The translations under genes and the position numbers were made by a program. The notes beneath the pieces are model-generated. The model was not told the origin of the DNA. It ran no database searches and worked only from the letters and a program-made list of their open reading frames with translations. From Verrucomicrobiota bacterium (lineage in GTDB: Bacteria; Verrucomicrobiota; Verrucomicrobiia; Limisphaerales; JAIPKD01), in NCBI GenBank assembly GCA_021733835.1, contig JAIPKD010000001.1:17516-81515 (forward strand): DNA of 64,000 nt, written 5' to 3'. Below are positions 1 through 64,000 of this stretch, piece after piece. Every line of letters begins with the position of its first letter. Position 1 is the first letter of the stretch.

Positions 1-306
1 TGGAAGGAGGTCGACCGGTTGCAGAATGTTAAGCTCGAGCTTCAAAAGGAGATAGTCCGAATATCCGGCCGATTCGAGGAGAACGCCGAGCGTAATCATG
101 ATACACCCACCGACTTAAAAGAAAAGTTCAAGCCGGTCGTCGAGGAATTGGTTGTCCTTGAAATGCGTAATTCCAAATGGTTGTTCGAAAAAAAGGCAGA
201 CGCCCAAGCCGAATTCGATGGCCTCGGCCGCGTATCGAGAAATCTGCAGAATGTCCAAAAAGCGTATTCAAACGAGCGCCAGGCAGTCTGGAATTCGTAT
301 TCGTAA
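1..306 (+). CDS. 3' end of a hypothetical charged, coiled-coil-like protein (5' part outside window)
   Basis: Frame 1 is open from nt 1 (WKEVDRLQNVKLELQKE...) to the stop at 304-306. The sequence is Lys/Glu-rich and I recognise no family. It could be non-coding. Confidence 0.3.
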   Translation, partial: WKEVDRLQNVKLELQKEIVRISGRFEENAERNHDTPTDLKEKFKPVVEELVVLEMRNSKWLFEKKADAQAEFDGLGRVSRNLQNVQKAYSNERQAVWNSYS

Positions 307-316
307 CAAACTCGAT

Positions 317-362
317 GGAGCGCGGCTGTGTCCGAAGGATCAGCCGCAGCAGCTCCGAATGC
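317..362 (-). repeat. Dispersed intergenic repeat, copy C (inverted orientation)
   Basis: GGAGCGCGGCTGTGT (317-331) is the reverse complement of the ACACAGCCGCGCTCC core at 13595-13609 and 28702-28716. The adjoining CAGCCGCAGCAGCTCCGAATGC is colinear, as reverse complement, with GCGTTCGCAGCCGCAGCGGCTG at 13564-13585. Confidence 0.65.
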
Positions 363-402
363 TATATCTCCCTCCGATTACCAAGCGTCTCCGCCTTTCA
401 GA

Positions 403-556
403 ATTCCGTTAGGGATGAAATATTACGTCCCTAAAGGGACTTATGATTTCGTGTGGCAGATGTGACTATAGATATTTTTTACCCCTAACGGGGCAAATCC
501 TCGATCTTATCTCGTAATCAGTACCCCATAATCCTAATGAATCCCGTTAGGGATGA
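403..556. repeat. Cluster of CCGTTAGGG / CCCTAACGG hairpin modules
   Basis: Copies are ATTCCGTTAGGGATGA (403-418), TCCCTAAAGGGA (428-439), CCCCTAACGGGG (482-493, opposite orientation) and ATCCCGTTAGGGATGA (541-556). TTAGGGA (409-415) can pair with TCCCTAA (428-434). The same ATCCCGTTAGGGATGA 16-mer recurs at 28755-28770. Confidence 0.65.
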
Positions 557-942
557 AATATCTATAGCAGAAGGACCAACAAACAGAATAAGTCCCAGTT
601 TTAAGTGATTAAGTGTTGAGCTGTTGAGTGGTCGTGCTACGATATTCGTGCTTCGAATTAATTCCACCCATCTCCGTACACGTACACGTTCGCGTTCCCG
701 TTCTCAATTCCCGTGATGTCCGTGATTGGTTTTGGTCATTAGAATTTGTTTCGTGCTTCGATTATTTTTCTCGGGCATCTAAGAAAAAATTCGAAAAAAT
801 GCGGAATATTGTCGTTATAGGGTTGACTTCAACCTCAATAATATCGTAACCTTAACGAAAATCACAGATAAGCAGGCCAATGAGCGGTGTAAGGCATTGG
901 GAATCAAGAAGTTAGATAGAAACATAAAAGAGATTAATTCTC

Positions 943-1990
943 ATGAGTAAACATATATTGCCTTCTACCCACCCCTCAGGCGCAATAAAGGGGCTGTTTA
1001 AGATCGGTATCTTGAGCATTCTGCTCGGATTTTCGAATCTCCTGGCTGCCGATGAGGTCGTCAACAAAGCAGTGGTCGAACGTGGCCAAAATCATGAGGT
1101 AATCGAGTTCACCCGAAATGTGACGGACGCAACCGGCGAGACAAAGACCGTGCAAGGCCGATACACCGTTCTGGCAAACGGGATGCATTATAAGGAGGAC
1201 GGACGCTGGGTCGAGTCCAAGGAGCTGATCGAGCCGTTTAAAAAGGGCGCAGTGGCCCGGCAAGGCGCGTACAAGGTGATCTTCAATTGGAATCTGAATA
1301 CTCCCGGTGCGATAGACATACAAATAATCGATGGCAATGGGCATGGGCAGGGCGTTTAAGGCTGGCACGGGCGATGCTTCAAATAACAAAAAATACAAGA
1401 CTCAACCGATAGTGGCGAAGAAGTTTAGAGAGATTAATGGACGCCGGATTCTCTGCGAATCGATCGGGTACGTTGAGATGCTTGAGATGAACGCGGAGCT
1501 TAAACAGGCGGAGGCGGAAGACGTCGGATACCGGATAACATCCGTCCAAGAGCGCGAGCTGCCGCCGGCACCCAGGGCCGTGGACGAGCAGAAATCTATG
1601 CAACTTGCATCGGCGCCTGTCCAGAGCGGTGGTGTGGTGTTGGATTATGTGTTCACCGGGAGCTACGATTATCTGGCCTTTTACAGTGGGAATACATATT
1701 TAGTGGGAGGAGGATTATCCACAGACGGCAATACCTATTTTCACGGCGGCGCTGTGATGAAGTATTTACCCGGCGCAGGGATAACTTTATCCGGCACTGT
1801 CTATTGTTACTCGACTGCGGAAACAAGGCGATCCTGACGGCGTGGGATGACGATACCCCTATGTGCCAAATAGATGTGCCACAGAATCTTACAAACGTTT
1901 AGAGATTGCTGCAGGTGTATAACATTCCCTGGCATTGAAAACGGACGATACGGTAACTGCTTGGGCCTCACGAAGAACACAATGTTTCAA
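943..1990 (+). pseudogene. Decayed N-terminal portion of a large secreted protein plus an orphan RCC1-like repeat fragment
   Basis: ORF 943-1359 has a signal-like N-terminus (ILSILLGFSNLLAADE). It overlaps ORF 1331-1837 in another frame. After the stop at 1835-1837, the sensible reading continues in frame 1 (NKAILTAWDDDTPMCQIDV, stop at 1900-1902). Nucleotides 1923-2006 encode an isolated HSLALKTDDTVTAWAS fragment that begins right after a stop. No intact long ORF exists. Confidence 0.4.
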
Positions 1991-2024
1991 GCAGTTGGCG
2001 CGCCTTTAATAAGACGATAAAAAA

Positions 2025-2693
2025 ATGAAGAGGACAGCAACTATACTATTTGGGCTTGTTATGTGTGCATTACTTGCACAAGGGCAAGGCACATTCAAAA
2101 ATCTCGATTTCGAGCAAGCAAACATAGTCCCATTTAACGGTGAGATCAATCCTTCATTAATTGATGCATCTGAAGCATTACCCTATTGGACTGTGTATAC
2201 TGGAAATAAACAAGATAATTATGTGGTATACGATACATACGCTGTTGGTTCTCCAGCGGTTTCTATTCATGATTATAAATCAACATTAACGCCATTACAA
2301 GGCAGTTATTCGGTAGGGCTGCAACACTCGAAAGGAGGTAATCCTAAAACTGCTTCTATTGGTCAAACTGGTATATTACCGAAAGACATCAACTCAATCA
2401 TATTTTATGCAGTAAATCCTGATGATATCAAAGTAACATTTAGTGGTCAAGAAATACCTATAACATGGCTTGGTAATTATAAGAACGCGGATATTGTAGG
2501 TGGGGATATATCGAATTATGCAGGACAAAGTGGTGAGTTACCGTTCACACATTTAGGTGCGCCAATATTAGAAATATCCAGTATAGATAATATATATTAT
2601 TCCAATGATGCTATTCCAGAATCGAGCAATTATATAATAATATTATTGTTTCACATTGGATATCTATTAAAGAAGTCGTTAATTAAAAGATAA
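2025..2693 (+). CDS. Secreted PEP-CTERM-type protein (paralog 1)
   Basis: There is an N-terminal signal peptide and a GTFKNLDFEQA motif right after the predicted cleavage region. The C-terminus is IPESS + hydrophobic stretch (NYIIILLFHIGYLL) + KKSLIKR, a degenerate PEP-CTERM layout. The protein aligns by eye along its whole length with the next ORF. Confidence 0.65.
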   Translation: MKRTATILFGLVMCALLAQGQGTFKNLDFEQANIVPFNGEINPSLIDASEALPYWTVYTGNKQDNYVVYDTYAVGSPAVSIHDYKSTLTPLQGSYSVGLQHSKGGNPKTASIGQTGILPKDINSIIFYAVNPDDIKVTFSGQEIPITWLGNYKNADIVGGDISNYAGQSGELPFTHLGAPILEISSIDNIYYSNDAIPESSNYIIILLFHIGYLLKKSLIKR

Positions 2694-2702
2694 GTAGATA
2701 TT

Positions 2703-3389
2703 ATGCAAATAAGGATAATTAACTTAGCACTATTATTCGCTATTTATAGTATTGGAATATTAAATGGCTATTGCCAAGGCACATTTAGAAATCTAAACTT
2801 CGATGACCCTGTTGTTCCATTGATTCAAGATTCCGAGTACAAGGTGGCGACTAGCAACGCGATTCCTGGATGGGAGGCATATATAGACAATAAGCGTATT
2901 ACGCGGATGTACTATAATACTGTAAGTATAGGAACAGCAGCAATATCATTGCATGGTCCAGATTCAAGTTATCAAGCGTGTGATGGAGATTATTCCGTCA
3001 TATTACAGGTTAGCGTCCCGGAAGGTCGGCATGATGCGTCAATTGCGCAACATGGTCAAATTCCGATAAGCGCTAAATCATTAATATTCCATGCATATAA
3101 TGTAAACATAGCTGTAACATTCGAAGGACAAGATTTGAACGTAATGGATTTAGGCGTAACAGAAAATAATAGAAAATATCGTAAATATGGAGTCAACATA
3201 GAAAAATACACTGGAGAAACAGGTGAATTAAGTTTTACTGCAATAAATAGCAGTGGAAGTCTTGATTGCATTAAATTTTCGGCCCAATTGATTCCTGAGC
3301 CAGTATCATGTAATTTAATATTATTTGGCGCTGCGATTTATGTTTGTAAGTTAGCATTTTGGTATAGGAAGAGGTGTATACTACTGTAA
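2703..3389 (+). CDS. Secreted PEP-CTERM-type protein (paralog 2)
   Basis: It has a signal peptide and a GTFRNLNFDDP motif. The C-terminus is IPEPVS + hydrophobic helix (CNLILFGAAIYVCKLAFW) + YRKR, a canonical PEP-CTERM sorting-signal layout. It shares the blocks G.YSV.LQ, ASI.Q.G.IP, S.IF.A.N, VTF.GQ and GEL.FT with paralog 1. Confidence 0.7.
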   Translation: MQIRIINLALLFAIYSIGILNGYCQGTFRNLNFDDPVVPLIQDSEYKVATSNAIPGWEAYIDNKRITRMYYNTVSIGTAAISLHGPDSSYQACDGDYSVILQVSVPEGRHDASIAQHGQIPISAKSLIFHAYNVNIAVTFEGQDLNVMDLGVTENNRKYRKYGVNIEKYTGETGELSFTAINSSGSLDCIKFSAQLIPEPVSCNLILFGAAIYVCKLAFWYRKRCILL

Positions 3390-3639
3390 CCCAAAATTGT
3401 GGCTCGTGGCACCGGATTAAGTCTACGCCAGCGGCAGAAGATAAGATTAAAACTGACTACTTTATGAATACGACAAACGGGGCAATCATAAAGGTGGATA
3501 TAACTTCTTGGCCGCAGAAACCGACGGAGGTCGACTGCGATTTTTTGCCGGATGGGAGCCGCGACAGGATAGACAAGATTGATATGACTGAGACTAAACT
3601 TCGGCACCGAAACTGGTGGAGCGTAGAAGGCATTCAAAT

Positions 3640-5115
3640 TCATTGAAATGCGGTTAAGTCCGGTTTTTCTTCACGCCAGACGGTTGATTGCTCGTATGCG
3701 TGGGCGATCTTGAGTATAGTTTGTTCGTCTAATGGTTTGCCCAGTATTTGGAGTCCGATCGGCAGCTGCGGGTTTGCGCTGAAGCCGCAGGGTATGCTTA
3801 TGCCGCATATACCCGATAAGTTGCAGGAAATGGTCAACAAGTCCGTCAAGTACATTTGGAGCGGGTCCTCGATTTTTTCGCCCAGCTTGAAGGCAGGTGA
3901 GGTGGTGGTGGGTGTTACTACGGCGTCGACGTGTTCGAAGGCGTTAAGGAAATCGCGTCTTATAAGCGTACGTACTTTTTGCGCCCTTAAGTAATAGGCG
4001 TCGTAATATCCGCTGCTAAGGGCGTATGTTCCCAGTATGATCCTACGTTTTACTTCCGCGCCGAACCCGGCGCCGCGTGTATTGCAGTATAGTTCGATGG
4101 GGTCCTTCCCCTCTTTCCGGCGGCCGTAACGTATGCCGTCGAACCTGGCCAGGTTCGCGCTGGCTTCTGCTGTGGCTATTATGTAGTACGTAGCGACCGC
4201 GTACTCGGTGTGTGGCAGTGAGATGTCGATTATTTCGGCGCCTAGTCCGGATAAATGTTCAACGGCCCGGTTTATCGAGTTCTTCACTTCATCGGAGAGG
4301 CCTGCGACCATGTATTCTTTCGGCAGTCCGATCTTGAGGCCGCGGATATCGGCGTTCAATGCCTGCGAATAGGCGGGCACCTGTGCGGGGATGCTCGTCG
4401 AGTCCTTTGGATCATGGCCGCTGATGGCTTCCAAAAGGAGCGCGGCGTCTTCTACTGTCTTGGTGATCGGGCCTATTTGGTCGAGGGACGAAGCGAACGC
4501 GACGAGGCCGAAACGTGATACGCGTCCGTATGTGGGTTTTAATCCGACGCACCCGCAAAAAGCTGCCGGTTGTCGGATGGAGCCGCCTGTGTCCGAGCCT
4601 AGGGCGGCGATGCATTCGTCCGAGGCCACCGCCGCAGCGGAACCGCCGGAGGAGCCGCCGGGTGTATGTTCTTGGTTCCACGGATTCCGTGTAGGGCCGA
4701 GGGCGGAGTTTTCGGTGGAACTGCCCATGGCGAATTCGTCCATATTCAGACGTCCGAGGAGGACTGCTCCCGCCTCGCGCAGGCGCTGCGTTACTGTTGC
4801 ATTGTAAGGTGAGATGAAGTTGTCGATTATTTTCGAGGCGCAGGTGAGCGGTTGGCCTTTGACGGCGATTATGTCTTTCATGCCCACGGGGATGCCTAGG
4901 AGCGGAGGATGAGTGGAGTTTCCGTCTCGGGCGATCATGCAGTCGGCAGCCTTGGCCTGGGCCAGTGCATCCTCGGCGTCGATGTGCAGGAAACTATGTA
5001 GTTTCGCGTCGATCTTTTCTATCTGATCGAGGCATGCACCGGTTATTTCCTGAGAGGATACCTGCTTTTTTCCGAGCTGTTCCGCGAGTTTGGCTATTGT
5101 AAGACTGTTCGGCAT
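3640..5115 (-). CDS. gatA: Asp/Glu-tRNA(Asn/Gln) amidotransferase subunit A
   Basis: The 491-aa product carries the amidase signature [12 protein letters not shown] and full-length GatA-like sequence. It lies immediately downstream of gatC. Confidence 0.95.
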
Positions 5116-5135
5116 TTTGGTTGGCGGATGGTTGA

Positions 5136-5423
5136 TTATTCGACTATTTGCGGCACGACGAATAAGCCGTTTGATTTCGACGGCGCATTTCTGAGGGCGT
5201 CCTCGTGCGGGAGCGAACCGGCTATTTCATCCGGGCGTGTCACGTTTTCACGCGGTACGGCATGCGCTGTGGGCTCGACGCCGGAGACATCCACTTTTTT
5301 CAGATGCTCAATGTATCCCAGCACTTCCTCGAGTTGGCCGCTGAATATTCGCTCTTCTTCGGGCGTTAATGAAACCCTGGCCAATTGCGCCACGTATTTT
5401 ATGTCCATACTTTCGTTCGACAT
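5136..5423 (-). CDS. gatC: Asp/Glu-tRNA(Asn/Gln) amidotransferase subunit C
   Basis: The 95-aa product has a typical GatC sequence ([14 protein letters not shown]...[22 protein letters not shown]) and sits 20 nt upstream of gatA. Confidence 0.9.
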
Positions 5424-5724
5424 ACACGACTATCCTTAATACCCGTGCGGGGTAAATGAAAGAATAATTTTAACCACGGAAGGCACGGAATGCGCGGGAT
5501 TTGGCTTTATCCGAATTTTCCAACAGAAATATACCTGCTGATTAATTGCTTAAGAAGCTAATAAATGGCTGTTAAGGTATTGAGGTGTTGTCAGACAGTT
5601 TAAATACGGATAAACTTCCCCCCGGATTCAATGGTTTGATAATAGCGGAGGCGCGCGTATGCGAGAGAGGATGAATTTGAATCGGGGAGGTAGCATTGAA
5701 TGCCCGGGGAGGGATTCGAGAGGT

Positions 5725-6285
5725 ATGAATAGGTTTAATCGAACTGTTGCCGTGGCGACGGTTAAATCGCTTTCACTACTATTGCAGGCGATATCGTTCG
5801 TGTTCTTGGTTGTATCTGTGTTTGTTGTATCGTTTCCAGCTGTATTAGGCGATTCGGCCAAGCAAACTAAAAAGGCGATAAAAGCGGTGGAACAGCGCGA
5901 CTCGAGCGAAAATCAGGGTGGAACTTACGAGAACGCTGATGCCTTTCTAAGGCGCCGCGGTAAACTGGATGTGCGCCTGCATGATCCATCGTCCATTGCA
6001 AAGTGCGATGGCGAGTATTGGCTTTTTTCGACCGGACGCGGTATCAGGTCTTGGAGGTCCGGCGACTTGCGAAACTGGGCGCGTGGTCCGCGTGTGTTTG
6101 ATGAGAAACCGGCGTGGGTCACGGATATAGTACCGGGGCATTCCGGGTACTTCAGCTGCCATTATTACGACGGAACCGATTACGGGCGTTCCCGGCTTGC
6201 TATAAGGCCGTTGGTATGGGATGCGGACGGCTGGCCGGTGGTTGGTTTTGTATGTAAAGGTGGCGGTTTAGGATGGTGTGATTGA
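5725..6285 (+). pseudogene. Internally deleted GH43 (arabinanase-like) remnant
   Basis: After a signal/TM-like start (ATG at 5725), the GH43 N-terminal blade (HDPSSIAKCDGEYWLFSTGRGIRSWRSGDLRNW...PAWV) is joined near nt 6150 directly to a GH43 C-terminal motif (HYYDGTDYGRSRLAIRPLVWDADGWPVV). About 200 aa of the five-bladed propeller are missing. Confidence 0.55.
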
Positions 6286-6305
6286 TAACATACAATGCAT
6301 CGTGT

Positions 6306-9300
6306 TTACTTGGAAACGATTTTACGAATAAGTGCGGCCAGGTCGTTCATTGCAAACGGTTTTTTTAGGAATACGGTATCGGCGTCCGGGATGATTCCCG
6401 AGTGTTCTATCTCCGTGGAGTAGCCGCTGATAAATATTACTTTAAGTCCCGGCTCGTCTTTGCGCAGGCGTTTTGCGAGGATTCTTCCCGATACCCCGCG
6501 TGGCATGACCAGGTCGGTGACAAGGACGTCAAACCCGTGGTAATATTCGTTCCATACCTCGATTGCCTTGACACCGTCGTATGCGCTGACGGCGTGGTAT
6601 CCGAGGCTTGTGAACATGTTGGTCATGAGCTTGCGCAACGGCGCTTCGTCTTCGACAACGAGGATGGACTCGGCACCGGTTTCAGGGAGAGCGAGTTCTT
6701 CGGTTTCGATTGGTGATGGGGCGGGTGCGTCCATTGCCGGCAAGTAGACGCGGAAGATTGTGCCTTTGCCGGGGGCGCTGTCCACTTCGATAGTGCCACA
6801 GTGTTGTTTTATTATGCCGTAAACGGTGGCTAGGCCGAGGCCGGTGCCTTTGCCGAATTCCTTGGTCGTGAAGAACGGCTCGAATATGCGTGACAAGGTT
6901 TGTTCGTCCATGCCGCAGCCCGTGTCACTGATCGTGAGCTTGAGAAAGCGGCCTGGGGATTCGGTTTGCTGATCGCGGATTTCCTCGGGCGCAGTAGTAA
7001 TGGTCAGCGTACCGCCTTCGGACATGGCGTCTCGGGCGTTCAATGCGAGATTGAGGATGACTTGTTCCATCATCGATGCGTCCGCCTTGACTGCGGGCAG
7101 GTTTTTAGACGGTTGGAAATTGATCGAGATACTCTCGCTCAAGAGATGTCTGAGCATCTTGATCATGAACTCGATTGTGTGGTTGATGTTGATCGGGCGC
7201 GGCTGGAGCACTTGTTTCCTGCTGAATGCAAGGAGTTGGCGTGTGAGGTCGGCGGCGCGCTTTGATGCGTCGTGTATCTCGATGAGCGCCATCTGATCGT
7301 CTTCGTCCGGCAGGTTCGAGCGGAGCAGCAATGTTGTGTAGCCTTGGATAATGGTGACCAGGTTATTAAAGTCGTGTGCTATGCCTGCGGCGAGTTGGCC
7401 TATGGCTTCCATTTTCTGGGATTGCCGGAGTGCTGCTTCGGCTTGTTCACGTTGTTGAATCTCTTCGCGGAGTTGGGCGTTTATCCTGGTAAGTTCCGCC
7501 GTGCGTTCGGCTACGCGTGTTTCGAGTTCGTCCTTGGCGCGTTGGATTTGGGTTTCCGCTATTTTCTTGGTCGTGATATCTTTCGATATCCCGAATGTAC
7601 CGATAATATTGCCGGCGTCGTCGTGGAGCGGCATCTTCGATGTAGAGAGCCACACGACGCGGCCGTCCTTCCAAATCTCGCGTTCTTCCTTGTTGATTAT
7701 GGGGGTGCCGGTTTTCAGTATCGAGACTTCGTCTTCGCGCGCGGCTGTGGCGTGGGTATTTGAATAGAGGTCGAAGTCCGTGTTACCGATTATTTCCGAT
7801 GTGTTATCGGTATTGAACCGGTTCGCCATGGCCTTGTTGAGTGATATGAAACGGCTCTCCTTATCCTTGAAATAAACGAAGTCGGGGAGGTTATCCATCA
7901 TGGCCTTGTATAGGCGCCGTTCGTATAAGAGCGTGTTTTCAGTTTCACGGAGTTCAGCGATATTATTCTGTAATCGATTGTTTGATTCGGCCAGTTCCTT
8001 TGTGCGTTCTTCGATGCGTTGTTCGAGTTCCTCGTATGCTTGTTTGAGCGCCGCGTCGGTTTGTTTCTGTTTTGTTACGTCGCGCGCTATACATTGGCGT
8101 GCATGGTCGGTGTCCGGGGTATCGATCAGAGAGGCGTTGACTTCGAGTGCGTGAATGCCGTTCGGTGTCTGAATCTGCATCTCGAACGAGACATGTGGCG
8201 CCGCTGATCCGAGTAGCCGAGTTATCTCGCCATGGTCGGTCGTCTGCGGCATAAGGGAGGTTATATACGTTCCGATTATATCGGATGCGCTCAATCCTAT
8301 GGTTGTTTCCATGGCGCGGTTCAAAGAAATGATGCGCTGGTCGCCGGCCAGTGTGAAAATCAAATCGCCGGCGTTAGAGAAGACGTTTTGGTACATGTTC
8401 TCGATGGTTGCTTCATGCCTGGCGCGATTAAGTATGGTTTGGGCTTGGCGGCGAATCTTAAATCTGAGCAGTCCGATCCAAAGAAGCGTGGCGACCGTGC
8501 ATGCTGCCAGTATTTCAAGCGCAAGAATAATTCGGTGCTTGTTCCACCATGGCGGATTTTGTATTACGGCAATATTTTCGGCGGAATCCAGCAGAATCAA
8601 ACAAGTGGTGACTGAACGGTCTCGGTATAACGACACATCGCAAATACCCGTCAGGCGCAGTCTGCTTCCGGTTTGAAGTATGGGGATGCTGTTTGTATTG
8701 GGTCTGTCCAATTCGGCGTTGAAGAGCCAGTCCTCGCTTCTCAAGGTGAGATATAGGTTATTCGTGAGTCCCCAGTCCGACGAATTGGAAGGAAGCAGAA
8801 CCGGCCTGAGCGACTCGGAGACGAGTGTGCCCTCGATGCTTACGAGTTCGGAATGATGGTTCTCGTCGAAGATATCGAAGATATCTATCGGTGTCGGCGC
8901 CGGCGGATCGGTATGCCCGACTGTTTTGAACAGCGAGTCTTCGAGCCTGGGCGCGTATTCGCCGTGCACGGGGAAGCCGGTGACTTCGATAATATCGCCG
9001 GGTTCAGGTGTTTCCGGTGTTTGGAGAAGTACCTTGATGTTGCCCGAATCGTCTTTTAAGTATACATTTTGATCGGATACCTTTGCAGTAACTACACCTT
9101 TAATATGGTAGGGTTTATTCATATCCCTGCCATACTGGTAGCGGAGTATGGAGTCGATGGAAACTATCGGAGTCGAAAACGCCGGCGCCGCCTGAGTGAT
9201 GATGTGGATATTATCCATTCCGGTCACAAAAAGGAGGCCGCGGATTAGTTGCCTGCTCTTATTGAACACCGGGCCGCAGACGCCCGTGACGCTGATTTCT

Positions 9301-9875
9301 GCGCCGACCATGTGCATGAGGTTGGTCTTCGGGAAGTCCTTGATCCATAGTTGAAGGTCTTCTGTTTTGTCACGGATTCTTATGGTGAGGTACCCGTAAG
9401 CTTCACTTATGTTTCTCACTGTTCCCTGGACGCGAACCCATTGGCTGTCCATCGACCCCGAGTGGATTTCATTGATCGAGCAAGTTTTCGGTTCCGGTAA
9501 CGGTGAATCACCTATTACATTTATTCGGGCGTTTGTTATCACCGGCGCGTATTCGCCGGCGCCGGAGTATCCCTTTATCTCGAGAAGCTCGCCCGGACTG
9601 AACTCACGCAATTTGGATGCCGGGTTGATGAATATGCCTGCGGTTCCGTCGTGGACGAACAAGGCCGGCATACCCTGATCGCTATAGGTGACGATACCGT
9701 TTAGTTCCACCGGCACACCCTTGTTCGCCTCGTCGGTTTCAAGCTTAAGTACTTGGACGGCGTTGGTCAAAAGCGTCTGTCCGTCTGCCTGAGCGTAACT
9801 GTGAATGCAAAAAAACGAAATAACCAGTAATGCAATTACACGTACGCTCACTGAATTATATAAACACATGGACAT
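6306..9875 (-). CDS. Hybrid sensor histidine kinase (large periplasmic sensor, PAS domains, HisKA, HATPase, C-terminal receiver)
   Basis: H-box AAGIAHDFNNLVTIIQGY, ATPase motifs DTGCGMD and GTGLGLATVYGI, and a receiver (ILVVEDE...VLVTDLVMP...KVIFISGY) are present. A TM helix lies around aa 470-495 of the ORF. The likely start is the ATG at 9875 (MSMCLYNSVSVRVIALLVISFFCIHSYA signal), not the ORF-track start at 9950. Confidence 0.9.
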   Translation of the reverse strand: MSMCLYNSVSVRVIALLVISFFCIHSYAQADGQTLLTNAVQVLKLETDEANKGVPVELNGIVTYSDQGMPALFVHDGTAGIFINPASKLREFSPGELLEIKGYSGAGEYAPVITNARINVIGDSPLPEPKTCSINEIHSGSMDSQWVRVQGTVRNISEAYGYLTIRIRDKTEDLQLWIKDFPKTNLMHMVGAEISVTGVCGPVFNKSRQLIRGLLFVTGMDNIHIITQAAPAFSTPIVSIDSILRYQYGRDMNKPYHIKGVVTAKVSDQNVYLKDDSGNIKVLLQTPETPEPGDIIEVTGFPVHGEYAPRLEDSLFKTVGHTDPPAPTPIDIFDIFDENHHSELVSIEGTLVSESLRPVLLPSNSSDWGLTNNLYLTLRSEDWLFNAELDRPNTNSIPILQTGSRLRLTGICDVSLYRDRSVTTCLILLDSAENIAVIQNPPWWNKHRIILALEILAACTVATLLWIGLLRFKIRRQAQTILNRARHEATIENMYQNVFSNAGDLIFTLAGDQRIISLNRAMETTIGLSASDIIGTYITSLMPQTTDHGEITRLLGSAAPHVSFEMQIQTPNGIHALEVNASLIDTPDTDHARQCIARDVTKQKQTDAALKQAYEELEQRIEERTKELAESNNRLQNNIAELRETENTLLYERRLYKAMMDNLPDFVYFKDKESRFISLNKAMANRFNTDNTSEIIGNTDFDLYSNTHATAAREDEVSILKTGTPIINKEEREIWKDGRVVWLSTSKMPLHDDAGNIIGTFGISKDITTKKIAETQIQRAKDELETRVAERTAELTRINAQLREEIQQREQAEAALRQSQKMEAIGQLAAGIAHDFNNLVTIIQGYTTLLLRSNLPDEDDQMALIEIHDASKRAADLTRQLLAFSRKQVLQPRPININHTIEFMIKMLRHLLSESISINFQPSKNLPAVKADASMMEQVILNLALNARDAMSEGGTLTITTAPEEIRDQQTESPGRFLKLTISDTGCGMDEQTLSRIFEPFFTTKEFGKGTGLGLATVYGIIKQHCGTIEVDSAPGKGTIFRVYLPAMDAPAPSPIETEELALPETGAESILVVEDEAPLRKLMTNMFTSLGYHAVSAYDGVKAIEVWNEYYHGFDVLVTDLVMPRGVSGRILAKRLRKDEPGLKVIFISGYSTEIEHSGIIPDADTVFLKKPFAMNDLAALIRKIVSK

Positions 9876-10124
9876 AAAATATCCCTTACTCCATCCGGGT
9901 GTTCTTCGCACCCGGTCGGCGCATTGTAGATGCTCTCCTTGAATTCGCACGAAAAAAAAGCTATTTGGAATTCCCGGAAGATGATTAGGCGAATGGGGAC
10001 GGGGGGCGAGACGTGAACGGGTACGTAAGAGAGGAGAGGGACATTTATTCGTCCTACGCTTAATTGCTTTACGGATTCTTTAACCTCCCGATCCTTTCGC
10101 AGTAAATATTTTCCCACGAATCCA

Positions 10125-11297
10125 TCAATCCTCTGTCGTACTCTCGGGTATCGAGGTGGCTGTAAAATCGTATGTATTGGTTTTATCGACGGTTACTCGG
10201 CCTTCAATCAGGAGCGGAACGGCGATTTTCCCGTTAGAAACCGCGGATTCGACGCCGCCGGTTGCTGTGACGGAATCATCCCGTCCTGCCTTCACGCCGA
10301 AGAATAAATAATTATCGATGGATGATATGGTATCCGGGATGAGTAATTTGGCTTCGAGGAAGATTGCCTCATTCAACGTGTTGTTAGTGCCGGTGGCGGT
10401 AAACGGAATTTCCCGGTAATTCGATACCCCACTTTCGTCGCGCGCAATATCAACGCCTTTTTCGAATTCGAATGAGTCGATGTCCGTGATGCGCCGGCCG
10501 AGTTTTGCGTCGGTGGCCGGTATAGTGCCTATGTAGACCGAGCCGTCGCTGTCGACAATGCGAATCTCGCGGCCGGTACGTTTGAGGTTGAACCTCGAGA
10601 GTAACATTTTCTGACTTCCGCTTGGTAATTGAGCTGCGCCTCCGGCCAAGCGCCGCTTGTTTGAAACGGTATTCTCATGTTCGACGGGAGCGGCTGCGAG
10701 GGCGAGGGATTGTTCTTCTTTCATCGTGGCCGGTGCTGTCGGTTGTGGTTTATTAGATTTAGACGCCGTTAACGAGTCAGCAGGTTGCTCGGGTTTGCGG
10801 GGTGTCAACGATGGTTCGAATTGTTCTAAAGCGCGTGCGCGTGAATCCGCGTATTTTGATTCAAAGCTCCGCGTTTGTGTTCGACGCTCGCCTTCGCGCA
10901 TTGGCGATTTAGGTTTATCCGTTTCAACAGAGGATTGTTGCTTGGGCGCCGAAGTGGTTCGCGATTGGATTGACTTGACGGATTCCTCGGGTACGGCGCG
11001 CTTCGTTTTGCCGGCAATGGTGAAATCGTCACCACCATTATCTGTGTTCAGCAAGAACAGGGCGGTGAGCGAGATAATGGCGAAGAATGCGCACGCCAAT
11101 GCCCAGCGGAGAAGCAGTCTTGTCAACGGGGAGAATGCCGGCTGTGCGCGTTTGTGATACATCCGTGAAATCTCCGAGTGCAACTTTGCCCTGGTGGAAG
11201 CCGGCATTTCTGCGTGACCATAAGAGTCCCTGCGCCTTTGCGCGAAGGCCCTGATCAGTTTTTCGATATTCCTGTTTTCGCTCGACGGCATATCCAC
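10125..11297 (-). CDS. Putative anti-sigma factor (single-pass membrane protein)
   Basis: It starts 8 nt after the ECF sigma stop. It has a short cytoplasmic N-terminus, one TM helix (LLLRWALACAFFAIISLTALFLL), a low-complexity Pro/Ser/Lys-rich linker and an unrecognised C-terminal domain. The call rests on position and topology only. Confidence 0.5.
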   Translation of the reverse strand: MDMPSSENRNIEKLIRAFAQRRRDSYGHAEMPASTRAKLHSEISRMYHKRAQPAFSPLTRLLLRWALACAFFAIISLTALFLLNTDNGGDDFTIAGKTKRAVPEESVKSIQSRTTSAPKQQSSVETDKPKSPMREGERRTQTRSFESKYADSRARALEQFEPSLTPRKPEQPADSLTASKSNKPQPTAPATMKEEQSLALAAAPVEHENTVSNKRRLAGGAAQLPSGSQKMLLSRFNLKRTGREIRIVDSDGSVYIGTIPATDAKLGRRITDIDSFEFEKGVDIARDESGVSNYREIPFTATGTNNTLNEAIFLEAKLLIPDTISSIDNYLFFGVKAGRDDSVTATGGVESAVSNGKIAVPLLIEGRVTVDKTNTYDFTATSIPESTTED

Positions 11298-11305
11298 TCT
11301 ATTAG

Positions 11306-11929
11306 TTAGACGTAATTATCGCGTGATTTCTCCGGTTTGAAGACCTTGACGGCTATACGTTCCAGCTTGTCCAGGCACCGGCTGAGTCTGGAGCTTATAG
11401 TTTTGGGATTAAGGTTGAACTCGCGCGCAATTTCATCATATGGCATATCCGCGAAATACCGGAGCTCGATCAACTCCTTGCACGGTTGTTTCAACTGATC
11501 TATGCATTGTTGGAGTAATGTCATTTGTTCGGAATTGATAAGTTCTTCATCCGGTTGAAGTCCCGGATTGCGCAATGTATCGATGGGACTATTGAACGGC
11601 GCGTTGTCCTGTTCGAGCGGAACCGAATACGTACCGCCGCCGCGTTTTGCGGCGAGCTGCTTGTTCCTATAATCGTGGGCCTTGTTTGCGGAGACCCGTA
11701 GAATCCATGTTCTGAGACTGCTCTTGAACCGGAAATCCTTTAGTTTCTTGACGATTGTGATGAATGTTTCCTGGCAGATTTCCTCGACATCGCTGGGGTT
11801 GAGATCGGCGCCGAGCTGGAAGACAAACCTGGCCGTGGGCGTGTAGTGTTCGTCGAACAGATTGTCCCAGGCCGTTGTGTCCCCTTCGAGACAAGCGGCG
11901 ATTAATTCTTTTTCCTCTGTCGAGGTCAT
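11306..11929 (-). CDS. ECF-type RNA polymerase sigma-70 family factor
   Basis: Region 2 (FRFKSSLRTWILRVSANKAHDYRNKQ) and region 4 HTH (ELRYFADMPYDEIAREFNLNPKTISSRLSRCLDKL) are visible. The product is 207 aa. Confidence 0.9.
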   Translation of the reverse strand: MTSTEEKELIAACLEGDTTAWDNLFDEHYTPTARFVFQLGADLNPSDVEEICQETFITIVKKLKDFRFKSSLRTWILRVSANKAHDYRNKQLAAKRGGGTYSVPLEQDNAPFNSPIDTLRNPGLQPDEELINSEQMTLLQQCIDQLKQPCKELIELRYFADMPYDEIAREFNLNPKTISSRLSRCLDKLERIAVKVFKPEKSRDNYV

Positions 11930-12066
11930 TTGTCTCGGCTATTCCTACGTGAGCTGTGTTTGCCTAATCCGTATTTGAACTTTAACGTTACGCATCCGAG
12001 TTTATACACAAGAATCGTTTTAGACAATGGATATGATGTTCCGGTAGGCGCGACGCGGAGGCGGCC

Positions 12067-13224
12067 TCATATTACTCCGGGGATGAATCTGTACTTAACT
12101 TTCCTGCAGTATTCGACGTACTCAGGATCACGCCGCAGGAATTGCTCCTCGGTAATGGCGCGTAAGTAATAAATTGTACCCCATCCCAAAAGACCGAAGA
12201 GCGTGGAGACGGACTGAACACTGTAACGCGTCCATGAAAAATTATTGGATTCCGGATTAGGTATGAACAGCGGTATCAGCGTCATCAGCCAGAACAAGTT
12301 TTTTGATATGTATCCCGGATGCCTGACAACGGCGTAAGGGCCGGTTTTTACTATGCCCCTGTTTGTCAGGTTGCTTGCCTTCGTGAAAAGGAACGTCGAT
12401 GCCGAGATCAGTGTTAAAAGAAAAAGCGCCGCCAATCCGCGTAGTACCCATGTGATCGGATGCGCGATATCGCCCATGAAAAGGATGCGCACATCGTGGT
12501 TCGACGGACCGAGGATGTTGGCCGTGACCATGTTGAACGGGGCGTAGCACGCGATACAGACGAGGATGCGGAACAGATTCGTCTCGGCGTATTTAAGCTT
12601 GTTCTTCAGGAATCCCATCTCGGTGTGGTATCCGATAAAAAACAGAGTCGAGTCCACGAAGAATATCGATGTCACAAACAACAGGTACCACCTGTCCAAT
12701 GCTATCAACCAATCGGCGCTGAGCTTGAGCTCGAATATTAGTCCCGGATAACGCCTTAACTCGAACATTGCAGAATTCAACATGAGCGGCCCGTAAATAA
12801 TCTTGATGACAAGAAACATGAGGGCGTTGAGCTCATTGTAATCGGGTTTCCAGGATTCGGTTATCGTCGGACTCTCCCGGTTGGTCGCCAACCGGAATAT
12901 CCTGCTCAGGTAGCCGATAATCAATAGGTTCTTTGAGCGCCAGAGCGATCGCGGACGGAATATGAGGTAAACAACCGGCGCCACGACGATGTAACAAATA
13001 AAGTAAGCATAATAAAAATGCAGCGCCTTGAATTTGCCGAACGAGACGCTCAGAAGCTGTTTGAACCAGGGATTAAAAATAAACAGCAGAAGCACCACGC
13101 CGTATATCGCCACAGATGCGGCCAGGTGCTTGATTACCTGGCTCGTGGTCGCCTTCGGGAGGTCTTCTGGAAGGTGGCTGATGTTGAATCGTTCGTTAAA
13201 TTCAGTTCTTGGTCTCGAGCTCAT
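12067..13224 (-). CDS. Polytopic membrane protein with C-terminal ICMT/phospholipid-methyltransferase-family domain
   Basis: There are multiple predicted TM helices. The C-terminal GPYAVVRHPGYISKNLFWL ... EEQFLRRDPEYVEYCRKVKYRFIPGV matches the isoprenylcysteine carboxyl methyltransferase-like family motif pattern. Confidence 0.7.
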   Translation of the reverse strand: MSSRPRTEFNERFNISHLPEDLPKATTSQVIKHLAASVAIYGVVLLLFIFNPWFKQLLSVSFGKFKALHFYYAYFICYIVVAPVVYLIFRPRSLWRSKNLLIIGYLSRIFRLATNRESPTITESWKPDYNELNALMFLVIKIIYGPLMLNSAMFELRRYPGLIFELKLSADWLIALDRWYLLFVTSIFFVDSTLFFIGYHTEMGFLKNKLKYAETNLFRILVCIACYAPFNMVTANILGPSNHDVRILFMGDIAHPITWVLRGLAALFLLTLISASTFLFTKASNLTNRGIVKTGPYAVVRHPGYISKNLFWLMTLIPLFIPNPESNNFSWTRYSVQSVSTLFGLLGWGTIYYLRAITEEQFLRRDPEYVEYCRKVKYRFIPGVI

Positions 13225-13532
13225 TTACCCATCTATGTTTACCCATTTATCAACCGATAATATATCGCTAGCGCCTATTATGCAAAATAACGAGCCCAGG
13301 GCAAGCCGCGCCACCCGGGGTTATTCAATTCTAGCTAAGTTACTGGGGATGTCGTTCTTCCAGGTGTTGAGCTGTTATGCTGGATTGAGGGGTACGGATT
13401 GAGGATTATGGGCTCGAGGCGCGGAGTTATGAATTTTTCATTGCTCCGAGCCTGAGCAATGAAAAACCTTATCGCCCTTCGCATTACTACCTTTTCCTGA
13501 TACTGTGGGAACGAAGCGGCCGGGCGTGAGAC

Positions 13533-13612
13533 CCCTTAATCCTGAATCCTGAGAGGGCCTGTAGCGTTCGCAGCCGCAGCGGCTGGTTCTGCGCACACAG
13601 CCGCGCTCCGCC
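13533..13612 (+). repeat. Dispersed intergenic repeat, copy A
   Basis: AATCCTGAATCC (13538-13549) + GCGTTCGCAGCCGCAGCGGCTG (hairpin CAGCCG/CGGCTG) + GCACACAGCCGCGCTCCGCC (13593-13612). The last 20-mer is identical to 28700-28719. Confidence 0.7.
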
Positions 13613-13648
13613 TCAAAATGAGAATTGCTGCTTGGTTTCATTTTGGGC

Positions 13649-13676
13649 TTGCAATTAAATCCCTGCTCTTTATAAG
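13649..13676 (+). promoter_or_regulatory. Candidate sigma-70-type promoter of the giant gene
   Basis: TTGCAA (13649-13654) - 16 nt - TATAAG (13671-13676), about 45 nt upstream of the ATG at 13720. This is a pattern match only. Confidence 0.3.
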
Positions 13677-13719
13677 TACAATTCAAAGCCTAATTAAAAT
13701 AAGCAAGAAGACCTTTTTT

Positions 13720-16700
13720 ATGCAAAGCCGTCTTTTCATTTTGGCGCTCGTATTGGGGCAACTCGCTTTAGCCTTCAAGAATCACGCATTGGAAGTTGTG
13801 GATGCTCAAACCCGGGGTAACTCGAATCGGGTTACGGTTAGTTTCTCTAGTCCTATTGATCCCGCCACGGCTACGAATACCTCTCATTACTCCATCGACC
13901 ATGGGGTTGTCGTCCAGCGTGTGGCGATGGCTGGTATCAGCAGTGTTTACTTGTACACCACGCCAATCCCGGAAGGGGCGGTTTACGCGCTTACTCTACA
14001 GGAAATTCAGGACCAAGAGCAGCCCCCGAACACCATCCTCCCGGGCAGCGGAGTACTATTTCTTCAGACTGACGGTGTAATCATGCGGAAAGAATTCCGT
14101 AATATCGGAGGCGACACAAGCTTGGCAGACCTTACGAATCACGTTAGCTTCCCTGAGTATCCGGACTTGGTTGACTGGCCTTCAAGCTTCGAGACACCAA
14201 CTAACGTGCGAGACAACTACGGTGTGCAGTTCCAAGGCTATGTGACTGCGCCCATAACGGGTAACTATGTGTTCTATCTAGCCTCAGATGATCAGGGAGC
14301 GATTTATTTGAGTACCGACTCGAATCCCGCCAATAAACGAATTATCGCTTCCGAGCCTGGTTGGAATCCTGAGCGTTCGTGGATAACGGGATCGAACCAA
14401 GAATCGAGGCCCCTGCGGCCTCCACTGGAATTCTTTACTAATGCCCTCTTCATCGAGGCTGAGGATTTTGACTACGAAGGAGGGCGCTTTGTGACTGATG
14501 TATCCATTGGTATGCACGGCCTCTATCAGGGCGGGGCCTATGAAGGGTTGGGCTCAAATGCGGACGCCGATTACGACTGGCATGAGGAGGCTATGGATAA
14601 CCTCTCCCCAACCTATCGGGCTGACACAGCGGTCGAGACTTACTGTCGACCCGGAACCCTCGGCTGGAGAGACCGCGGTGCATTCGAGGTGACGGTTAAC
14701 CATGGAGTAGGCTGGAATGATGCTGGTGATTGGATGAACTATACAAGACTGTTCCCCTCGCCGGGGCGCGATTACTTTGTTTTGGCCCGGCTTTCCTCGG
14801 GGGGTAACGACATCTCGGGACAACTTGATGAAGTGACGGATGGCGTGGGTACAACCACTCAGTCGACCATGAAACTAGGCACTTTTCGGGCACCGTGGAC
14901 GCGCGGTTGGGAGCACTTCACTTCTGTCCCACTCCGAGACGACACAGAAGGAATCGCAAGGGTAAACATGGAAGGTACACGCACGCTTCGGTTTACGACT
15001 TTACCAGGCGACTTGGACATTGACTACCTGATGTTCGTACCAGCCGGTGATGCTGAACTTGACCTCTCTGCTTTGCAGCCCTCAAACATTTCCGATCCCA
15101 TCCCCTTGGAGGCTGGGAAGAAGTATTATATCGAAGCGCTCATGAAAGAAGGCGAAGGAGGTGATAATCTGGCAGTGGCGTGGCAAAAGCCAGGTGATCC
15201 AGAGCTTCAGAATGACGATCCACCCATCTCCGGTAATTACCTTTCGCCTCTCCCTTTGCCTACCGCTCAAAGGAATCCTCCAGCTCCCCCGGAGATTGTG
15301 GAAGTCGAGATGACATTGTCAGCGCAGTTGCGTTGGAGTACGAGTTCCTCTCCGGAAGTTACGAGATACGTAGTCAGCCGCAGTGCAGATGGCGGGAGGT
15401 GGGAAAACCTGATCTGGGTTGAAGGGACTAGCTACCATGACAAGTCGGTTATCGCAGACCACGATTATCGGTATCGAGTGTCGGCCATGAACGCAGTCGG
15501 GGAGGTGGGATTGCCCTCGACACCGACGGAGAGCACGAGGGTGGATATGCAGGTCCGCCAGATGGAGAACTACAACTACGGAGGGGGAAACTACCCTGGG
15601 TACTCCAATTGTCCTCCCGCGAATGAGCCTCCATTTGACTCAGACCTCGATCCCGGCTTCGACTATTTCTACCAGTACGTTTCTTGGGTAATGCCGGCTA
15701 ATCCCTACCGTCCGGATTCGATGTGGGTCGTGGACAAAGATCCAGACCCTGATCAGAACCAATACGTTATTACCCATACGTCCATGGGGGATTGGTGGCG
15801 TTACAGTTTCGATGTGCCGACCGATGGATGGGTCAAGCTGGCGATTCGCGCTGGCACTCCAAATGTAGCGACGATCAACATTTACTGGGATGAAGAGCAG
15901 GTGGCCAAAGCAGTCTGTCACACTGGCTCTTATGAGGAGTTAGTGGAATTTCCGGCCACTGAATCCTTCTTCTCCAGCGCCGGCCAACACACACTGCGCC
16001 TGGAGATGGCGGACGCGGCAGCCGACCTAGATCTAATCGGGTATCAGTTTGCCGCCTCTCCGGCAACGCGCCGGATTGTCTATCAGGAAGGCTTCAAAGC
16101 CTACCCGAGCGCTGAGCGGCTGCAGGCGGATGGAGAATGGAGTGTTGTCAACGGTTCTGGCCGAAACGAAGTTGCCTGGGCCATTAGAAGCACAGATTCG
16201 GAGCCGTACCCAAGTTCTTTCACCGCCATGCAAGGGCGGTATGCCACCGCTGACTCTGGCAACTATCCTTGGGCTCGTATCGATGAGTCGCTTATTAGTC
16301 CAACGATCGACTGCCGAGACTTCACCGGGACAGAACTGCACTTTACCCACAATCTGCAAGTAAACAGTAATTCGGATGCAGCTCAACTTTTCACCGTTTT
16401 GCTCGACACGATTAATGAGACGACGGGCAATTGGAACGAGAACTGGATCAGTATTTACCAGCACACAGGCGCTGATGGGGGTGTGACCGACTCGGAGTTA
16501 ATCGACGTCAGCCAATGGGCGGATGGAAAGCGCTTCAGATTGCGATGGCGGTTTCACGAGGCCGCTTGGGATCATTGGTGGGCCATCGATAATGTTCAAG
16601 TTACGGCTGAGCAAGCCGAGGCGTTGGAGCCGCCAACGATCAGCTCTTTCCAGATTAATGAGGGTGTCACCTCCACAACAAATCGGGAAGTGGTAATCGA

Positions 16701-19700
16701 TACGGTCGTAGCGGGGCATCCAAGCGTGATCATAATGAGTGAGCAGCCGGATTTCGCGGGCGCTCAATGGCAATCGTATGCTACGGCATTGCCGTTTACC
16801 ATGAGCAGTGACGCGGGACCCAAGCGCATCTACTGCAAGGTGAGGAATGGAGCTGGCTCCTCAAGTGTGGCCTCGGCCGAAATTACGCTGGCACCTCCCG
16901 ATTCCGCCGTGGTTGCTTGCCGGACGTTGCTGCCCCCGACCCCCTTTCCGCCTGGAACGATGGACATTGCCATCTACGTGAATCACCGCGGAGATCCCGC
17001 GACTGCCCTGGAGTTGGAGGAACAGCTTCCAACCGGGTGGGTGTTCGACTCGATCGTTGACGGGCCGGCGCCATCGTCGGCGCCTATGGCTGGAAAGACC
17101 GGTTGCCTGTTGTTTCGCTGGAACAATGTGCCGTCTGCGCCTTTTACTTTCATGTACCGGATCCGGTTTGCCGGCGAGGCCTTTGGGAACGGCACCGTGA
17201 TCGGAGAAGCGCGCTTGGGCAGTGAGGGGGAGGCCCAGGTTGTGACCATTGGCGGCCATACATCACCCCAGGAGGTTCGTACACACGACACGACGTTTCA
17301 TAGACTGCTGTACCACGTAGAAGTCCTTTCTGACGACTTGTGGGATTGGATCGCTGAAGCGGGATTTACCCTCGTTCACTCCTACGGTGGTGACATCAAC
17401 TCCATGCTCCAGATGATGGACAAGGCCCACAAGCGGGGAATCAAGGTGATAGCAGGGCTTCATAAATGGGCTGAAGTGCGCTGGTTGTGGTTGGCAGTGG
17501 ATCAGAGTGCTCCCGACGCACCAACAAGACTCGAGTGTCAAGTTCGACAGCACTACACTGAGGCGAACCCGTCTCTGGTGCTTCTGGCCGATGATGGGCA
17601 TCCTCTGAATATGCTCAGAATCCCCCTCGATAGCTCAGACAGGGATACCATCGGCGAGCTGGCGGCATATCTGAATGGATTAGGCTATGGGCTTAGCGCA
17701 GAGGTTGAGCCCCGCAAGGAGAACAAGTCATCGGTGTTCTTGGGCACGGCGCAGTATCCAGACGCGACAGAATCCCCCGTTGCGCTCTATGGTGGGGAGC
17801 TGGCGAAAGACTACAGCGAGTATGTCAAAAGCCTCAAAGACCACCCCGCCTTATTCTGCTTTTTGCCGTTCGATGAGCCAAGTCTTCACTACCGATCACC
17901 GGCCTTTCAGACTTACGTTTGCGAGCGAATACGGGAGTGGGCCCCAAATGCCCTCGTCTATGTGGTTGACCCCGAGACGGAGCCGGGTACCTTTGAACAC
18001 GATCACAAGATTGCTTTCCGAAGTTTCGACGGGATTATCCATGACGTGTATCCAAAACTGCCGCAGCATGCGAGCGTGATACGCAATGGGCTCCTCGATT
18101 GGTGGGCATTCCACGCTTGGGAGGAGCCGAAGGATTGGCTGTTTGTTGGAAAGGCGTTTGCGTACGACAAAGAGTCGATTCCCCCGAAGGGTAGCCTTAT
18201 CGAGCAATGGACGGCCGCGGAGCGGGCAGGTGTCCCGCTTAACGGCTTCGGTTTCTACTGCTGGGGGGGGCATGAGTACAACATCGGAAACCTGCGACCG
18301 CTTCAGCAGGAAAGCGCTGAGGTCAACCACTGGATAGTGGAGAACTACTTTGATGTGCGGATCGAGCAAGATCTGCAACGAGTTGAAGCCGATACGGCTA
18401 CGGTGAATTTCCGGGCAAACGCGGTGGGGGGTAAGCCGGGTTTCGTCTTCCACTGGGATTTCGGTGACGGGAATGAGGGTTGGGGAACTGAGTTATCTCA
18501 CACCTATGACCACGCCGGAGTCTATCGGGTCAGAGTCGATTGCATGGATCAGCGAGGTACCAGCGCTACGAAGGAAACCCACGTGTTTGTTCTGGGCACC
18601 GAAAACCCCACGGTTCAGGAGGGCTTCGATGACGGTGTTGCGGATGGCTTTGTGGTCAACAGCGGGAGCTGGCGCGTTGATGGGCGGTACACCCAGACCG
18701 AGGCGCCAGCAGGATCGGGCTGGTCTTACCTCGCCACCGGGTTGGCGGATCAATATTCGGTGGAGGCGGACGTTGCCTTTGAGGCGGCAGGAGGCGAGGG
18801 CTGGATCATCTGGTCTGGCGCAGCGGGAGGCTCGGACAACCGTTTGAGCCTGCATGTACCGTCGGATCCGGACTTCACCTTCAAAGGAACCCTTCGCCTT
18901 GAGTTGCAGTCGGATACGGGGATTAGCAAAGCGTATTTGCCGTTTGATCGAGACCACGTCTATCGTGTGGTGATTGACGTGCTTTGGGACGCGGTTTTAG
19001 TGAGTGTGGATGGACGTCTCATCTTGGAGCAACCGATCAAGGAATTGCATGGGGATGGGGTCATCGGGTTCGGTGTCAATGGCACGCGTGTCGCGTTCGA
19101 TAATTTTGCGGTCATTCCTCGTTCACTACTCCACGCCCGCCCTCAACTGGCAGCTCCGGAGCCAACCGACCCCCCGTACTCGGTAGCTTTCTCCTCAGAG
19201 GTTATCGGTGGGCGGGACCCTCTAACGATCTCCTGGGACTTTGGAGATGGGGCGACTTCTGACCAAGCAGATCCGGAGCACGAGTATGCCGAACCGGGAG
19301 TGTGGCCCGTCCGCTTGGTAGTGTCCGATGCAGGTGGGCGAACATCTGCAGGAAAGCTCTATGTTATGACTGGCGCCGAGACTTACTATCGGGAGGCCGA
19401 GGACTACGATTGGACGGACGGTTCTCCACCGGGATACCCCGTTTCAGCCGAGTTCGGCGTTCGCTACGGCGAAGGTCAGGTCGGTAGAAAGGGGGTGGAC
19501 TTCTTTGACCTTGATGTCGGACAGGGGGATCAGAGCGGATGGCGCGATTCCGGGGCGGTATCCCTTGAGACCGGCCAGAGCGATACAGGGATCAACATTC
19601 GGTTAGCGAACGAGTCAGATTGGTGGAACTACACGTTTCAATTCCCGTCGGCCGGGCTCGCGCGAGTCCGGGCCATGTGGGCAACAGCCAACTCTCCAGC

Positions 19701-22700
19701 CTCTGCGTGTCGGGTCTATTGGCAAAGCAAGGCGGTTGACGATCTCGTAATCCCCGGCAAAGGCCTGGGAGACTATACGATGATCGAGTCACTCCCATTT
19801 TTAGTTGATACCTCCCTGGGGCGCCTCAAGTTCCGTCCGCTCAATTGGGGACTCAATTTCGCTCGCTTTGAGATCACCTTTGCGCCGGCGACCGACACAG
19901 ATGGTGATGGAGTGGTTGATCTGGTCGATCAGGATGATGACAGCGATGGATTCTTCGATCGAGATGAGGTTGGCAACGGACAGAGCGATCCTCTTGATCC
20001 TGCCTCAGTGCCGGTTGACTTGGATGGTGACTTCCTGTCGGATGGGAGTGATCCGGACATGGATGGCGATGGTGTTTTGAACGAGGACGATCCCCATCCC
20101 TTGCAGCCGAATCGAGCCCCTGTTTTTGACCCAATTGACAACCAGGTAGTCCGCGCCAATGAATTACTCACGTTTCGGCTATCCGCGACGGATGTCGATC
20201 TTCCACCACAGACCACGTCCTTTCACCTGCTTGGCGAGTCCCCCTTGGGAGCGAACCTGACGACTAACGGTGTCTTCAGTTGGACGCCTACCTCGACGCA
20301 AGCGCCGTCAAACTACACCTTCGTGGCGGCGGTCACTGACGACGGATTGCCGGCCATGACATCCACGAGGACATTCCAGGTGCGGGTCGATGAGGCACTG
20401 GAAGAAGGCTTCGAGGCTGTGACCATCCAGACTAGCAGCGGTCCCGGGACGGTGGTCGTGCCACGGAAGCATTACGAGTTCAAAGCCCTGAACCGGACAC
20501 TTTACCTGTCAACGACTGGCGATGACACCAACCCTGGCACTATAGATCAACCTTGGCGAACGTTCGCCCATGCCATTGATCAACTCCAAGCAGGAGACGT
20601 GCTCTACGTACGCGGCGGGGACTATGTGGAGCCTTTCGAGATCCCGTACTCCGCCTCGGGGACGCGAACGATGCCGATAGTCATAAGCGCATTCCCTGGG
20701 GAGCGCGTTCGAATTCGGCAGCCAGAGGGTTGGCATGATGAGGAATCGAATACGTCTTCGACCGTGACAATCTCGGGCCAGTTCATCTGGTTTCACGGCT
20801 TTGAAGTTGAGGGTGACCTCCGACCATCAACTTTATACAACGTGTATTACCGAGGGGGCCATTGCATTAATGTGACGGGCTGGTATGCGCGCGGAGTGCG
20901 AGTGATCAATAACCTCTGCTATTGGGGTAGCGAGTATGGCATTAGAAGTGGTGGGAGAGGTGGAAATTTGATTGAGGGAAACATCGTCTGGGAATGTAGC
21001 GCACCATGGCATGGCGTTGGAATTGACATAGAGGCACCCGGGCTAAATCCGACGATTGTTCGGGGTAACGTCATCCTCAATAGCGCCGGTGGATTCAGAA
21101 TCTCCAAACTTAGAGACAGCAAGGTTCATTTCTACGATAACGTGGTGGCAGACGTGATGGTAAATGGGCTGTCGCTCTCCGGGGACCGAAACGTGATCGC
21201 CCACAATGTGTCCGCTCGTAGCGAAGTGAGTGGCTTGGCAATTGCAGGCGAGGCCAGGTCAAATGCGATTCTTAATAACATCTACTTCGACAGCCGACCG
21301 CAGCATCTTCTAGCTGACGACTATTTCGGCTTGTATGACGGGATCGCACTTCAAAACACCCTCGACTACTGTCTGTTTGATCCTGGGTCGTACTTTGCCT
21401 CACCACCGGAGTGGTGGGCGCCGTGGTTGGGCTCTAATCAGATTCACGCGGATCCGCTGTTCGTCGATGCGGAACGCTACGACTTTCGCCTCCAACCCGG
21501 AAGCCCTGCCCGTGGTGCCGCCGCTCCTGTGAAGTTGCTTGGGGCGCGGTCTTATCCCGATATCGGGCTTTTCCCGGCAACATACTATAGGCAACCAGAG
21601 TGTGCATCTGTACCGGACCTTGAAATATCTGAAGGAGATGAATTGCAGTACCAGCTTCAATTGCTAGAGCCTTTTCCTCCAAACGCCAATGTGAAATACG
21701 AATTTGCTGATGAACCACCGAGTGGAGCTGATCTTAACCAGGAAACAGGGGCGTTCTCCTGGCGTCCAAATGAAAATCAAGGTCCGGGTGATTATCACAT
21801 TAACGTGATTGTCACGGCGCACGAATCGCCACTGCTGACTTCGCTGGTGTCCTTCAACGTCAAGGTGCTCGAAGTAAATCAAGCACCGAAGTTGCCTGAT
21901 ATTGTGGATCGGACCATTTCCGAGGGGCATGCTTTGACCATTCAATTACTGGGCGCTGATGGCTTAGTGCGGGAGGTCTATGGCAATCTGAATGGCGATT
22001 CTTTGGCTGATTTGACGAATGCTCCCATATTTCCCGATCATCCCTCTTCATCTTCAATAATAAACAGCTTTGAGGCGCCGATTGATGTTAATGACTATTA
22101 TGGACAGCGGATGTCTGGATTTATTGTGCCTCCCGTAACTGGCGGCTATGTGTTTTGGATTGCCAGTAATGACCAGGGGGCACTGTTTCTAAGCGCGGAC
22201 GAATCACCCTCAAGTATATCACAAATTGCCATGGTTAATACTTGGACTTCACCAATGGAATGGAATAAGTTTCCTGAACAACAATCATCACCGATTATGC
22301 TACAAGCCGGCCAGTACTACTACATTGAGGCCTTAATGAAGGAAGGAAACGGCGGAGATAATCTTGCGGTTCGATGGCAATTGCCCGATAGCACCATCGA
22401 GGAGCCGATTGCCGGAACGCGCTTAAAACATGGTTGCATTACTATTGATCCCGATGTGCCGACACAGGCATTGACTTTCGAATTAGCTCCAGGTGCCCCG
22501 GAAGGGGCTTCTATTGATCCCGTTACGGGCGTGTTCAACTGGCAGACTGGTGAATCCCATGGTCCAAGCACGAACTTAATTACAATCAAGGTGACTGATA
22601 ATGGAAGTCCGCCCTTAAGCGGCACGACGAGCTTCACAATTATTGTAGCCGAAGAAGACAATACGCCTCCGGAACTTGATCCCATCGGCAATCGCACCGG

Positions 22701-25700
22701 GAGCGAGGGCTCGGAATTCAACTTCACGGCTTCCGCCATTGACAGGCCGGGAATTGATGGCTTAGTGCGGGAGGTCTATGGCAATCTGAATGGCGATTCT
22801 TTGGCTGATTTGACGAATGCTCCCATATTCCCCGATCATCCCTCTTCATCTTCAATAATAAACAGCTTTGAGGCGCCCATTGATGTTAATGATAATTATG
22901 GACAGCGGATATCTGGATTTATTGTACCTCCCGTAACTGGCGACTATGTGTTTTGGATTGCCAGTGATGACCAGGGGGCACTGTTTCTAAGCGCGGACGA
23001 CTCACCCGCAAATATATCACAAATTGCCATGGTTAATACTTGGACTTCATCAAGGGAATGGATTAAGTATCCTGAACAACAATCATCACCGATTACGCTG
23101 CAAGCCGGCCGGTACTACTACATTGAGGCCTTAATGAAGGAAGGAGGCGGCGGAGATAATCTTGCGGTTCGATGGCAATTGCCAGACAGCACCATCGAGG
23201 AACCGATTGCCGGAACGCGCTTAAAACATAGTTACAATACTATTTATCCCTATGTGCCGACTCAGGCATTGACTTTCGAATTAGCTCCAGGTGCCCCGGA
23301 AGGAGCTTCTATTGATCCCGTTACGGGCGTATTCAACTGGCAGACTGGTGAATCCCATGGTCCAAGCACGAACTTAATTACAATCAAGGTGACTGATAAT
23401 GGAAGTCCGCCCTTAAGCAGCATGGCGAGCTTCACAATCATTGTAGCCGAAGACAATACGCCTCCGGAACTTGATCCCATCGGCAATCGCACCGGGAGCG
23501 AAGGCTCGGAATTCAACTTCACGGCTTCCGCCATTGACAGCGATGTTCCGGTCCAACCGTTGACCTATTCCTTGGATAGCGGTTCTCTGACTGGGACCAG
23601 CATCGACCTGACTTCAGGCGTCTTTTCGTGGATACCATCAGAAAGCCAAGGGCCGGGCAATTATCCTGTAACGATCCGAGTCAGTGACGGTATCGCGAGT
23701 GATTCTGAGACCATCACCATCACCGTCAACGAAGTCAATATGGCGCCGGTTTTCTCCACGGTTGCGGATCGATCGATTACCGAGGGTAGTTTGCTTAGCT
23801 TTACCGCCACGGCCACGGACGTAGATGAACCGGCGCAGACGCTGACCTTCGGTCTTGGTGAAGGCGCGCCCGCCGGTGCTGCGGTAGATCCGGATACCGG
23901 CGAGTTCACATGGACGCCGACAGAGGCGCAGGGACCGTCGACGAATAGCATCACTATCGAGGTAACAGATGACGGTGAGGCCGCGTTCAGTGATTCGGTT
24001 ACATTCGAGGTGGTTGTCAGCGAGGTTAATGAGGCGCCTGAGATTGATCCAGTCGCTGATCAAACCGTTGACGAGGAGACGATGCTCACCCTCACCGCCG
24101 CGGCCACGGACGTCGATGAACCTGTGCAGACGTTGACCTTCGGTCTTGGTGAAGGAACGCCCGCCGGTGCTGTGGTCGATCCGAGCACCGGTGAGTTCAC
24201 GTGGACGCCGACAGAGGCCCAGGGGCCATCGACGAATAGCATAACGATCGAGGTAACAGATGACGGTGAGGCCGCGCTCAGTGATTCGGTTACATTCGAG
24301 GTGGTTGTCAGCGAGGTTAATGAGGCGCCTGAGATTGATCCAGTCGCTGATCAAACCGTTGACGAACAGACGGTGCTGACATTCACCGCCACGGCCACGG
24401 ACGTAGATGAACCGGCGCAGACGCTGACCTTCGGTCTTGGTGAAGGAACGCCCGCCGGTGCTGTGGTCGATCCGAGCACCGGCGAGTTCACATGGACGCC
24501 GACAGAGGCCCAGGGGCCATCGACGAATAGCATCACTATCGAGGTAACAGACGACGGTGAGGCCGCGCTCAGTGATTCGGTTACATTCGAGGTGGTTGTC
24601 AGCGAGGTTAATGAGGCGCCTGAGATTGATCCAGTCGCTGATCACACATTTGACGAAGAGACGATGCTGACATTCACCGCCACGGCCACGGACGTAGATG
24701 AACCGGCGCAGACGTTGACCTTCGGTCTTGGTGAAGGAACGCCCGCCGGTGCTGTGGTCGATCCGAGCACCGGTGAGTTCACGTGGACGCCGACCGAGGC
24801 GCAGGGGCCATCGACGAATAGCATAACAATCGAGGTAACAGACGACGGCGAGGCTGCGCTCAGTGATTCGGTTACATTCGAGGTGGTTGTCAGCGAGGTT
24901 AATGAGGCGCCTGAGATTGATCCAGTCGCTGATCAAACCGTTGACGAGCAGACAATGCTGACATTCACCGCCACGGCCACGGACGTAGATGAACCGGCGC
25001 AGACATTGACCTTCGGTCTTGGTGAAGGAGCGCCCGCCGGTGCTGCGGTAGATCCGGAGACCGGTGAGTTCACGTGGACACCGACCGAGGCGCAGGGGCC
25101 GTCGACGAACAGCATAACGATCGAGGTAACAGATGACGGTGAGGCCGCGTTCAGTGATTCGGTTACATTCGATGTGGTCGTCAACGAGGTCAATGAGGCG
25201 CCGGAGGTTGAGCCGGTTTCAGACCAAACCGTTGACGAGCAGACGATGCTTATATTCACCGCCACGGCCACGGATGTGGATGAACCGGCGCAGACGCTGA
25301 CCTTTGGTCTTGGTGAAGGCGCGCCCGCCGGTGCTGCGGTAGATCCGGATACCGGCGAGTTTACGTGGACGCCGACAGAGGCCCAGGGGCCATCGACGAA
25401 TAGCATAACGATCGAGGTAGCAGACGACGGTGAGGCCGCGCTCAGTGATTCGGTTACATTCGAGGTGGTTGTCAGCGAGGTCAATGAAGCGCCGGAGATT
25501 GATCCTGTTGCTAATCAGACCGTTGATGAACAGACGATGCTCACCCTCACCGCCGTGGCATCCGACAACGACGATCCGGCGCAAATACTTACCTTCAGCT
25601 TCGCCGACGGCGCACCCGAAGGCGCCGCTATCGATCCGAGCACCGGCGAGTTTACGTGGACGCCGACAGAGGCCCAGGGGCCATCGACGAATAGCATAAC

Positions 25701-26583
25701 GATCGAGGTAACAGACGACGGTGAACCGGTGCTCAGTGATTCGGTAATGTTTGAGGTGGTTGTCAGCGAGGTAAACGAGGCGCCGGAGATTGAGCCTGTT
25801 GCTGATCAAGCCGTTGACGAACAGACGATGCTGACATTCACCGCCGCGGCTACGGATGTGGATGTGCCGGAGCAGACGTTGACCTACGGTTTTGGCGAAG
25901 GCGCGCCTACAGGTACTGTGATCGATCCGGACACCGGCGAATTCACATGGACACCGACAGAGGCGCAGGGGCCGTTGACTAACAGCATAACGATCGAGGT
26001 AACAGACGATGGTGAGTCGGTCCTCAGTGATTCGGTTACGTTTGAGGTGGTTGTCAGCGAGGTCAATGAAGCGCCGGAGATAACCCAGGAATCGAATAAG
26101 GAGATTCAGCCGGATGAAAAGTTACAGGTTGTTATTGTGGTGACTGATCAGGATATTCCAGTGCAGCAGATGGAATACATTCTCGAGGAAGCACCCGAGC
26201 GCGCAGAAATTGATCCTGAGTCAGGTGAATTTAGTTGGACACCGGATACCTCGCACATTCAAACCACGAATTTGGTTACAGTGACCGTGAATGATGACGG
26301 TGAACCAAGAAAGTACGATGTGATGAGCTTTCTGGTTATTGTCGGAGGAAGTTTACACGAAATAGAAATCACGAATATTCAAATATCAGATGAGGATAAA
26401 GTAATTATTAATTTCCGGGTGAATCCGGGATTTACATATCAGTTGCAGTGCCGTGAACGAATCGATGATTTGGGATGGACGGATATCGGTGAGCCAATAA
26501 CGGCAAGTGAAGAGTACGTGGAATTTATAGACGACACGCCGTTATCGGGCTCAAAATTCTATCGTGTGATGGAAATTGAATAG
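13720..26583 (+). CDS. Giant secreted multidomain protein (~4,290 aa): carbohydrate-binding / adhesin-type / enzyme-like mosaic
   Basis: The ORF 13618-26583 is uninterrupted. The first ATG followed by a signal-peptide-like sequence is at 13720 (MQSRLFILALVLGQLALAFKNHA). By-eye modules, in kb: Ig-like (13.79-14.07); PA14 split by a CBM-like insert (14.08-15.23); FN3 (15.27-15.54); CBM-like (15.55-16.06); jelly-roll/MAM-like (16.07-16.61); Ig-like modules (16.62-17.23); (beta/alpha)8 glycosidase-like region (17.29-18.37); PKD with WDFGDG (18.38-18.60 and 19.15-19.37); LamG/ConA-like (18.60-19.13); CBM-like (19.38-19.88); Asp-rich Ca-binding repeats (19.88-20.10); cadherin-like (20.11-20.40); right-handed beta-helix (20.50-21.56); cadherin-like domains with nested PA14 (21.6-23.55); tandem cadherin-like domains (23.55-26.36); a ~75-aa C-terminal domain. 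Confidence 0.9.
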   Translation: MQSRLFILALVLGQLALAFKNHALEVVDAQTRGNSNRVTVSFSSPIDPATATNTSHYSIDHGVVVQRVAMAGISSVYLYTTPIPEGAVYALTLQEIQDQEQPPNTILPGSGVLFLQTDGVIMRKEFRNIGGDTSLADLTNHVSFPEYPDLVDWPSSFETPTNVRDNYGVQFQGYVTAPITGNYVFYLASDDQGAIYLSTDSNPANKRIIASEPGWNPERSWITGSNQESRPLRPPLEFFTNALFIEAEDFDYEGGRFVTDVSIGMHGLYQGGAYEGLGSNADADYDWHEEAMDNLSPTYRADTAVETYCRPGTLGWRDRGAFEVTVNHGVGWNDAGDWMNYTRLFPSPGRDYFVLARLSSGGNDISGQLDEVTDGVGTTTQSTMKLGTFRAPWTRGWEHFTSVPLRDDTEGIARVNMEGTRTLRFTTLPGDLDIDYLMFVPAGDAELDLSALQPSNISDPIPLEAGKKYYIEALMKEGEGGDNLAVAWQKPGDPELQNDDPPISGNYLSPLPLPTAQRNPPAPPEIVEVEMTLSAQLRWSTSSSPEVTRYVVSRSADGGRWENLIWVEGTSYHDKSVIADHDYRYRVSAMNAVGEVGLPSTPTESTRVDMQVRQMENYNYGGGNYPGYSNCPPANEPPFDSDLDPGFDYFYQYVSWVMPANPYRPDSMWVVDKDPDPDQNQYVITHTSMGDWWRYSFDVPTDGWVKLAIRAGTPNVATINIYWDEEQVAKAVCHTGSYEELVEFPATESFFSSAGQHTLRLEMADAAADLDLIGYQFAASPATRRIVYQEGFKAYPSAERLQADGEWSVVNGSGRNEVAWAIRSTDSEPYPSSFTAMQGRYATADSGNYPWARIDESLISPTIDCRDFTGTELHFTHNLQVNSNSDAAQLFTVLLDTINETTGNWNENWISIYQHTGADGGVTDSELIDVSQWADGKRFRLRWRFHEAAWDHWWAIDNVQVTAEQAEALEPPTISSFQINEGVTSTTNREVVIDTVVAGHPSVIIMSEQPDFAGAQWQSYATALPFTMSSDAGPKRIYCKVRNGAGSSSVASAEITLAPPDSAVVACRTLLPPTPFPPGTMDIAIYVNHRGDPATALELEEQLPTGWVFDSIVDGPAPSSAPMAGKTGCLLFRWNNVPSAPFTFMYRIRFAGEAFGNGTVIGEARLGSEGEAQVVTIGGHTSPQEVRTHDTTFHRLLYHVEVLSDDLWDWIAEAGFTLVHSYGGDINSMLQMMDKAHKRGIKVIAGLHKWAEVRWLWLAVDQSAPDAPTRLECQVRQHYTEANPSLVLLADDGHPLNMLRIPLDSSDRDTIGELAAYLNGLGYGLSAEVEPRKENKSSVFLGTAQYPDATESPVALYGGELAKDYSEYVKSLKDHPALFCFLPFDEPSLHYRSPAFQTYVCERIREWAPNALVYVVDPETEPGTFEHDHKIAFRSFDGIIHDVYPKLPQHASVIRNGLLDWWAFHAWEEPKDWLFVGKAFAYDKESIPPKGSLIEQWTAAERAGVPLNGFGFYCWGGHEYNIGNLRPLQQESAEVNHWIVENYFDVRIEQDLQRVEADTATVNFRANAVGGKPGFVFHWDFGDGNEGWGTELSHTYDHAGVYRVRVDCMDQRGTSATKETHVFVLGTENPTVQEGFDDGVADGFVVNSGSWRVDGRYTQTEAPAGSGWSYLATGLADQYSVEADVAFEAAGGEGWIIWSGAAGGSDNRLSLHVPSDPDFTFKGTLRLELQSDTGISKAYLPFDRDHVYRVVIDVLWDAVLVSVDGRLILEQPIKELHGDGVIGFGVNGTRVAFDNFAVIPRSLLHARPQLAAPEPTDPPYSVAFSSEVIGGRDPLTISWDFGDGATSDQADPEHEYAEPGVWPVRLVVSDAGGRTSAGKLYVMTGAETYYREAEDYDWTDGSPPGYPVSAEFGVRYGEGQVGRKGVDFFDLDVGQGDQSGWRDSGAVSLETGQSDTGINIRLANESDWWNYTFQFPSAGLARVRAMWATANSPASACRVYWQSKAVDDLVIPGKGLGDYTMIESLPFLVDTSLGRLKFRPLNWGLNFARFEITFAPATDTDGDGVVDLVDQDDDSDGFFDRDEVGNGQSDPLDPASVPVDLDGDFLSDGSDPDMDGDGVLNEDDPHPLQPNRAPVFDPIDNQVVRANELLTFRLSATDVDLPPQTTSFHLLGESPLGANLTTNGVFSWTPTSTQAPSNYTFVAAVTDDGLPAMTSTRTFQVRVDEALEEGFEAVTIQTSSGPGTVVVPRKHYEFKALNRTLYLSTTGDDTNPGTIDQPWRTFAHAIDQLQAGDVLYVRGGDYVEPFEIPYSASGTRTMPIVISAFPGERVRIRQPEGWHDEESNTSSTVTISGQFIWFHGFEVEGDLRPSTLYNVYYRGGHCINVTGWYARGVRVINNLCYWGSEYGIRSGGRGGNLIEGNIVWECSAPWHGVGIDIEAPGLNPTIVRGNVILNSAGGFRISKLRDSKVHFYDNVVADVMVNGLSLSGDRNVIAHNVSARSEVSGLAIAGEARSNAILNNIYFDSRPQHLLADDYFGLYDGIALQNTLDYCLFDPGSYFASPPEWWAPWLGSNQIHADPLFVDAERYDFRLQPGSPARGAAAPVKLLGARSYPDIGLFPATYYRQPECASVPDLEISEGDELQYQLQLLEPFPPNANVKYEFADEPPSGADLNQETGAFSWRPNENQGPGDYHINVIVTAHESPLLTSLVSFNVKVLEVNQAPKLPDIVDRTISEGHALTIQLLGADGLVREVYGNLNGDSLADLTNAPIFPDHPSSSSIINSFEAPIDVNDYYGQRMSGFIVPPVTGGYVFWIASNDQGALFLSADESPSSISQIAMVNTWTSPMEWNKFPEQQSSPIMLQAGQYYYIEALMKEGNGGDNLAVRWQLPDSTIEEPIAGTRLKHGCITIDPDVPTQALTFELAPGAPEGASIDPVTGVFNWQTGESHGPSTNLITIKVTDNGSPPLSGTTSFTIIVAEEDNTPPELDPIGNRTGSEGSEFNFTASAIDRPGIDGLVREVYGNLNGDSLADLTNAPIFPDHPSSSSIINSFEAPIDVNDNYGQRISGFIVPPVTGDYVFWIASDDQGALFLSADDSPANISQIAMVNTWTSSREWIKYPEQQSSPITLQAGRYYYIEALMKEGGGGDNLAVRWQLPDSTIEEPIAGTRLKHSYNTIYPYVPTQALTFELAPGAPEGASIDPVTGVFNWQTGESHGPSTNLITIKVTDNGSPPLSSMASFTIIVAEDNTPPELDPIGNRTGSEGSEFNFTASAIDSDVPVQPLTYSLDSGSLTGTSIDLTSGVFSWIPSESQGPGNYPVTIRVSDGIASDSETITITVNEVNMAPVFSTVADRSITEGSLLSFTATATDVDEPAQTLTFGLGEGAPAGAAVDPDTGEFTWTPTEAQGPSTNSITIEVTDDGEAAFSDSVTFEVVVSEVNEAPEIDPVADQTVDEETMLTLTAAATDVDEPVQTLTFGLGEGTPAGAVVDPSTGEFTWTPTEAQGPSTNSITIEVTDDGEAALSDSVTFEVVVSEVNEAPEIDPVADQTVDEQTVLTFTATATDVDEPAQTLTFGLGEGTPAGAVVDPSTGEFTWTPTEAQGPSTNSITIEVTDDGEAALSDSVTFEVVVSEVNEAPEIDPVADHTFDEETMLTFTATATDVDEPAQTLTFGLGEGTPAGAVVDPSTGEFTWTPTEAQGPSTNSITIEVTDDGEAALSDSVTFEVVVSEVNEAPEIDPVADQTVDEQTMLTFTATATDVDEPAQTLTFGLGEGAPAGAAVDPETGEFTWTPTEAQGPSTNSITIEVTDDGEAAFSDSVTFDVVVNEVNEAPEVEPVSDQTVDEQTMLIFTATATDVDEPAQTLTFGLGEGAPAGAAVDPDTGEFTWTPTEAQGPSTNSITIEVADDGEAALSDSVTFEVVVSEVNEAPEIDPVANQTVDEQTMLTLTAVASDNDDPAQILTFSFADGAPEGAAIDPSTGEFTWTPTEAQGPSTNSITIEVTDDGEPVLSDSVMFEVVVSEVNEAPEIEPVADQAVDEQTMLTFTAAATDVDVPEQTLTYGFGEGAPTGTVIDPDTGEFTWTPTEAQGPLTNSITIEVTDDGESVLSDSVTFEVVVSEVNEAPEITQESNKEIQPDEKLQVVIVVTDQDIPVQQMEYILEEAPERAEIDPESGEFSWTPDTSHIQTTNLVTVTVNDDGEPRKYDVMSFLVIVGGSLHEIEITNIQISDEDKVIINFRVNPGFTYQLQCRERIDDLGWTDIGEPITASEEYVEFIDDTPLSGSKFYRVMEIE
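21958..23550 (+). repeat. Tandem duplication, 2 x ~798 bp, inside the giant ORF
   Basis: GATGGCTTAGTGCGGGAGGTCTATGGCAATCTGAATGGCGATTC starts at 21958 and again at 22756. The units stay in register to ...TTCCGCCATTGACAG (22731-22745 and 23527-23541), with one 3-bp indel (AEEDNTPPEL versus AEDNTPPEL). Each unit is one PA14 plus the flanking halves of a cadherin-like domain. Confidence 0.9.
23737..26064 (+). repeat. Tandem array, 8 x 291 bp (97-aa cadherin-like domains), inside the giant ORF
   Basis: Unit starts (AAT of N(M/E)AP...) fall at 23737, 24028, 24319, 24610, 24901, 25192, 25483 and 25774, an exact 291-bp period. A ninth, diverged unit lies at 26065-26355. Long identical runs are shared between units, for example AGTGATTCGGTTACATTCGAGGTGGTTGTCAGCGAGGTTAATGAGGCGCCTGAGATTGATCCAGTCGCTGATCA. 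Confidence 0.95.
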
Positions 26584-27104
26584 AAAAGAGTAGCCCCCTC
26601 ACACCGTGATGGAATTACTTAACGCGAAGTGGTAGTGGCAATAGAGAACTAATAGCTCTCCTCCTGGGAGGAGATACAGAGGTGGTTGAACCCCAAATAA
26701 AAACTCCCTCCCTAGGAGGGGATGAAAGGGGTGGGTAACCTGAGATTTAGGCTTTCCCACAAACACTGCGCGCATTCGATCAAACAATTCGGGAGAATGT
26801 CCGGGGCATCGAATCATCCACAGAGAAATTAATCAAAAATAATCCTGAATATGTTTGACTTGATCGGCATTATTTGAGAACAGACAATCAAATAAGCTGG
26901 TTATCACTATGAGAGGAATGACTTTTCCGTGAAGCATGGTGAATATAAATTTGATAATGAATTTGTTCGTCGCTTCTAAAGTAGATGCGAAGTGACGGGG
27001 GCGGAGCCTGTTTTGTGCCTTGGACAAGAATCACAACCACAGAGGGCACAGAAGACACGGAGACGCGGAAAGCGAGGAGAGCGCGGAGTTAAGAATTTTA
27101 TCCA

Positions 27105-27247
27105 CCTGCCTGCGCTAAAAGCTTCGGCATGGCAGGCGAATTCACACCTGCCTGCACCAGAGGCTTCCGCTTTCGTTCCTGCGGAACTACGGCGGATAAA
27201 TCGGCATGACATGCCTGCCTGCGCTAAATCGGCATGGCAGACGAATT
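27105..27247 (+). repeat. Two copies of a ~35-nt hairpin repeat plus a partial copy
   Basis: CCTGCCTGCGCTAAAAGCTTCGGCATGGCAGGCGAATT (27105-27142) and CCTGCCTGCGCTAAATCGGCATGGCAGACGAATT (27214-27247). CCTGCC pairs with GGCAG(G/A) within each copy. A partial CACCTGCCTGCACC lies at 27145-27158. Confidence 0.7.
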
Positions 27248-27314
27248 ATACCCCCAATCGATTTCCTGATCATGTTTTGCCTTTCAAGCCTCTCCTTTCA
27301 CATTATTTATATTC

Positions 27315-28508
27315 ATGAAGCCAAACTTTTGGATTCATACCATGAGGTTTTGCGTGGTAGCCTTGCTGGTTTTGATAACAGCCGGTTGTGGGCAACAGAG
27401 CCCGGTATGGGACGCTGCTTCAGGCGTGCCCGTGAGCCTATCGGGAAATACCGACATTCCCGAGGCGATCAAGACGGTTGAGGCCGCAGTTCCCCAGCGA
27501 ACCATGCAGGGCAGCGGTCTTGCCGGGGCCATGGGCGGAGTAAATCTAAAAGCGCAGAGGAACGGGAAGTACGACGTGCGGCTGCCGTTACCTCAACTCG
27601 TCGATGGCCAGACCCCGGTCTGTTACAGTTTGGATGCGAAGCCGAAAGCGGCCTTAACAGCGTGCCGATTGCAGGAACAGAGGGATGGTAACATGTTCGT
27701 CAATTTGACGCTCAACGTCAATAAAGGGCAGGAAGTCACAATCGAATGGACTTCCGTTGTCCTGATAGTCGGTAAGCCGCTTATGGAGAACCGAGCCGCA
27801 CCGGAGCCGTTTAGCGTCGCTACAGCCTGCGCTCAAGCGGACGACCCAAAAATCAAGGAGTTGGCGGAGGAGCTTTGGCCGTCCTCGGGTGATATCCGGG
27901 ATTACGCCTCTAACATCCAGCAGTTCATCCGCGACATGCGACCGCAGAAGCGGCCCACGAGCTTAGATGCGTTGGGTATCTTGGCAAGCGGGCAGAATAC
28001 GATTTGCACGGCAAATGCCAACCTTGCATGCGCACTTATGCGGGCGAAGCAGGTGGCGTGCAGATCCATTGCCACCTTGCCGACCATTTCCCGGCGTTTC
28101 GAGATGCACCGCATCGTGGAGTGCTTCGACAATGGCGTTTGGGTCCCGTTCGATCCGAGCGGGGTGTATTCGGATATCCCCCTCAATCCGTGGCAGAACA
28201 TCATCATGGTCAAGACCAGCGTCGCAGATGAACAGATCTCAATGAAGCCGCGTCTCGGCGCGATGCGCGGTTGTCCGTTTGGACAGGAAGCCGAATTTGC
28301 TCGTCCAGGCCTGAAGTTTTTCGGTCAAGCCTTCTTCTGGACAATTGCCGTCCCACTTGCGGAATTCAAGGTGACCGATGAGGTCGCCGCGATTACGGTA
28401 GGACATTGGAAACAGTACCTGAAGACCGGAACGCTGAACGCAGCACAGCTCAAGGCAGCCTCGGCACGTGACCTCGGTCAGTATACTGAAGCAATGAAAA
28501 CGAAGTAA
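27315..28508 (+). CDS. Transglutaminase-like (Cys-His-Asp) lipoprotein
   Basis: A lipobox is present (LLVLITAGCGQQ). The core is ICTANANLACALMRAKQVACRSIA ... MHRIVECFDNGVWVPFDPSG, which follows the transglutaminase-like cysteine peptidase pattern (C...R.......H.....W..FDP). Confidence 0.6.
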   Translation: MKPNFWIHTMRFCVVALLVLITAGCGQQSPVWDAASGVPVSLSGNTDIPEAIKTVEAAVPQRTMQGSGLAGAMGGVNLKAQRNGKYDVRLPLPQLVDGQTPVCYSLDAKPKAALTACRLQEQRDGNMFVNLTLNVNKGQEVTIEWTSVVLIVGKPLMENRAAPEPFSVATACAQADDPKIKELAEELWPSSGDIRDYASNIQQFIRDMRPQKRPTSLDALGILASGQNTICTANANLACALMRAKQVACRSIATLPTISRRFEMHRIVECFDNGVWVPFDPSGVYSDIPLNPWQNIIMVKTSVADEQISMKPRLGAMRGCPFGQEAEFARPGLKFFGQAFFWTIAVPLAEFKVTDEVAAITVGHWKQYLKTGTLNAAQLKAASARDLGQYTEAMKTK

Positions 28509-28699
28509 TGCGAACACAGAAGGGTGTGTTGCCGCGAAGCCGGTAGACACGCCCCTGGTTGAATAAGTCCGGTATAAATTAAGATGAGGCCAACGAAGCC
28601 GGAAGGCCTATGCGTTTTGTATTTGAAGCGTACAGATGGTTATAAGAATCAGGAGGCTGAAGACAAGAACAATAATGCACGGTAAGTGCTCACCCACTT

Positions 28700-28770
28700 G
28701 CACACAGCCGCGCTCCGCCGAGTTCGGAGCTGAAAGCCAAATGAAGCATCCTGAATCCCGTTAGGGATGA
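28700..28770 (+). repeat. Dispersed intergenic repeat, copy B
   Basis: GCACACAGCCGCGCTCCGCC (28700-28719, identical to 13593-13612), a hairpin GCTCCG/CGGAGC, ATCCTGAATCC (28748-28758) and ATCCCGTTAGGGATGA (28755-28770, identical to 541-556). Confidence 0.7.
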
Positions 28771-28863
28771 TATATTGCCGGATGTAAGCGGGCTGCGATC
28801 CGCGGTCGGCGTGCTGCCGGTCGGACGGCGAACTTCCGTGCGCGTCGTTAGTAGTTGATATCA

Positions 28864-28893
28864 ATAAAAAAACCGCCCGGTTTCCCGGGCGGT
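28864..28893 (-). terminator. Rho-independent terminator of ppdK
   Basis: Read on the minus strand: ACCGCCCGG-GAAA-CCGGGCGGT followed by TTTTTTTA, 30 nt after the ppdK stop. Confidence 0.75.
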
Positions 28894-28923
28894 TGGGGAG
28901 GTTAATAATGCGGTGTCCGCGGA

Positions 28924-31725
28924 TTACCGTTTATTAGACTTTGGCGTGGACTTCTTCTTCGCCGTTTTAGTCGACTTGGTCTTCGCTCCTGCGGCTGCAC
29001 GTTGCTCGGCGAGCGCGGATTGTGCTGCGGCCAGGCGCGCGGTGGGTACGCGGTACGGCGAACAGCTGACGTAGGAGAGTCCTACCTTATGGCAGAACTT
29101 AACGCTGTCCGGGTCGCCGCCGTGTTCGCCGCAGATACCGAGTTTAATATCCGGGCGTGTTGAGCGTCCAAGTTCCACGGCTGTTTGTATCAGCTTGCCG
29201 ACGCCCGATTGGTCGATTGACGCAAACGGGTTCTGCGGCAATATCTCGAGCTCCTGATAGTGCCTTAGGAATGAGCCTGAATCGTCGCGGCTCATGCCGA
29301 GTGTGGTTTGCGTGAGGTCGTTCGTTCCGAAGCTGAAGAACTGCGCGTCCCGGGCTATCTCATCTGCTACGAGCGTGGCCCGAGGAATCTCGATCATGGT
29401 GCCTACGAGGAAGTTGAACTTAACGCCTTCTTCCTTAGCCACTTCGGCGGCGACGCGGCGTACGATTTCGCTTTGGAGCTGAAACTCCGCCGGGAATCCG
29501 ACGAGCGGGATCATGATCTCGGGGCGCACTTTGGTACCTTCTTTTTGCACCTTCGCGGCCGCTTCGAAGATGGCGCGCGACTGCATCTCGCTGATCTCCG
29601 GATAGACGATACCGAGCCTGCATCCGCGGTGGCCGAGCATTGGATTGACCTCGTGCAGTTCGTTTACGCGGTTCTTGATCTTCTCGGCGGGGACACCGAT
29701 GACATTTGCGAGTTCCTTGATTTGCTTATCTTCCTGGGGCAGGAACTCGTGCAGGGGCGGATCGAGGAACCTGATGGTTGCCGGCAATCCGTTCAAGGCG
29801 CGGAAGATACCTGCGAAGTCATCTCTTTGATACGGCAGGAGTTTATTCAGCGCTTTCTTGCGGGTATCGATATCCTCGGAGAGGATCATCTCGCGCATGG
29901 CGTCAATGCGATCGCCTTCGAAGAACATGTGCTCGGTTCGGCAGAGGCCGATACCGACGGCGCCGAAGGCAACGGCTGTAGCGGCTTGCTTTGGCGAGTC
30001 GGCATTGGTGCGGACACCCATTTTAGTGGCCTTCTTACACCAGTCCATGAGCTTCTTGAAGTTCTGGTAGGTCGCGCTTTCGGAGGGTTCCATTGTCTTA
30101 TTGACGAGGACCTGGATAATCTCCGACGGCGCGGTTTCGATTTTGCCGGCGTAAACCTCGCCTACTGTGCCGTCGATCGACATGAAATCGCCCTCGGCGT
30201 AAACCTCGCCGTCGATTGTAACGGTGCGTTTTACGTAATCGATGCGAAGATCGCTTGCGCCGGAGACGCAGACCTTACCCATTTGCCTGGCCACGAGCGC
30301 CGCATGCGAGCTTACACCGCCACGGGCGGTGAGGATACCGACTGCGGCGATCATACCGCGGAGGTCTTCCGGTGATGTTTCGACACGGACGAGGAGGACT
30401 TTTTCGCCCTTCTCGGCCGCGGCCGCGGCGCGGTCGGCGTTCAGATAAATCTTGCCGGTAGCCGCACCGGGTCCGGCGGCGAGTCCTTTAGCGATGCATC
30501 TGGCGGACTTAATTGCCTTACGGTCGAACACCGGCGCCAGCAGCTGGTCGAGCTGGTTGGCTGGGACGCGCTGAATCGCTTCCTCCCAGGTAATGAGTTT
30601 TTCCTTTGCCATCTCGACTGCGAATCGTACGGCGGCCAGTGCGGTGCGTTTACCGTTACGGGTTTGGAGCATGAACAGCTCTTCGTTCTCGATGGTGAAC
30701 TCGAAGTCTTGGACGTCGCGGAAGTGTTTCTCCAATTTGTTCCTGACATCCTCGAGCTCGCGGTGTGCCTTCGGCATGACGTCTTTCAATTCGATGACGG
30801 GTCTTGGTGTGCGGACGCCGGCGACGACATCTTCGCCTTGGGCGTTTGTAAGGAATTCGCCGTAGAAGACCTTTTCGCCCGTGGCGGGGTCGCGAGTGAA
30901 CGCGACACCCGATCCGGAATTCTCGCCTGTATTGCCGAAGACCATTGCCTGGACATTGACCGCCGTGCCCCATTCGCTTGGGATATTGTATTTTCTGCGA
31001 TAGACGATGGCGCGGTCATTCATCCACGAGCCGAACACTGCGCCGATGGAGCCGGTCAGCTGATCCCACGGATCATCCGGGAACGGGTGCCCGGTGCGTT
31101 CCTTGATGAGCGCTTTGAACCTCTTGACCAGTTCTTTGAGGGCATTCGTGTCCAGGCGTGTATCTAAGACGTGATGCTCGCCCGGGAACATTTCGGACTT
31201 AAGCCCTTCCATGACTTCCTCGAACGGTTCGTGGTCTTCATCGGGGCGTTTTTGCACGCCCATGACGATATCGCCGTACATTTGGATGAACCGGCGGTAG
31301 CTATCCCATGCGAAGCGCTCGTTGCCGCTTGCCTTGATCAGGCCGTTGATCGTCGTTTCGTTGAGACCGAGGTTGAGGACTGTGTCCATCATGCCCGGCA
31401 TAGATTCGCGGGCGCCTGAACGGACGGAGACAAGGAGGGGTTTGTTTTTATCACCGAACTTCTTGCCGAGAATCTTCTCCATGTGAACTACGCCCTCTTT
31501 GACCTTGGGCCACAGCTCCTTGGGATACTTTCTCTTATTGGCGTAATAATGAGTGCAGACTTCGGTTGTGATAGTGAAGCCTGGTGGGACGGGGAGTCCG
31601 ATGCGCGTCATTTCCGCCAGGTTGGCTCCCTTGCCGCCGAGCAGCTCTTTCATTTTACCGTCGCCGTCGGCCTTTTTATTTCCGAATAAATATACGTATT
31701 TGGGTTTTTTAGTGTTCTTTGGCAT
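28924..31725 (-). CDS. ppdK: Pyruvate, phosphate dikinase
   Basis: The 933-aa product has an N-terminus of [30 protein letters not shown], a phosphohistidine region [17 protein letters not shown], and a PEP-utilising C-terminal domain ([10 protein letters not shown]). It also has an extra Lys-rich C-terminal tail. Confidence 0.95.
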
Positions 31726-31790
31726 AAGAAAAAAAGTTTAGTCCACCATGTTTGTTTTCATTTGAAATCAGATTCGAAAACCTAAAAATG

Positions 31791-31818
31791 ATTCTAGCAA
31801 AGGCCGGGTTCCTGTCAA
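31791..31818 (-). promoter_or_regulatory. Near-consensus sigma-70 promoter upstream of ppdK
   Basis: The minus strand reads TTGACA (31818-31813) - 16 nt - TAGAAT (31796-31791), about 65 nt upstream of the ppdK ATG at 31725. Confidence 0.5.
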
Positions 31819-31971
31819 CGGTTCCCATCGGAATCAATGTAAAAAAAGCATCGATAAGACCGGTTACCCTTGTGCCCCCGTCGACTCCGTCGTCCGCGTC
31901 GATCTAATGATGCACCGCTTAATAAGCTGATATTTTCCCTTGGAGAGGTGTAACGATATATTATTGGGCGG

Positions 31972-34578
31972 TCATGAGCGTGTGAATGTGAGTTTCCCGT
32001 TACTTGCGGCGACGCGAATATTATCGCCGGGATTGAACTCACCGGCAAGGAGTTTTATCGCCAAGGGGTCGAGGATGAATTCCTGGATGGCGCGTTTGAG
32101 TGGGCGCGCGCCGAATTGCGGGTCGTAACCTTCGCGGGCGAGGAGTTTTTTGGCGGCGTCATCGATGTCGAGCGTCAGGCGTTGTTCGGTTAGGCGCTCG
32201 CCGAGGCGTTGCAGTTGGATATCAATGATTTGCGCCAGTTGCTCTTCATCGAGGCTTTGGAAGATAATGATGTCATCGACCCGGTTGAGGAATTCGGGTC
32301 TGAAGTGTGCGCGCATTTCGGCAAAGACCTCTTCTTCCATGCGCAGTCTATCGGGGTGCGCGGTTTTTCCGTCCATGAAGTACTGCTGGATAATGGTGGA
32401 GCCGATATTGCTGGTCATGATTATAACGGTGTTTCTGAAATCGACCGTCCGGCCTTGTCCGTCGGTGAGGCGTCCGTCATCGAGGATTTGGAGGAGGACG
32501 TTGAACACGTCATGGTGCGCTTTTTCTATTTCGTCGAACAGGATGACCGTGTATGGGCGGCGTCTAACTGTTTCGCTGAGTTGTCCGCCTTCTTCGAAGC
32601 CGACGTAGCCCGGGGGTGCGCCGATGAGTCTAGCGACGGAATGTTTTTCCATGTACTCGCTCATATCGATACGGACGAGGGCATTTTCATCGTCGAAGAG
32701 GAATTCGGCCAGGGCGCGGGCGAGTTCGGTTTTGCCGACGCCGGTGGGCCCCATAAAGATGAAGGAACCGTTTGGGCGGTTGGGGTCTTGGAGGCCGCTC
32801 CTGGATCGGCGCACGGCATTTGCGACGGCATTGATGGCTTGGTCTTGGCCTACTACTCTGGCGTGTAGGCGTTCTTCGACCTTGAGCAGTTTTTCGCGAT
32901 CGCTTTCGAGCATTTTCGAGACGGGGATACCGGTCCATGAGGCGACTACTTGTGCGATATCTTCGTCGGTGACTTCCTCATTGAGGAGCCGGCTGGATTT
33001 GGACATTTGCGACAGTTGTCGTTCGGCGTCCTCGAGTTTTTTCTGGAGCTCGGGGATACTGCCGTAACGTATTTGGGCTGCGCGATTGAGGTCGCCGTTA
33101 CGCTGGGCTTGTTCTTCTTCGATTCTGGCTTGGTCGAGTTTTTCGTTGATAATGGAGACGGCGTTGATGGCGGCTTTTTCGTTTTGCCATTGGGTCTTGA
33201 GTTTGGATGAATGTTCTTTGAGCTCGGCTAGTTGTCTTTCGATGTCGTGGAGGCGTTCGACTGAGACGGGGTCTTTTTCCTTCTTGAGCGCGGTACGTTC
33301 GATTTCCAGTTGCATGGTGCGGCGTTCGAGGAAGTCGATCTCGGTGGGCATGGAATCGAGTTCTATGCGCAGGCGCGAGGCGGCTTCGTCCATGAGATCG
33401 ACTGCTTTATCTGGGAGGAATCTGTCGGTGATGTATCTGTGCGAGAGCGTGGCGGCGGCGACGATCGCCGAGTCCTGGATGCGGATGCCGTGATGGATTT
33501 CGTAGCGTTCCTTGAGTCCGCGGAGGATGGCTATGGTAGCGGTGACGGAGGGTTCGGTGATGAAGACCGGTTGGAAACGGCGTTCGAGTGCGGCGTCTTT
33601 TTCGATGTGTTTACGGTATTCGTTGAGTGTGGTTGCTCCGATGCAGCGCAGTTCGCCTCTGGCGAGGGATGGTTTAAGCATGTTTGCGGCGTCCGAGGCG
33701 CCTTCGGCGGCGCCGGCGCCGACGAGTGTATGGAGTTCGTCGATGAACAGAATAACGCGGCCCTGGCTTGCGGTGATTTCCTTGAGGAACGCCTTTAGTC
33801 TGTCCTCGAATTCGCCGCGGTACTTGGCGCCTGCGATCATAGCGCCGAGGTCCATGGCGACGAGCCTTTTATTTTTCAGGGTTTCCGGGATATCGCCGCT
33901 GACGATGCGCAGGGCGAGGCCTTCTGCGATGGCGGTTTTTCCGACGCCGGGTTCGCCGATGAGAACGGGGTTGTTCTTGGTTCGGCGCGTCAGCACTTGC
34001 ATTACACGGCGGATTTCTTCGTCCCTGCCTATAACGGGATCGATCTTACCGGAGCGTGCGAGGGCCGTGAGGTCGCGTCCGTATTTCTCGAGGGCTTGAA
34101 ATTTGTCTTCGGGATTCGGATCGGTGACGCGCTGGTTTCCGCGGATGGCGGCCAGGGCCTTAAGTATATCGGATTGTTTGATTCCGGCTGTATTGAAGAT
34201 TCGTTTGAGGTCGGCGCCGGCTTCTGTAATTAGGGCCAGGAGCAGGTGTTCGGCGCTTATATATTCGTCGCCGAGTTTAGATGCCTGATCCGGCGCGTTC
34301 TCGAGGGTCTTCTTTAATGACTCGCCGAGGAACAGGTCGAGGGAGCCGGCGCTTTGGACCTTCGGGCGTTTTTGCAGTTCCTCTTCGAGCATTCTAAGGA
34401 GGTTGTCGGGGGATGCGCCAATTTTTTGGAGCAACGGTGGTATCACGCTATCCTTTTGCTCGATCAGTGCGAACGCCAGGTGCTCGGCGTCCAGCTCCTG
34501 ATGCGAGAAGCGTTGGGCGATCTTTTGTGCCGACTGCAGGGCTTCTTGTGCTTTTAATGTCCAATTATCCAATTGCAT
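31972..34578 (-). CDS. clpB: ATP-dependent chaperone ClpB
   Basis: The 868-aa product has two AAA+ modules ([15 protein letters not shown]; [15 protein letters not shown]), a long coiled-coil middle domain, and a Clp N-domain at the N-terminus. Confidence 0.95.
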
Positions 34579-34753
34579 AATTACTATTTAATTCAAAATC
34601 GTGCTTCGTCAAGTGAGGGAGGGTGGAGGGGAATCTGAGATTTAAGATTTGAGATTTGAGATTAACGCTGCTTGCTTTTCAAAATCTGATTAATGTATTA
34701 TTCCGGCACAATCCAAGAGCGAGTCATGGTAGTTAATGTAACCTGAAGAATAT

Positions 34754-37700
34754 ATGAGCAAGCGACATCGGCAGCGCAGCCCGCTAAAGCGGCGTATGGG
34801 AGATATGGCGCGGCGACCGGGGGTGTTACTGGTAATGCTGGTCTATTTCTTCTCCGGCGTCTGTTCTCTGATTGACGAGGTGGTGTGGGTACGGCTGTTG
34901 AAGCTGACGCTGGGTAACACCGTGTATGCATCGAGTATTGTGGTGTCGATGTTCATGGGCGGACTGGCGTGCGGTGCGCTGGTCATGGGGCGGTTTGCGG
35001 ATCGAATCGGCAGGCGGCTGCGGCTCTATGCGGTGTTGGAGGTTTGCGTGACGGTTACAGCGGTGGCTATGCCGTTTTTGCTTGATGTGGCGGATATTGT
35101 ATACAGGTGGGCTTTTGTTGAGTTTGATTTGTCGCCCGGGGGTTTGCTGTGCATGCAGGTAATTATATCGGCGGCGTTGTTATTGGTTCCTACAATGTTA
35201 ATGGGTGCGACGTTGCCGCTTTTGGGAAGGTTCGTGACGGAGCTTGAGGAGCGCGTCGGCCGGCGTGTGGGGAGGTTGTACGCGCTGAATATGTGCGGAG
35301 CGGCGATGGGATGTTTTCTGGCGGGGTTCCTGTTGATACGCATTGTTGGCGTGATGGGCACTCTTTATATAGCGGCGGCGATTAACCTGATTGTTGCGGG
35401 CAGCGGTTGGCTGTTGTCGCGGGCGCATGACAACCAAATAGAAGGCGCACGGGCGGCGAGTCTGCGTGCGGCCGATCGGAAAGTATTGAAGCGGGAAGAA
35501 CGGCCTTCGAAGCTGCGGTCGAGTGGGCGCGTGGAATATTATAAGCGTACTATCCTGCTCTCGGCGTTTTTCGTCAGTGGTTTGGTCAGCATCGGTTATG
35601 AGCTGGTCTGGATGCGCAGCATTGTCGTGCCGCTGGGTGGGTTCACGTATGTGTTTTCGGCGGTATTGACCGCATATTTGATAGGCAATGTGATAGGCGC
35701 GTGGTTGGGGAGTTCTCTGGCGGGACGTCTTTTGCGCCCGGCGGTTGGTTTCGGTGTGAGCCTATCATGTTTGGGATTGCTGGGTGTTTTGTATATTCCC
35801 TTTTTTCGGACATGGTTCCGGGGTGGTGAGGAATGGTTGGCGGCGGCATTGAACGGATTTGAAATGGTCAACGGGATTCATAAGGCGTTATTTCCTTTCC
35901 TGCACAGCTTGACGTTGTTTCTGTTGCCGGCTATTGCGATGGGCATCGGTTTTCCGTTGGCGTTGCAGGCTTGGAACAGTTTTCAGCGTGGAGTGGGACA
36001 AACCACGGGGCATGTGTATGGGATCAACACCATCGGCTCGGTGGCGGGGGGTGTTGCAACCGGTTTTGTTCTTGTCCCCGCGCTTGGTGTGCAGGCGTCG
36101 ATTTCGTTTTTGGGTTTGTTGTGTGTATGGGTTGGGGTGGCGATGATAATGATTTTCAGTGCGGCCGGGAGGATCGTATTAAAACTTGCCGTGCCGGCCG
36201 GGGCGGTGGTTGTTACTGTTGCCGCGCTTTATGTTCCCGCTGACATGTTCCGCGGATATATCGCCGAACAGCATACGGGACGGGTTATCGACGTGAGGGA
36301 GGGGGTTACCACGACGGTGGCGGTATTCGAGAAAGACGACGGACATCGATTGATGGCCATAGATAATATTCAGATGGCCGGGGACGATATCCACCGCTCG
36401 GCGCAGCAAATGCTGGGGCATTTGGGCGTGTTGTTAAATCCGGAGCCGCGGACGGTTTGTTCGTTTGGATACGGTTGCGGTGAGACCGTGGCGTGTTTGG
36501 CTAAGCACGAACTTGAGCGTATCGATTGTGTCGAGATCGCGCCGGAAGTGGTGGATATGGCGAACGAGTATTTTTCACATGTGAACCTGGGTGGGGAGCT
36601 TGGTGCGCGCGTCAATATGATATATATGGATGGTAAGAACTACTTGAAGCTGACGGATCGGCGGTACGATATTATTATAAACGATTCCAATGTTCATTCT
36701 ACTTCAGGCAGTGCGCCGTTGTATACGCGAGAGCATTTTCAAAATGCGCTCGAGCATTTGAATCCTCGAGGCCTGTTCATTACCAAGCTCCACTTACAGG
36801 GGCATCCGAGGTCGAACTTCGAGAGCATACTCGGGACGTTCATGGACGTGTTCCCGCACGTCACGGTGTGGTTTCCTACTACGCGGCCGTTCGTCTTTTT
36901 TTATCTTGTTGGTTCCGAAGACCCCCAGAAATTCTCGCCGCGACGGATAGACGCCAAGCTCGACATGGAGCGTGTGCGGGAGAGTGCGGACTATTTGTGT
37001 TTTGACGGTAGCGCCGACGTCCTGAGTTGTTATATCGGCGACGAGAATGATTTCCGTCGATATTTAAACGATCCGCCGATTAATAGTGATTACCATCCTT
37101 TTGTCGAGTTCAACCTTGATCCGCGGAACCTGGTCTTGCGCGGGTATTTCCCGGGTCTGATAGAGGTGGTACGCCGTGGATCGGTTCAGGGGCATCTGGA
37201 TTTAGCAGGCATGGCCCCCGGTGAACGCGAAGAATGGTTGCGCGAATTCGATTTGTGCAATCGCCTTGCAACGTTTGTTCTGCGCGGGCATGGGGAACAG
37301 GCGTTTATGTCCAAGCTCATGTACAGTTATTTTGGTTTAAGAATCCGGCCTGGTTATCAGCCGCTCTTGAACATGCAGGCGCAGGGCATTGCTGAAATCG
37401 AGGATGCGTTGCAGAAGGGACTGATTCCGCCGGAGCAGATTGTGGCCGACATGAACGCGCAAATACGGAGGTACAATGACTTTGCGGGTGCCCGGCTGGT
37501 TAAGTCCGTCGTCCGGCTTTTGCAGGGTAAAGTCGAAGAGGCGCTTGAGTCGGCGCAAGGAGCGCTCCGGCTGTCGCCGCAAAATCCTGTTATCCATAAT
37601 CATATCGGCGACATCTATTTGCGAGAGGGTCTAACTGATAAGGCGCGGGAGCATTATGCGGAGGCGGTACGATTTAGCCCTGAGAATCCGGTGTTTCATT

Positions 37701-37837
37701 TTAACCTGGCCGAGGCGTGCTTGAAATTAGGGCTCACGGATAAGGCCGCCGAAGAATACCGGCAGACCCTGCGAATACATCCGAATCACCCGGGTGCGCG
37801 TGAAAGAGTTAAAGAAATTCATTTAACGGCGAGATGA
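34754..37837 (+). CDS. Fused polytopic membrane domain / spermidine-synthase-like methyltransferase-fold domain / C-terminal TPR repeats
   Basis: About 480 aa of TM helices are followed by FGYGCGETVACLAKHE..RIDCVEIAPEVVDMANEYF...MDGKNYLKLTDRRYDIIINDS (spermine/spermidine synthase-like fold). The protein ends in TPR-like repeats (ALRLSPQNPVIHNHIGDIYL..., AVRFSPENPVFHFNLAEACL...). Confidence 0.8.
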   Translation: MSKRHRQRSPLKRRMGDMARRPGVLLVMLVYFFSGVCSLIDEVVWVRLLKLTLGNTVYASSIVVSMFMGGLACGALVMGRFADRIGRRLRLYAVLEVCVTVTAVAMPFLLDVADIVYRWAFVEFDLSPGGLLCMQVIISAALLLVPTMLMGATLPLLGRFVTELEERVGRRVGRLYALNMCGAAMGCFLAGFLLIRIVGVMGTLYIAAAINLIVAGSGWLLSRAHDNQIEGARAASLRAADRKVLKREERPSKLRSSGRVEYYKRTILLSAFFVSGLVSIGYELVWMRSIVVPLGGFTYVFSAVLTAYLIGNVIGAWLGSSLAGRLLRPAVGFGVSLSCLGLLGVLYIPFFRTWFRGGEEWLAAALNGFEMVNGIHKALFPFLHSLTLFLLPAIAMGIGFPLALQAWNSFQRGVGQTTGHVYGINTIGSVAGGVATGFVLVPALGVQASISFLGLLCVWVGVAMIMIFSAAGRIVLKLAVPAGAVVVTVAALYVPADMFRGYIAEQHTGRVIDVREGVTTTVAVFEKDDGHRLMAIDNIQMAGDDIHRSAQQMLGHLGVLLNPEPRTVCSFGYGCGETVACLAKHELERIDCVEIAPEVVDMANEYFSHVNLGGELGARVNMIYMDGKNYLKLTDRRYDIIINDSNVHSTSGSAPLYTREHFQNALEHLNPRGLFITKLHLQGHPRSNFESILGTFMDVFPHVTVWFPTTRPFVFFYLVGSEDPQKFSPRRIDAKLDMERVRESADYLCFDGSADVLSCYIGDENDFRRYLNDPPINSDYHPFVEFNLDPRNLVLRGYFPGLIEVVRRGSVQGHLDLAGMAPGEREEWLREFDLCNRLATFVLRGHGEQAFMSKLMYSYFGLRIRPGYQPLLNMQAQGIAEIEDALQKGLIPPEQIVADMNAQIRRYNDFAGARLVKSVVRLLQGKVEEALESAQGALRLSPQNPVIHNHIGDIYLREGLTDKAREHYAEAVRFSPENPVFHFNLAEACLKLGLTDKAAEEYRQTLRIHPNHPGARERVKEIHLTAR

Positions 37838-38526
37838 ATGCTCATTATACCGCCCAGGATTTGGATGGTGCTGATATTGGTGAACCCGGTGGTTCCCAGG
37901 ATTTTTTGGACGCCGGCTTGGGCGGGATAGTTGTGGAGTGACTCGATGATGTAGCTGTATGCATATTTATCGCCGCAGAATACGAGGCCGAATACCGGTA
38001 CGACGAATTTAAGGTAGGCGAAGTAAAAAGTTCTCAAGATTCTTGACGTGGGGGTGCCGAAATCGAGGATTAGCGCGCGGCCCCGGGGTTTGAGCAGTCT
38101 ATGGATTTCTTTAATCCCGGCATCCGGTGAGGTCAGATTGCGAAGGCCGTACGCGATCGTAACTACGTCGAAGGATGCGTCCGGGAAAGGCGCATTGAGG
38201 GCATCCGCATGGACAAACCTGATCCCCGAGTGTTTGCGGCAACGGCGGGCGGCTATTTCGAGCATTGCTTTGTTGAAGTCCAGGCCGATGACCTTCGAGG
38301 TTTTTTGGGCGAGGATTCTTGTTATGTCTCCCGTTCCGCAGCATAAGTCCAAGGCGGATTCGTTCGGCCGGACTTTGGCTAGGGCGACGAGGCGTTTTTT
38401 CCATAGTCTGTGGAGTCCGAGACTTTGGATATCGTTGATGATATCGTAGTGCGGCGCGATTTTTGTAAACAGGGACTTGACATGAGCGGGAAAATCTCCG
38501 CCCGGTTTGTAATACCGGTTATTCAT
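37819..38526 (-). CDS. ubiE: Demethylmenaquinone / ubiquinone biosynthesis C-methyltransferase (UbiE/MenG family)
   Basis: FTKIAPHYDIINDIQSLGLHRLWKKRLV, the SAM motif ALDLCCGTGD, and the family-typical C-terminus (GF..I....L.GGI..IH.A.K) are present. The product is 235 aa. Confidence 0.85.
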   Translation of the reverse strand: MNNRYYKPGGDFPAHVKSLFTKIAPHYDIINDIQSLGLHRLWKKRLVALAKVRPNESALDLCCGTGDITRILAQKTSKVIGLDFNKAMLEIAARRCRKHSGIRFVHADALNAPFPDASFDVVTIAYGLRNLTSPDAGIKEIHRLLKPRGRALILDFGTPTSRILRTFYFAYLKFVVPVFGLVFCGDKYAYSYIIESLHNYPAQAGVQKILGTTGFTNISTIQILGGIMSIHLAVK

Positions 38527-38659
38527 CGGAGAGGTAGTTTATAGGCAGCGCGATATTTTGCACGTATTATAAAACCGGCCGCGGCGATTATGCTCCGAAT
38601 ATTCCCGTCCGAATCAAGATCGGCCCGGTTTTGTCATCACTCGACAATTCAAGGTAGTA

Positions 38660-39508
38660 GTGGCATTATTTACGGTAATGTCGAAATTAGATGAACTACG
38701 GCGTTTGATAAGGTCATACGGATCATGTGTGGTTGCGTATTCCGGTGGGGTGGATTCGGTGTTCTTGGCGTATGTGGCTTATGAAGAGCTGGGCGATAAG
38801 AGTCTGGCGGTGATAGCTGATACTCCGAGTCTGCCACGGAGTGAATTAAGGGAGGCGCACGAAATCGCCGAGCGCTTTGGATTCAGGATCAGGGTGGTAA
38901 AGAGCAGGGAGTTTGATAATCCCGATTACACGGCGAATCCGATCAATCGTTGTTATTATTGCAAGCACGATCTTTTCAAGGAATTGGTGGAAGTAGCGCG
39001 TAACGAGGGATTTAATGCGATTCTTTACGGTGAAAACGCGAGTGACACCGGGGATTTTCGTCCGGGCGCCCAGGCGGCGGCCGAGCTTGAGGTTCGGGCG
39101 CCGTTGAAGGAAGCAGGGATTACGAAGGAGGAGATAAGGGGGTACTCGAGGGGATTGGGTTTACCGACGGCGGAGAAGGCGCAGATGGCATGTCTGAGCT
39201 CGAGGGTGCCGTATGGGGAGATTGTGCATCCGGGCAAGCTCAGGATGGTGGAGGAGGGCGAAGACTTCTTGCGAGGACTGGGGTTTGGGGATATCCGGGT
39301 CAGGCACCACGAGGTCAAGGGCGGGCATCTGGCCAGGATCGAGGTCGGCCCCGGTGAGATGGGGAAGATGTTGTCCGATGGACTGAGTCAAAAGATTGTG
39401 GACACGCTCGGCGGCATAGGCTACACGCATGTTACGCTTGACCTAAAAGGTTATCGGCGAGGGAGCGCGAATGAAGTCATCCGGGGTGAGACCGGCGGCA
39501 CCGGATAA
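38660..39508 (+). CDS. larE: PP-loop ATP-utilising enzyme, LarE-type sulfur transferase family
   Basis: PP-loop VAYSGGVDSVFLAYVA, RCYYCKHDLF, ACLSSRVPYGE, and IRVRHHEVKGGHLARIEV are present, matching the TIGR00268/LarE family pattern by eye. The ORF-track start is GTG at 38660; an alternative ATG lies at 38678. Confidence 0.8.
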   Translation: MALFTVMSKLDELRRLIRSYGSCVVAYSGGVDSVFLAYVAYEELGDKSLAVIADTPSLPRSELREAHEIAERFGFRIRVVKSREFDNPDYTANPINRCYYCKHDLFKELVEVARNEGFNAILYGENASDTGDFRPGAQAAAELEVRAPLKEAGITKEEIRGYSRGLGLPTAEKAQMACLSSRVPYGEIVHPGKLRMVEEGEDFLRGLGFGDIRVRHHEVKGGHLARIEVGPGEMGKMLSDGLSQKIVDTLGGIGYTHVTLDLKGYRRGSANEVIRGETGGTG

Positions 39509-39622
39509 TCCGCAATTCGGCGGTGGAGTGCTTGGCCTGCGATTATTCGGAAGTGGGCACGATGTAGGCCGGATTATTCTTTATTTGCAACTTTAGGTGG
39601 AAACGGGTTTTTATCTTATAGC

Positions 39623-40894
39623 ATGGCGCAATTTTCGTATAAGGCGAGAAAACGCTCGGGTGAGCTTGTTGAAGGTATTCTGGATGTACCCGACAAGGCC
39701 GCGGCGGTGATGCAAATGGAGAGGCTCGGCCTGTTCCCGGTCAGTATTGTGCAATCGAAGGCGGGCGCTGAGGCAAGGCAGAGAGTGCGCGGTAAAAAGG
39801 CGGTGGACTCGTCGGTCTTGCCGGCGATGGTACGCGAATATTTGAGGAAGAAGCGCAAGCCGAAATTGCAGGAACTGGCTACATTCACGCTGCAGTTGTC
39901 GAATCTTCTTAAGGCGGGAATGCCGCTTGCGGTCGCGTTGAACAGCATGAGCCACCTCGGGTCGAAGGGTATTCCGCCGGAAGTAGGCGTGCAGTTGAGG
40001 CGGGATGTCACCGAGGGCAGGACTTTATCGGATGCAATGGCAAAGCAGCCGCATATTTTCTCCGATCTGTATATCAACATGGTAAGTGCGGGTGAGCAGA
40101 GCGGCGCGTTGGAGGATGTGCTTCGGCGGATGGCCGAGCATTTCGAGAGATTCTCCGAGGTTCAATCCAAGTTCGTTTCGGCGTTGATCTATCCCGCCAT
40201 AGTCACTGTCGTCGGGATCGGAATAATCATATTTTTTATGACCGTGATGCTTCCGAAATTCCTGTCTATTTTCAAGGGGATGGACGTTCCGCTGCCCGGG
40301 TCGACGCAATTTCTCGTGAACATAAGCAATTTCCTTCAGGGCTATTGGTGGTTGATTCTGATGGTATTGCTCAGCGCTCTGGTAGTGTTCAAGAGATTCA
40401 AGGATTCGCCGTCCGGCAGGCGTACTATTGATTCGTGGAAGCTGAACGCGCCCGTCATTGGGCGTGTGGTTAGGTTGAATCTTTTTGCTCAGTTCACGAG
40501 GACCCTTTCCACGCTGCTCAAGAACGGCGTTCCGGTGCTGACGGCGTTGAAGATTACCGAGAGGGTTATACCGAACTCGATATTAAAGGAAGCGATCGCT
40601 TCCACGAGGGAGGGGGTGACGGATGGGAAGACGATTGCGCAGCCGTTGGCGAAGAGCAAGATTTTCCCGCAATTGATGATCGATATGCTGAAGATCGGGG
40701 AAGACACGGGGGACGTGCCGGGGGCGTTAAAAAACGTAGCGGATACGTATGAGAGCGAATTGAGCATTGCGCTGAGGGTGGTTACTAATCTCATCGAACC
40801 GGCGCTGATAATTATAATGGCGCTGGGCGTAGGGTTTCTGCTGTTCGGCGTTCTGTCGGCGATGTTTTCGATAACTTCAAGTATTGGACGCTGA
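39623..40894 (+). CDS. gspF: Type II secretion system protein F family (GspF/PilC)
   Basis: The 423-aa product has duplicated T2SSF domains with three TM segments (FSDLYINMVSAGEQSGALEDVL...; FPQLMIDMLKIGEDTGDVPGAL). It is followed by minor-pseudopilin genes. Confidence 0.85.
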   Translation: MAQFSYKARKRSGELVEGILDVPDKAAAVMQMERLGLFPVSIVQSKAGAEARQRVRGKKAVDSSVLPAMVREYLRKKRKPKLQELATFTLQLSNLLKAGMPLAVALNSMSHLGSKGIPPEVGVQLRRDVTEGRTLSDAMAKQPHIFSDLYINMVSAGEQSGALEDVLRRMAEHFERFSEVQSKFVSALIYPAIVTVVGIGIIIFFMTVMLPKFLSIFKGMDVPLPGSTQFLVNISNFLQGYWWLILMVLLSALVVFKRFKDSPSGRRTIDSWKLNAPVIGRVVRLNLFAQFTRTLSTLLKNGVPVLTALKITERVIPNSILKEAIASTREGVTDGKTIAQPLAKSKIFPQLMIDMLKIGEDTGDVPGALKNVADTYESELSIALRVVTNLIEPALIIIMALGVGFLLFGVLSAMFSITSSIGR

Positions 40895-41451
40895 TGAAGA
40901 CCGCGGTAAAAATCGAAGCCGGATTCACGCTGCTGGAGATCATGATCGTGGTTTGTATTATGGCCGTGATTATGACGATAGGACTGCCGGCGGCCTTTTC
41001 CGTTGTGGAGAAGAATCCCATGCGCCAGGCCATCAGCGACGTCGTCGAGGCGTGTAGTCACGCAAGGGCTAAAGCCGTGTTTTCCGATTCTGTTTCCGCG
41101 GTGGTGATAAATCCGCAATCGGGCGCGATAAACGTGGTGCGGGTGAGTTCCAATAGCGGAGGTAAAGAACCTAAAAACGAGATTACCCTGGGCGGTGGCG
41201 ATACCGACGGCGTGCGGCTTTCGGGCTCTGTGTTCAGCGCTGAATTATCCGGCGAGTTGGAGTTGGAAATGGTGGACGTGAACTTTACCGAGTTCAAGGA
41301 CGCCGAGAGGGCGGTCGTGCGTTTCTATCCGAACGGAACAAGCGATCGGTTCACCCTGGTAATGCATTGGCTGGAAAAGAATACGTGGAAGAAGATATCT
41401 ATGGATAATGTCGTCGGCATCCCCGAGGTGGAGGAGCTGGATGCGTTTTGA
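40894..41451 (+). CDS. Prepilin-type pseudopilin (GspH-like)
   Basis: The N-terminal prepilin cleavage/methylation motif is AGFTLLEIMIVVCIMAVIMTIGLP. The start overlaps the gspF stop. Confidence 0.6.
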   Translation: MKTAVKIEAGFTLLEIMIVVCIMAVIMTIGLPAAFSVVEKNPMRQAISDVVEACSHARAKAVFSDSVSAVVINPQSGAINVVRVSSNSGGKEPKNEITLGGGDTDGVRLSGSVFSAELSGELELEMVDVNFTEFKDAERAVVRFYPNGTSDRFTLVMHWLEKNTWKKISMDNVVGIPEVEELDAF

Positions 41452-41836
41452 TGTTATGAAGGATGGGCAAACGGGCTTTACGCTTCTCGAGGTATTGATA
41501 GCGATGGCGATATTTTTCGTGGCCATTTTCGCCATCCTCGATCTCACGAATCAAAACATCAAAATGGCGCGAATGCTCAAGCCGGGGAAGGCCGATTTAG
41601 GGATCGTCGCCACCGAAATTGCGATGACGAATAAGCTCGAGGTGGGCGCAGAATCGGGTGACTTCGGTGAGTTGTATCCGGAATATTCCTGGGCCAGGGA
41701 AGTATTCGAGGTGAGTACGAACGGATTGTTCGAAGTCCGTATTTCGGTGTTTAAGTCCGATAAGGGGCTCGAGGCCGCCGATGAGATGAGCATACTTTTG
41801 TATCGCCCCGAATCTGCCGGCCGTTCCGGAATGTAG
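41441..41836 (+). CDS. Prepilin-type pseudopilin (GspI-like)
   Basis: The ATG at 41441 gives MRFDVMKDGQTGFTLLEVLIAMAIFFVAIFAIL. It overlaps the upstream stop. The size is about 130 aa. Confidence 0.6.
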   Translation: MRFDVMKDGQTGFTLLEVLIAMAIFFVAIFAILDLTNQNIKMARMLKPGKADLGIVATEIAMTNKLEVGAESGDFGELYPEYSWAREVFEVSTNGLFEVRISVFKSDKGLEAADEMSILLYRPESAGRSGM

Positions 41837-41861
41837 GGCGATTGTTTTTACCCGGACGTTT

Positions 41862-42737
41862 ATGACTATTGGAAAAGACAGAGTAAATCTCTTTTATTAT
41901 TCCCCGGAGTATTCACCCTGCCGCCGTGGCACAGACGGTACGGTCGGGAGTCGCGCTTTTACACTAATAGAGATAATGCTGGCCATAGCTATCTTCAGCC
42001 TGGTCATCGCCGCCATTTACTCGAGTTGGTTCGCGATAATGCGCGGGGCCAAGACAGGTAAAGAAGCCGCGGTTCAGGCACAGCGCACACGCATGGCCAT
42101 GAATTCGGTCGTTGATTCACTTTTGTGCGCGCAAATGTTCAACATGAATCCGGACTTATACGCATTCATGGTCGATAACAGCGATGAATATTCGTTTCTG
42201 AGCTTTGTCGCACAACTACCGCCCTCGTTTCCGGACAGCGGCCTTTTTGGTGGATTGAAGGTTAGGCGGGTAAATTTCGAGATTCGAAGCGATGAGGATG
42301 GCGAACAGGCGTTGTTTATGAGTCAACAGCCGATATTGGCCGAGTTAAAGGAGGACGAGGAACCGGTGACCGTGCGGCTGATAAGCGATGTGAGTATGTT
42401 CAGTGTCGAGCTGTGGGACGAGAGGCGCGACGAGTGGTCGGATGAATGGCGGAATACGAACCAACTTCCTACACTGGTGATGGTTACACTGGGTCTGGGG
42501 GAAAAGGATTCCATGGCCGGTGGGGCGAAAGAGGTTTACAGCCGAGTGGTGAACCTGCCGGCGATTGCGGTCTCACCACAGATGCAGGTTATGCCGCCTC
42601 AGGACATGCCTGCCGGCGGGAATAATGTTGAGGACATCCGACAGCGTCGCAATCAGAGGATACAGAGGCCCGGACAGACACCTCGAAGAAGGCCTCCGGG
42701 GAGAAGCGGAAACTCCCGAAACACGATTCGCCGGTGA
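41862..42737 (+). CDS. Prepilin-type pseudopilin (GspJ-like) with Arg/Pro-rich C-terminal tail
   Basis: SRAFTLIEIMLAIAIFSLVIAAIYSSW is the prepilin motif. The size and position before gspK fit GspJ. The tail is RQRRNQRIQRPGQTPRRRPPGRSGNSRNTIRR. Confidence 0.5.
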   Translation: MTIGKDRVNLFYYSPEYSPCRRGTDGTVGSRAFTLIEIMLAIAIFSLVIAAIYSSWFAIMRGAKTGKEAAVQAQRTRMAMNSVVDSLLCAQMFNMNPDLYAFMVDNSDEYSFLSFVAQLPPSFPDSGLFGGLKVRRVNFEIRSDEDGEQALFMSQQPILAELKEDEEPVTVRLISDVSMFSVELWDERRDEWSDEWRNTNQLPTLVMVTLGLGEKDSMAGGAKEVYSRVVNLPAIAVSPQMQVMPPQDMPAGGNNVEDIRQRRNQRIQRPGQTPRRRPPGRSGNSRNTIRR

Positions 42738-43840
42738 ATATGAATTTATTCGATCACAATAGCAGGAACGACGGAATAGCGCTCATCATGGTGATGATCG
42801 TAATCACCGTGCTCGGTATCCTTGCAGGCGGCTTCGCATATTCCATGAAGGTCGAACTGCAGTTGGCGAAGAACCAGAATAATTCAGTCGAAATGGAATG
42901 GCTGGGCCGCTCCGGCCTGGAATTTGCCAAGTATATTCTCGGACAACAATTGGCTGAGTCGGGCGAGCCGTATGATGCGCTTAATCAAAAATGGGCGGGC
43001 GGCACCGGTGTTACCAACGAGGTGATGATGGGTATATCCCTCGAGAATAATAAGCTCGGAAACGGCGAGTTCTCCCTCGAAATAATCGATCTTGAACGCA
43101 AATTCAATATTAACCTCGCCAATAACGCAGTGTTGAACCGTGCCCTCGAATTGATCGGTTTCGATGTAATCGATTCATCCGCCGTTGTGGACTCGATAAT
43201 GGATTGGCGGGATTCGGACGATGATCCACACCTGACGGGGGTGGAGAGCGATTTTTACCTCAACCTGGAAAATCCGTATCATTGTAAGAACGGCCCTCTC
43301 GATCATATCTCCGAATTACTCATGATCAATGGTGTTACTCCTGAGATGTACTATGGGCCTTCGGCGTTTGAAGGGGATTCCGGATTACTGATCTCAAGGC
43401 GCAGTAAATACACGCCTTTCAGCAGTCAATTACAGGATGAAGTGAGTGATGTGGGGCTGTACGACATGGGATTGAAAGATTTGTTTACCACTACCTCCGG
43501 TAGGCTCATAAACGTCAATACCGCCCCGCCGGCGGTCCTTCAGCTGATCCCAATGGTGGATAAAATGATTGCGCAATCAATTGTCCAAATACGCGCCGGG
43601 CCCGATGGCAGGGAAGGTAACGAAGACGATACGCCGTTTCGGAACATTGGGGAGCTGATTAACGTGCCGGGAATAATGCCGGAGACCGTTGATCGGCTGA
43701 ATCGGTATCTCACCGTCAGGAGCACTACATTCGAAGTGCATATAAACGCTCGAATTTCCGGATACAAACGCGAATACGTAGCGGTAATGCGTCGTAACGG
43801 GCCTTCGGACTTCAGTGTTCTTTATTTTACATGGGAATAA
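42734..43840 (+). CDS. gspK: Type II secretion minor pseudopilin GspK-like
   Basis: It has a hydrophobic N-terminus (GIALIMVMIVITVLGILAGGFAYS) and a helix-hairpin-helix-like INVNTAPPAVLQLIP...FRNIGELINVPGI, as in GspK. There is a 4-nt overlap with the upstream gene. Confidence 0.65.
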   Translation: MNMNLFDHNSRNDGIALIMVMIVITVLGILAGGFAYSMKVELQLAKNQNNSVEMEWLGRSGLEFAKYILGQQLAESGEPYDALNQKWAGGTGVTNEVMMGISLENNKLGNGEFSLEIIDLERKFNINLANNAVLNRALELIGFDVIDSSAVVDSIMDWRDSDDDPHLTGVESDFYLNLENPYHCKNGPLDHISELLMINGVTPEMYYGPSAFEGDSGLLISRRSKYTPFSSQLQDEVSDVGLYDMGLKDLFTTTSGRLINVNTAPPAVLQLIPMVDKMIAQSIVQIRAGPDGREGNEDDTPFRNIGELINVPGIMPETVDRLNRYLTVRSTTFEVHINARISGYKREYVAVMRRNGPSDFSVLYFTWE

Positions 43841-43843
43841 TCC

Positions 43844-44572
43844 ATGCCTCAGAAATCAAGAATCCTCGAATCACTAAAAGGACGTAACGGAATCATATTC
43901 ATTACTGGAACCGATACCGGCGTCGGTAAAACGATCCTAACCGGATTTCTCATCGCATTCCTCAGACAGAACGGACTACACGCCCTCGGCATGAAACCGT
44001 TCTGTTCCGGTGGACGTGATGATGCGCTCTTCCTTAACGCCTTGCAGGACAATGAGTTGCCGGTAGATATAGTCAATCCCTTCTTTTTTAAGCCTCCGGT
44101 CACTCCGCTTGTCGGCGCATGGGAGACGGGTGTACGTGTGAGTTTTACAGACGCTGTGCAATCGATTCGAAATGTGAAAGACCGTTGTCAATGGCTTGTC
44201 GTGGAGGGGGTTGGGGGGATTATGTCGCCGCTTGGCGAGTGGTTTTCATCGGTTGAATTGATCAGGGAACTAGAAAGCCCGACCATCGTGGTGGGTGGTA
44301 ATAAATTGGGGGTTCTCAATCATATGTTACTGACAATCAATGTTTTGGAGAGGTGCTGTAAGGTGCCGTTTCAGCCCGTGCTCAGGGGGACAGGAGGTGA
44401 AGATAAGTCGTCGGCGACGAATAAAAAGGTCATCGAATCGTTTTTTTTGCACGGCAGAGTGGTGGAAATCCCATTTTTTGGCACGCATTCCCTTGATGTT
44501 GAGGGAGTTAGAAAAAATGCAAAAAAAATCGCATTTGCGCTTGCAACGGCGATGGCTTTCGATAATATTTGA
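43844..44572 (+). CDS. bioD: Dethiobiotin synthase
   Basis: The P-loop IFITGTDTGVGKTILTGFL and EGVGGIMSPL are present. The product is 242 aa. It starts 3 nt after the gspK-like stop. Confidence 0.85.
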   Translation: MPQKSRILESLKGRNGIIFITGTDTGVGKTILTGFLIAFLRQNGLHALGMKPFCSGGRDDALFLNALQDNELPVDIVNPFFFKPPVTPLVGAWETGVRVSFTDAVQSIRNVKDRCQWLVVEGVGGIMSPLGEWFSSVELIRELESPTIVVGGNKLGVLNHMLLTINVLERCCKVPFQPVLRGTGGEDKSSATNKKVIESFFLHGRVVEIPFFGTHSLDVEGVRKNAKKIAFALATAMAFDNI

Positions 44573-44660
44573 TCAGCGTCGCAGCTAAGCAAAGCGGCGC
44601 CGGCGGAGAAGGGGCCGAAAGGTAACTGAAAAAAAAGTTCGAAAAAGTTACCGGAAAAGT

Positions 44661-44688
44661 TTGACGGCGCCTGAGGATGTGATAAAGT
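44661..44688 (+). promoter_or_regulatory. Candidate rRNA operon promoter with A-rich upstream (UP-like) tract
   Basis: TTGACG (44661-44666) - 16 nt - TAAAGT (44683-44688). It is preceded by A-tracts (GAAAAAAAAGTTCGAAAAAGTTACCGGAAAAG) and lies about 235 nt upstream of the 16S. Confidence 0.4.
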
Positions 44689-44800
44689 TCCTCCGCTTGA
44701 TAGAAACCGACGAGCCGGTTTCAGAAAAAAGAAATCGGTGAGGCGGTATTATCGTCGAAAATGGTTGAAGGGGTCGGCGGTAAGTGGTAATGTTTAATTG

Positions 44801-44812
44801 GTTCTTTGAAAG
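44801..44812 (+). promoter_or_regulatory. boxA-like antitermination element (leader)
   Basis: GTTCTTTGAAAG resembles the rrn boxA consensus (GCTCTTTAACAA type). A near-identical GTTCTTTGAAAA recurs in the 16S-23S spacer. Confidence 0.4.
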
Positions 44813-44921
44813 TTGAATTGTGCGATAAGTGGAGCCCTCGAAGGGCATTCGAAAGAATGCGCTTTGAGTTAATCTTGAATCTTTGTGATCGGGGCAATGC
44901 CTCGATCGAATCAAACTGATT

Positions 44922-46497
<1,576 letters not shown>

Positions 46498-46625
46498 TAA
46501 GTGGCCGGTGAAAAATCGGCACACTAGGTCGACTGGAATACACATTCCAGAGGCTTCCTTATCGCACAGTCCAGCTTTTAAAGCCGGTTCTTTTAAATGG
46601 TAGAGAATTAACGTTGTTTAATTCA

Positions 46626-46700
<75 letters not shown>

Positions 46701-46722
46701 ACTGAGTACATCGCCCACAATT

Positions 46723-46799
46723 GGGCCTGTAGCTCAGTTGGTTAGAGCATGCGCTTGATAAGCGCAGGGTCACTGGTTCGAATCCAGTCAGGCCCACCA
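46723..46799 (+). tRNA. tRNA-Ile (GAU)
   Basis: GGGCCTGTAGCTCAGTTGGTTAGAGC ... the anticodon loop is CTTGATAAG, followed by ...GGTTCGAATCC... CAGGCCCACCA. CCA is encoded. Confidence 0.97.
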
Positions 46800-46832
46800 G
46801 AGCTGCAATTTTTATCTGGGACCACCAGGTTT

Positions 46833-46844
46833 GTTCTTTGAAAA
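46833..46844 (+). promoter_or_regulatory. boxA-like element (16S-23S spacer)
   Basis: GTTCTTTGAAAA lies 60 nt upstream of the 23S, the usual position of the spacer boxA. Confidence 0.45.
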
Positions 46845-46907
46845 CTGTACATTGGGCAAAATACAATTCGCTGGATTCTACCGGGAGTTTCTCGGCTAGA
46901 ATAATTT

Positions 46908-49791
<2,884 letters not shown>

Positions 49792-49888
49792 TAAAATCAA
49801 ATATTTTTAAGATCCAAGAAACTACAACGCCCGGTAGAAGCGAGTGTCCAATGTGCAGCTTTCAAGGAACAAAGGTTCCTTAAGGTTT

Positions 49889-50003
49889 TTTGGTGGCTAT
49901 GAAGCGGTGGAACGACCCGATCCCATTCCGAACTCGGAAGTCAAACGCCGCATTGCCGATGGTAGTACGTGTATAGCGCGTGCGAGAGTAGGTTGTCGCC
50001 AAA
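49889..50003 (+). rRNA. rrf: 5S ribosomal RNA
   Basis: The terminal helix is TTTGGTGGC...GTCGCCAAA. The conserved CCGAACTCGGAAGTCAAACGCC and GCGAGAGTAGG blocks are present. Confidence 0.9.
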
Positions 50004-50019
50004 TTTAATTGAAAAAGAA

Positions 50020-50053
50020 GCCGTCCAACGGCGTAATTTTTTTTTTTTTCTTC
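50020..50053 (+). terminator. Probable rrn operon terminator
   Basis: A short hairpin GCCGT-CCA-ACGGC is followed by GTAA and a run of 13 T. The stem is weak. Confidence 0.5.
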
Positions 50054-50138
50054 AGGAATTTTATCGGATGTCGATTTTCGACATTTGGAATATATAATTG
50101 ATTTTTTCGGCGTCGGCTTGAATCATAGAGATAATTCG

Positions 50139-51176
50139 ATGAAATCCATAGAATCAAATATAGTCGAGAGGCCGCTGGAATTATTGAGTCGAAGCCTGGA
50201 GCGTGGGAGGTTGGGTCAGGCCTATCTGTTTTCCGGCGAAAACAGGGATATCCTTGAGCACGCCGCAAAGAAGTTAATTAAGGCGTTGAATTGTAATACC
50301 CCCCCGAAACAAGAGGCAACGGATTCGTTTTTGGATTCCTGTGGATTCTGTGATAATTGCAGAAGAATCGATTCCGGTAATCATAGCGAGGTGTTTTGGG
50401 CGCGGCCGGAGAGTAAGTCCAGAATTTTGACGATCGACCAGGTACGCGAACTGATACGATGTGTTCAGATGAAGCCTACTGAGGCGAGGGTTCAGGTTGG
50501 TGTGATTGTGGATGCGGATCGAATGAACAGGCAGGCCGCGAATGCGTTTTTGAAGACGCTTGAAGAACCGCCCGGGCATGCCGTGTTGATCCTGTTGTCG
50601 ACAGCGCCGGAGCGGCTGCTTGAGACGATACTTTCAAGATGCCTTCGCATAACATTTGCGGGAGAGGATTTCGCATTTTTCGAAGAATGTGATTCATCGT
50701 GGTTGCGTAGTCTTGCCGAAGAAATGGTGCATTCCCGTGAACGCCTTCTGACGCGTTACCGGCTTTTGTCTGTTTTTTTGAATCGGTTATCGGAGACAAG
50801 GAGTGAAATAGAGAGTGAACAGGGCGAGAAATCGGCGTTGTCGAAATACCCGGATGCCGAGGAAAAACAGAAGCAACGTTGGCGGGATGAGTTGATTGCG
50901 GCGGTGGAATCCGACTACCGGCGGTCTCGTGCTGACATGCTTACCGCACTCCAATACTTATTCAGGGACGTATGGATGTCGCAACTGGGGATGCTTGATT
51001 CCGTAGGTGTATATGATGGTTTTTCCGATTGCATAAACGCACTGGCGCGGCGTGTCACCGAAGAAGACGTACTTCATAATATCGAGGTTATCGCCAAGGC
51101 CCAAAGACTACTTGCCGCAACGAACGTGCAGGAAGCGCTCGCCCTCGAAGTGAGCTTTTTAAATCTGCGTTTTTAA
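50139..51176 (+). CDS. holB: DNA polymerase III delta' subunit
   Basis: RLGQAYLFSGENRDILEHAAKKLIKALNC, a Cys-rich CGFCDNCRRI zinc module, and ANAFLKTLEEPPGHAVLILL are present. The preferred start is the ATG at 50139 (MKSIESN). Confidence 0.85.
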   Translation: MKSIESNIVERPLELLSRSLERGRLGQAYLFSGENRDILEHAAKKLIKALNCNTPPKQEATDSFLDSCGFCDNCRRIDSGNHSEVFWARPESKSRILTIDQVRELIRCVQMKPTEARVQVGVIVDADRMNRQAANAFLKTLEEPPGHAVLILLSTAPERLLETILSRCLRITFAGEDFAFFEECDSSWLRSLAEEMVHSRERLLTRYRLLSVFLNRLSETRSEIESEQGEKSALSKYPDAEEKQKQRWRDELIAAVESDYRRSRADMLTALQYLFRDVWMSQLGMLDSVGVYDGFSDCINALARRVTEEDVLHNIEVIAKAQRLLAATNVQEALALEVSFLNLRF

Positions 51177-51194
51177 TACCCGTAGAGTCTTAAA

Positions 51195-52547
51195 ATGCCG
51201 GATGATAATCCAATGATTCGAGGTGGAGAAGGATGCTCGTCAAAGATTGCGCTTGTTTTGGGGTCGTTTCTCGGCCTGGTGGTAATCAAATTGGGGAATC
51301 CGATAATCCTGCACTCGATGATCGATGCGCCGGAGGGATTCTGGCAGCTTGTGTTCAGCCCCTGGCCGGTTGAGTGGTTATTGGTGATTCTTATAATAAT
51401 AGTAATCGGAACAATCGCCGATCAACAAGGAGCAAGGCCGTCCTTGGACATCCTAATCTTCAGTCCGTTGCTATGGCTCCTAGTTCAATGGATGAGTCTG
51501 ATATGGACGGTGGATCGTGATTTATCTTTATACACCGCGACGCATTTCACGGCTTGTGTTTGTTTTTTCTTTCTCGGAAGATATGCATTCAACAGGAGGC
51601 CATGCACGTCATACATTTGGTCGGGCATAATAGTCGCGCTTTTTTTTGTAATCTTAATAGGCTGGCAACAGCATTTTTACGGTCTCGAACAATTAAGGAG
51701 CCAGGTTTATCAGCAGGAGAATTGGCAGTCGCTGCCGCCGGAATTCCTGGAAAAGATAGGCAGCAGCCGTATTTTTTCGACGTTCGTTTATCCAAACGCA
51801 TATGCCGGGGCATTACTCCTGTTTCTGCCGAGCGGGGTGTGGGTGTTGTGGAATTCCAAGGCGATTCCCGGCCACGCCGGAAAGTTCCTTGCGGCCCTTC
51901 TTTTAGTTTCCGGCGGCGCATGTCTTGCGTGGACACGATCAAAGTCGGGATGGCTTATCGCGATGTGTATGCTGGCGGCGTCGGGGTTGTTTTTTTTGAG
52001 GATTCGACGGAAGTACAAGATTCTGATTGTAGCCTTGCTTCTGACGATCGGAGGTGCGGGGTTCGTTGTCAGGTATATCGATTATTTTAAAGAGGGCGCA
52101 ACAAGCGTCGGCGCCCGGTTCGATTATTGGAAGGCCGCGGGTGATATTGTTTGGCATCGGCCGCTGACCGGTTCCGGCGCCGGCACCTTTGCTATACCTT
52201 ATGCGGAGATCAAGGCGCCGGAGTCGGAAATGACCCGCCTTGTTCATAACGACTATCTTGAGCAGGCATCCGACTCTGGTATCTTCGGATTTGTTTTTTA
52301 CTGTACATGGATATTGGCGGCGTTTTACTCGATATTTAAGACAAAAGATATCGCGGGGAATGCCTATTCGTTTTGTGTAATGCTCGGATTGACGGCGTGG
52401 TTTTTCCATGGGCTGGTCGAATTCCAGCTGTATATTCCGGCATTGGCGTGGCCGGCTTTTTTCTTGCTTGGACTGATGGTGGGGCCGAAATTCATGGGGA
52501 AAGTTGATGGGCAATCCCGCAGTTGCCGACATAAAATCAACACTTGA
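51195..52547 (+). CDS. O-antigen ligase (Wzy_C) family polytopic membrane protein
   Basis: It has about 10-12 TM helices and a periplasmic loop with RPLTGSGAGTF......VHNDYLEQASDSGIFGF, the O-antigen ligase-like signature. Confidence 0.7.
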   Translation: MPDDNPMIRGGEGCSSKIALVLGSFLGLVVIKLGNPIILHSMIDAPEGFWQLVFSPWPVEWLLVILIIIVIGTIADQQGARPSLDILIFSPLLWLLVQWMSLIWTVDRDLSLYTATHFTACVCFFFLGRYAFNRRPCTSYIWSGIIVALFFVILIGWQQHFYGLEQLRSQVYQQENWQSLPPEFLEKIGSSRIFSTFVYPNAYAGALLLFLPSGVWVLWNSKAIPGHAGKFLAALLLVSGGACLAWTRSKSGWLIAMCMLAASGLFFLRIRRKYKILIVALLLTIGGAGFVVRYIDYFKEGATSVGARFDYWKAAGDIVWHRPLTGSGAGTFAIPYAEIKAPESEMTRLVHNDYLEQASDSGIFGFVFYCTWILAAFYSIFKTKDIAGNAYSFCVMLGLTAWFFHGLVEFQLYIPALAWPAFFLLGLMVGPKFMGKVDGQSRSCRHKINT

Positions 52548-52553
52548 TAATAT

Positions 52554-52994
52554 ATGAAAATACTATTCCTGAACGGGCCGAACTTAAATCTGCTCGGTGA
52601 TCGTGAACAATTGATATACGGTGCGAAGACACTGGCCGATATAGAAGAACTGGTTCATAAAGAAGCGGCGGGTTTGGGCATTGAAACCGAGTTCAGACAA
52701 ACCAACTATGAAGGTGAACTTGTTGATTGGATTCAACAAGGGGCGGAATCACATGATGCGATCGTGCTGAACGCCGCCGCTTATACTCATACAAGTATAG
52801 CGATACGCGATGCAATAGCCGCAATCCTCGCGCCGGTGATAGAAGTTCATATCTCCAATGTCTATGCGCGCGAAGGCTTCAGGCATAAGTCCATGGTCTC
52901 GCCGGTCTGTTCCGGGGTGATAGCCGGTTTCGGTGCTGCTTCGTACTTATTGGGGCTGAGGGCAGCCGTTGCGGTACTTAATTCGGCCAAGTAA
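52554..52994 (+). CDS. aroQ: Type II 3-dehydroquinate dehydratase
   Basis: MKILFLNGPNLNLLGDRE...YG, then HTSIAIRDA and EVHISNVYAREGFRH. The product is 146 aa. Confidence 0.95.
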   Translation: MKILFLNGPNLNLLGDREQLIYGAKTLADIEELVHKEAAGLGIETEFRQTNYEGELVDWIQQGAESHDAIVLNAAAYTHTSIAIRDAIAAILAPVIEVHISNVYAREGFRHKSMVSPVCSGVIAGFGAASYLLGLRAAVAVLNSAK

Positions 52995-53145
52995 GTTTTA
53001 TAGTCGAGAACGCTTTTTTTCGGTTCATCTTTGACATAATTTGAATTGATGGGCAAAGTTTGAGCCTGAAAGAACCGTACCGGGTTTAGAGGTTCGGGAA
53101 AGGTTGAGACGGAACGAACCGGCCCGGATAAAATAAGTTGGAGAT

Positions 53146-54420
53146 ATGGCAGAATTAGTTGGAAATCTTTTGGTTGCACAGTCGGGCGGGCCTACAGTGG
53201 CCATAAACGCAAGTATAGCCGGCGTTATTCAGGAAGCCGGTAAACACCCGGATACTATCGAGGAGATATATGGCGGCGCGAACGGAATATATGGGATACT
53301 TAACGAAGACTTAATCGATCTTAACGAAGAAAAGGCGAGGAACATCGAGGGCTTAAAGTCTACGCCGGCCGCCGCTTTGGGGACATGCCGGTACAAGATC
53401 AATTTCGATAAAGAACCCGAGAAGGCGGCTAAGGATATGGATCGCCTGTTCCAAGTGTTCGAGGCGCATAATATCAGATACTTTTTCTACGCCGGCGGGA
53501 ATGATTCGCAGGATACGTCGAATAAGATTCACGAAGAAGCGCAGAGGCGCGGGTATGAGCTTAATGTCATCGGAATCCCCAAGACCATAGACAACGATTT
53601 ACCTTACACTGACCATTGTCCGGGATACGGGTCGGTAATCAAGTACAACGCGGCTACCGTGATGGAGGTTGCCTTTGATGTGGCCAGTATGGCGACGGAT
53701 CAGGGATCGTGCTGCGTGATCGAGGTCATGGGCCGCGCTGCAGGTTGGATAGCAGCCGGGACGGTTTTGGCGAAACGCGAGCCGTCCGATGCACCGCATA
53801 TCATCCTTCTGCCGGAAATCCCGTTCAAGGAACAAGCGCTTCTGGAGAAGGTGAAAGAAACCGTCGCCGAAAACAAATACTGCATTGTCGTTGTCGGCGA
53901 AGGCTTGAAAGACGAAGAAGGCAAAGAACTCGGGGCCGAGGACGCGCAGGTGGACGCCTTCGGACATAAACTGTTGTCCGGCTCCGGAGAGCGCCTGGCT
54001 AAGATTATTCAGAACGGCATCGGCACGAAGACGCGCTCGGTGAAGCTTGGCTACGCTCAACGCGCCGCAGCGCACTGCGGCAGTGCGACCGATATTGAAG
54101 AAGCCGCTGCCTGCGGCGAGAAAGCGGTTCGCGCAGCCGTAGAAGGCAACAGCGGATACATGGTTAAGCTGGTGCGCAAGAGCAGCGATCCTTACGAATG
54201 GACGACAGAGTTGCATCTCCTCAGCGAAGTGGCGAATGTCGAGCACACGATCCCACGGGACTGGATAACCGAGGACGGGTTTTTGCCGAACGAGAAGTTC
54301 GTCGAGTTTGCCAAACCGTTGATTTTTGGAGAATTGAAACTTAATTGGAAAGACGGCCTGCCAAGGTTCGTCAGGCTCGAAAAGAATCTGGTTGAAAAGA
54401 CCCTTCCGGATTATATGTAA
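53146..54420 (+). CDS. pfp: 6-phosphofructokinase, ~420-aa PfkA-family type, predicted pyrophosphate-dependent
   Basis: VAQSGGPTVAINASIAGV, YAGGNDSQDT and IGIPKTIDNDLPYTDHCPGYGS are present. Asp is at the position of E. coli Gly104 and Lys at Gly124, the residues associated with PPi rather than ATP use. Confidence 0.8.
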   Translation: MAELVGNLLVAQSGGPTVAINASIAGVIQEAGKHPDTIEEIYGGANGIYGILNEDLIDLNEEKARNIEGLKSTPAAALGTCRYKINFDKEPEKAAKDMDRLFQVFEAHNIRYFFYAGGNDSQDTSNKIHEEAQRRGYELNVIGIPKTIDNDLPYTDHCPGYGSVIKYNAATVMEVAFDVASMATDQGSCCVIEVMGRAAGWIAAGTVLAKREPSDAPHIILLPEIPFKEQALLEKVKETVAENKYCIVVVGEGLKDEEGKELGAEDAQVDAFGHKLLSGSGERLAKIIQNGIGTKTRSVKLGYAQRAAAHCGSATDIEEAAACGEKAVRAAVEGNSGYMVKLVRKSSDPYEWTTELHLLSEVANVEHTIPRDWITEDGFLPNEKFVEFAKPLIFGELKLNWKDGLPRFVRLEKNLVEKTLPDYM

Positions 54421-54450
54421 TCCGCGTCGGACGATTGACAGCATTTAGAT

Positions 54451-54482
54451 GGCCGCCTTTCTTGGAAGTGCGGCCTTTTTTA
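54451..54482 (+). terminator. Rho-independent terminator after pfp
   Basis: GGCCGC (54451-54456) ... GCGGCC (54470-54475) is followed by TTTTTTA, 30 nt after the stop codon. Confidence 0.65.
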
Positions 54483-54644
54483 TTCCGTCGATTTTGCTTG
54501 ATTGCGCACTTGAGTTTTCGCGGATTCTACCGTAAAAGAATGATCAACCGGATGTTTGATTAGATCGAGTGTATGCGCGATCCTTAAAATAGAATCGTGC
54601 AACTGAGAGTTAATATACCGAGAATAAATTAAATCGCCTGAAAA

Positions 54645-56102
54645 ATGAAAAAGACAATTAATTCCCCGCGCGCAGTAGATTTATTTGATAATCAGATAAA
54701 CCGCCGGAGCTTTGTGAAGGGTTGCGCGGGATGTGCCGCCCTTGCCGTGGCCGCCAAGTACGGATTGATACCGGCGTTCGCCGGTGCGGACGTTGATTTG
54801 TTGCCCAAACAAAAGGCGCGGGTTCGCCTGGTGTTCAGCCATATAAGAAAGGGCACGCCGACCTGGCCGCACTCCGAATACGATTACGCTTCGCGAAAGA
54901 AGGAATTGACCGCGAAACTCCGGGAGTCGTGTCCGGACGTGGAGTTCCTTCCGGCGACTGCGATGAATACGGATGATGCAAAGAAACTGCTCGAGCAGGA
55001 CAAGGATGTGGACGGATACCTCGTGTACATGATGGGGCTTTGGACGGGTGCCCCGATCGAGATCGCCAAGTCGGGGAGCCCAACGCTGTTCGTTGACGAC
55101 TTATATGGTGGTTCCGGCGAATTCCTAATCGCGTATTCGGAAGCAAAGAAGAAAAACCTCAAAGTCGCCGGCGTCTCTTCTTCCGATTTCCGCGACGTGG
55201 TCGACGCGGTCAGGTGCTTTACTACCATCAAGAAACTGAAGCATTCCCTTATCCTGGATGTTACCGATAAAGAGGAGCTTTGGGGAAATCCGGAATCCAT
55301 CACCGACGTGTTCGGCACAAAGATTAAACGGATAACCTCGAAGGAACTGAACAAGGCATATTCAAACGCCGACCTGGATGCCGCGCAGAAGCAACGCCGA
55401 ATTTGGACTCGAAACGCGGCGCGCATAATTGAACCGACAAAGGACGAGATACTTAGGTCCGGGATTATATACCAAGCGATGAGCGACCTGATGACCGAAT
55501 ACAAGGCGCAGGCGCTGGCTATCGATTGTCTTTCCTTGTTTTACGGCGGGAAACTAAAGGCCTACCCGTGTCTCGGCCTATTCCAGTTTAATAACGACGG
55601 ATTAGTCGGAGCTTGTGAAGGCGATCTGCAGTCCACAATCACCATGCTGATCATGAACTACCTCGTTGGATTGCCGGGTTTCATTTCCGATCCGGTAATA
55701 GACACATCAAAGAATCAGATCATATACGCGCATTGTGTCTGTACGAATAAGCCTTTTGGTCACGATGCGCCGTCGAATCCGTATCATATACGCTCGCATT
55801 CCGAAGACCGGCACGGCGCCGCCGTACGGTCGCTCTTGCCGTTGGACGAGATAACAACCACACTCGAATTCAACGCCGAGCGCAAAGAGGTGATCATGCA
55901 TCGGGCCAGGACGGTCGAGAACATCGACGAGCCGAAGGCCTGCAGGACCAAGCTCGCGGCCGAGGTCATCGGCGATATCGACAAGCTGATGACGCATTGG
56001 GATAAATGGGGTTGGCATAGGGTGACCTTCTTCGGCGACCTAAAACGCCGGGTAGAGCACCTGAGCGCTTTGATGGGATTCAAGGTCATCGAGGAGGCGT
56101 AG
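54645..56102 (+). CDS. Tat-signal protein with L-fucose/L-arabinose isomerase-like C-terminal region
   Basis: The twin-arginine motif NRRSFVKG is followed by a hydrophobic region and AFA. The C-terminal half (GLVGACEGDLQSTITMLIMNYL..PGFISDPV ... WGWHRVTFFGDLKRRVEHLSALMGFKV) resembles the FucI/AraA-type isomerase family pattern. The family call is tentative. Confidence 0.45.
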   Translation: MKKTINSPRAVDLFDNQINRRSFVKGCAGCAALAVAAKYGLIPAFAGADVDLLPKQKARVRLVFSHIRKGTPTWPHSEYDYASRKKELTAKLRESCPDVEFLPATAMNTDDAKKLLEQDKDVDGYLVYMMGLWTGAPIEIAKSGSPTLFVDDLYGGSGEFLIAYSEAKKKNLKVAGVSSSDFRDVVDAVRCFTTIKKLKHSLILDVTDKEELWGNPESITDVFGTKIKRITSKELNKAYSNADLDAAQKQRRIWTRNAARIIEPTKDEILRSGIIYQAMSDLMTEYKAQALAIDCLSLFYGGKLKAYPCLGLFQFNNDGLVGACEGDLQSTITMLIMNYLVGLPGFISDPVIDTSKNQIIYAHCVCTNKPFGHDAPSNPYHIRSHSEDRHGAAVRSLLPLDEITTTLEFNAERKEVIMHRARTVENIDEPKACRTKLAAEVIGDIDKLMTHWDKWGWHRVTFFGDLKRRVEHLSALMGFKVIEEA

Positions 56103-56141
56103 AGACATTTTTGAGCGGCCACATAATATCGAAAGTATAAA

Positions 56142-57170
56142 ATGAACTTGATTCCTGTCTTTATAAGGTATCGGGGAATAGCGGCTGTTATGCCGTTTGC
56201 TCTGGCGTGGTTTTTCTTTGTCCCTGTGGTGAACTCATTCGCGTCGGACGAAGATCAATTCTTGAATCCGGTGGTGGAGAAGGGCGCCGATCCGTGGGTG
56301 ATATTCCAAGAAGGCGAGTACTACTACTGCTTTTCATCGAGGAATAGGATTTGGATCGCACGCGCCGGGAAATTACATGAAATAGGGCGTGCGGAGAAAA
56401 AGGCGGTCTGGAATCCGCCGCCGGATGCCGAATATTCAAGAGAACTTTGGGCGCCCGAGCTGCATCTGCTGGACGGTAAATGGTATATATACGTCGCCGC
56501 CGATGATGGTGATAATTATAACCATAGTATGTACGCGCTCGAACGCGCGGACGCCGACCCCCTGGGGCCGTTCACTTTCAAGGGAAAGGTTGCGGCGCCC
56601 CCCGATAAATGGGCCATTGACGGTACTGTCCTGGAAATGGGCGGTTTGCTCTATTTCATTTGGTCCGGATGGGAGGGAAATGTAAATGTCCGACAGAACC
56701 TGTATATCGCCCCCATGTCGAATCCATGGACTATCTGCGGGGAGCGAGTTTTGATTTCACGGCCTGTGTTCGATTGGGAAAAACATGGTGACCCGCTCGT
56801 GAATGAAGGCCCGGAGGTGCTGAAAAAGGATGGCAAGGTTTTCATAGTTTATTCTGCGAGCGGTTCTTGGACGGATCACTATTGCCTCGGTATGCTCACA
56901 CTCTCAGGAACGGAACCGTTGAAGCCCGGCGCTTGGAAGAAACATCCCGAGCCGGTGTTCGAGTCCACAGAGGATGTGATTGCGCCCGGTCACGCCTCGT
57001 TTGTACATACGACGGGTGGCGAGGATTGGATCGTTTATCATGCCGCCAAGTATAGCGGCGCAGGGTGGAACAGGAATGTGCGAATGCAAAGAATCCATTG
57101 GAGCGAATCGGGTTTGCCTGTTTTCGGCGCGCCGGTTTCGACAAATATGCCGTTGGACATTCCCGAATAA
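56142..57170 (+). CDS. Glycoside hydrolase family 43 protein (secreted)
   Basis: It has a signal peptide. GADPWVIFQEGEYYYCFS, LWAPELHLLDGKWYIYVAADDG, EGPEVLKKDGKVFIVYSAS and GHASF match the GH43 five-bladed propeller motifs, including the catalytic Asp/Asp/Glu contexts. Confidence 0.85.
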   Translation: MNLIPVFIRYRGIAAVMPFALAWFFFVPVVNSFASDEDQFLNPVVEKGADPWVIFQEGEYYYCFSSRNRIWIARAGKLHEIGRAEKKAVWNPPPDAEYSRELWAPELHLLDGKWYIYVAADDGDNYNHSMYALERADADPLGPFTFKGKVAAPPDKWAIDGTVLEMGGLLYFIWSGWEGNVNVRQNLYIAPMSNPWTICGERVLISRPVFDWEKHGDPLVNEGPEVLKKDGKVFIVYSASGSWTDHYCLGMLTLSGTEPLKPGAWKKHPEPVFESTEDVIAPGHASFVHTTGGEDWIVYHAAKYSGAGWNRNVRMQRIHWSESGLPVFGAPVSTNMPLDIPE

Positions 57171-57226
57171 GCGCATGTTTAATAATCGCCGGCGAATATC
57201 ATACAAGGAGGAATAAGAGCGAAGTC

Positions 57227-57925
57227 CTATATATCCAGGGGAAGGTTATTCTCTCCTTCATCGGCCGGCTCGATGCATTTCGGGGAATCGTTCCGCGGCG
57301 AATTCATGAACCGCGAGACTCGGGAGTACGATAACCTCGAAGACGGAAACGGCGCGAGGATGTTACTAAGTTCTTCAGGGGTGATGATGTTTCCCGAGAG
57401 CCATGTATCCTCGGAGGCCTGGTCGAGGATAGCCGGCATCCGGTTATGGATGGGCGCCATGATTTCATTCGGTGTTACGGTAATTAGAGCGAATGTCTGT
57501 AAGAGTAGGCCGGTTGTAGGATCGTTGTGTTCTTCCCACAGCCCGGCGAAACCGAACAGCGCACCGCCGTCTACGGTGAAATAACAAGGCGTTTTCGCAT
57601 TCCCTTCTTTCTTCCACTCGTAGAAGCCGTCTGCGGGGATGATGCAACGCCGGTGCCTGAACGCGGACTTGAACGAGGCCTTCGAGTTGATGGTTTCCGC
57701 GCGGGCGTTGATAAGTGGTTTGGTTTGTGTCGCGTCTTTTGCCCATGAGGGGATGAACCCCCATTTAAAGAATTGAATGCCGCGCGCGCCGTTGTTTGTG
57801 ATGACCGGCGCGAGTTGCGACGGCGCAATATTATAACGCGGTTTGAGATTGTTCGCGGCGGTGTTCAGTTTGAACCTTTCCGTGACGGCCCTCCCTGATT
57901 GATGCAATGTATAGCGTGCGCACAT
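57227..57925 (-). CDS. SOS response-associated peptidase (SRAP/YedK family)
   Basis: The N-terminal MCARYTL carries the catalytic Cys2. The product is 232 aa, and ...GFYEWKK... is the family motif. Confidence 0.9.
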   Translation of the reverse strand: MCARYTLHQSGRAVTERFKLNTAANNLKPRYNIAPSQLAPVITNNGARGIQFFKWGFIPSWAKDATQTKPLINARAETINSKASFKSAFRHRRCIIPADGFYEWKKEGNAKTPCYFTVDGGALFGFAGLWEEHNDPTTGLLLQTFALITVTPNEIMAPIHNRMPAILDQASEDTWLSGNIITPEELSNILAPFPSSRLSYSRVSRFMNSPRNDSPKCIEPADEGENNLPLDI

Positions 57926-58041
57926 AGGGATCGGATTCTATTGGTTTAGTCGATTGAATATTTTGTTAAGCTCTTGATGGTTGAATATCCATTGAATCGG
58001 CGGTTCTCGTCAACGTAGAATGAGTAAGTCGTTGTGGGTTT

Positions 58042-58827
58042 TCACCGGGCGCTCGATAATGGATTGTCGATTTCCGCAACTATTACTTCGATTCCTTTTG
58101 ATCGAAGTTCGCGGACAAGTCCGGCCGGCGCCTTCGAGTCGGTGATCACCATGTCGACCTGATCGAGGTTGCATAAGAATGACACGGATTTGCGATTGAA
58201 CTTACTGCTGTCCATGCAAAACACCACCTTGCTCGCGGCGCGTATCATGGCGCGTTGAATGCCGATGAGGAGTCCGTGCGAATTCGTTATGCCGTCGGAT
58301 GTGATCCCGCCTGCGCCCATTATTGCAATGTCCGCATGCATTTTTCCGAACGCCTCCACCGCCAGGGGGCCGACTAGGACGCCGAGTCTCGGGTAAACCA
58401 CGCCGCCGGAGACGATTATCTCCGTCAGTGCCGCGGATGCGAACAGGTTGGCGACCGGGAGCGAGTTCGTGATTATCTGGAACCTGGTATCCTCCAGGTG
58501 CTTGGCGACATGGTAAACCGTAGTCCCTGCGTCCATGATAATTGTATGCCCCGGTTCCAGCAATCCCGCGCAGACCCGTCCGATGGCGCTTTTCTCGGAC
58601 ATCTGCCGTGTATCGCGGGAGGTGAATATGAATTCGTCTGTGCGTGGATTTATGATCCTTGCGCCGCCATGGGTTCTTCTTACCGTACCAGCCGCCTCCA
58701 GCGCCGTGAGGTCGCGTCGGACGGTCGACTGTGAAGCGTTTACATGCTCCGCCAGCTCTTCCAGCGATGCGAACTCGGTCTTCTGAAGATAGGTTTCAAT
58801 AAATTTCCTGCGTGCTTCCGGTTGCAT
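58042..58827 (-). CDS. DeoR/GlpR family transcriptional regulator
   Basis: The N-terminal HTH is SLEELAEHVNASQSTVRRDLTALEAAGTVRRTHGGA, followed by a DeoR C-terminal sugar-phosphate-binding domain. It is divergent from the BMC operon. Confidence 0.9.
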   Translation of the reverse strand: MQPEARRKFIETYLQKTEFASLEELAEHVNASQSTVRRDLTALEAAGTVRRTHGGARIINPRTDEFIFTSRDTRQMSEKSAIGRVCAGLLEPGHTIIMDAGTTVYHVAKHLEDTRFQIITNSLPVANLFASAALTEIIVSGGVVYPRLGVLVGPLAVEAFGKMHADIAIMGAGGITSDGITNSHGLLIGIQRAMIRAASKVVFCMDSSKFNRKSVSFLCNLDQVDMVITDSKAPAGLVRELRSKGIEVIVAEIDNPLSSAR

Positions 58828-58925
58828 TAGTGATAGAATATGAGAGATTATGAAAAAAATTGCAACATTCGATTTGACACCGGGCTGGATTTTGAGAGAA
58901 TCCGTACAAATTGGTTGGTTTGTTT

Positions 58926-59606
58926 ATGACGACTCAGACACAAATACCGCCGAGGGCGACCATCGAGCACATGGTCAGGCAGCTGGTTTATGCCCGGCTT
59001 GGCAAGGAGCTGCCGCGGTCGGCCAATGCGCCGCATCCGCTGGTAGTGAATGTGAGCGCGCGGCATTGTCATTTGACTGCGGAGGCGGTTGAGGCGTTGT
59101 TCGGCGCCGGACATGAATTGACGCCTTTCAGGTGGTTGTATCAGGAGGGGCAATTCGCGGCGAAGGAGACGGTGACGTTGATAGGGCCGCGGAGCAGGAT
59201 TATTTCGAATCTTCGGATTCTGGGGCCGTGCAGGTCGTTGAACCAGGTTGAGCTGGCATATACGGATGCCGTGGCATTGGGATTCGATGTGCCGTTGAGG
59301 ATTTCGGGAGACATCGAAAACACACCCGGCTGCATGTTGATGGGGCCGTCGGGTTTCTTGAAGATGGATAAGGGTGTGATCCGCGCCATGCGTCATGTGC
59401 ATATGGATGCGGAGGATGCGGCATTTTACGGGGTCAAGGACGGTGCGAGTATGAAGCTTCGGGTTGGGGGTGATTGCGGTTTGACCCTCGAGAAGTTGCT
59501 TGTGCGGGTCAAGCCCGAGTTCAAACTCGAGGTGCACATCGATACCGATGAAGGTAATGCCTGCAATCTCGGTGCGGCGACGCCGTGCGAATTGATCGGT
59601 GATTGA
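58926..59606 (+). CDS. pduL: PduL-type phosphotransacylase with N-terminal encapsulation-peptide-like helix
   Basis: The two PduL repeats are VNVSARHCHL... and IRAMRHVHMD..., with ...HIDTDEGNA. The ATG at 58926 is preferred over the TTG at 58911. Confidence 0.9.
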   Translation: MTTQTQIPPRATIEHMVRQLVYARLGKELPRSANAPHPLVVNVSARHCHLTAEAVEALFGAGHELTPFRWLYQEGQFAAKETVTLIGPRSRIISNLRILGPCRSLNQVELAYTDAVALGFDVPLRISGDIENTPGCMLMGPSGFLKMDKGVIRAMRHVHMDAEDAAFYGVKDGASMKLRVGGDCGLTLEKLLVRVKPEFKLEVHIDTDEGNACNLGAATPCELIGD

Positions 59607-59667
59607 GATGGATTTGAAGTTTAGTTAATTATAATTCAGAGAAAAACAATCAAATAAGGAAACAAAA

Positions 59668-59964
59668 ATGAGTGAAGCACTAGGCATGATCGAGACCAAG
59701 GGGTACGTCGGCTGCGTTGAAGCCAGTGACGCCATGGTCAAGGCGGCCAATGTAAGCCTCGTCCGAACCATTCCGATTGGAGGCGGGCTTATAACGGTAT
59801 TGGCAAAAGGCGACGTCGGCAGTATTAAGGCGGCCGTCGATGCCGGCTCGAAGGCGGCCGGCAGAGTCGGCGAGTTAGTAAGCGCGCATATCATTGCGCG
59901 TCCACACGAGGAACTGACCAAGAGTTTTATGAGCAGCGGTTCCTCGGCCAAGCAATCCAAATAA
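59668..59964 (+). CDS. BMC-H shell protein (Pfam00936-type hexamer)
   Basis: EALGMIETKGYVGCVEASDAMVKAANVSLV...GDVGSIKAAVDAG...HIIARPH. Confidence 0.95.
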   Translation: MSEALGMIETKGYVGCVEASDAMVKAANVSLVRTIPIGGGLITVLAKGDVGSIKAAVDAGSKAAGRVGELVSAHIIARPHEELTKSFMSSGSSAKQSK

Positions 59965-59997
59965 ACATCAATAAAAACGATTACGACAGGAAATCCT

Positions 59998-60273
59998 ATG
60001 GTTCAACAAGCGATTGGAATGATAGAGACCAAAGGTGTTTGCGCCATGATCGAAGCGGCGGACGCCGCGCTGAAGGCGGCGAACGTGGTCTTTACCGGAT
60101 GGGAAAAGATCGGCAGCGGATACGTGACGGCCTTTTTCCGTGGTGATGTGGCCGCCGTAAAGGCGGCGACAGACGCCGGCGCCGCAGCGGCGGCGCAGGT
60201 GGGACAGGTGATCAGTGTCCAGGTCATACCGCGGCCGCACGAAGATTTGTCGATACTCGGCAAATGGCTATAA
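59998..60273 (+). CDS. BMC-H shell protein
   Basis: [29 protein letters not shown]...[13 protein letters not shown]...VIPRPH. Confidence 0.95.
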
Positions 60274-60300
60274 CGCGAACGGTTAGTGAGTGAGAGGCGC

Positions 60301-61494
60301 ATGAAAATTCTCGTAGCCAATCTCGGTTCGACATCGCTCAAGTACCGCCTATTCGATTGCTCCGGCGGCGAGGAGCGCATGTTGACCCGTGGCGGGTTCG
60401 AGAGGGTTCAGGAGTACTCCGAGGCGATAGACTCGTGCCTGGATGAATTGAAGTCCGGCGGCTGGATAAGCGACGAAAGCGAACTGGCGGCGGTCGGATT
60501 CAAGCCCATCCTCGCCAAAGGTATCACCGGCTGTGTGTTAATGGACGAAGCAGTCCTGGCCGCAATGGAGGAATGCAATTGTATCGCGCCGGCGCACAAT
60601 CCGCCGTATGTGGAGGGTGTGCGCAAGTTCGCCGGCCGGATGCCGGAGACGCCGATGATTGGTTTGTTTGAGACTGCGTTTTACCAGTGGGCGCCCGAGG
60701 AGGCCATGCGCTACGCGGTTCCGGAGCAATGGTACGAGATGGGGGTCAGACGCTGGGGTTACCACGGCGCCAGCCACAAGTTTATAGCGGAGCGCTCGGC
60801 CGAGTTGCTGGGACGCGATGACGTGGCGGCGCGCTCCAGGACGCTGTATGTGAACAACGGGGGAGCGGAATTACGCGGAACCGATTTGCGCGTTATTTCC
60901 TGCCACCTCGGCGGCAGCTCTTCGATCACCGGCATACTAAACGGCGCCGGTATTGGCAACAGCCTCGGTATGAGTCCGCAGTCCGGATTGCCGCACAATA
61001 ATCGCGTAGGCGACCTTGACTCGTTCGCCGTGCCTTTCATCATGCGCCGTACCGGCTGCGATGTTGCCGAGGTCGAACGCATGCTCTGCAAGGAGTCCGG
61101 TCTCAAAGGGCTTTCCGGCGGGTTCAACGATCTCAGAGATGTCTTGGAACGCGCGGCACACGGTGACGCGCGGGCGCAGCTCGCCTTTCGCGTTCTAGTG
61201 CACCATGCGCGGCATTGGATAGGCGCCTTCCTTGCGGAACTCAACGGCGCGGACGCGATCGTATTTACCGCGGGCATAGGCGAGAACAATCCGCAGGTGC
61301 GCGATGCCGTCTGTCGTGGACTCGATCAGTTGGGTGTGAAACTTGATGCCGACGCAAATAGTATCGCCACCGGGATCGAAAGGAAGATCAGCGCCGCCGA
61401 CTCGCCGGTTCAGGCTTGGGTGATACCCACCAACGAGGAGCTGGTAATAGCGCGTGAGGCGAAGCGTTTTTTGGAATGTAGAAGTGGTACATGA
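60301..61494 (+). CDS. ackA: Acetate kinase
   Basis: MKILVANLGSTSLKYRLFD, then RWGYHGASHKF and SCHLGGSSSITG, then FTAGIGENN. The ATG at 60301 is preferred over the GTG at 60286. Confidence 0.95.
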   Translation: MKILVANLGSTSLKYRLFDCSGGEERMLTRGGFERVQEYSEAIDSCLDELKSGGWISDESELAAVGFKPILAKGITGCVLMDEAVLAAMEECNCIAPAHNPPYVEGVRKFAGRMPETPMIGLFETAFYQWAPEEAMRYAVPEQWYEMGVRRWGYHGASHKFIAERSAELLGRDDVAARSRTLYVNNGGAELRGTDLRVISCHLGGSSSITGILNGAGIGNSLGMSPQSGLPHNNRVGDLDSFAVPFIMRRTGCDVAEVERMLCKESGLKGLSGGFNDLRDVLERAAHGDARAQLAFRVLVHHARHWIGAFLAELNGADAIVFTAGIGENNPQVRDAVCRGLDQLGVKLDADANSIATGIERKISAADSPVQAWVIPTNEELVIAREAKRFLECRSGT

Positions 61495-61570
61495 CCGGCG
61501 GTGATTTTCGGTAAATGAAAATTGATTTAGGTTAGAAGGCAATAAATTAAAAGAATAAGTATTTAATATT

Positions 61571-61864
61571 ATGGCACAAGAAGCTATTGGAATGTTGGAA
61601 ACACGCGGGCTCGTCGCCCTGGTGGAAGGGACCGATGCCATGCTCAAGGCGGCCAACGTGACGTTGGCGGGGCCGATGACACAGGTCGGAAACGCGTTCG
61701 TTACCGCCGTGGTTATCGGCGATGTCGCGGCGGTCAAGGCCGCCACGGACGCCGGAGCCCAGGCCGTCAAGAACATCGGCGGCGAATTGGCCAGCGTGCA
61801 TGTGATTGCGCGGCCGCATTCGGATGTGGACGCGGTTCTGCCCCGTAAATCAACCGCCAAGTAA
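61571..61864 (+). CDS. BMC-H shell protein
   Basis: EAIGMLETRGLVALVEGTDAMLKAANVTL...[13 protein letters not shown]...VIARPH. Confidence 0.95.
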   Translation: MAQEAIGMLETRGLVALVEGTDAMLKAANVTLAGPMTQVGNAFVTAVVIGDVAAVKAATDAGAQAVKNIGGELASVHVIARPHSDVDAVLPRKSTAK

Positions 61865-61869
61865 CGCGT

Positions 61870-62199
61870 ATGTTTCTGGCTCGTGTAGAAGGCGCCGTGG
61901 TCGCCACCAAGAAACATGAAGCCATGAGCGGGCGTAAGCTCTTGCTCCTGCGGCCTCAGGTGGTGAATGACAAAGACCCGTCGCGGTTGAAGCCGGGATC
62001 GAATACGATCGTGGCCGTGGACAGCGTGGGCGCGGGCGAAGGCGAGCTGGTGATGTTCTGTCAGGGCAGCTCGGCGCGACTCGCGCAGAGCCTGAAAGAG
62101 GCGCCCGTGGATGCGGTCATCATCGGCATAGTCGATTCCGTGGACGTTCTGGGTAAACAGATATTCAATGCCCGTGAGCGTTACGCCGACGGCGAGTGA
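61870..62199 (+). CDS. BMC-P vertex protein (EutN/CcmL/PduN family)
   Basis: MFLARVEGAVVATKKHEAMSGRKLLLL...VAVDSVGAGEGELVMFCQGSSAR...DAVIIGIVDSV. Confidence 0.9.
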   Translation: MFLARVEGAVVATKKHEAMSGRKLLLLRPQVVNDKDPSRLKPGSNTIVAVDSVGAGEGELVMFCQGSSARLAQSLKEAPVDAVIIGIVDSVDVLGKQIFNARERYADGE

Positions 62200-62300
62200 A
62201 AGTGAGCGCCATGGCGAAGCCGGAATTGAGTTCCTTCGAACTCTGTTAATGCCGGCTCGGGCGTGTGGAATGTCGTGAATTCAAGCATTGGGGTTTTATA

Positions 62301-63800
62301 ATGACTCATCACAATATCAATGAAGAACTTATAAAGGATGTCGTCGAAGAAGTCCTCGGACGTCTGGGGCATTCTTCCGGAGATGCCGCAGCCAAGCCGG
62401 CGCCGGCGCAGAGCGGCAATCCCGCCGTGGCGCCGTCGATTACGACGCAGACCGCTACAGGCGGCAGGAGGTTCGGCGTCTTCCAGGACGCAAGAAGCGC
62501 GTGTGCCGCCGCGGCGGTTGCGCACGAGCAGTTGAACGAGAAGGGTGTAGACGGACGCAGGCGGGTTATCGATATCGTGAAGACGCTTGCCGATAAAAAC
62601 TCCGCCGAGTGGGGACGGATCGAGCTCGAAGAGAGCGGCATCGGTCGGCTGGATCATAAGATCGAGAAGCTGAAAATAATCAAGCTCGTCCCCGGCGTCG
62701 AGTTTTTGCATCCGGAAGGGATGAGCGGTGATCATGGGATTACACTTGAGGAATATACGCCGTTTGGTGTGATAGGCGCTATTACGCCGTCGACACATTC
62801 GATCCCCACCATCAGTGGAAACGTTGTGAGCATGGTGGCGGCGGGCAACGCCGTCGTGTTCAATCCGCACCCCGGCGCCAAGCGCTGTGCGGTTACGGCG
62901 GTTCGCGCATACAACGAGGCGATATACCGCGAGCTGGGCATCGAGAATCTGATTTGTGTTATCGAGGAGCCGACGATCGAGTCTTTCAAGGGCATTTGCG
63001 AAAGCGACGCGGTGGGATTGCTCTGTGTCACCGGCGGCCCCGGAGTGGTGAAGGCGGCGATGAAGACGGGCAAGCGCGCCGTTTGTGCCGGCCCCGGCAA
63101 CCCGCCTGTTCTCGTGGATGAAACGGCGGACATCAATCGCGCCGCAAACGGTGTAGTGACCGGCGCGGCTTATGACAATAATCTGCTTTGCATAGGCGAG
63201 AAGGAGGTATTCGTTCTCGAGTCCGTTGCCGATTCGTTTATGCAAAGCTTGGAGAAGAACGGCGGATTCCGGTTGAATGCCGATCAATGGTCGCGGCTTA
63301 CGAAGGAGGTATTTACGTTTAAAGAAGGCGAGGGCGCGGGCTGTCCGATGCCGGTGTTGAATAAGGCGATGGTCGGCAAGGACGCAGTTTATCTGGCGCG
63401 CATCGCCGGCGCCGCCGCACCGGCGGGGACGGAAATACTGTTTGCCGAGACCGGCGCTGATGATGCGTTCGTCGAGGAAGAGCAGATGATGCCCGTGGTT
63501 CCTGTCGTTCGCGTCAAGAGCGTGGAGGAAGGGATCAGCGCCGCGAAAAAGGCCGAACACGGTTTTAAGCATACATCGATCATTCATTCGCATGATGTGA
63601 GTCGGATGACTGCAATGGCCAGGGCGTTGAAAACGACGTTGTTCGTCAAGAACGGCCCGAGCGTAGCAGGTCTGGGCATAGGCGGCGAAGGATACTTGAG
63701 TTATTCGATAGCGACGCCGACCGGCGAAGGGATCACGAATCCTAAGACCTTCACGCGCGTACGCAGGTGCGTCATGGTCGATAATCTCCGTATTTATTAG
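62301..63800 (+). CDS. Acylating aldehyde dehydrogenase (PduP/EutE-like) with N-terminal encapsulation-peptide-like helix and Ala/Pro linker
   Basis: The ALDH core includes AGNAVVFNPHPGAKRC, GGPGVV and the catalytic-Cys context NNLLCIGEKE. The N-terminal EELIKDVVEEVLGRLG is followed by AAKPAPAQSGNPAVAPS. The ATG at 62301 is preferred. Confidence 0.9.
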   Translation: MTHHNINEELIKDVVEEVLGRLGHSSGDAAAKPAPAQSGNPAVAPSITTQTATGGRRFGVFQDARSACAAAAVAHEQLNEKGVDGRRRVIDIVKTLADKNSAEWGRIELEESGIGRLDHKIEKLKIIKLVPGVEFLHPEGMSGDHGITLEEYTPFGVIGAITPSTHSIPTISGNVVSMVAAGNAVVFNPHPGAKRCAVTAVRAYNEAIYRELGIENLICVIEEPTIESFKGICESDAVGLLCVTGGPGVVKAAMKTGKRAVCAGPGNPPVLVDETADINRAANGVVTGAAYDNNLLCIGEKEVFVLESVADSFMQSLEKNGGFRLNADQWSRLTKEVFTFKEGEGAGCPMPVLNKAMVGKDAVYLARIAGAAAPAGTEILFAETGADDAFVEEEQMMPVVPVVRVKSVEEGISAAKKAEHGFKHTSIIHSHDVSRMTAMARALKTTLFVKNGPSVAGLGIGGEGYLSYSIATPTGEGITNPKTFTRVRRCVMVDNLRIY

Positions 63801-63810
63801 GAGCGATTAG

Positions 63811-64000
63811 ATGTTATTGGCGCGAGTTGAAGGAAATCTGACATCGACCCGTAAGCATCCGAGTCTCGATGGGTGGCGGCTGATCGTATGTCAGCCCCTG
63901 GATCACACGCGTCAGCCTAAGGGTGCGCCGGTCGTAGCTATAGACCGGTTGGGCGCGGCGATGCATCATGAGGTGATTGTTTCCTCGGACGGCGCCGCGG
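63811..64000 (+). CDS. Second BMC-P vertex protein (3'-truncated by window end)
   Basis: MLLARVEGNLTSTRKHPSLDGWRLIVCQPL...VAIDRLGAAMHHEVIVSSDGAA. The ORF is still open at nt 64000. Confidence 0.85.
   Translation, partial: MLLARVEGNLTSTRKHPSLDGWRLIVCQPLDHTRQPKGAPVVAIDRLGAAMHHEVIVSSDGAA

Follow-up and report, generated by a model that had tools for sequence, protein, structure and literature searches.

The window analysed here is a stretch of 64,000 nucleotides, and its last part (58042–64000) carries the 5' three-quarters of a bacterial microcompartment operon. A sequence-only reading of this DNA had listed a divergent gene for a DeoR regulator followed by genes for PduL, three BMC-H proteins, acetate kinase, two BMC-P proteins and an acylating aldehyde dehydrogenase. 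Each of these genes was supported by Pfam, and all were confirmed in the order and on the strands first given (E-values 1e-17 to 1e-88). Eight significant family matches side by side in such an order cannot be due to chance. The operon is closely packed, with intergenic gaps of 5–101 nt as its earlier description as tightly spaced implied, and has one sigma-70-like promoter.

The deoR gene (58042–58827, minus strand), divergent from the operon, encodes a DeoR/GlpR-family transcriptional regulator (Pfam HTH_DeoR, 4e-17; DeoRC, 8e-44). Its best NCBIfam matches were GlpR, SrlR and AgaR, with FucR at 7e-33, every one below the equivalog cutoff. The gene is kept in divergent orientation in 57 related loci; their deoR–pduL intergenic regions, aligned together with that of the window, gave 58 regions for comparison. 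Four tandem 10-bp direct repeats, TGATAGAATA TGAGAGATTA TGAAAAAAAT TGCAACATTC, lie at 58831–58870 on the plus strand and adjoin the −35 box of the operon. The register of the repeat consensus, TGGAAGATTT TGGAAGATTT TGCAAGAttt and then TTGACA, was kept in most of the aligned regions. A position weight matrix of the repeats was trained on 49 other loci and used to score both strands of the whole window. The top two scores were at 58839–58870 (31.7 bits) and 58829–58860 (28.3 bits), the third-best score being 15.2 against a background mean of −46 (sd 12.8). The promoter at 58874–58901 (plus strand; −35 TTGACA, 16 nt, TG-extended −10 GAGAAT) matched at 10 of 12 positions and was the best promoter-like site within 57900–64000. 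TTGAC of the −35 box was also the most conserved block among the aligned intergenic regions. From these sequence features we infer that the conserved 10-bp repeat array, which is new here, is likely to be a DeoR operator. DeoR would probably bind the array beside the −35 box and so govern its own expression as well as that of the operon. DeoR-family regulators generally respond to a sugar phosphate, and by analogy this one probably does so too.

The first gene of the operon (58926–59606, plus strand) encodes a PduL-type phosphotransacylase homologous to PvmB (Pfam PTAC, 1.7e-70; NCBIfam PRK15070, 240 bits with a cutoff of 209). Gene callers use the ATG at 58926, and the longest open reading frame begins with TTG at 58911. 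The PRK15070 match begins at residue 40; the N-terminal extension of ~38 residues, IEHMVRQLVYARLGKEL, resembles an encapsulation peptide. Phosphotransacylases with N-terminal encapsulation peptides, and the positions of such peptides, have been described (PMC4594438). The acetate/propionate kinase homologue, corresponding to PvmG (60301–61494, plus strand; Pfam Acetate_kinase, 1.4e-87), starts with MKILVANLGSTSLKY when translated from the called start at 60301. The CoA-acylating aldehyde dehydrogenase, a PvmJ homologue (62301–63800, plus strand), matched Pfam Aldedh and NCBIfam PRK15398 (5.7e-178; 592 bits, cutoff 403). Its 499-aa product is identical to NCBI entries MCF7668273.1 and MCF7707330.1, both named Verrucomicrobiota bacterium. 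The N-terminus of this protein, EELIKDVVEEVLGRL, is an encapsulation-peptide-like helix followed by a Pro/Ala/Ser-rich low-complexity linker, and the protein includes a LLCIGEKE stretch, the Cys of which we take to be the PduP/EutE catalytic cysteine.

Three BMC-H shell hexamer proteins are encoded on the plus strand at 59668–59964, 59998–60273 and 61571–61864 (Pfam BMC, 2.3e-25, 5.7e-28 and 5.1e-21, respectively). Protein 1 is 46–49% identical to the other two, and protein 2 has a median identity of 84% to its orthologues in related loci. Three BMC-H genes were usual among the Verrucomicrobiota loci compared, and loci of this phylum that combine three BMC-H genes with a set of three BMC-P genes are on record (PMC8857213). 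The first BMC-P shell pentamer protein of a triplet is encoded at 61870–62199 (plus strand; Pfam EutN_CcmL, 1.5e-28). The second BMC-P gene starts at 63811 on the plus strand (translation MLLARVEGNLTSTRKHPSLDGW...) and is cut by the window end at 64000; uncut, it would end at 64098.

The remainder of the operon was obtained from an overlapping public contig (L001), belonging to this genome or to one almost identical to it, which is 100% identical to window positions 52301–64000 (11,700 bases) and adds 4.7 kb; a second contig (L002) was 99.94% identical. The extension contains the rest of the second BMC-P gene, a third BMC-P gene, a class II aldolase gene, a gene for a dehydrogenase of the Ldh/Mdh family, and a gene for a conserved 436-aa protein without annotation. 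Complete BMC-P protein 2 is 95 aa long (L001 11511–11798; EutN_CcmL, 1.1e-26). The triplet is divergent, with 27–35% identity between members and 31–35% between protein 1 and the other two. The complete locus therefore reads deoR on the minus strand, then pduL, BMC-H, BMC-H, ack, BMC-H, BMC-P, aldDh, BMC-P, BMC-P, class II aldolase, ldh-family dehydrogenase and the 436-aa gene. The sequence-only reading had anticipated a class II aldolase, a lactaldehyde reductase and a third BMC-P just past nt 64000. The third BMC-P and the aldolase, the PVM signature enzyme, are present on L001. A dehydrogenase gene is also there, although it encodes a PvmO-type Ldh/Mdh homologue and not a FucO/Fe-ADH enzyme; PvmO-type lactate/malate dehydrogenase homologues are predicted to supply the alcohol dehydrogenase function (PMC4207490). 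Neither the window nor the 4.7-kb extension contained a BMC-T gene, whose absence had been remarked on earlier. Nor did either encode any of the signature enzymes that, by the sequence-only reading, would have moved the locus to another BMC type: a diol dehydratase, an ethanolamine lyase and a glycyl-radical enzyme were all absent. Thousands of full-length homologues of the aldolase were found (about 60–67% identity), sharing its N-terminal domain, linker and C-terminal helix EAEALVQxITDxI, and a relative is encoded in at least 552 matched stretches.

Identical gene order was found in about 60 of the 80 related loci fetched, nearly all of them from Verrucomicrobiota and among them a Limisphaera locus (L069). 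Proteins of the nearest species are about 59–84% identical, indicating a distinct lineage that has the locus in common with them. Roughly half of the related loci have no Ldh gene at the corresponding position, so recycling of NAD+ in this way is not universal.

The 436-aa gene is kept in about 90% of the related operons, a better retention than that of the Ldh gene. Among the 61 loci that reach far enough, 52 have it next after the aldolase or Ldh gene and 3 more have it slightly further off. No Pfam or NCBIfam membership was found for its product. A profile search returned LsrF (E 2.7e-4) and the MJ0400 ADH synthase (E 0.1), and hhalign against E. coli LsrF gave a probability of 74% (E 2.8e-5). 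The top Foldseek matches of a poor AF2 model (pLDDT 49) were again the LsrF and MJ0400 families. The LsrF homology is weak and takes in no more than a third to a half of the protein, at its C-terminal end. Shared with E. coli LsrF and M. jannaschii MJ0400 (DhnA-type, PF01791) is the C-terminal beta7-alpha7-beta8-alpha8 phosphate-binding region (GG...G.T...GR.I), and invariant K242 (in FLKI) falls within one residue of LsrF K203, presumably the Schiff-base lysine. The protein exceeds these enzymes by about 140 residues and differs from them in two insertions, a low-complexity linker and a conserved motif at the C-terminus, DGSPDFxxMTxAQRxxYxxxRLxxxFG. This motif is also present in distant homologues encoded outside microcompartment loci, beside a sigma-54 activator, so it is not a targeting signal peculiar to microcompartments. 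Some homologues are fusions with PfkB sugar kinases, and a short homologue lies in a sugar/polyol operon with an ABC transporter, FGGY kinase, Zn-ADH, GlpD-like enzyme and DeoR regulator. The 436-aa protein is thus distantly related to class I aldolases of the LsrF/DhnA type, a relationship that is new here.

PVM loci are defined by the signature aldolase together with DeoR, acetate kinase and an Ldh-family surrogate alcohol dehydrogenase (PMC4207490). A locus survey counts 285 of them, none outside Planctomycetes and Verrucomicrobia; they have a BMC-P triplet, and assignments are given for PvmB/D/E/G/H/J/K/M/N/O (PMC8217296). The PVM-type assignment made in the sequence-only reading is supported by the family matches, the aldolase on L001 and the gene order shared among Verrucomicrobiota. 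The pvmA–O locus of Planctopirus (Planctomyces) limnophila, reported by Erbilgin, McDonald and Kerfeld (2014) and summarised in later papers (PMC4207490, PMC8217296), has in common with the present locus DeoR, the PduL-type phosphotransacylase (PvmB), BMC-H (PvmD/E), acetate kinase (PvmG), three distinct BMC-P (PvmH/K/M), acylating aldehyde dehydrogenase (PvmJ), class II aldolase (PvmN) and Ldh/Mdh-family dehydrogenase (PvmO). The relative gene order is also the same, assuming that the alphabetical pvm names track it, and neither main locus includes BMC-T. The verrucomicrobial locus differs from that of the planctomycete in having three BMC-H genes instead of two, in having no gene for a PF02441 flavoprotein (PvmL) to separate BMC-P genes two and three, and in the extra 436-aa gene after Ldh. 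Compared with the PV-BMC loci of Verrucomicrobiota (Lentimonas, Ca. Fucivorax, Ca. Mariakkermansia and Limisphaera), which likewise have three BMC-H and three BMC-P genes, aldolase, aldehyde dehydrogenase and dehydrogenase (PMC8857213, PMC8217296, PMC13608581), there was no difference of substance, except that published marine loci consist of two contiguous sub-loci whereas this is a single operon.

By analogy with the P. limnophila system and from the family assignments, we infer fucose or rhamnose as the substrate and as the basis of induction. Enzymes with genes in other parts of the genome would isomerise and phosphorylate either sugar; no fucose/rhamnose isomerase, kinase, permease, fucosidase or rhamnosidase gene was found in the window and extension. 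The class II aldolase, with its C-terminal encapsulation peptide, would cleave L-fuculose-1-P or L-rhamnulose-1-P to DHAP and L-lactaldehyde, the latter to be retained by a shell of three BMC-H hexamers capped by three distinct BMC-P pentamers. The acylating aldehyde dehydrogenase would convert lactaldehyde to lactyl-CoA and NADH, PduL would regenerate CoA and make lactyl-phosphate, and the acetate kinase homologue would yield lactate and ATP. Reduction of a second lactaldehyde to 1,2-propanediol by the Ldh-family enzyme would regenerate NAD+.

Alternatively, the PVM-type shell and core enzymes may act not, or not only, on fucose or rhamnose but on another (deoxy)ketose phosphate, with the 436-aa protein as a second C–C cleaving enzyme beside the class II aldolase. 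The retention of this gene, its matches to LsrF and MJ0400, the PfkB fusions and sugar/polyol operon of its homologues, and the absence of fuc/rha genes nearby all point this way, as does the promiscuity described for class II aldolases (PMC4207490). We nevertheless consider this unlikely, given the limited extent of the LsrF homology, the quality of the model and the occurrence of the C-terminal motif outside microcompartment loci. Moreover, P. limnophila genetics and the formation of microcompartments by Limisphaera on rhamnose link this locus type to fucose/rhamnose (PMC4207490, PMC13608581).

The sequence-only reading had also joined the operon to an upstream GH43 gene and a FucI-like gene in a deoxy-sugar/polysaccharide utilisation neighbourhood, taken here as one co-functional island. 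The two genes, in the stretch 54645–57170, are no more than 4 kb away from deoR, the GH43 identity was confirmed (3.8e-58), and the model of the 485-aa FucI-like protein (pLDDT 88) has an AraA/FucI isomerase fold (AraA, E 3e-20, TM 0.68; FucI, E about 1e-14). However, this protein is only 11–14% identical to AraA/FucI enzymes and carries a twin-arginine signal (NRRSFVK), its homologues being named Tat-signal proteins, whereas FucI is cytoplasmic. The substrates of GH43 enzymes are mainly polymers of arabinose and xylose rather than fucose or rhamnose, and GH43 is not known as a fucosidase or rhamnosidase family. Between these two genes and deoR lies a gene of opposite strand for an SOS-response SRAP peptidase, the rest of the window consists of housekeeping genes, and no homologue of the 485-aa gene, GH43, SRAP or PFK was found within 10 kb of the operon in the 80 related loci. 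The neighbourhood claim is weak, and a single island is improbable.

Firmicutes PVM-like/GRM5 loci, with fucose/rhamnose as predicted substrate, share the class II aldolase with C-terminal encapsulation peptide and DeoR, but their aldehyde dehydrogenase, phosphotransacylase and BMC-P are of GRM5 type and their gene order is wholly different, GRM5 having an additional glycyl-radical diol dehydratase (PMC4207490, PMC8217296). Although PVM-like, GRM5, MUF2, ACI and SPU5 loci also have a PF00596 aldolase with such a peptide, and MUF2 has the same enzyme set with the aldehyde dehydrogenase closest to that of PVM (PMC8217296), assignment to one of them is highly improbable, as the window and L001 contain no glycyl-radical enzyme, PF01791/PF02502 pair, 2-hydroxyacid dehydrogenase, BMC-T or multi-domain BMC-H, the BMC-P triplet, 2–3 BMC-H, DeoR, acetate kinase and Ldh fit the PVM description, the host is a verrucomicrobium, and dozens of Verrucomicrobiota loci have the identical gene order.

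The gene content, the downstream aldolase and an order recurring in about 60 Verrucomicrobiota species mark this as a canonical, already known PVM locus, and with the fucose/rhamnose-via-lactaldehyde mechanism included we hold this reading of the operon to be very probably correct. The locus is an ordinary copy of the well-known Verrucomicrobia/Planctomycetes organelle operon, and the organelle would allow fucose and rhamnose to be broken down inside a protein shell without lactaldehyde poisoning.

Every gene that the sequence-only reading had named at 58042–64000 was recovered, at its position and on its strand, by ORF listing and Pfam scans. The DeoR regulator gene (58042–58827, minus strand), whose product matches both HTH_DeoR and DeoRC, faces a plus-strand series with intergenic gaps of 5–101 nt. 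This series begins with a PduL-type phosphotransacylase gene (58926–59606; PF06130), whose product scores 240 bits against PRK15070 and exceeds the curated NCBIfam cutoff of 209. Two genes for BMC-H shell proteins (59668–59964 and 59998–60273), an acetate kinase gene (60301–61494; Acetate_kinase, 1.4e-87), a third BMC-H gene (61571–61864) and a gene for a BMC-P shell protein (61870–62199; EutN_CcmL) follow, all assigned by Pfam. The next gene encodes a 499-aa acylating aldehyde dehydrogenase (62301–63800, ATG at 62301; PF00171) of the PduP/EutE-like subfamily PRK15398 (NCBIfam; 592 bits, above the curated cutoff of 403), and the last is a second BMC-P gene (63811–64000) that, from ORF reading, is truncated by the window end after 63 codons.

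An exact-sequence look-up of the aldehyde dehydrogenase returned two public contigs: L001 (Logan assembly, SRR12088347), which is 100% identical to 52301–64000 of the window and reaches 4.7 kb further, and L002 (NCBI GCA_021733785.1), which is 99.94% identical to the window. L001 contains the complete second BMC-P gene (L001 11511–11798, 95 aa), a third BMC-P gene that overlaps the second by 4 nt (11795–12094) and, abutting the third, a gene for a 356-aa class II aldolase (12095–13165; PF00596). Residues 94–269 of the aldolase match Aldolase_II at 5e-50 (Pfam; this gene is beyond the window end and was read on L001, which matches the window at 100% identity over the overlap). These genes are followed by a lactate/malate dehydrogenase-family gene of the PvmO type (13230–14156), which encodes Ldh_1_N and Ldh_1_C domains (Pfam) and, as recovered from an upstream start, the N-terminus MKVTIIGGGGRVG with a Rossmann motif. 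A gene for a 436-aa protein without a Pfam domain lies beyond it (14229–15539). An 85-aa coiled-coil ORF downstream of the operon (15629–15886) lacks homologues in all of the 80 loci compared and probably plays no part in the microcompartment.

The aldolase and the third BMC-P had both been foretold to lie past nt 64000, and both are present in the L001 extension. A lactaldehyde reductase had been foretold as well; a reductase candidate is indeed encoded there, but it is a PvmO-type Ldh homologue rather than a FucO-type enzyme, and no PF00465 (Fe-ADH) gene is present at the locus. That an Ldh-family enzyme, as PvmO, fills this role in microcompartment loci of the Planctomycetes/Verrucomicrobia type (PVM) is a prediction in the literature (PMC4207490). 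A different signature enzyme further on, such as a diol dehydratase, an ethanolamine lyase or a glycyl-radical enzyme, had been named as grounds for reassigning the locus; the extension encodes none of these, and the downstream prediction is borne out.

The signature of PVM loci is a class II aldolase with a C-terminal encapsulation peptide behind a linker (PMC4207490, PMC4594438), and the aldolase found here carries a C-terminal helix after a variable linker. The metabolosome core consists of the acylating aldehyde dehydrogenase and the PduL-type phosphotransacylase, and it is accompanied by acetate kinase and a DeoR-family regulator, both of which are PVM ancillary genes (PMC4207490). An Ldh/Mdh-family gene is found instead of an Fe-ADH gene. 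The shell genes of the window and L001 comprise three BMC-H and three EutN_CcmL genes (Pfam), the three BMC-P proteins sharing 27–35% pairwise identity, and no BMC-T gene occurs in the main locus. Neither diol dehydratase, ethanolamine ammonia-lyase, a glycyl-radical enzyme nor a DeoC plus RpiB pair was found among the genes of 52301–64000 and the 4.7-kb extension, or among the scanned larger ORFs (at least 180 aa) elsewhere in the window. The host belongs to the Verrucomicrobiota, both by the nearest loci and by the NCBI names of identical proteins, from which the taxonomy of the locus was taken; these proteins carry the name "Verrucomicrobiota bacterium" in two MAGs.

Thousands of proteins are homologous to the aldolase over its full length, with 60–67% identity, and at least 552 stretches encoding a relative were identified when one genome was scanned for each species. 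The best 80 of these are almost all from Verrucomicrobiota, including Limisphaerales, Pedosphaeraceae and one Limisphaera sp. All locus proteins were compared with these 80 loci by tblastn. Wherever the contig suffices, the order deoR (minus strand), pduL, BMC-H, BMC-H, ackA, BMC-H, BMC-P, aldehyde dehydrogenase, BMC-P, BMC-P, aldolase, [ldh] and 436-aa gene is invariant, with median protein identities of 59–84%. The bracketed Ldh-family (PvmO) gene is kept between the aldolase and 436-aa genes in only 35 of the 80 loci, so that about half of the species can dispense with the proposed NAD+-recycling enzyme at that position. A catalogue of 285 PVM loci, confined to Planctomycetes and Verrucomicrobia and with a BMC-P triplet, assigns PvmB/D/E/G/H/J/K/M/N/O to the same families as the genes of this locus (Sutter et al., PMC8217296). 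Verrucomicrobiota with three BMC-H and three BMC-P genes have been reported earlier (PMC8857213), and rhamnose-grown Limisphaera forms microcompartments (PMC13608581). From the matching gene order, the Sutter et al. catalogue, the Verrucomicrobiota reports and the Limisphaera microcompartments, we conclude at the sequence level that the locus is a routine member of the PVM type, a system known from before. As far as related in PMC4207490, Planctopirus limnophila shows fucose/rhamnose induction, a growth requirement and microcompartments, and the account in PMC8217296 likewise ties Lentimonas to fucose/rhamnose microcompartments. The present locus differs from the P. limnophila operon in having a third BMC-H gene and the additional 436-aa gene, and in lacking the PvmL flavoprotein.

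Extensions on three enzymes fit published positions of encapsulation peptides (PMC4594438). The aldehyde dehydrogenase has the helix EELIKDVVEEVLGRL at its N-terminus, with a linker rich in Pro/Ala/Ser behind it; PduL is extended by ~38 residues at its N-terminus; and the aldolase ends in the helix EAEALVQNITDAIIAKM behind its variable linker, a helix that is conserved in 24 homologues. A hydrophobic-moment scan did not discriminate encapsulation peptides. Two other features of the aldolase family were observed: an N-terminal domain of ~40–45 residues without a Pfam match, which contains the conserved sequence MKxVISAKDVEELLRxGG..LPxDAIxTPSARDLLR and precedes a variable linker, and an invariant Cys-rich segment, LKECELCDNxEWRPGxxC, at about residues 300–325, ahead of the C-terminal peptide. 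Gene content, operon packing and these cargo extensions were observed directly, and the chemistry is proposed by analogy with the characterised system. The aldolase would cleave L-fuculose-1-P or L-rhamnulose-1-P to DHAP and lactaldehyde. Lactaldehyde would then be converted via lactyl-CoA and lactyl-phosphate to lactate with formation of ATP, and in a parallel branch it would be reduced to 1,2-propanediol, which would regenerate NAD+.

The claim that upstream genes and the operon form a deoxy-sugar/polysaccharide utilisation neighbourhood was not supported. None of the 80 related loci has the 485-aa gene (54645–56102, plus strand), GH43 (56142–57170), SRAP or PFK alongside the operon. The minus-strand SRAP peptidase gene (57227–57925; YedK-like, SOS-response associated) separates GH43 from deoR and runs opposite to the upstream sugar genes, so there is no operon link between those genes and the microcompartment locus. 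The remaining genes of the window are housekeeping genes (an rRNA operon, ClpB, PPDK, type II secretion genes and a DNA polymerase III subunit), and in our view the region does not amount to a deoxy-sugar island. With this correction and that of the reductase type, the PVM interpretation is supported.

The "FucI-like" label of the 485-aa protein was fair at the level of the fold but did not extend to family membership. Its predicted model (pLDDT 88) has an AraA/FucI isomerase fold, for which AraA (E 3e-20, TM 0.68) is a better match than FucI (about E 1e-14). The protein has no Pfam match, and in NCBIfam it shows only a weak partial match to SftI (sulfoquinovose isomerase; 48 bits versus a cutoff of 700). 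Neither membership in the FucI sequence families nor a cytoplasmic location was supported; the protein carries the twin-arginine signal NRRSFVK and its homologues are named accordingly. At most, it functions as an AraA/FucI-superfamily protein does. The combination of this fold with a twin-arginine export signal is an odd pairing for a sugar isomerase, and the family has >4000 members in Planctomycetota, Verrucomicrobiota and Bryobacterales.

Other features of the window were recorded as well. The complete rRNA operon (44922–50004, plus strand) consists of 16S (44922–46489), tRNA-Ala (46626–46700) and tRNA-Ile (46723–46799) in the 16S–23S spacer, 23S (46908–49791) and 5S (49889–50004). A giant 4321-aa ORF (13618–26583, plus strand) probably encodes a surface adhesin or a protein that binds glycans; its domains are He_PIG, Long Rib, PKD, Big_9, PA14/GLEYA, CBM6 and right-handed beta-helix. 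G+C content falls to 0.40 within 2001–4000, compared to about 0.52–0.58 elsewhere; this stretch, which holds two adjacent ORFs without Pfam matches (2025–2693 and 2703–3389), may be foreign DNA. Lastly, a 208-aa ORF (5659–6285, plus strand) matches GH43 only in part and below the threshold (29.7 bits; cutoff 32.2), and may represent either a fragment or a domain that has diverged.

Of the 61 loci that extend far enough downstream, 52 have the 436-aa gene after the aldolase or Ldh gene and another 3 have it a little further on; it is present in about 90% of related operons and is better retained than the Ldh (PvmO) gene. Its product has at least 8000 homologues. Among those listed, at ~70% identity, all bear the annotation "hypothetical" and none has a Pfam domain. 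Neither Pfam, NCBIfam nor PDB provided an assignment (Pfam; phmmer against PDB; a close-homologue profile against PDB), and Pfam scans of 43 homologues gave nothing useful. We identified 1326 relatives among 1.8 billion cluster representatives, including forms of 330–340 aa that lack the C-terminal extension and two that are fused to PfkB sugar kinases. A diverse profile that included the short forms matched E. coli LsrF at E 2.7e-4 over ~80 residues and M. jannaschii ADH synthase at E 0.1; of the searches made, only this more diverse profile reached LsrF. Alignment with LsrF by hhalign gave a probability of 74% and E 2.8e-5 over 138 columns, in which invariant K242 falls one position off LsrF K203, which we take to be the Schiff-base lysine. 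An AF2 model built on a shallow alignment was poor (pLDDT 49); Foldseek searches with it ranked the LsrF and ADH synthase families at the top with non-significant E-values. The thresholds of PF01791 (DeoC/LacD/DhnA) were not reached. One short homologue is encoded alongside an FGGY kinase and a DeoR regulator, in an operon for a sugar or polyol. From these sequence comparisons we propose, with moderate confidence, that the 436-aa protein is a divergent DhnA/LsrF-type sugar-phosphate enzyme.

The C-terminal linker and helix of the 436-aa protein were also considered as an encapsulation peptide, a reading that we rate as doubtful. The motif is conserved in sequence and is basic, not amphipathic; distant homologues encoded beside a sigma-54 activator, where microcompartment genes are absent, carry it too; and the short homologues simply lack it. 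Such distant homologues (31–37% identity, same C-terminal motif), at L085 10001–13071 and L088 433–3458, overlap the activator gene by 4 nt; the activator has FHA and GAF domains, and no microcompartment genes lie nearby.

The 98-bp spacer between deoR and pduL contains the best sigma-70-like site of the region, with a plus-strand −35 element TTGACA (58874–58879) and a TG-extended −10 element GAGAAT ending at 58901. Alignment of the spacers of 57 related loci with that of the window revealed TGGAAGATTT TGGAAGATTT TGCAAGAttt in register, followed by TTGACA; the window itself has four of these 10-bp direct repeats (58831–58870, plus strand). A weight matrix derived from 49 other loci, excluding the −35 hexamer, gave its top two scores in the 64-kb window at 58839–58870 (31.7 bits) and 58829–58860 (28.3 bits), the third score being 15.2. 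We read this array as a candidate DeoR operator. As the repeats lie directly 5' of the −35 box, with only 3 nt between them and the start codon of deoR, DeoR occupancy should affect both transcription units. DeoR may act there either as an activator, like FucR, or as a repressor. By eye, no convincing deoR promoter was seen on the minus strand.

A limited search of the PVM literature found no description of either the 436-aa gene or the direct-repeat operator. We tentatively suggest, as a possibility that is rather less than even, that Verrucomicrobial PVM operons carry both a highly conserved 436-aa enzyme, remotely related to class I aldolases of the LsrF/DhnA type or to thiolase-like TIM barrels, and a conserved DeoR operator that consists of 10-bp direct repeats (TGGAAGATTT), three or four in number, abuts the −35 box and governs the operon and deoR.

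PVM microcompartments have been catalogued for hundreds of genomes, and it is established that Verrucomicrobia and Planctomycetes use them in the turnover of fucose and rhamnose (fucoidan, algal and plant glycans). The present locus contributes little by itself; it indicates that the organism probably consumes methyl-pentoses. The candidate operator and the aldolase-like gene without annotation may be of use to specialists. The analysis of regulation is new here, and the candidate operator is open to direct test. If the proposed assignment is true, the 436-aa enzyme could be a second carbon–carbon cleaving step, feeding the organelle or widening its substrate range, and retention of this gene suggests that, for Verrucomicrobia, the five enzymes of the accepted PVM pathway are not the complete set.
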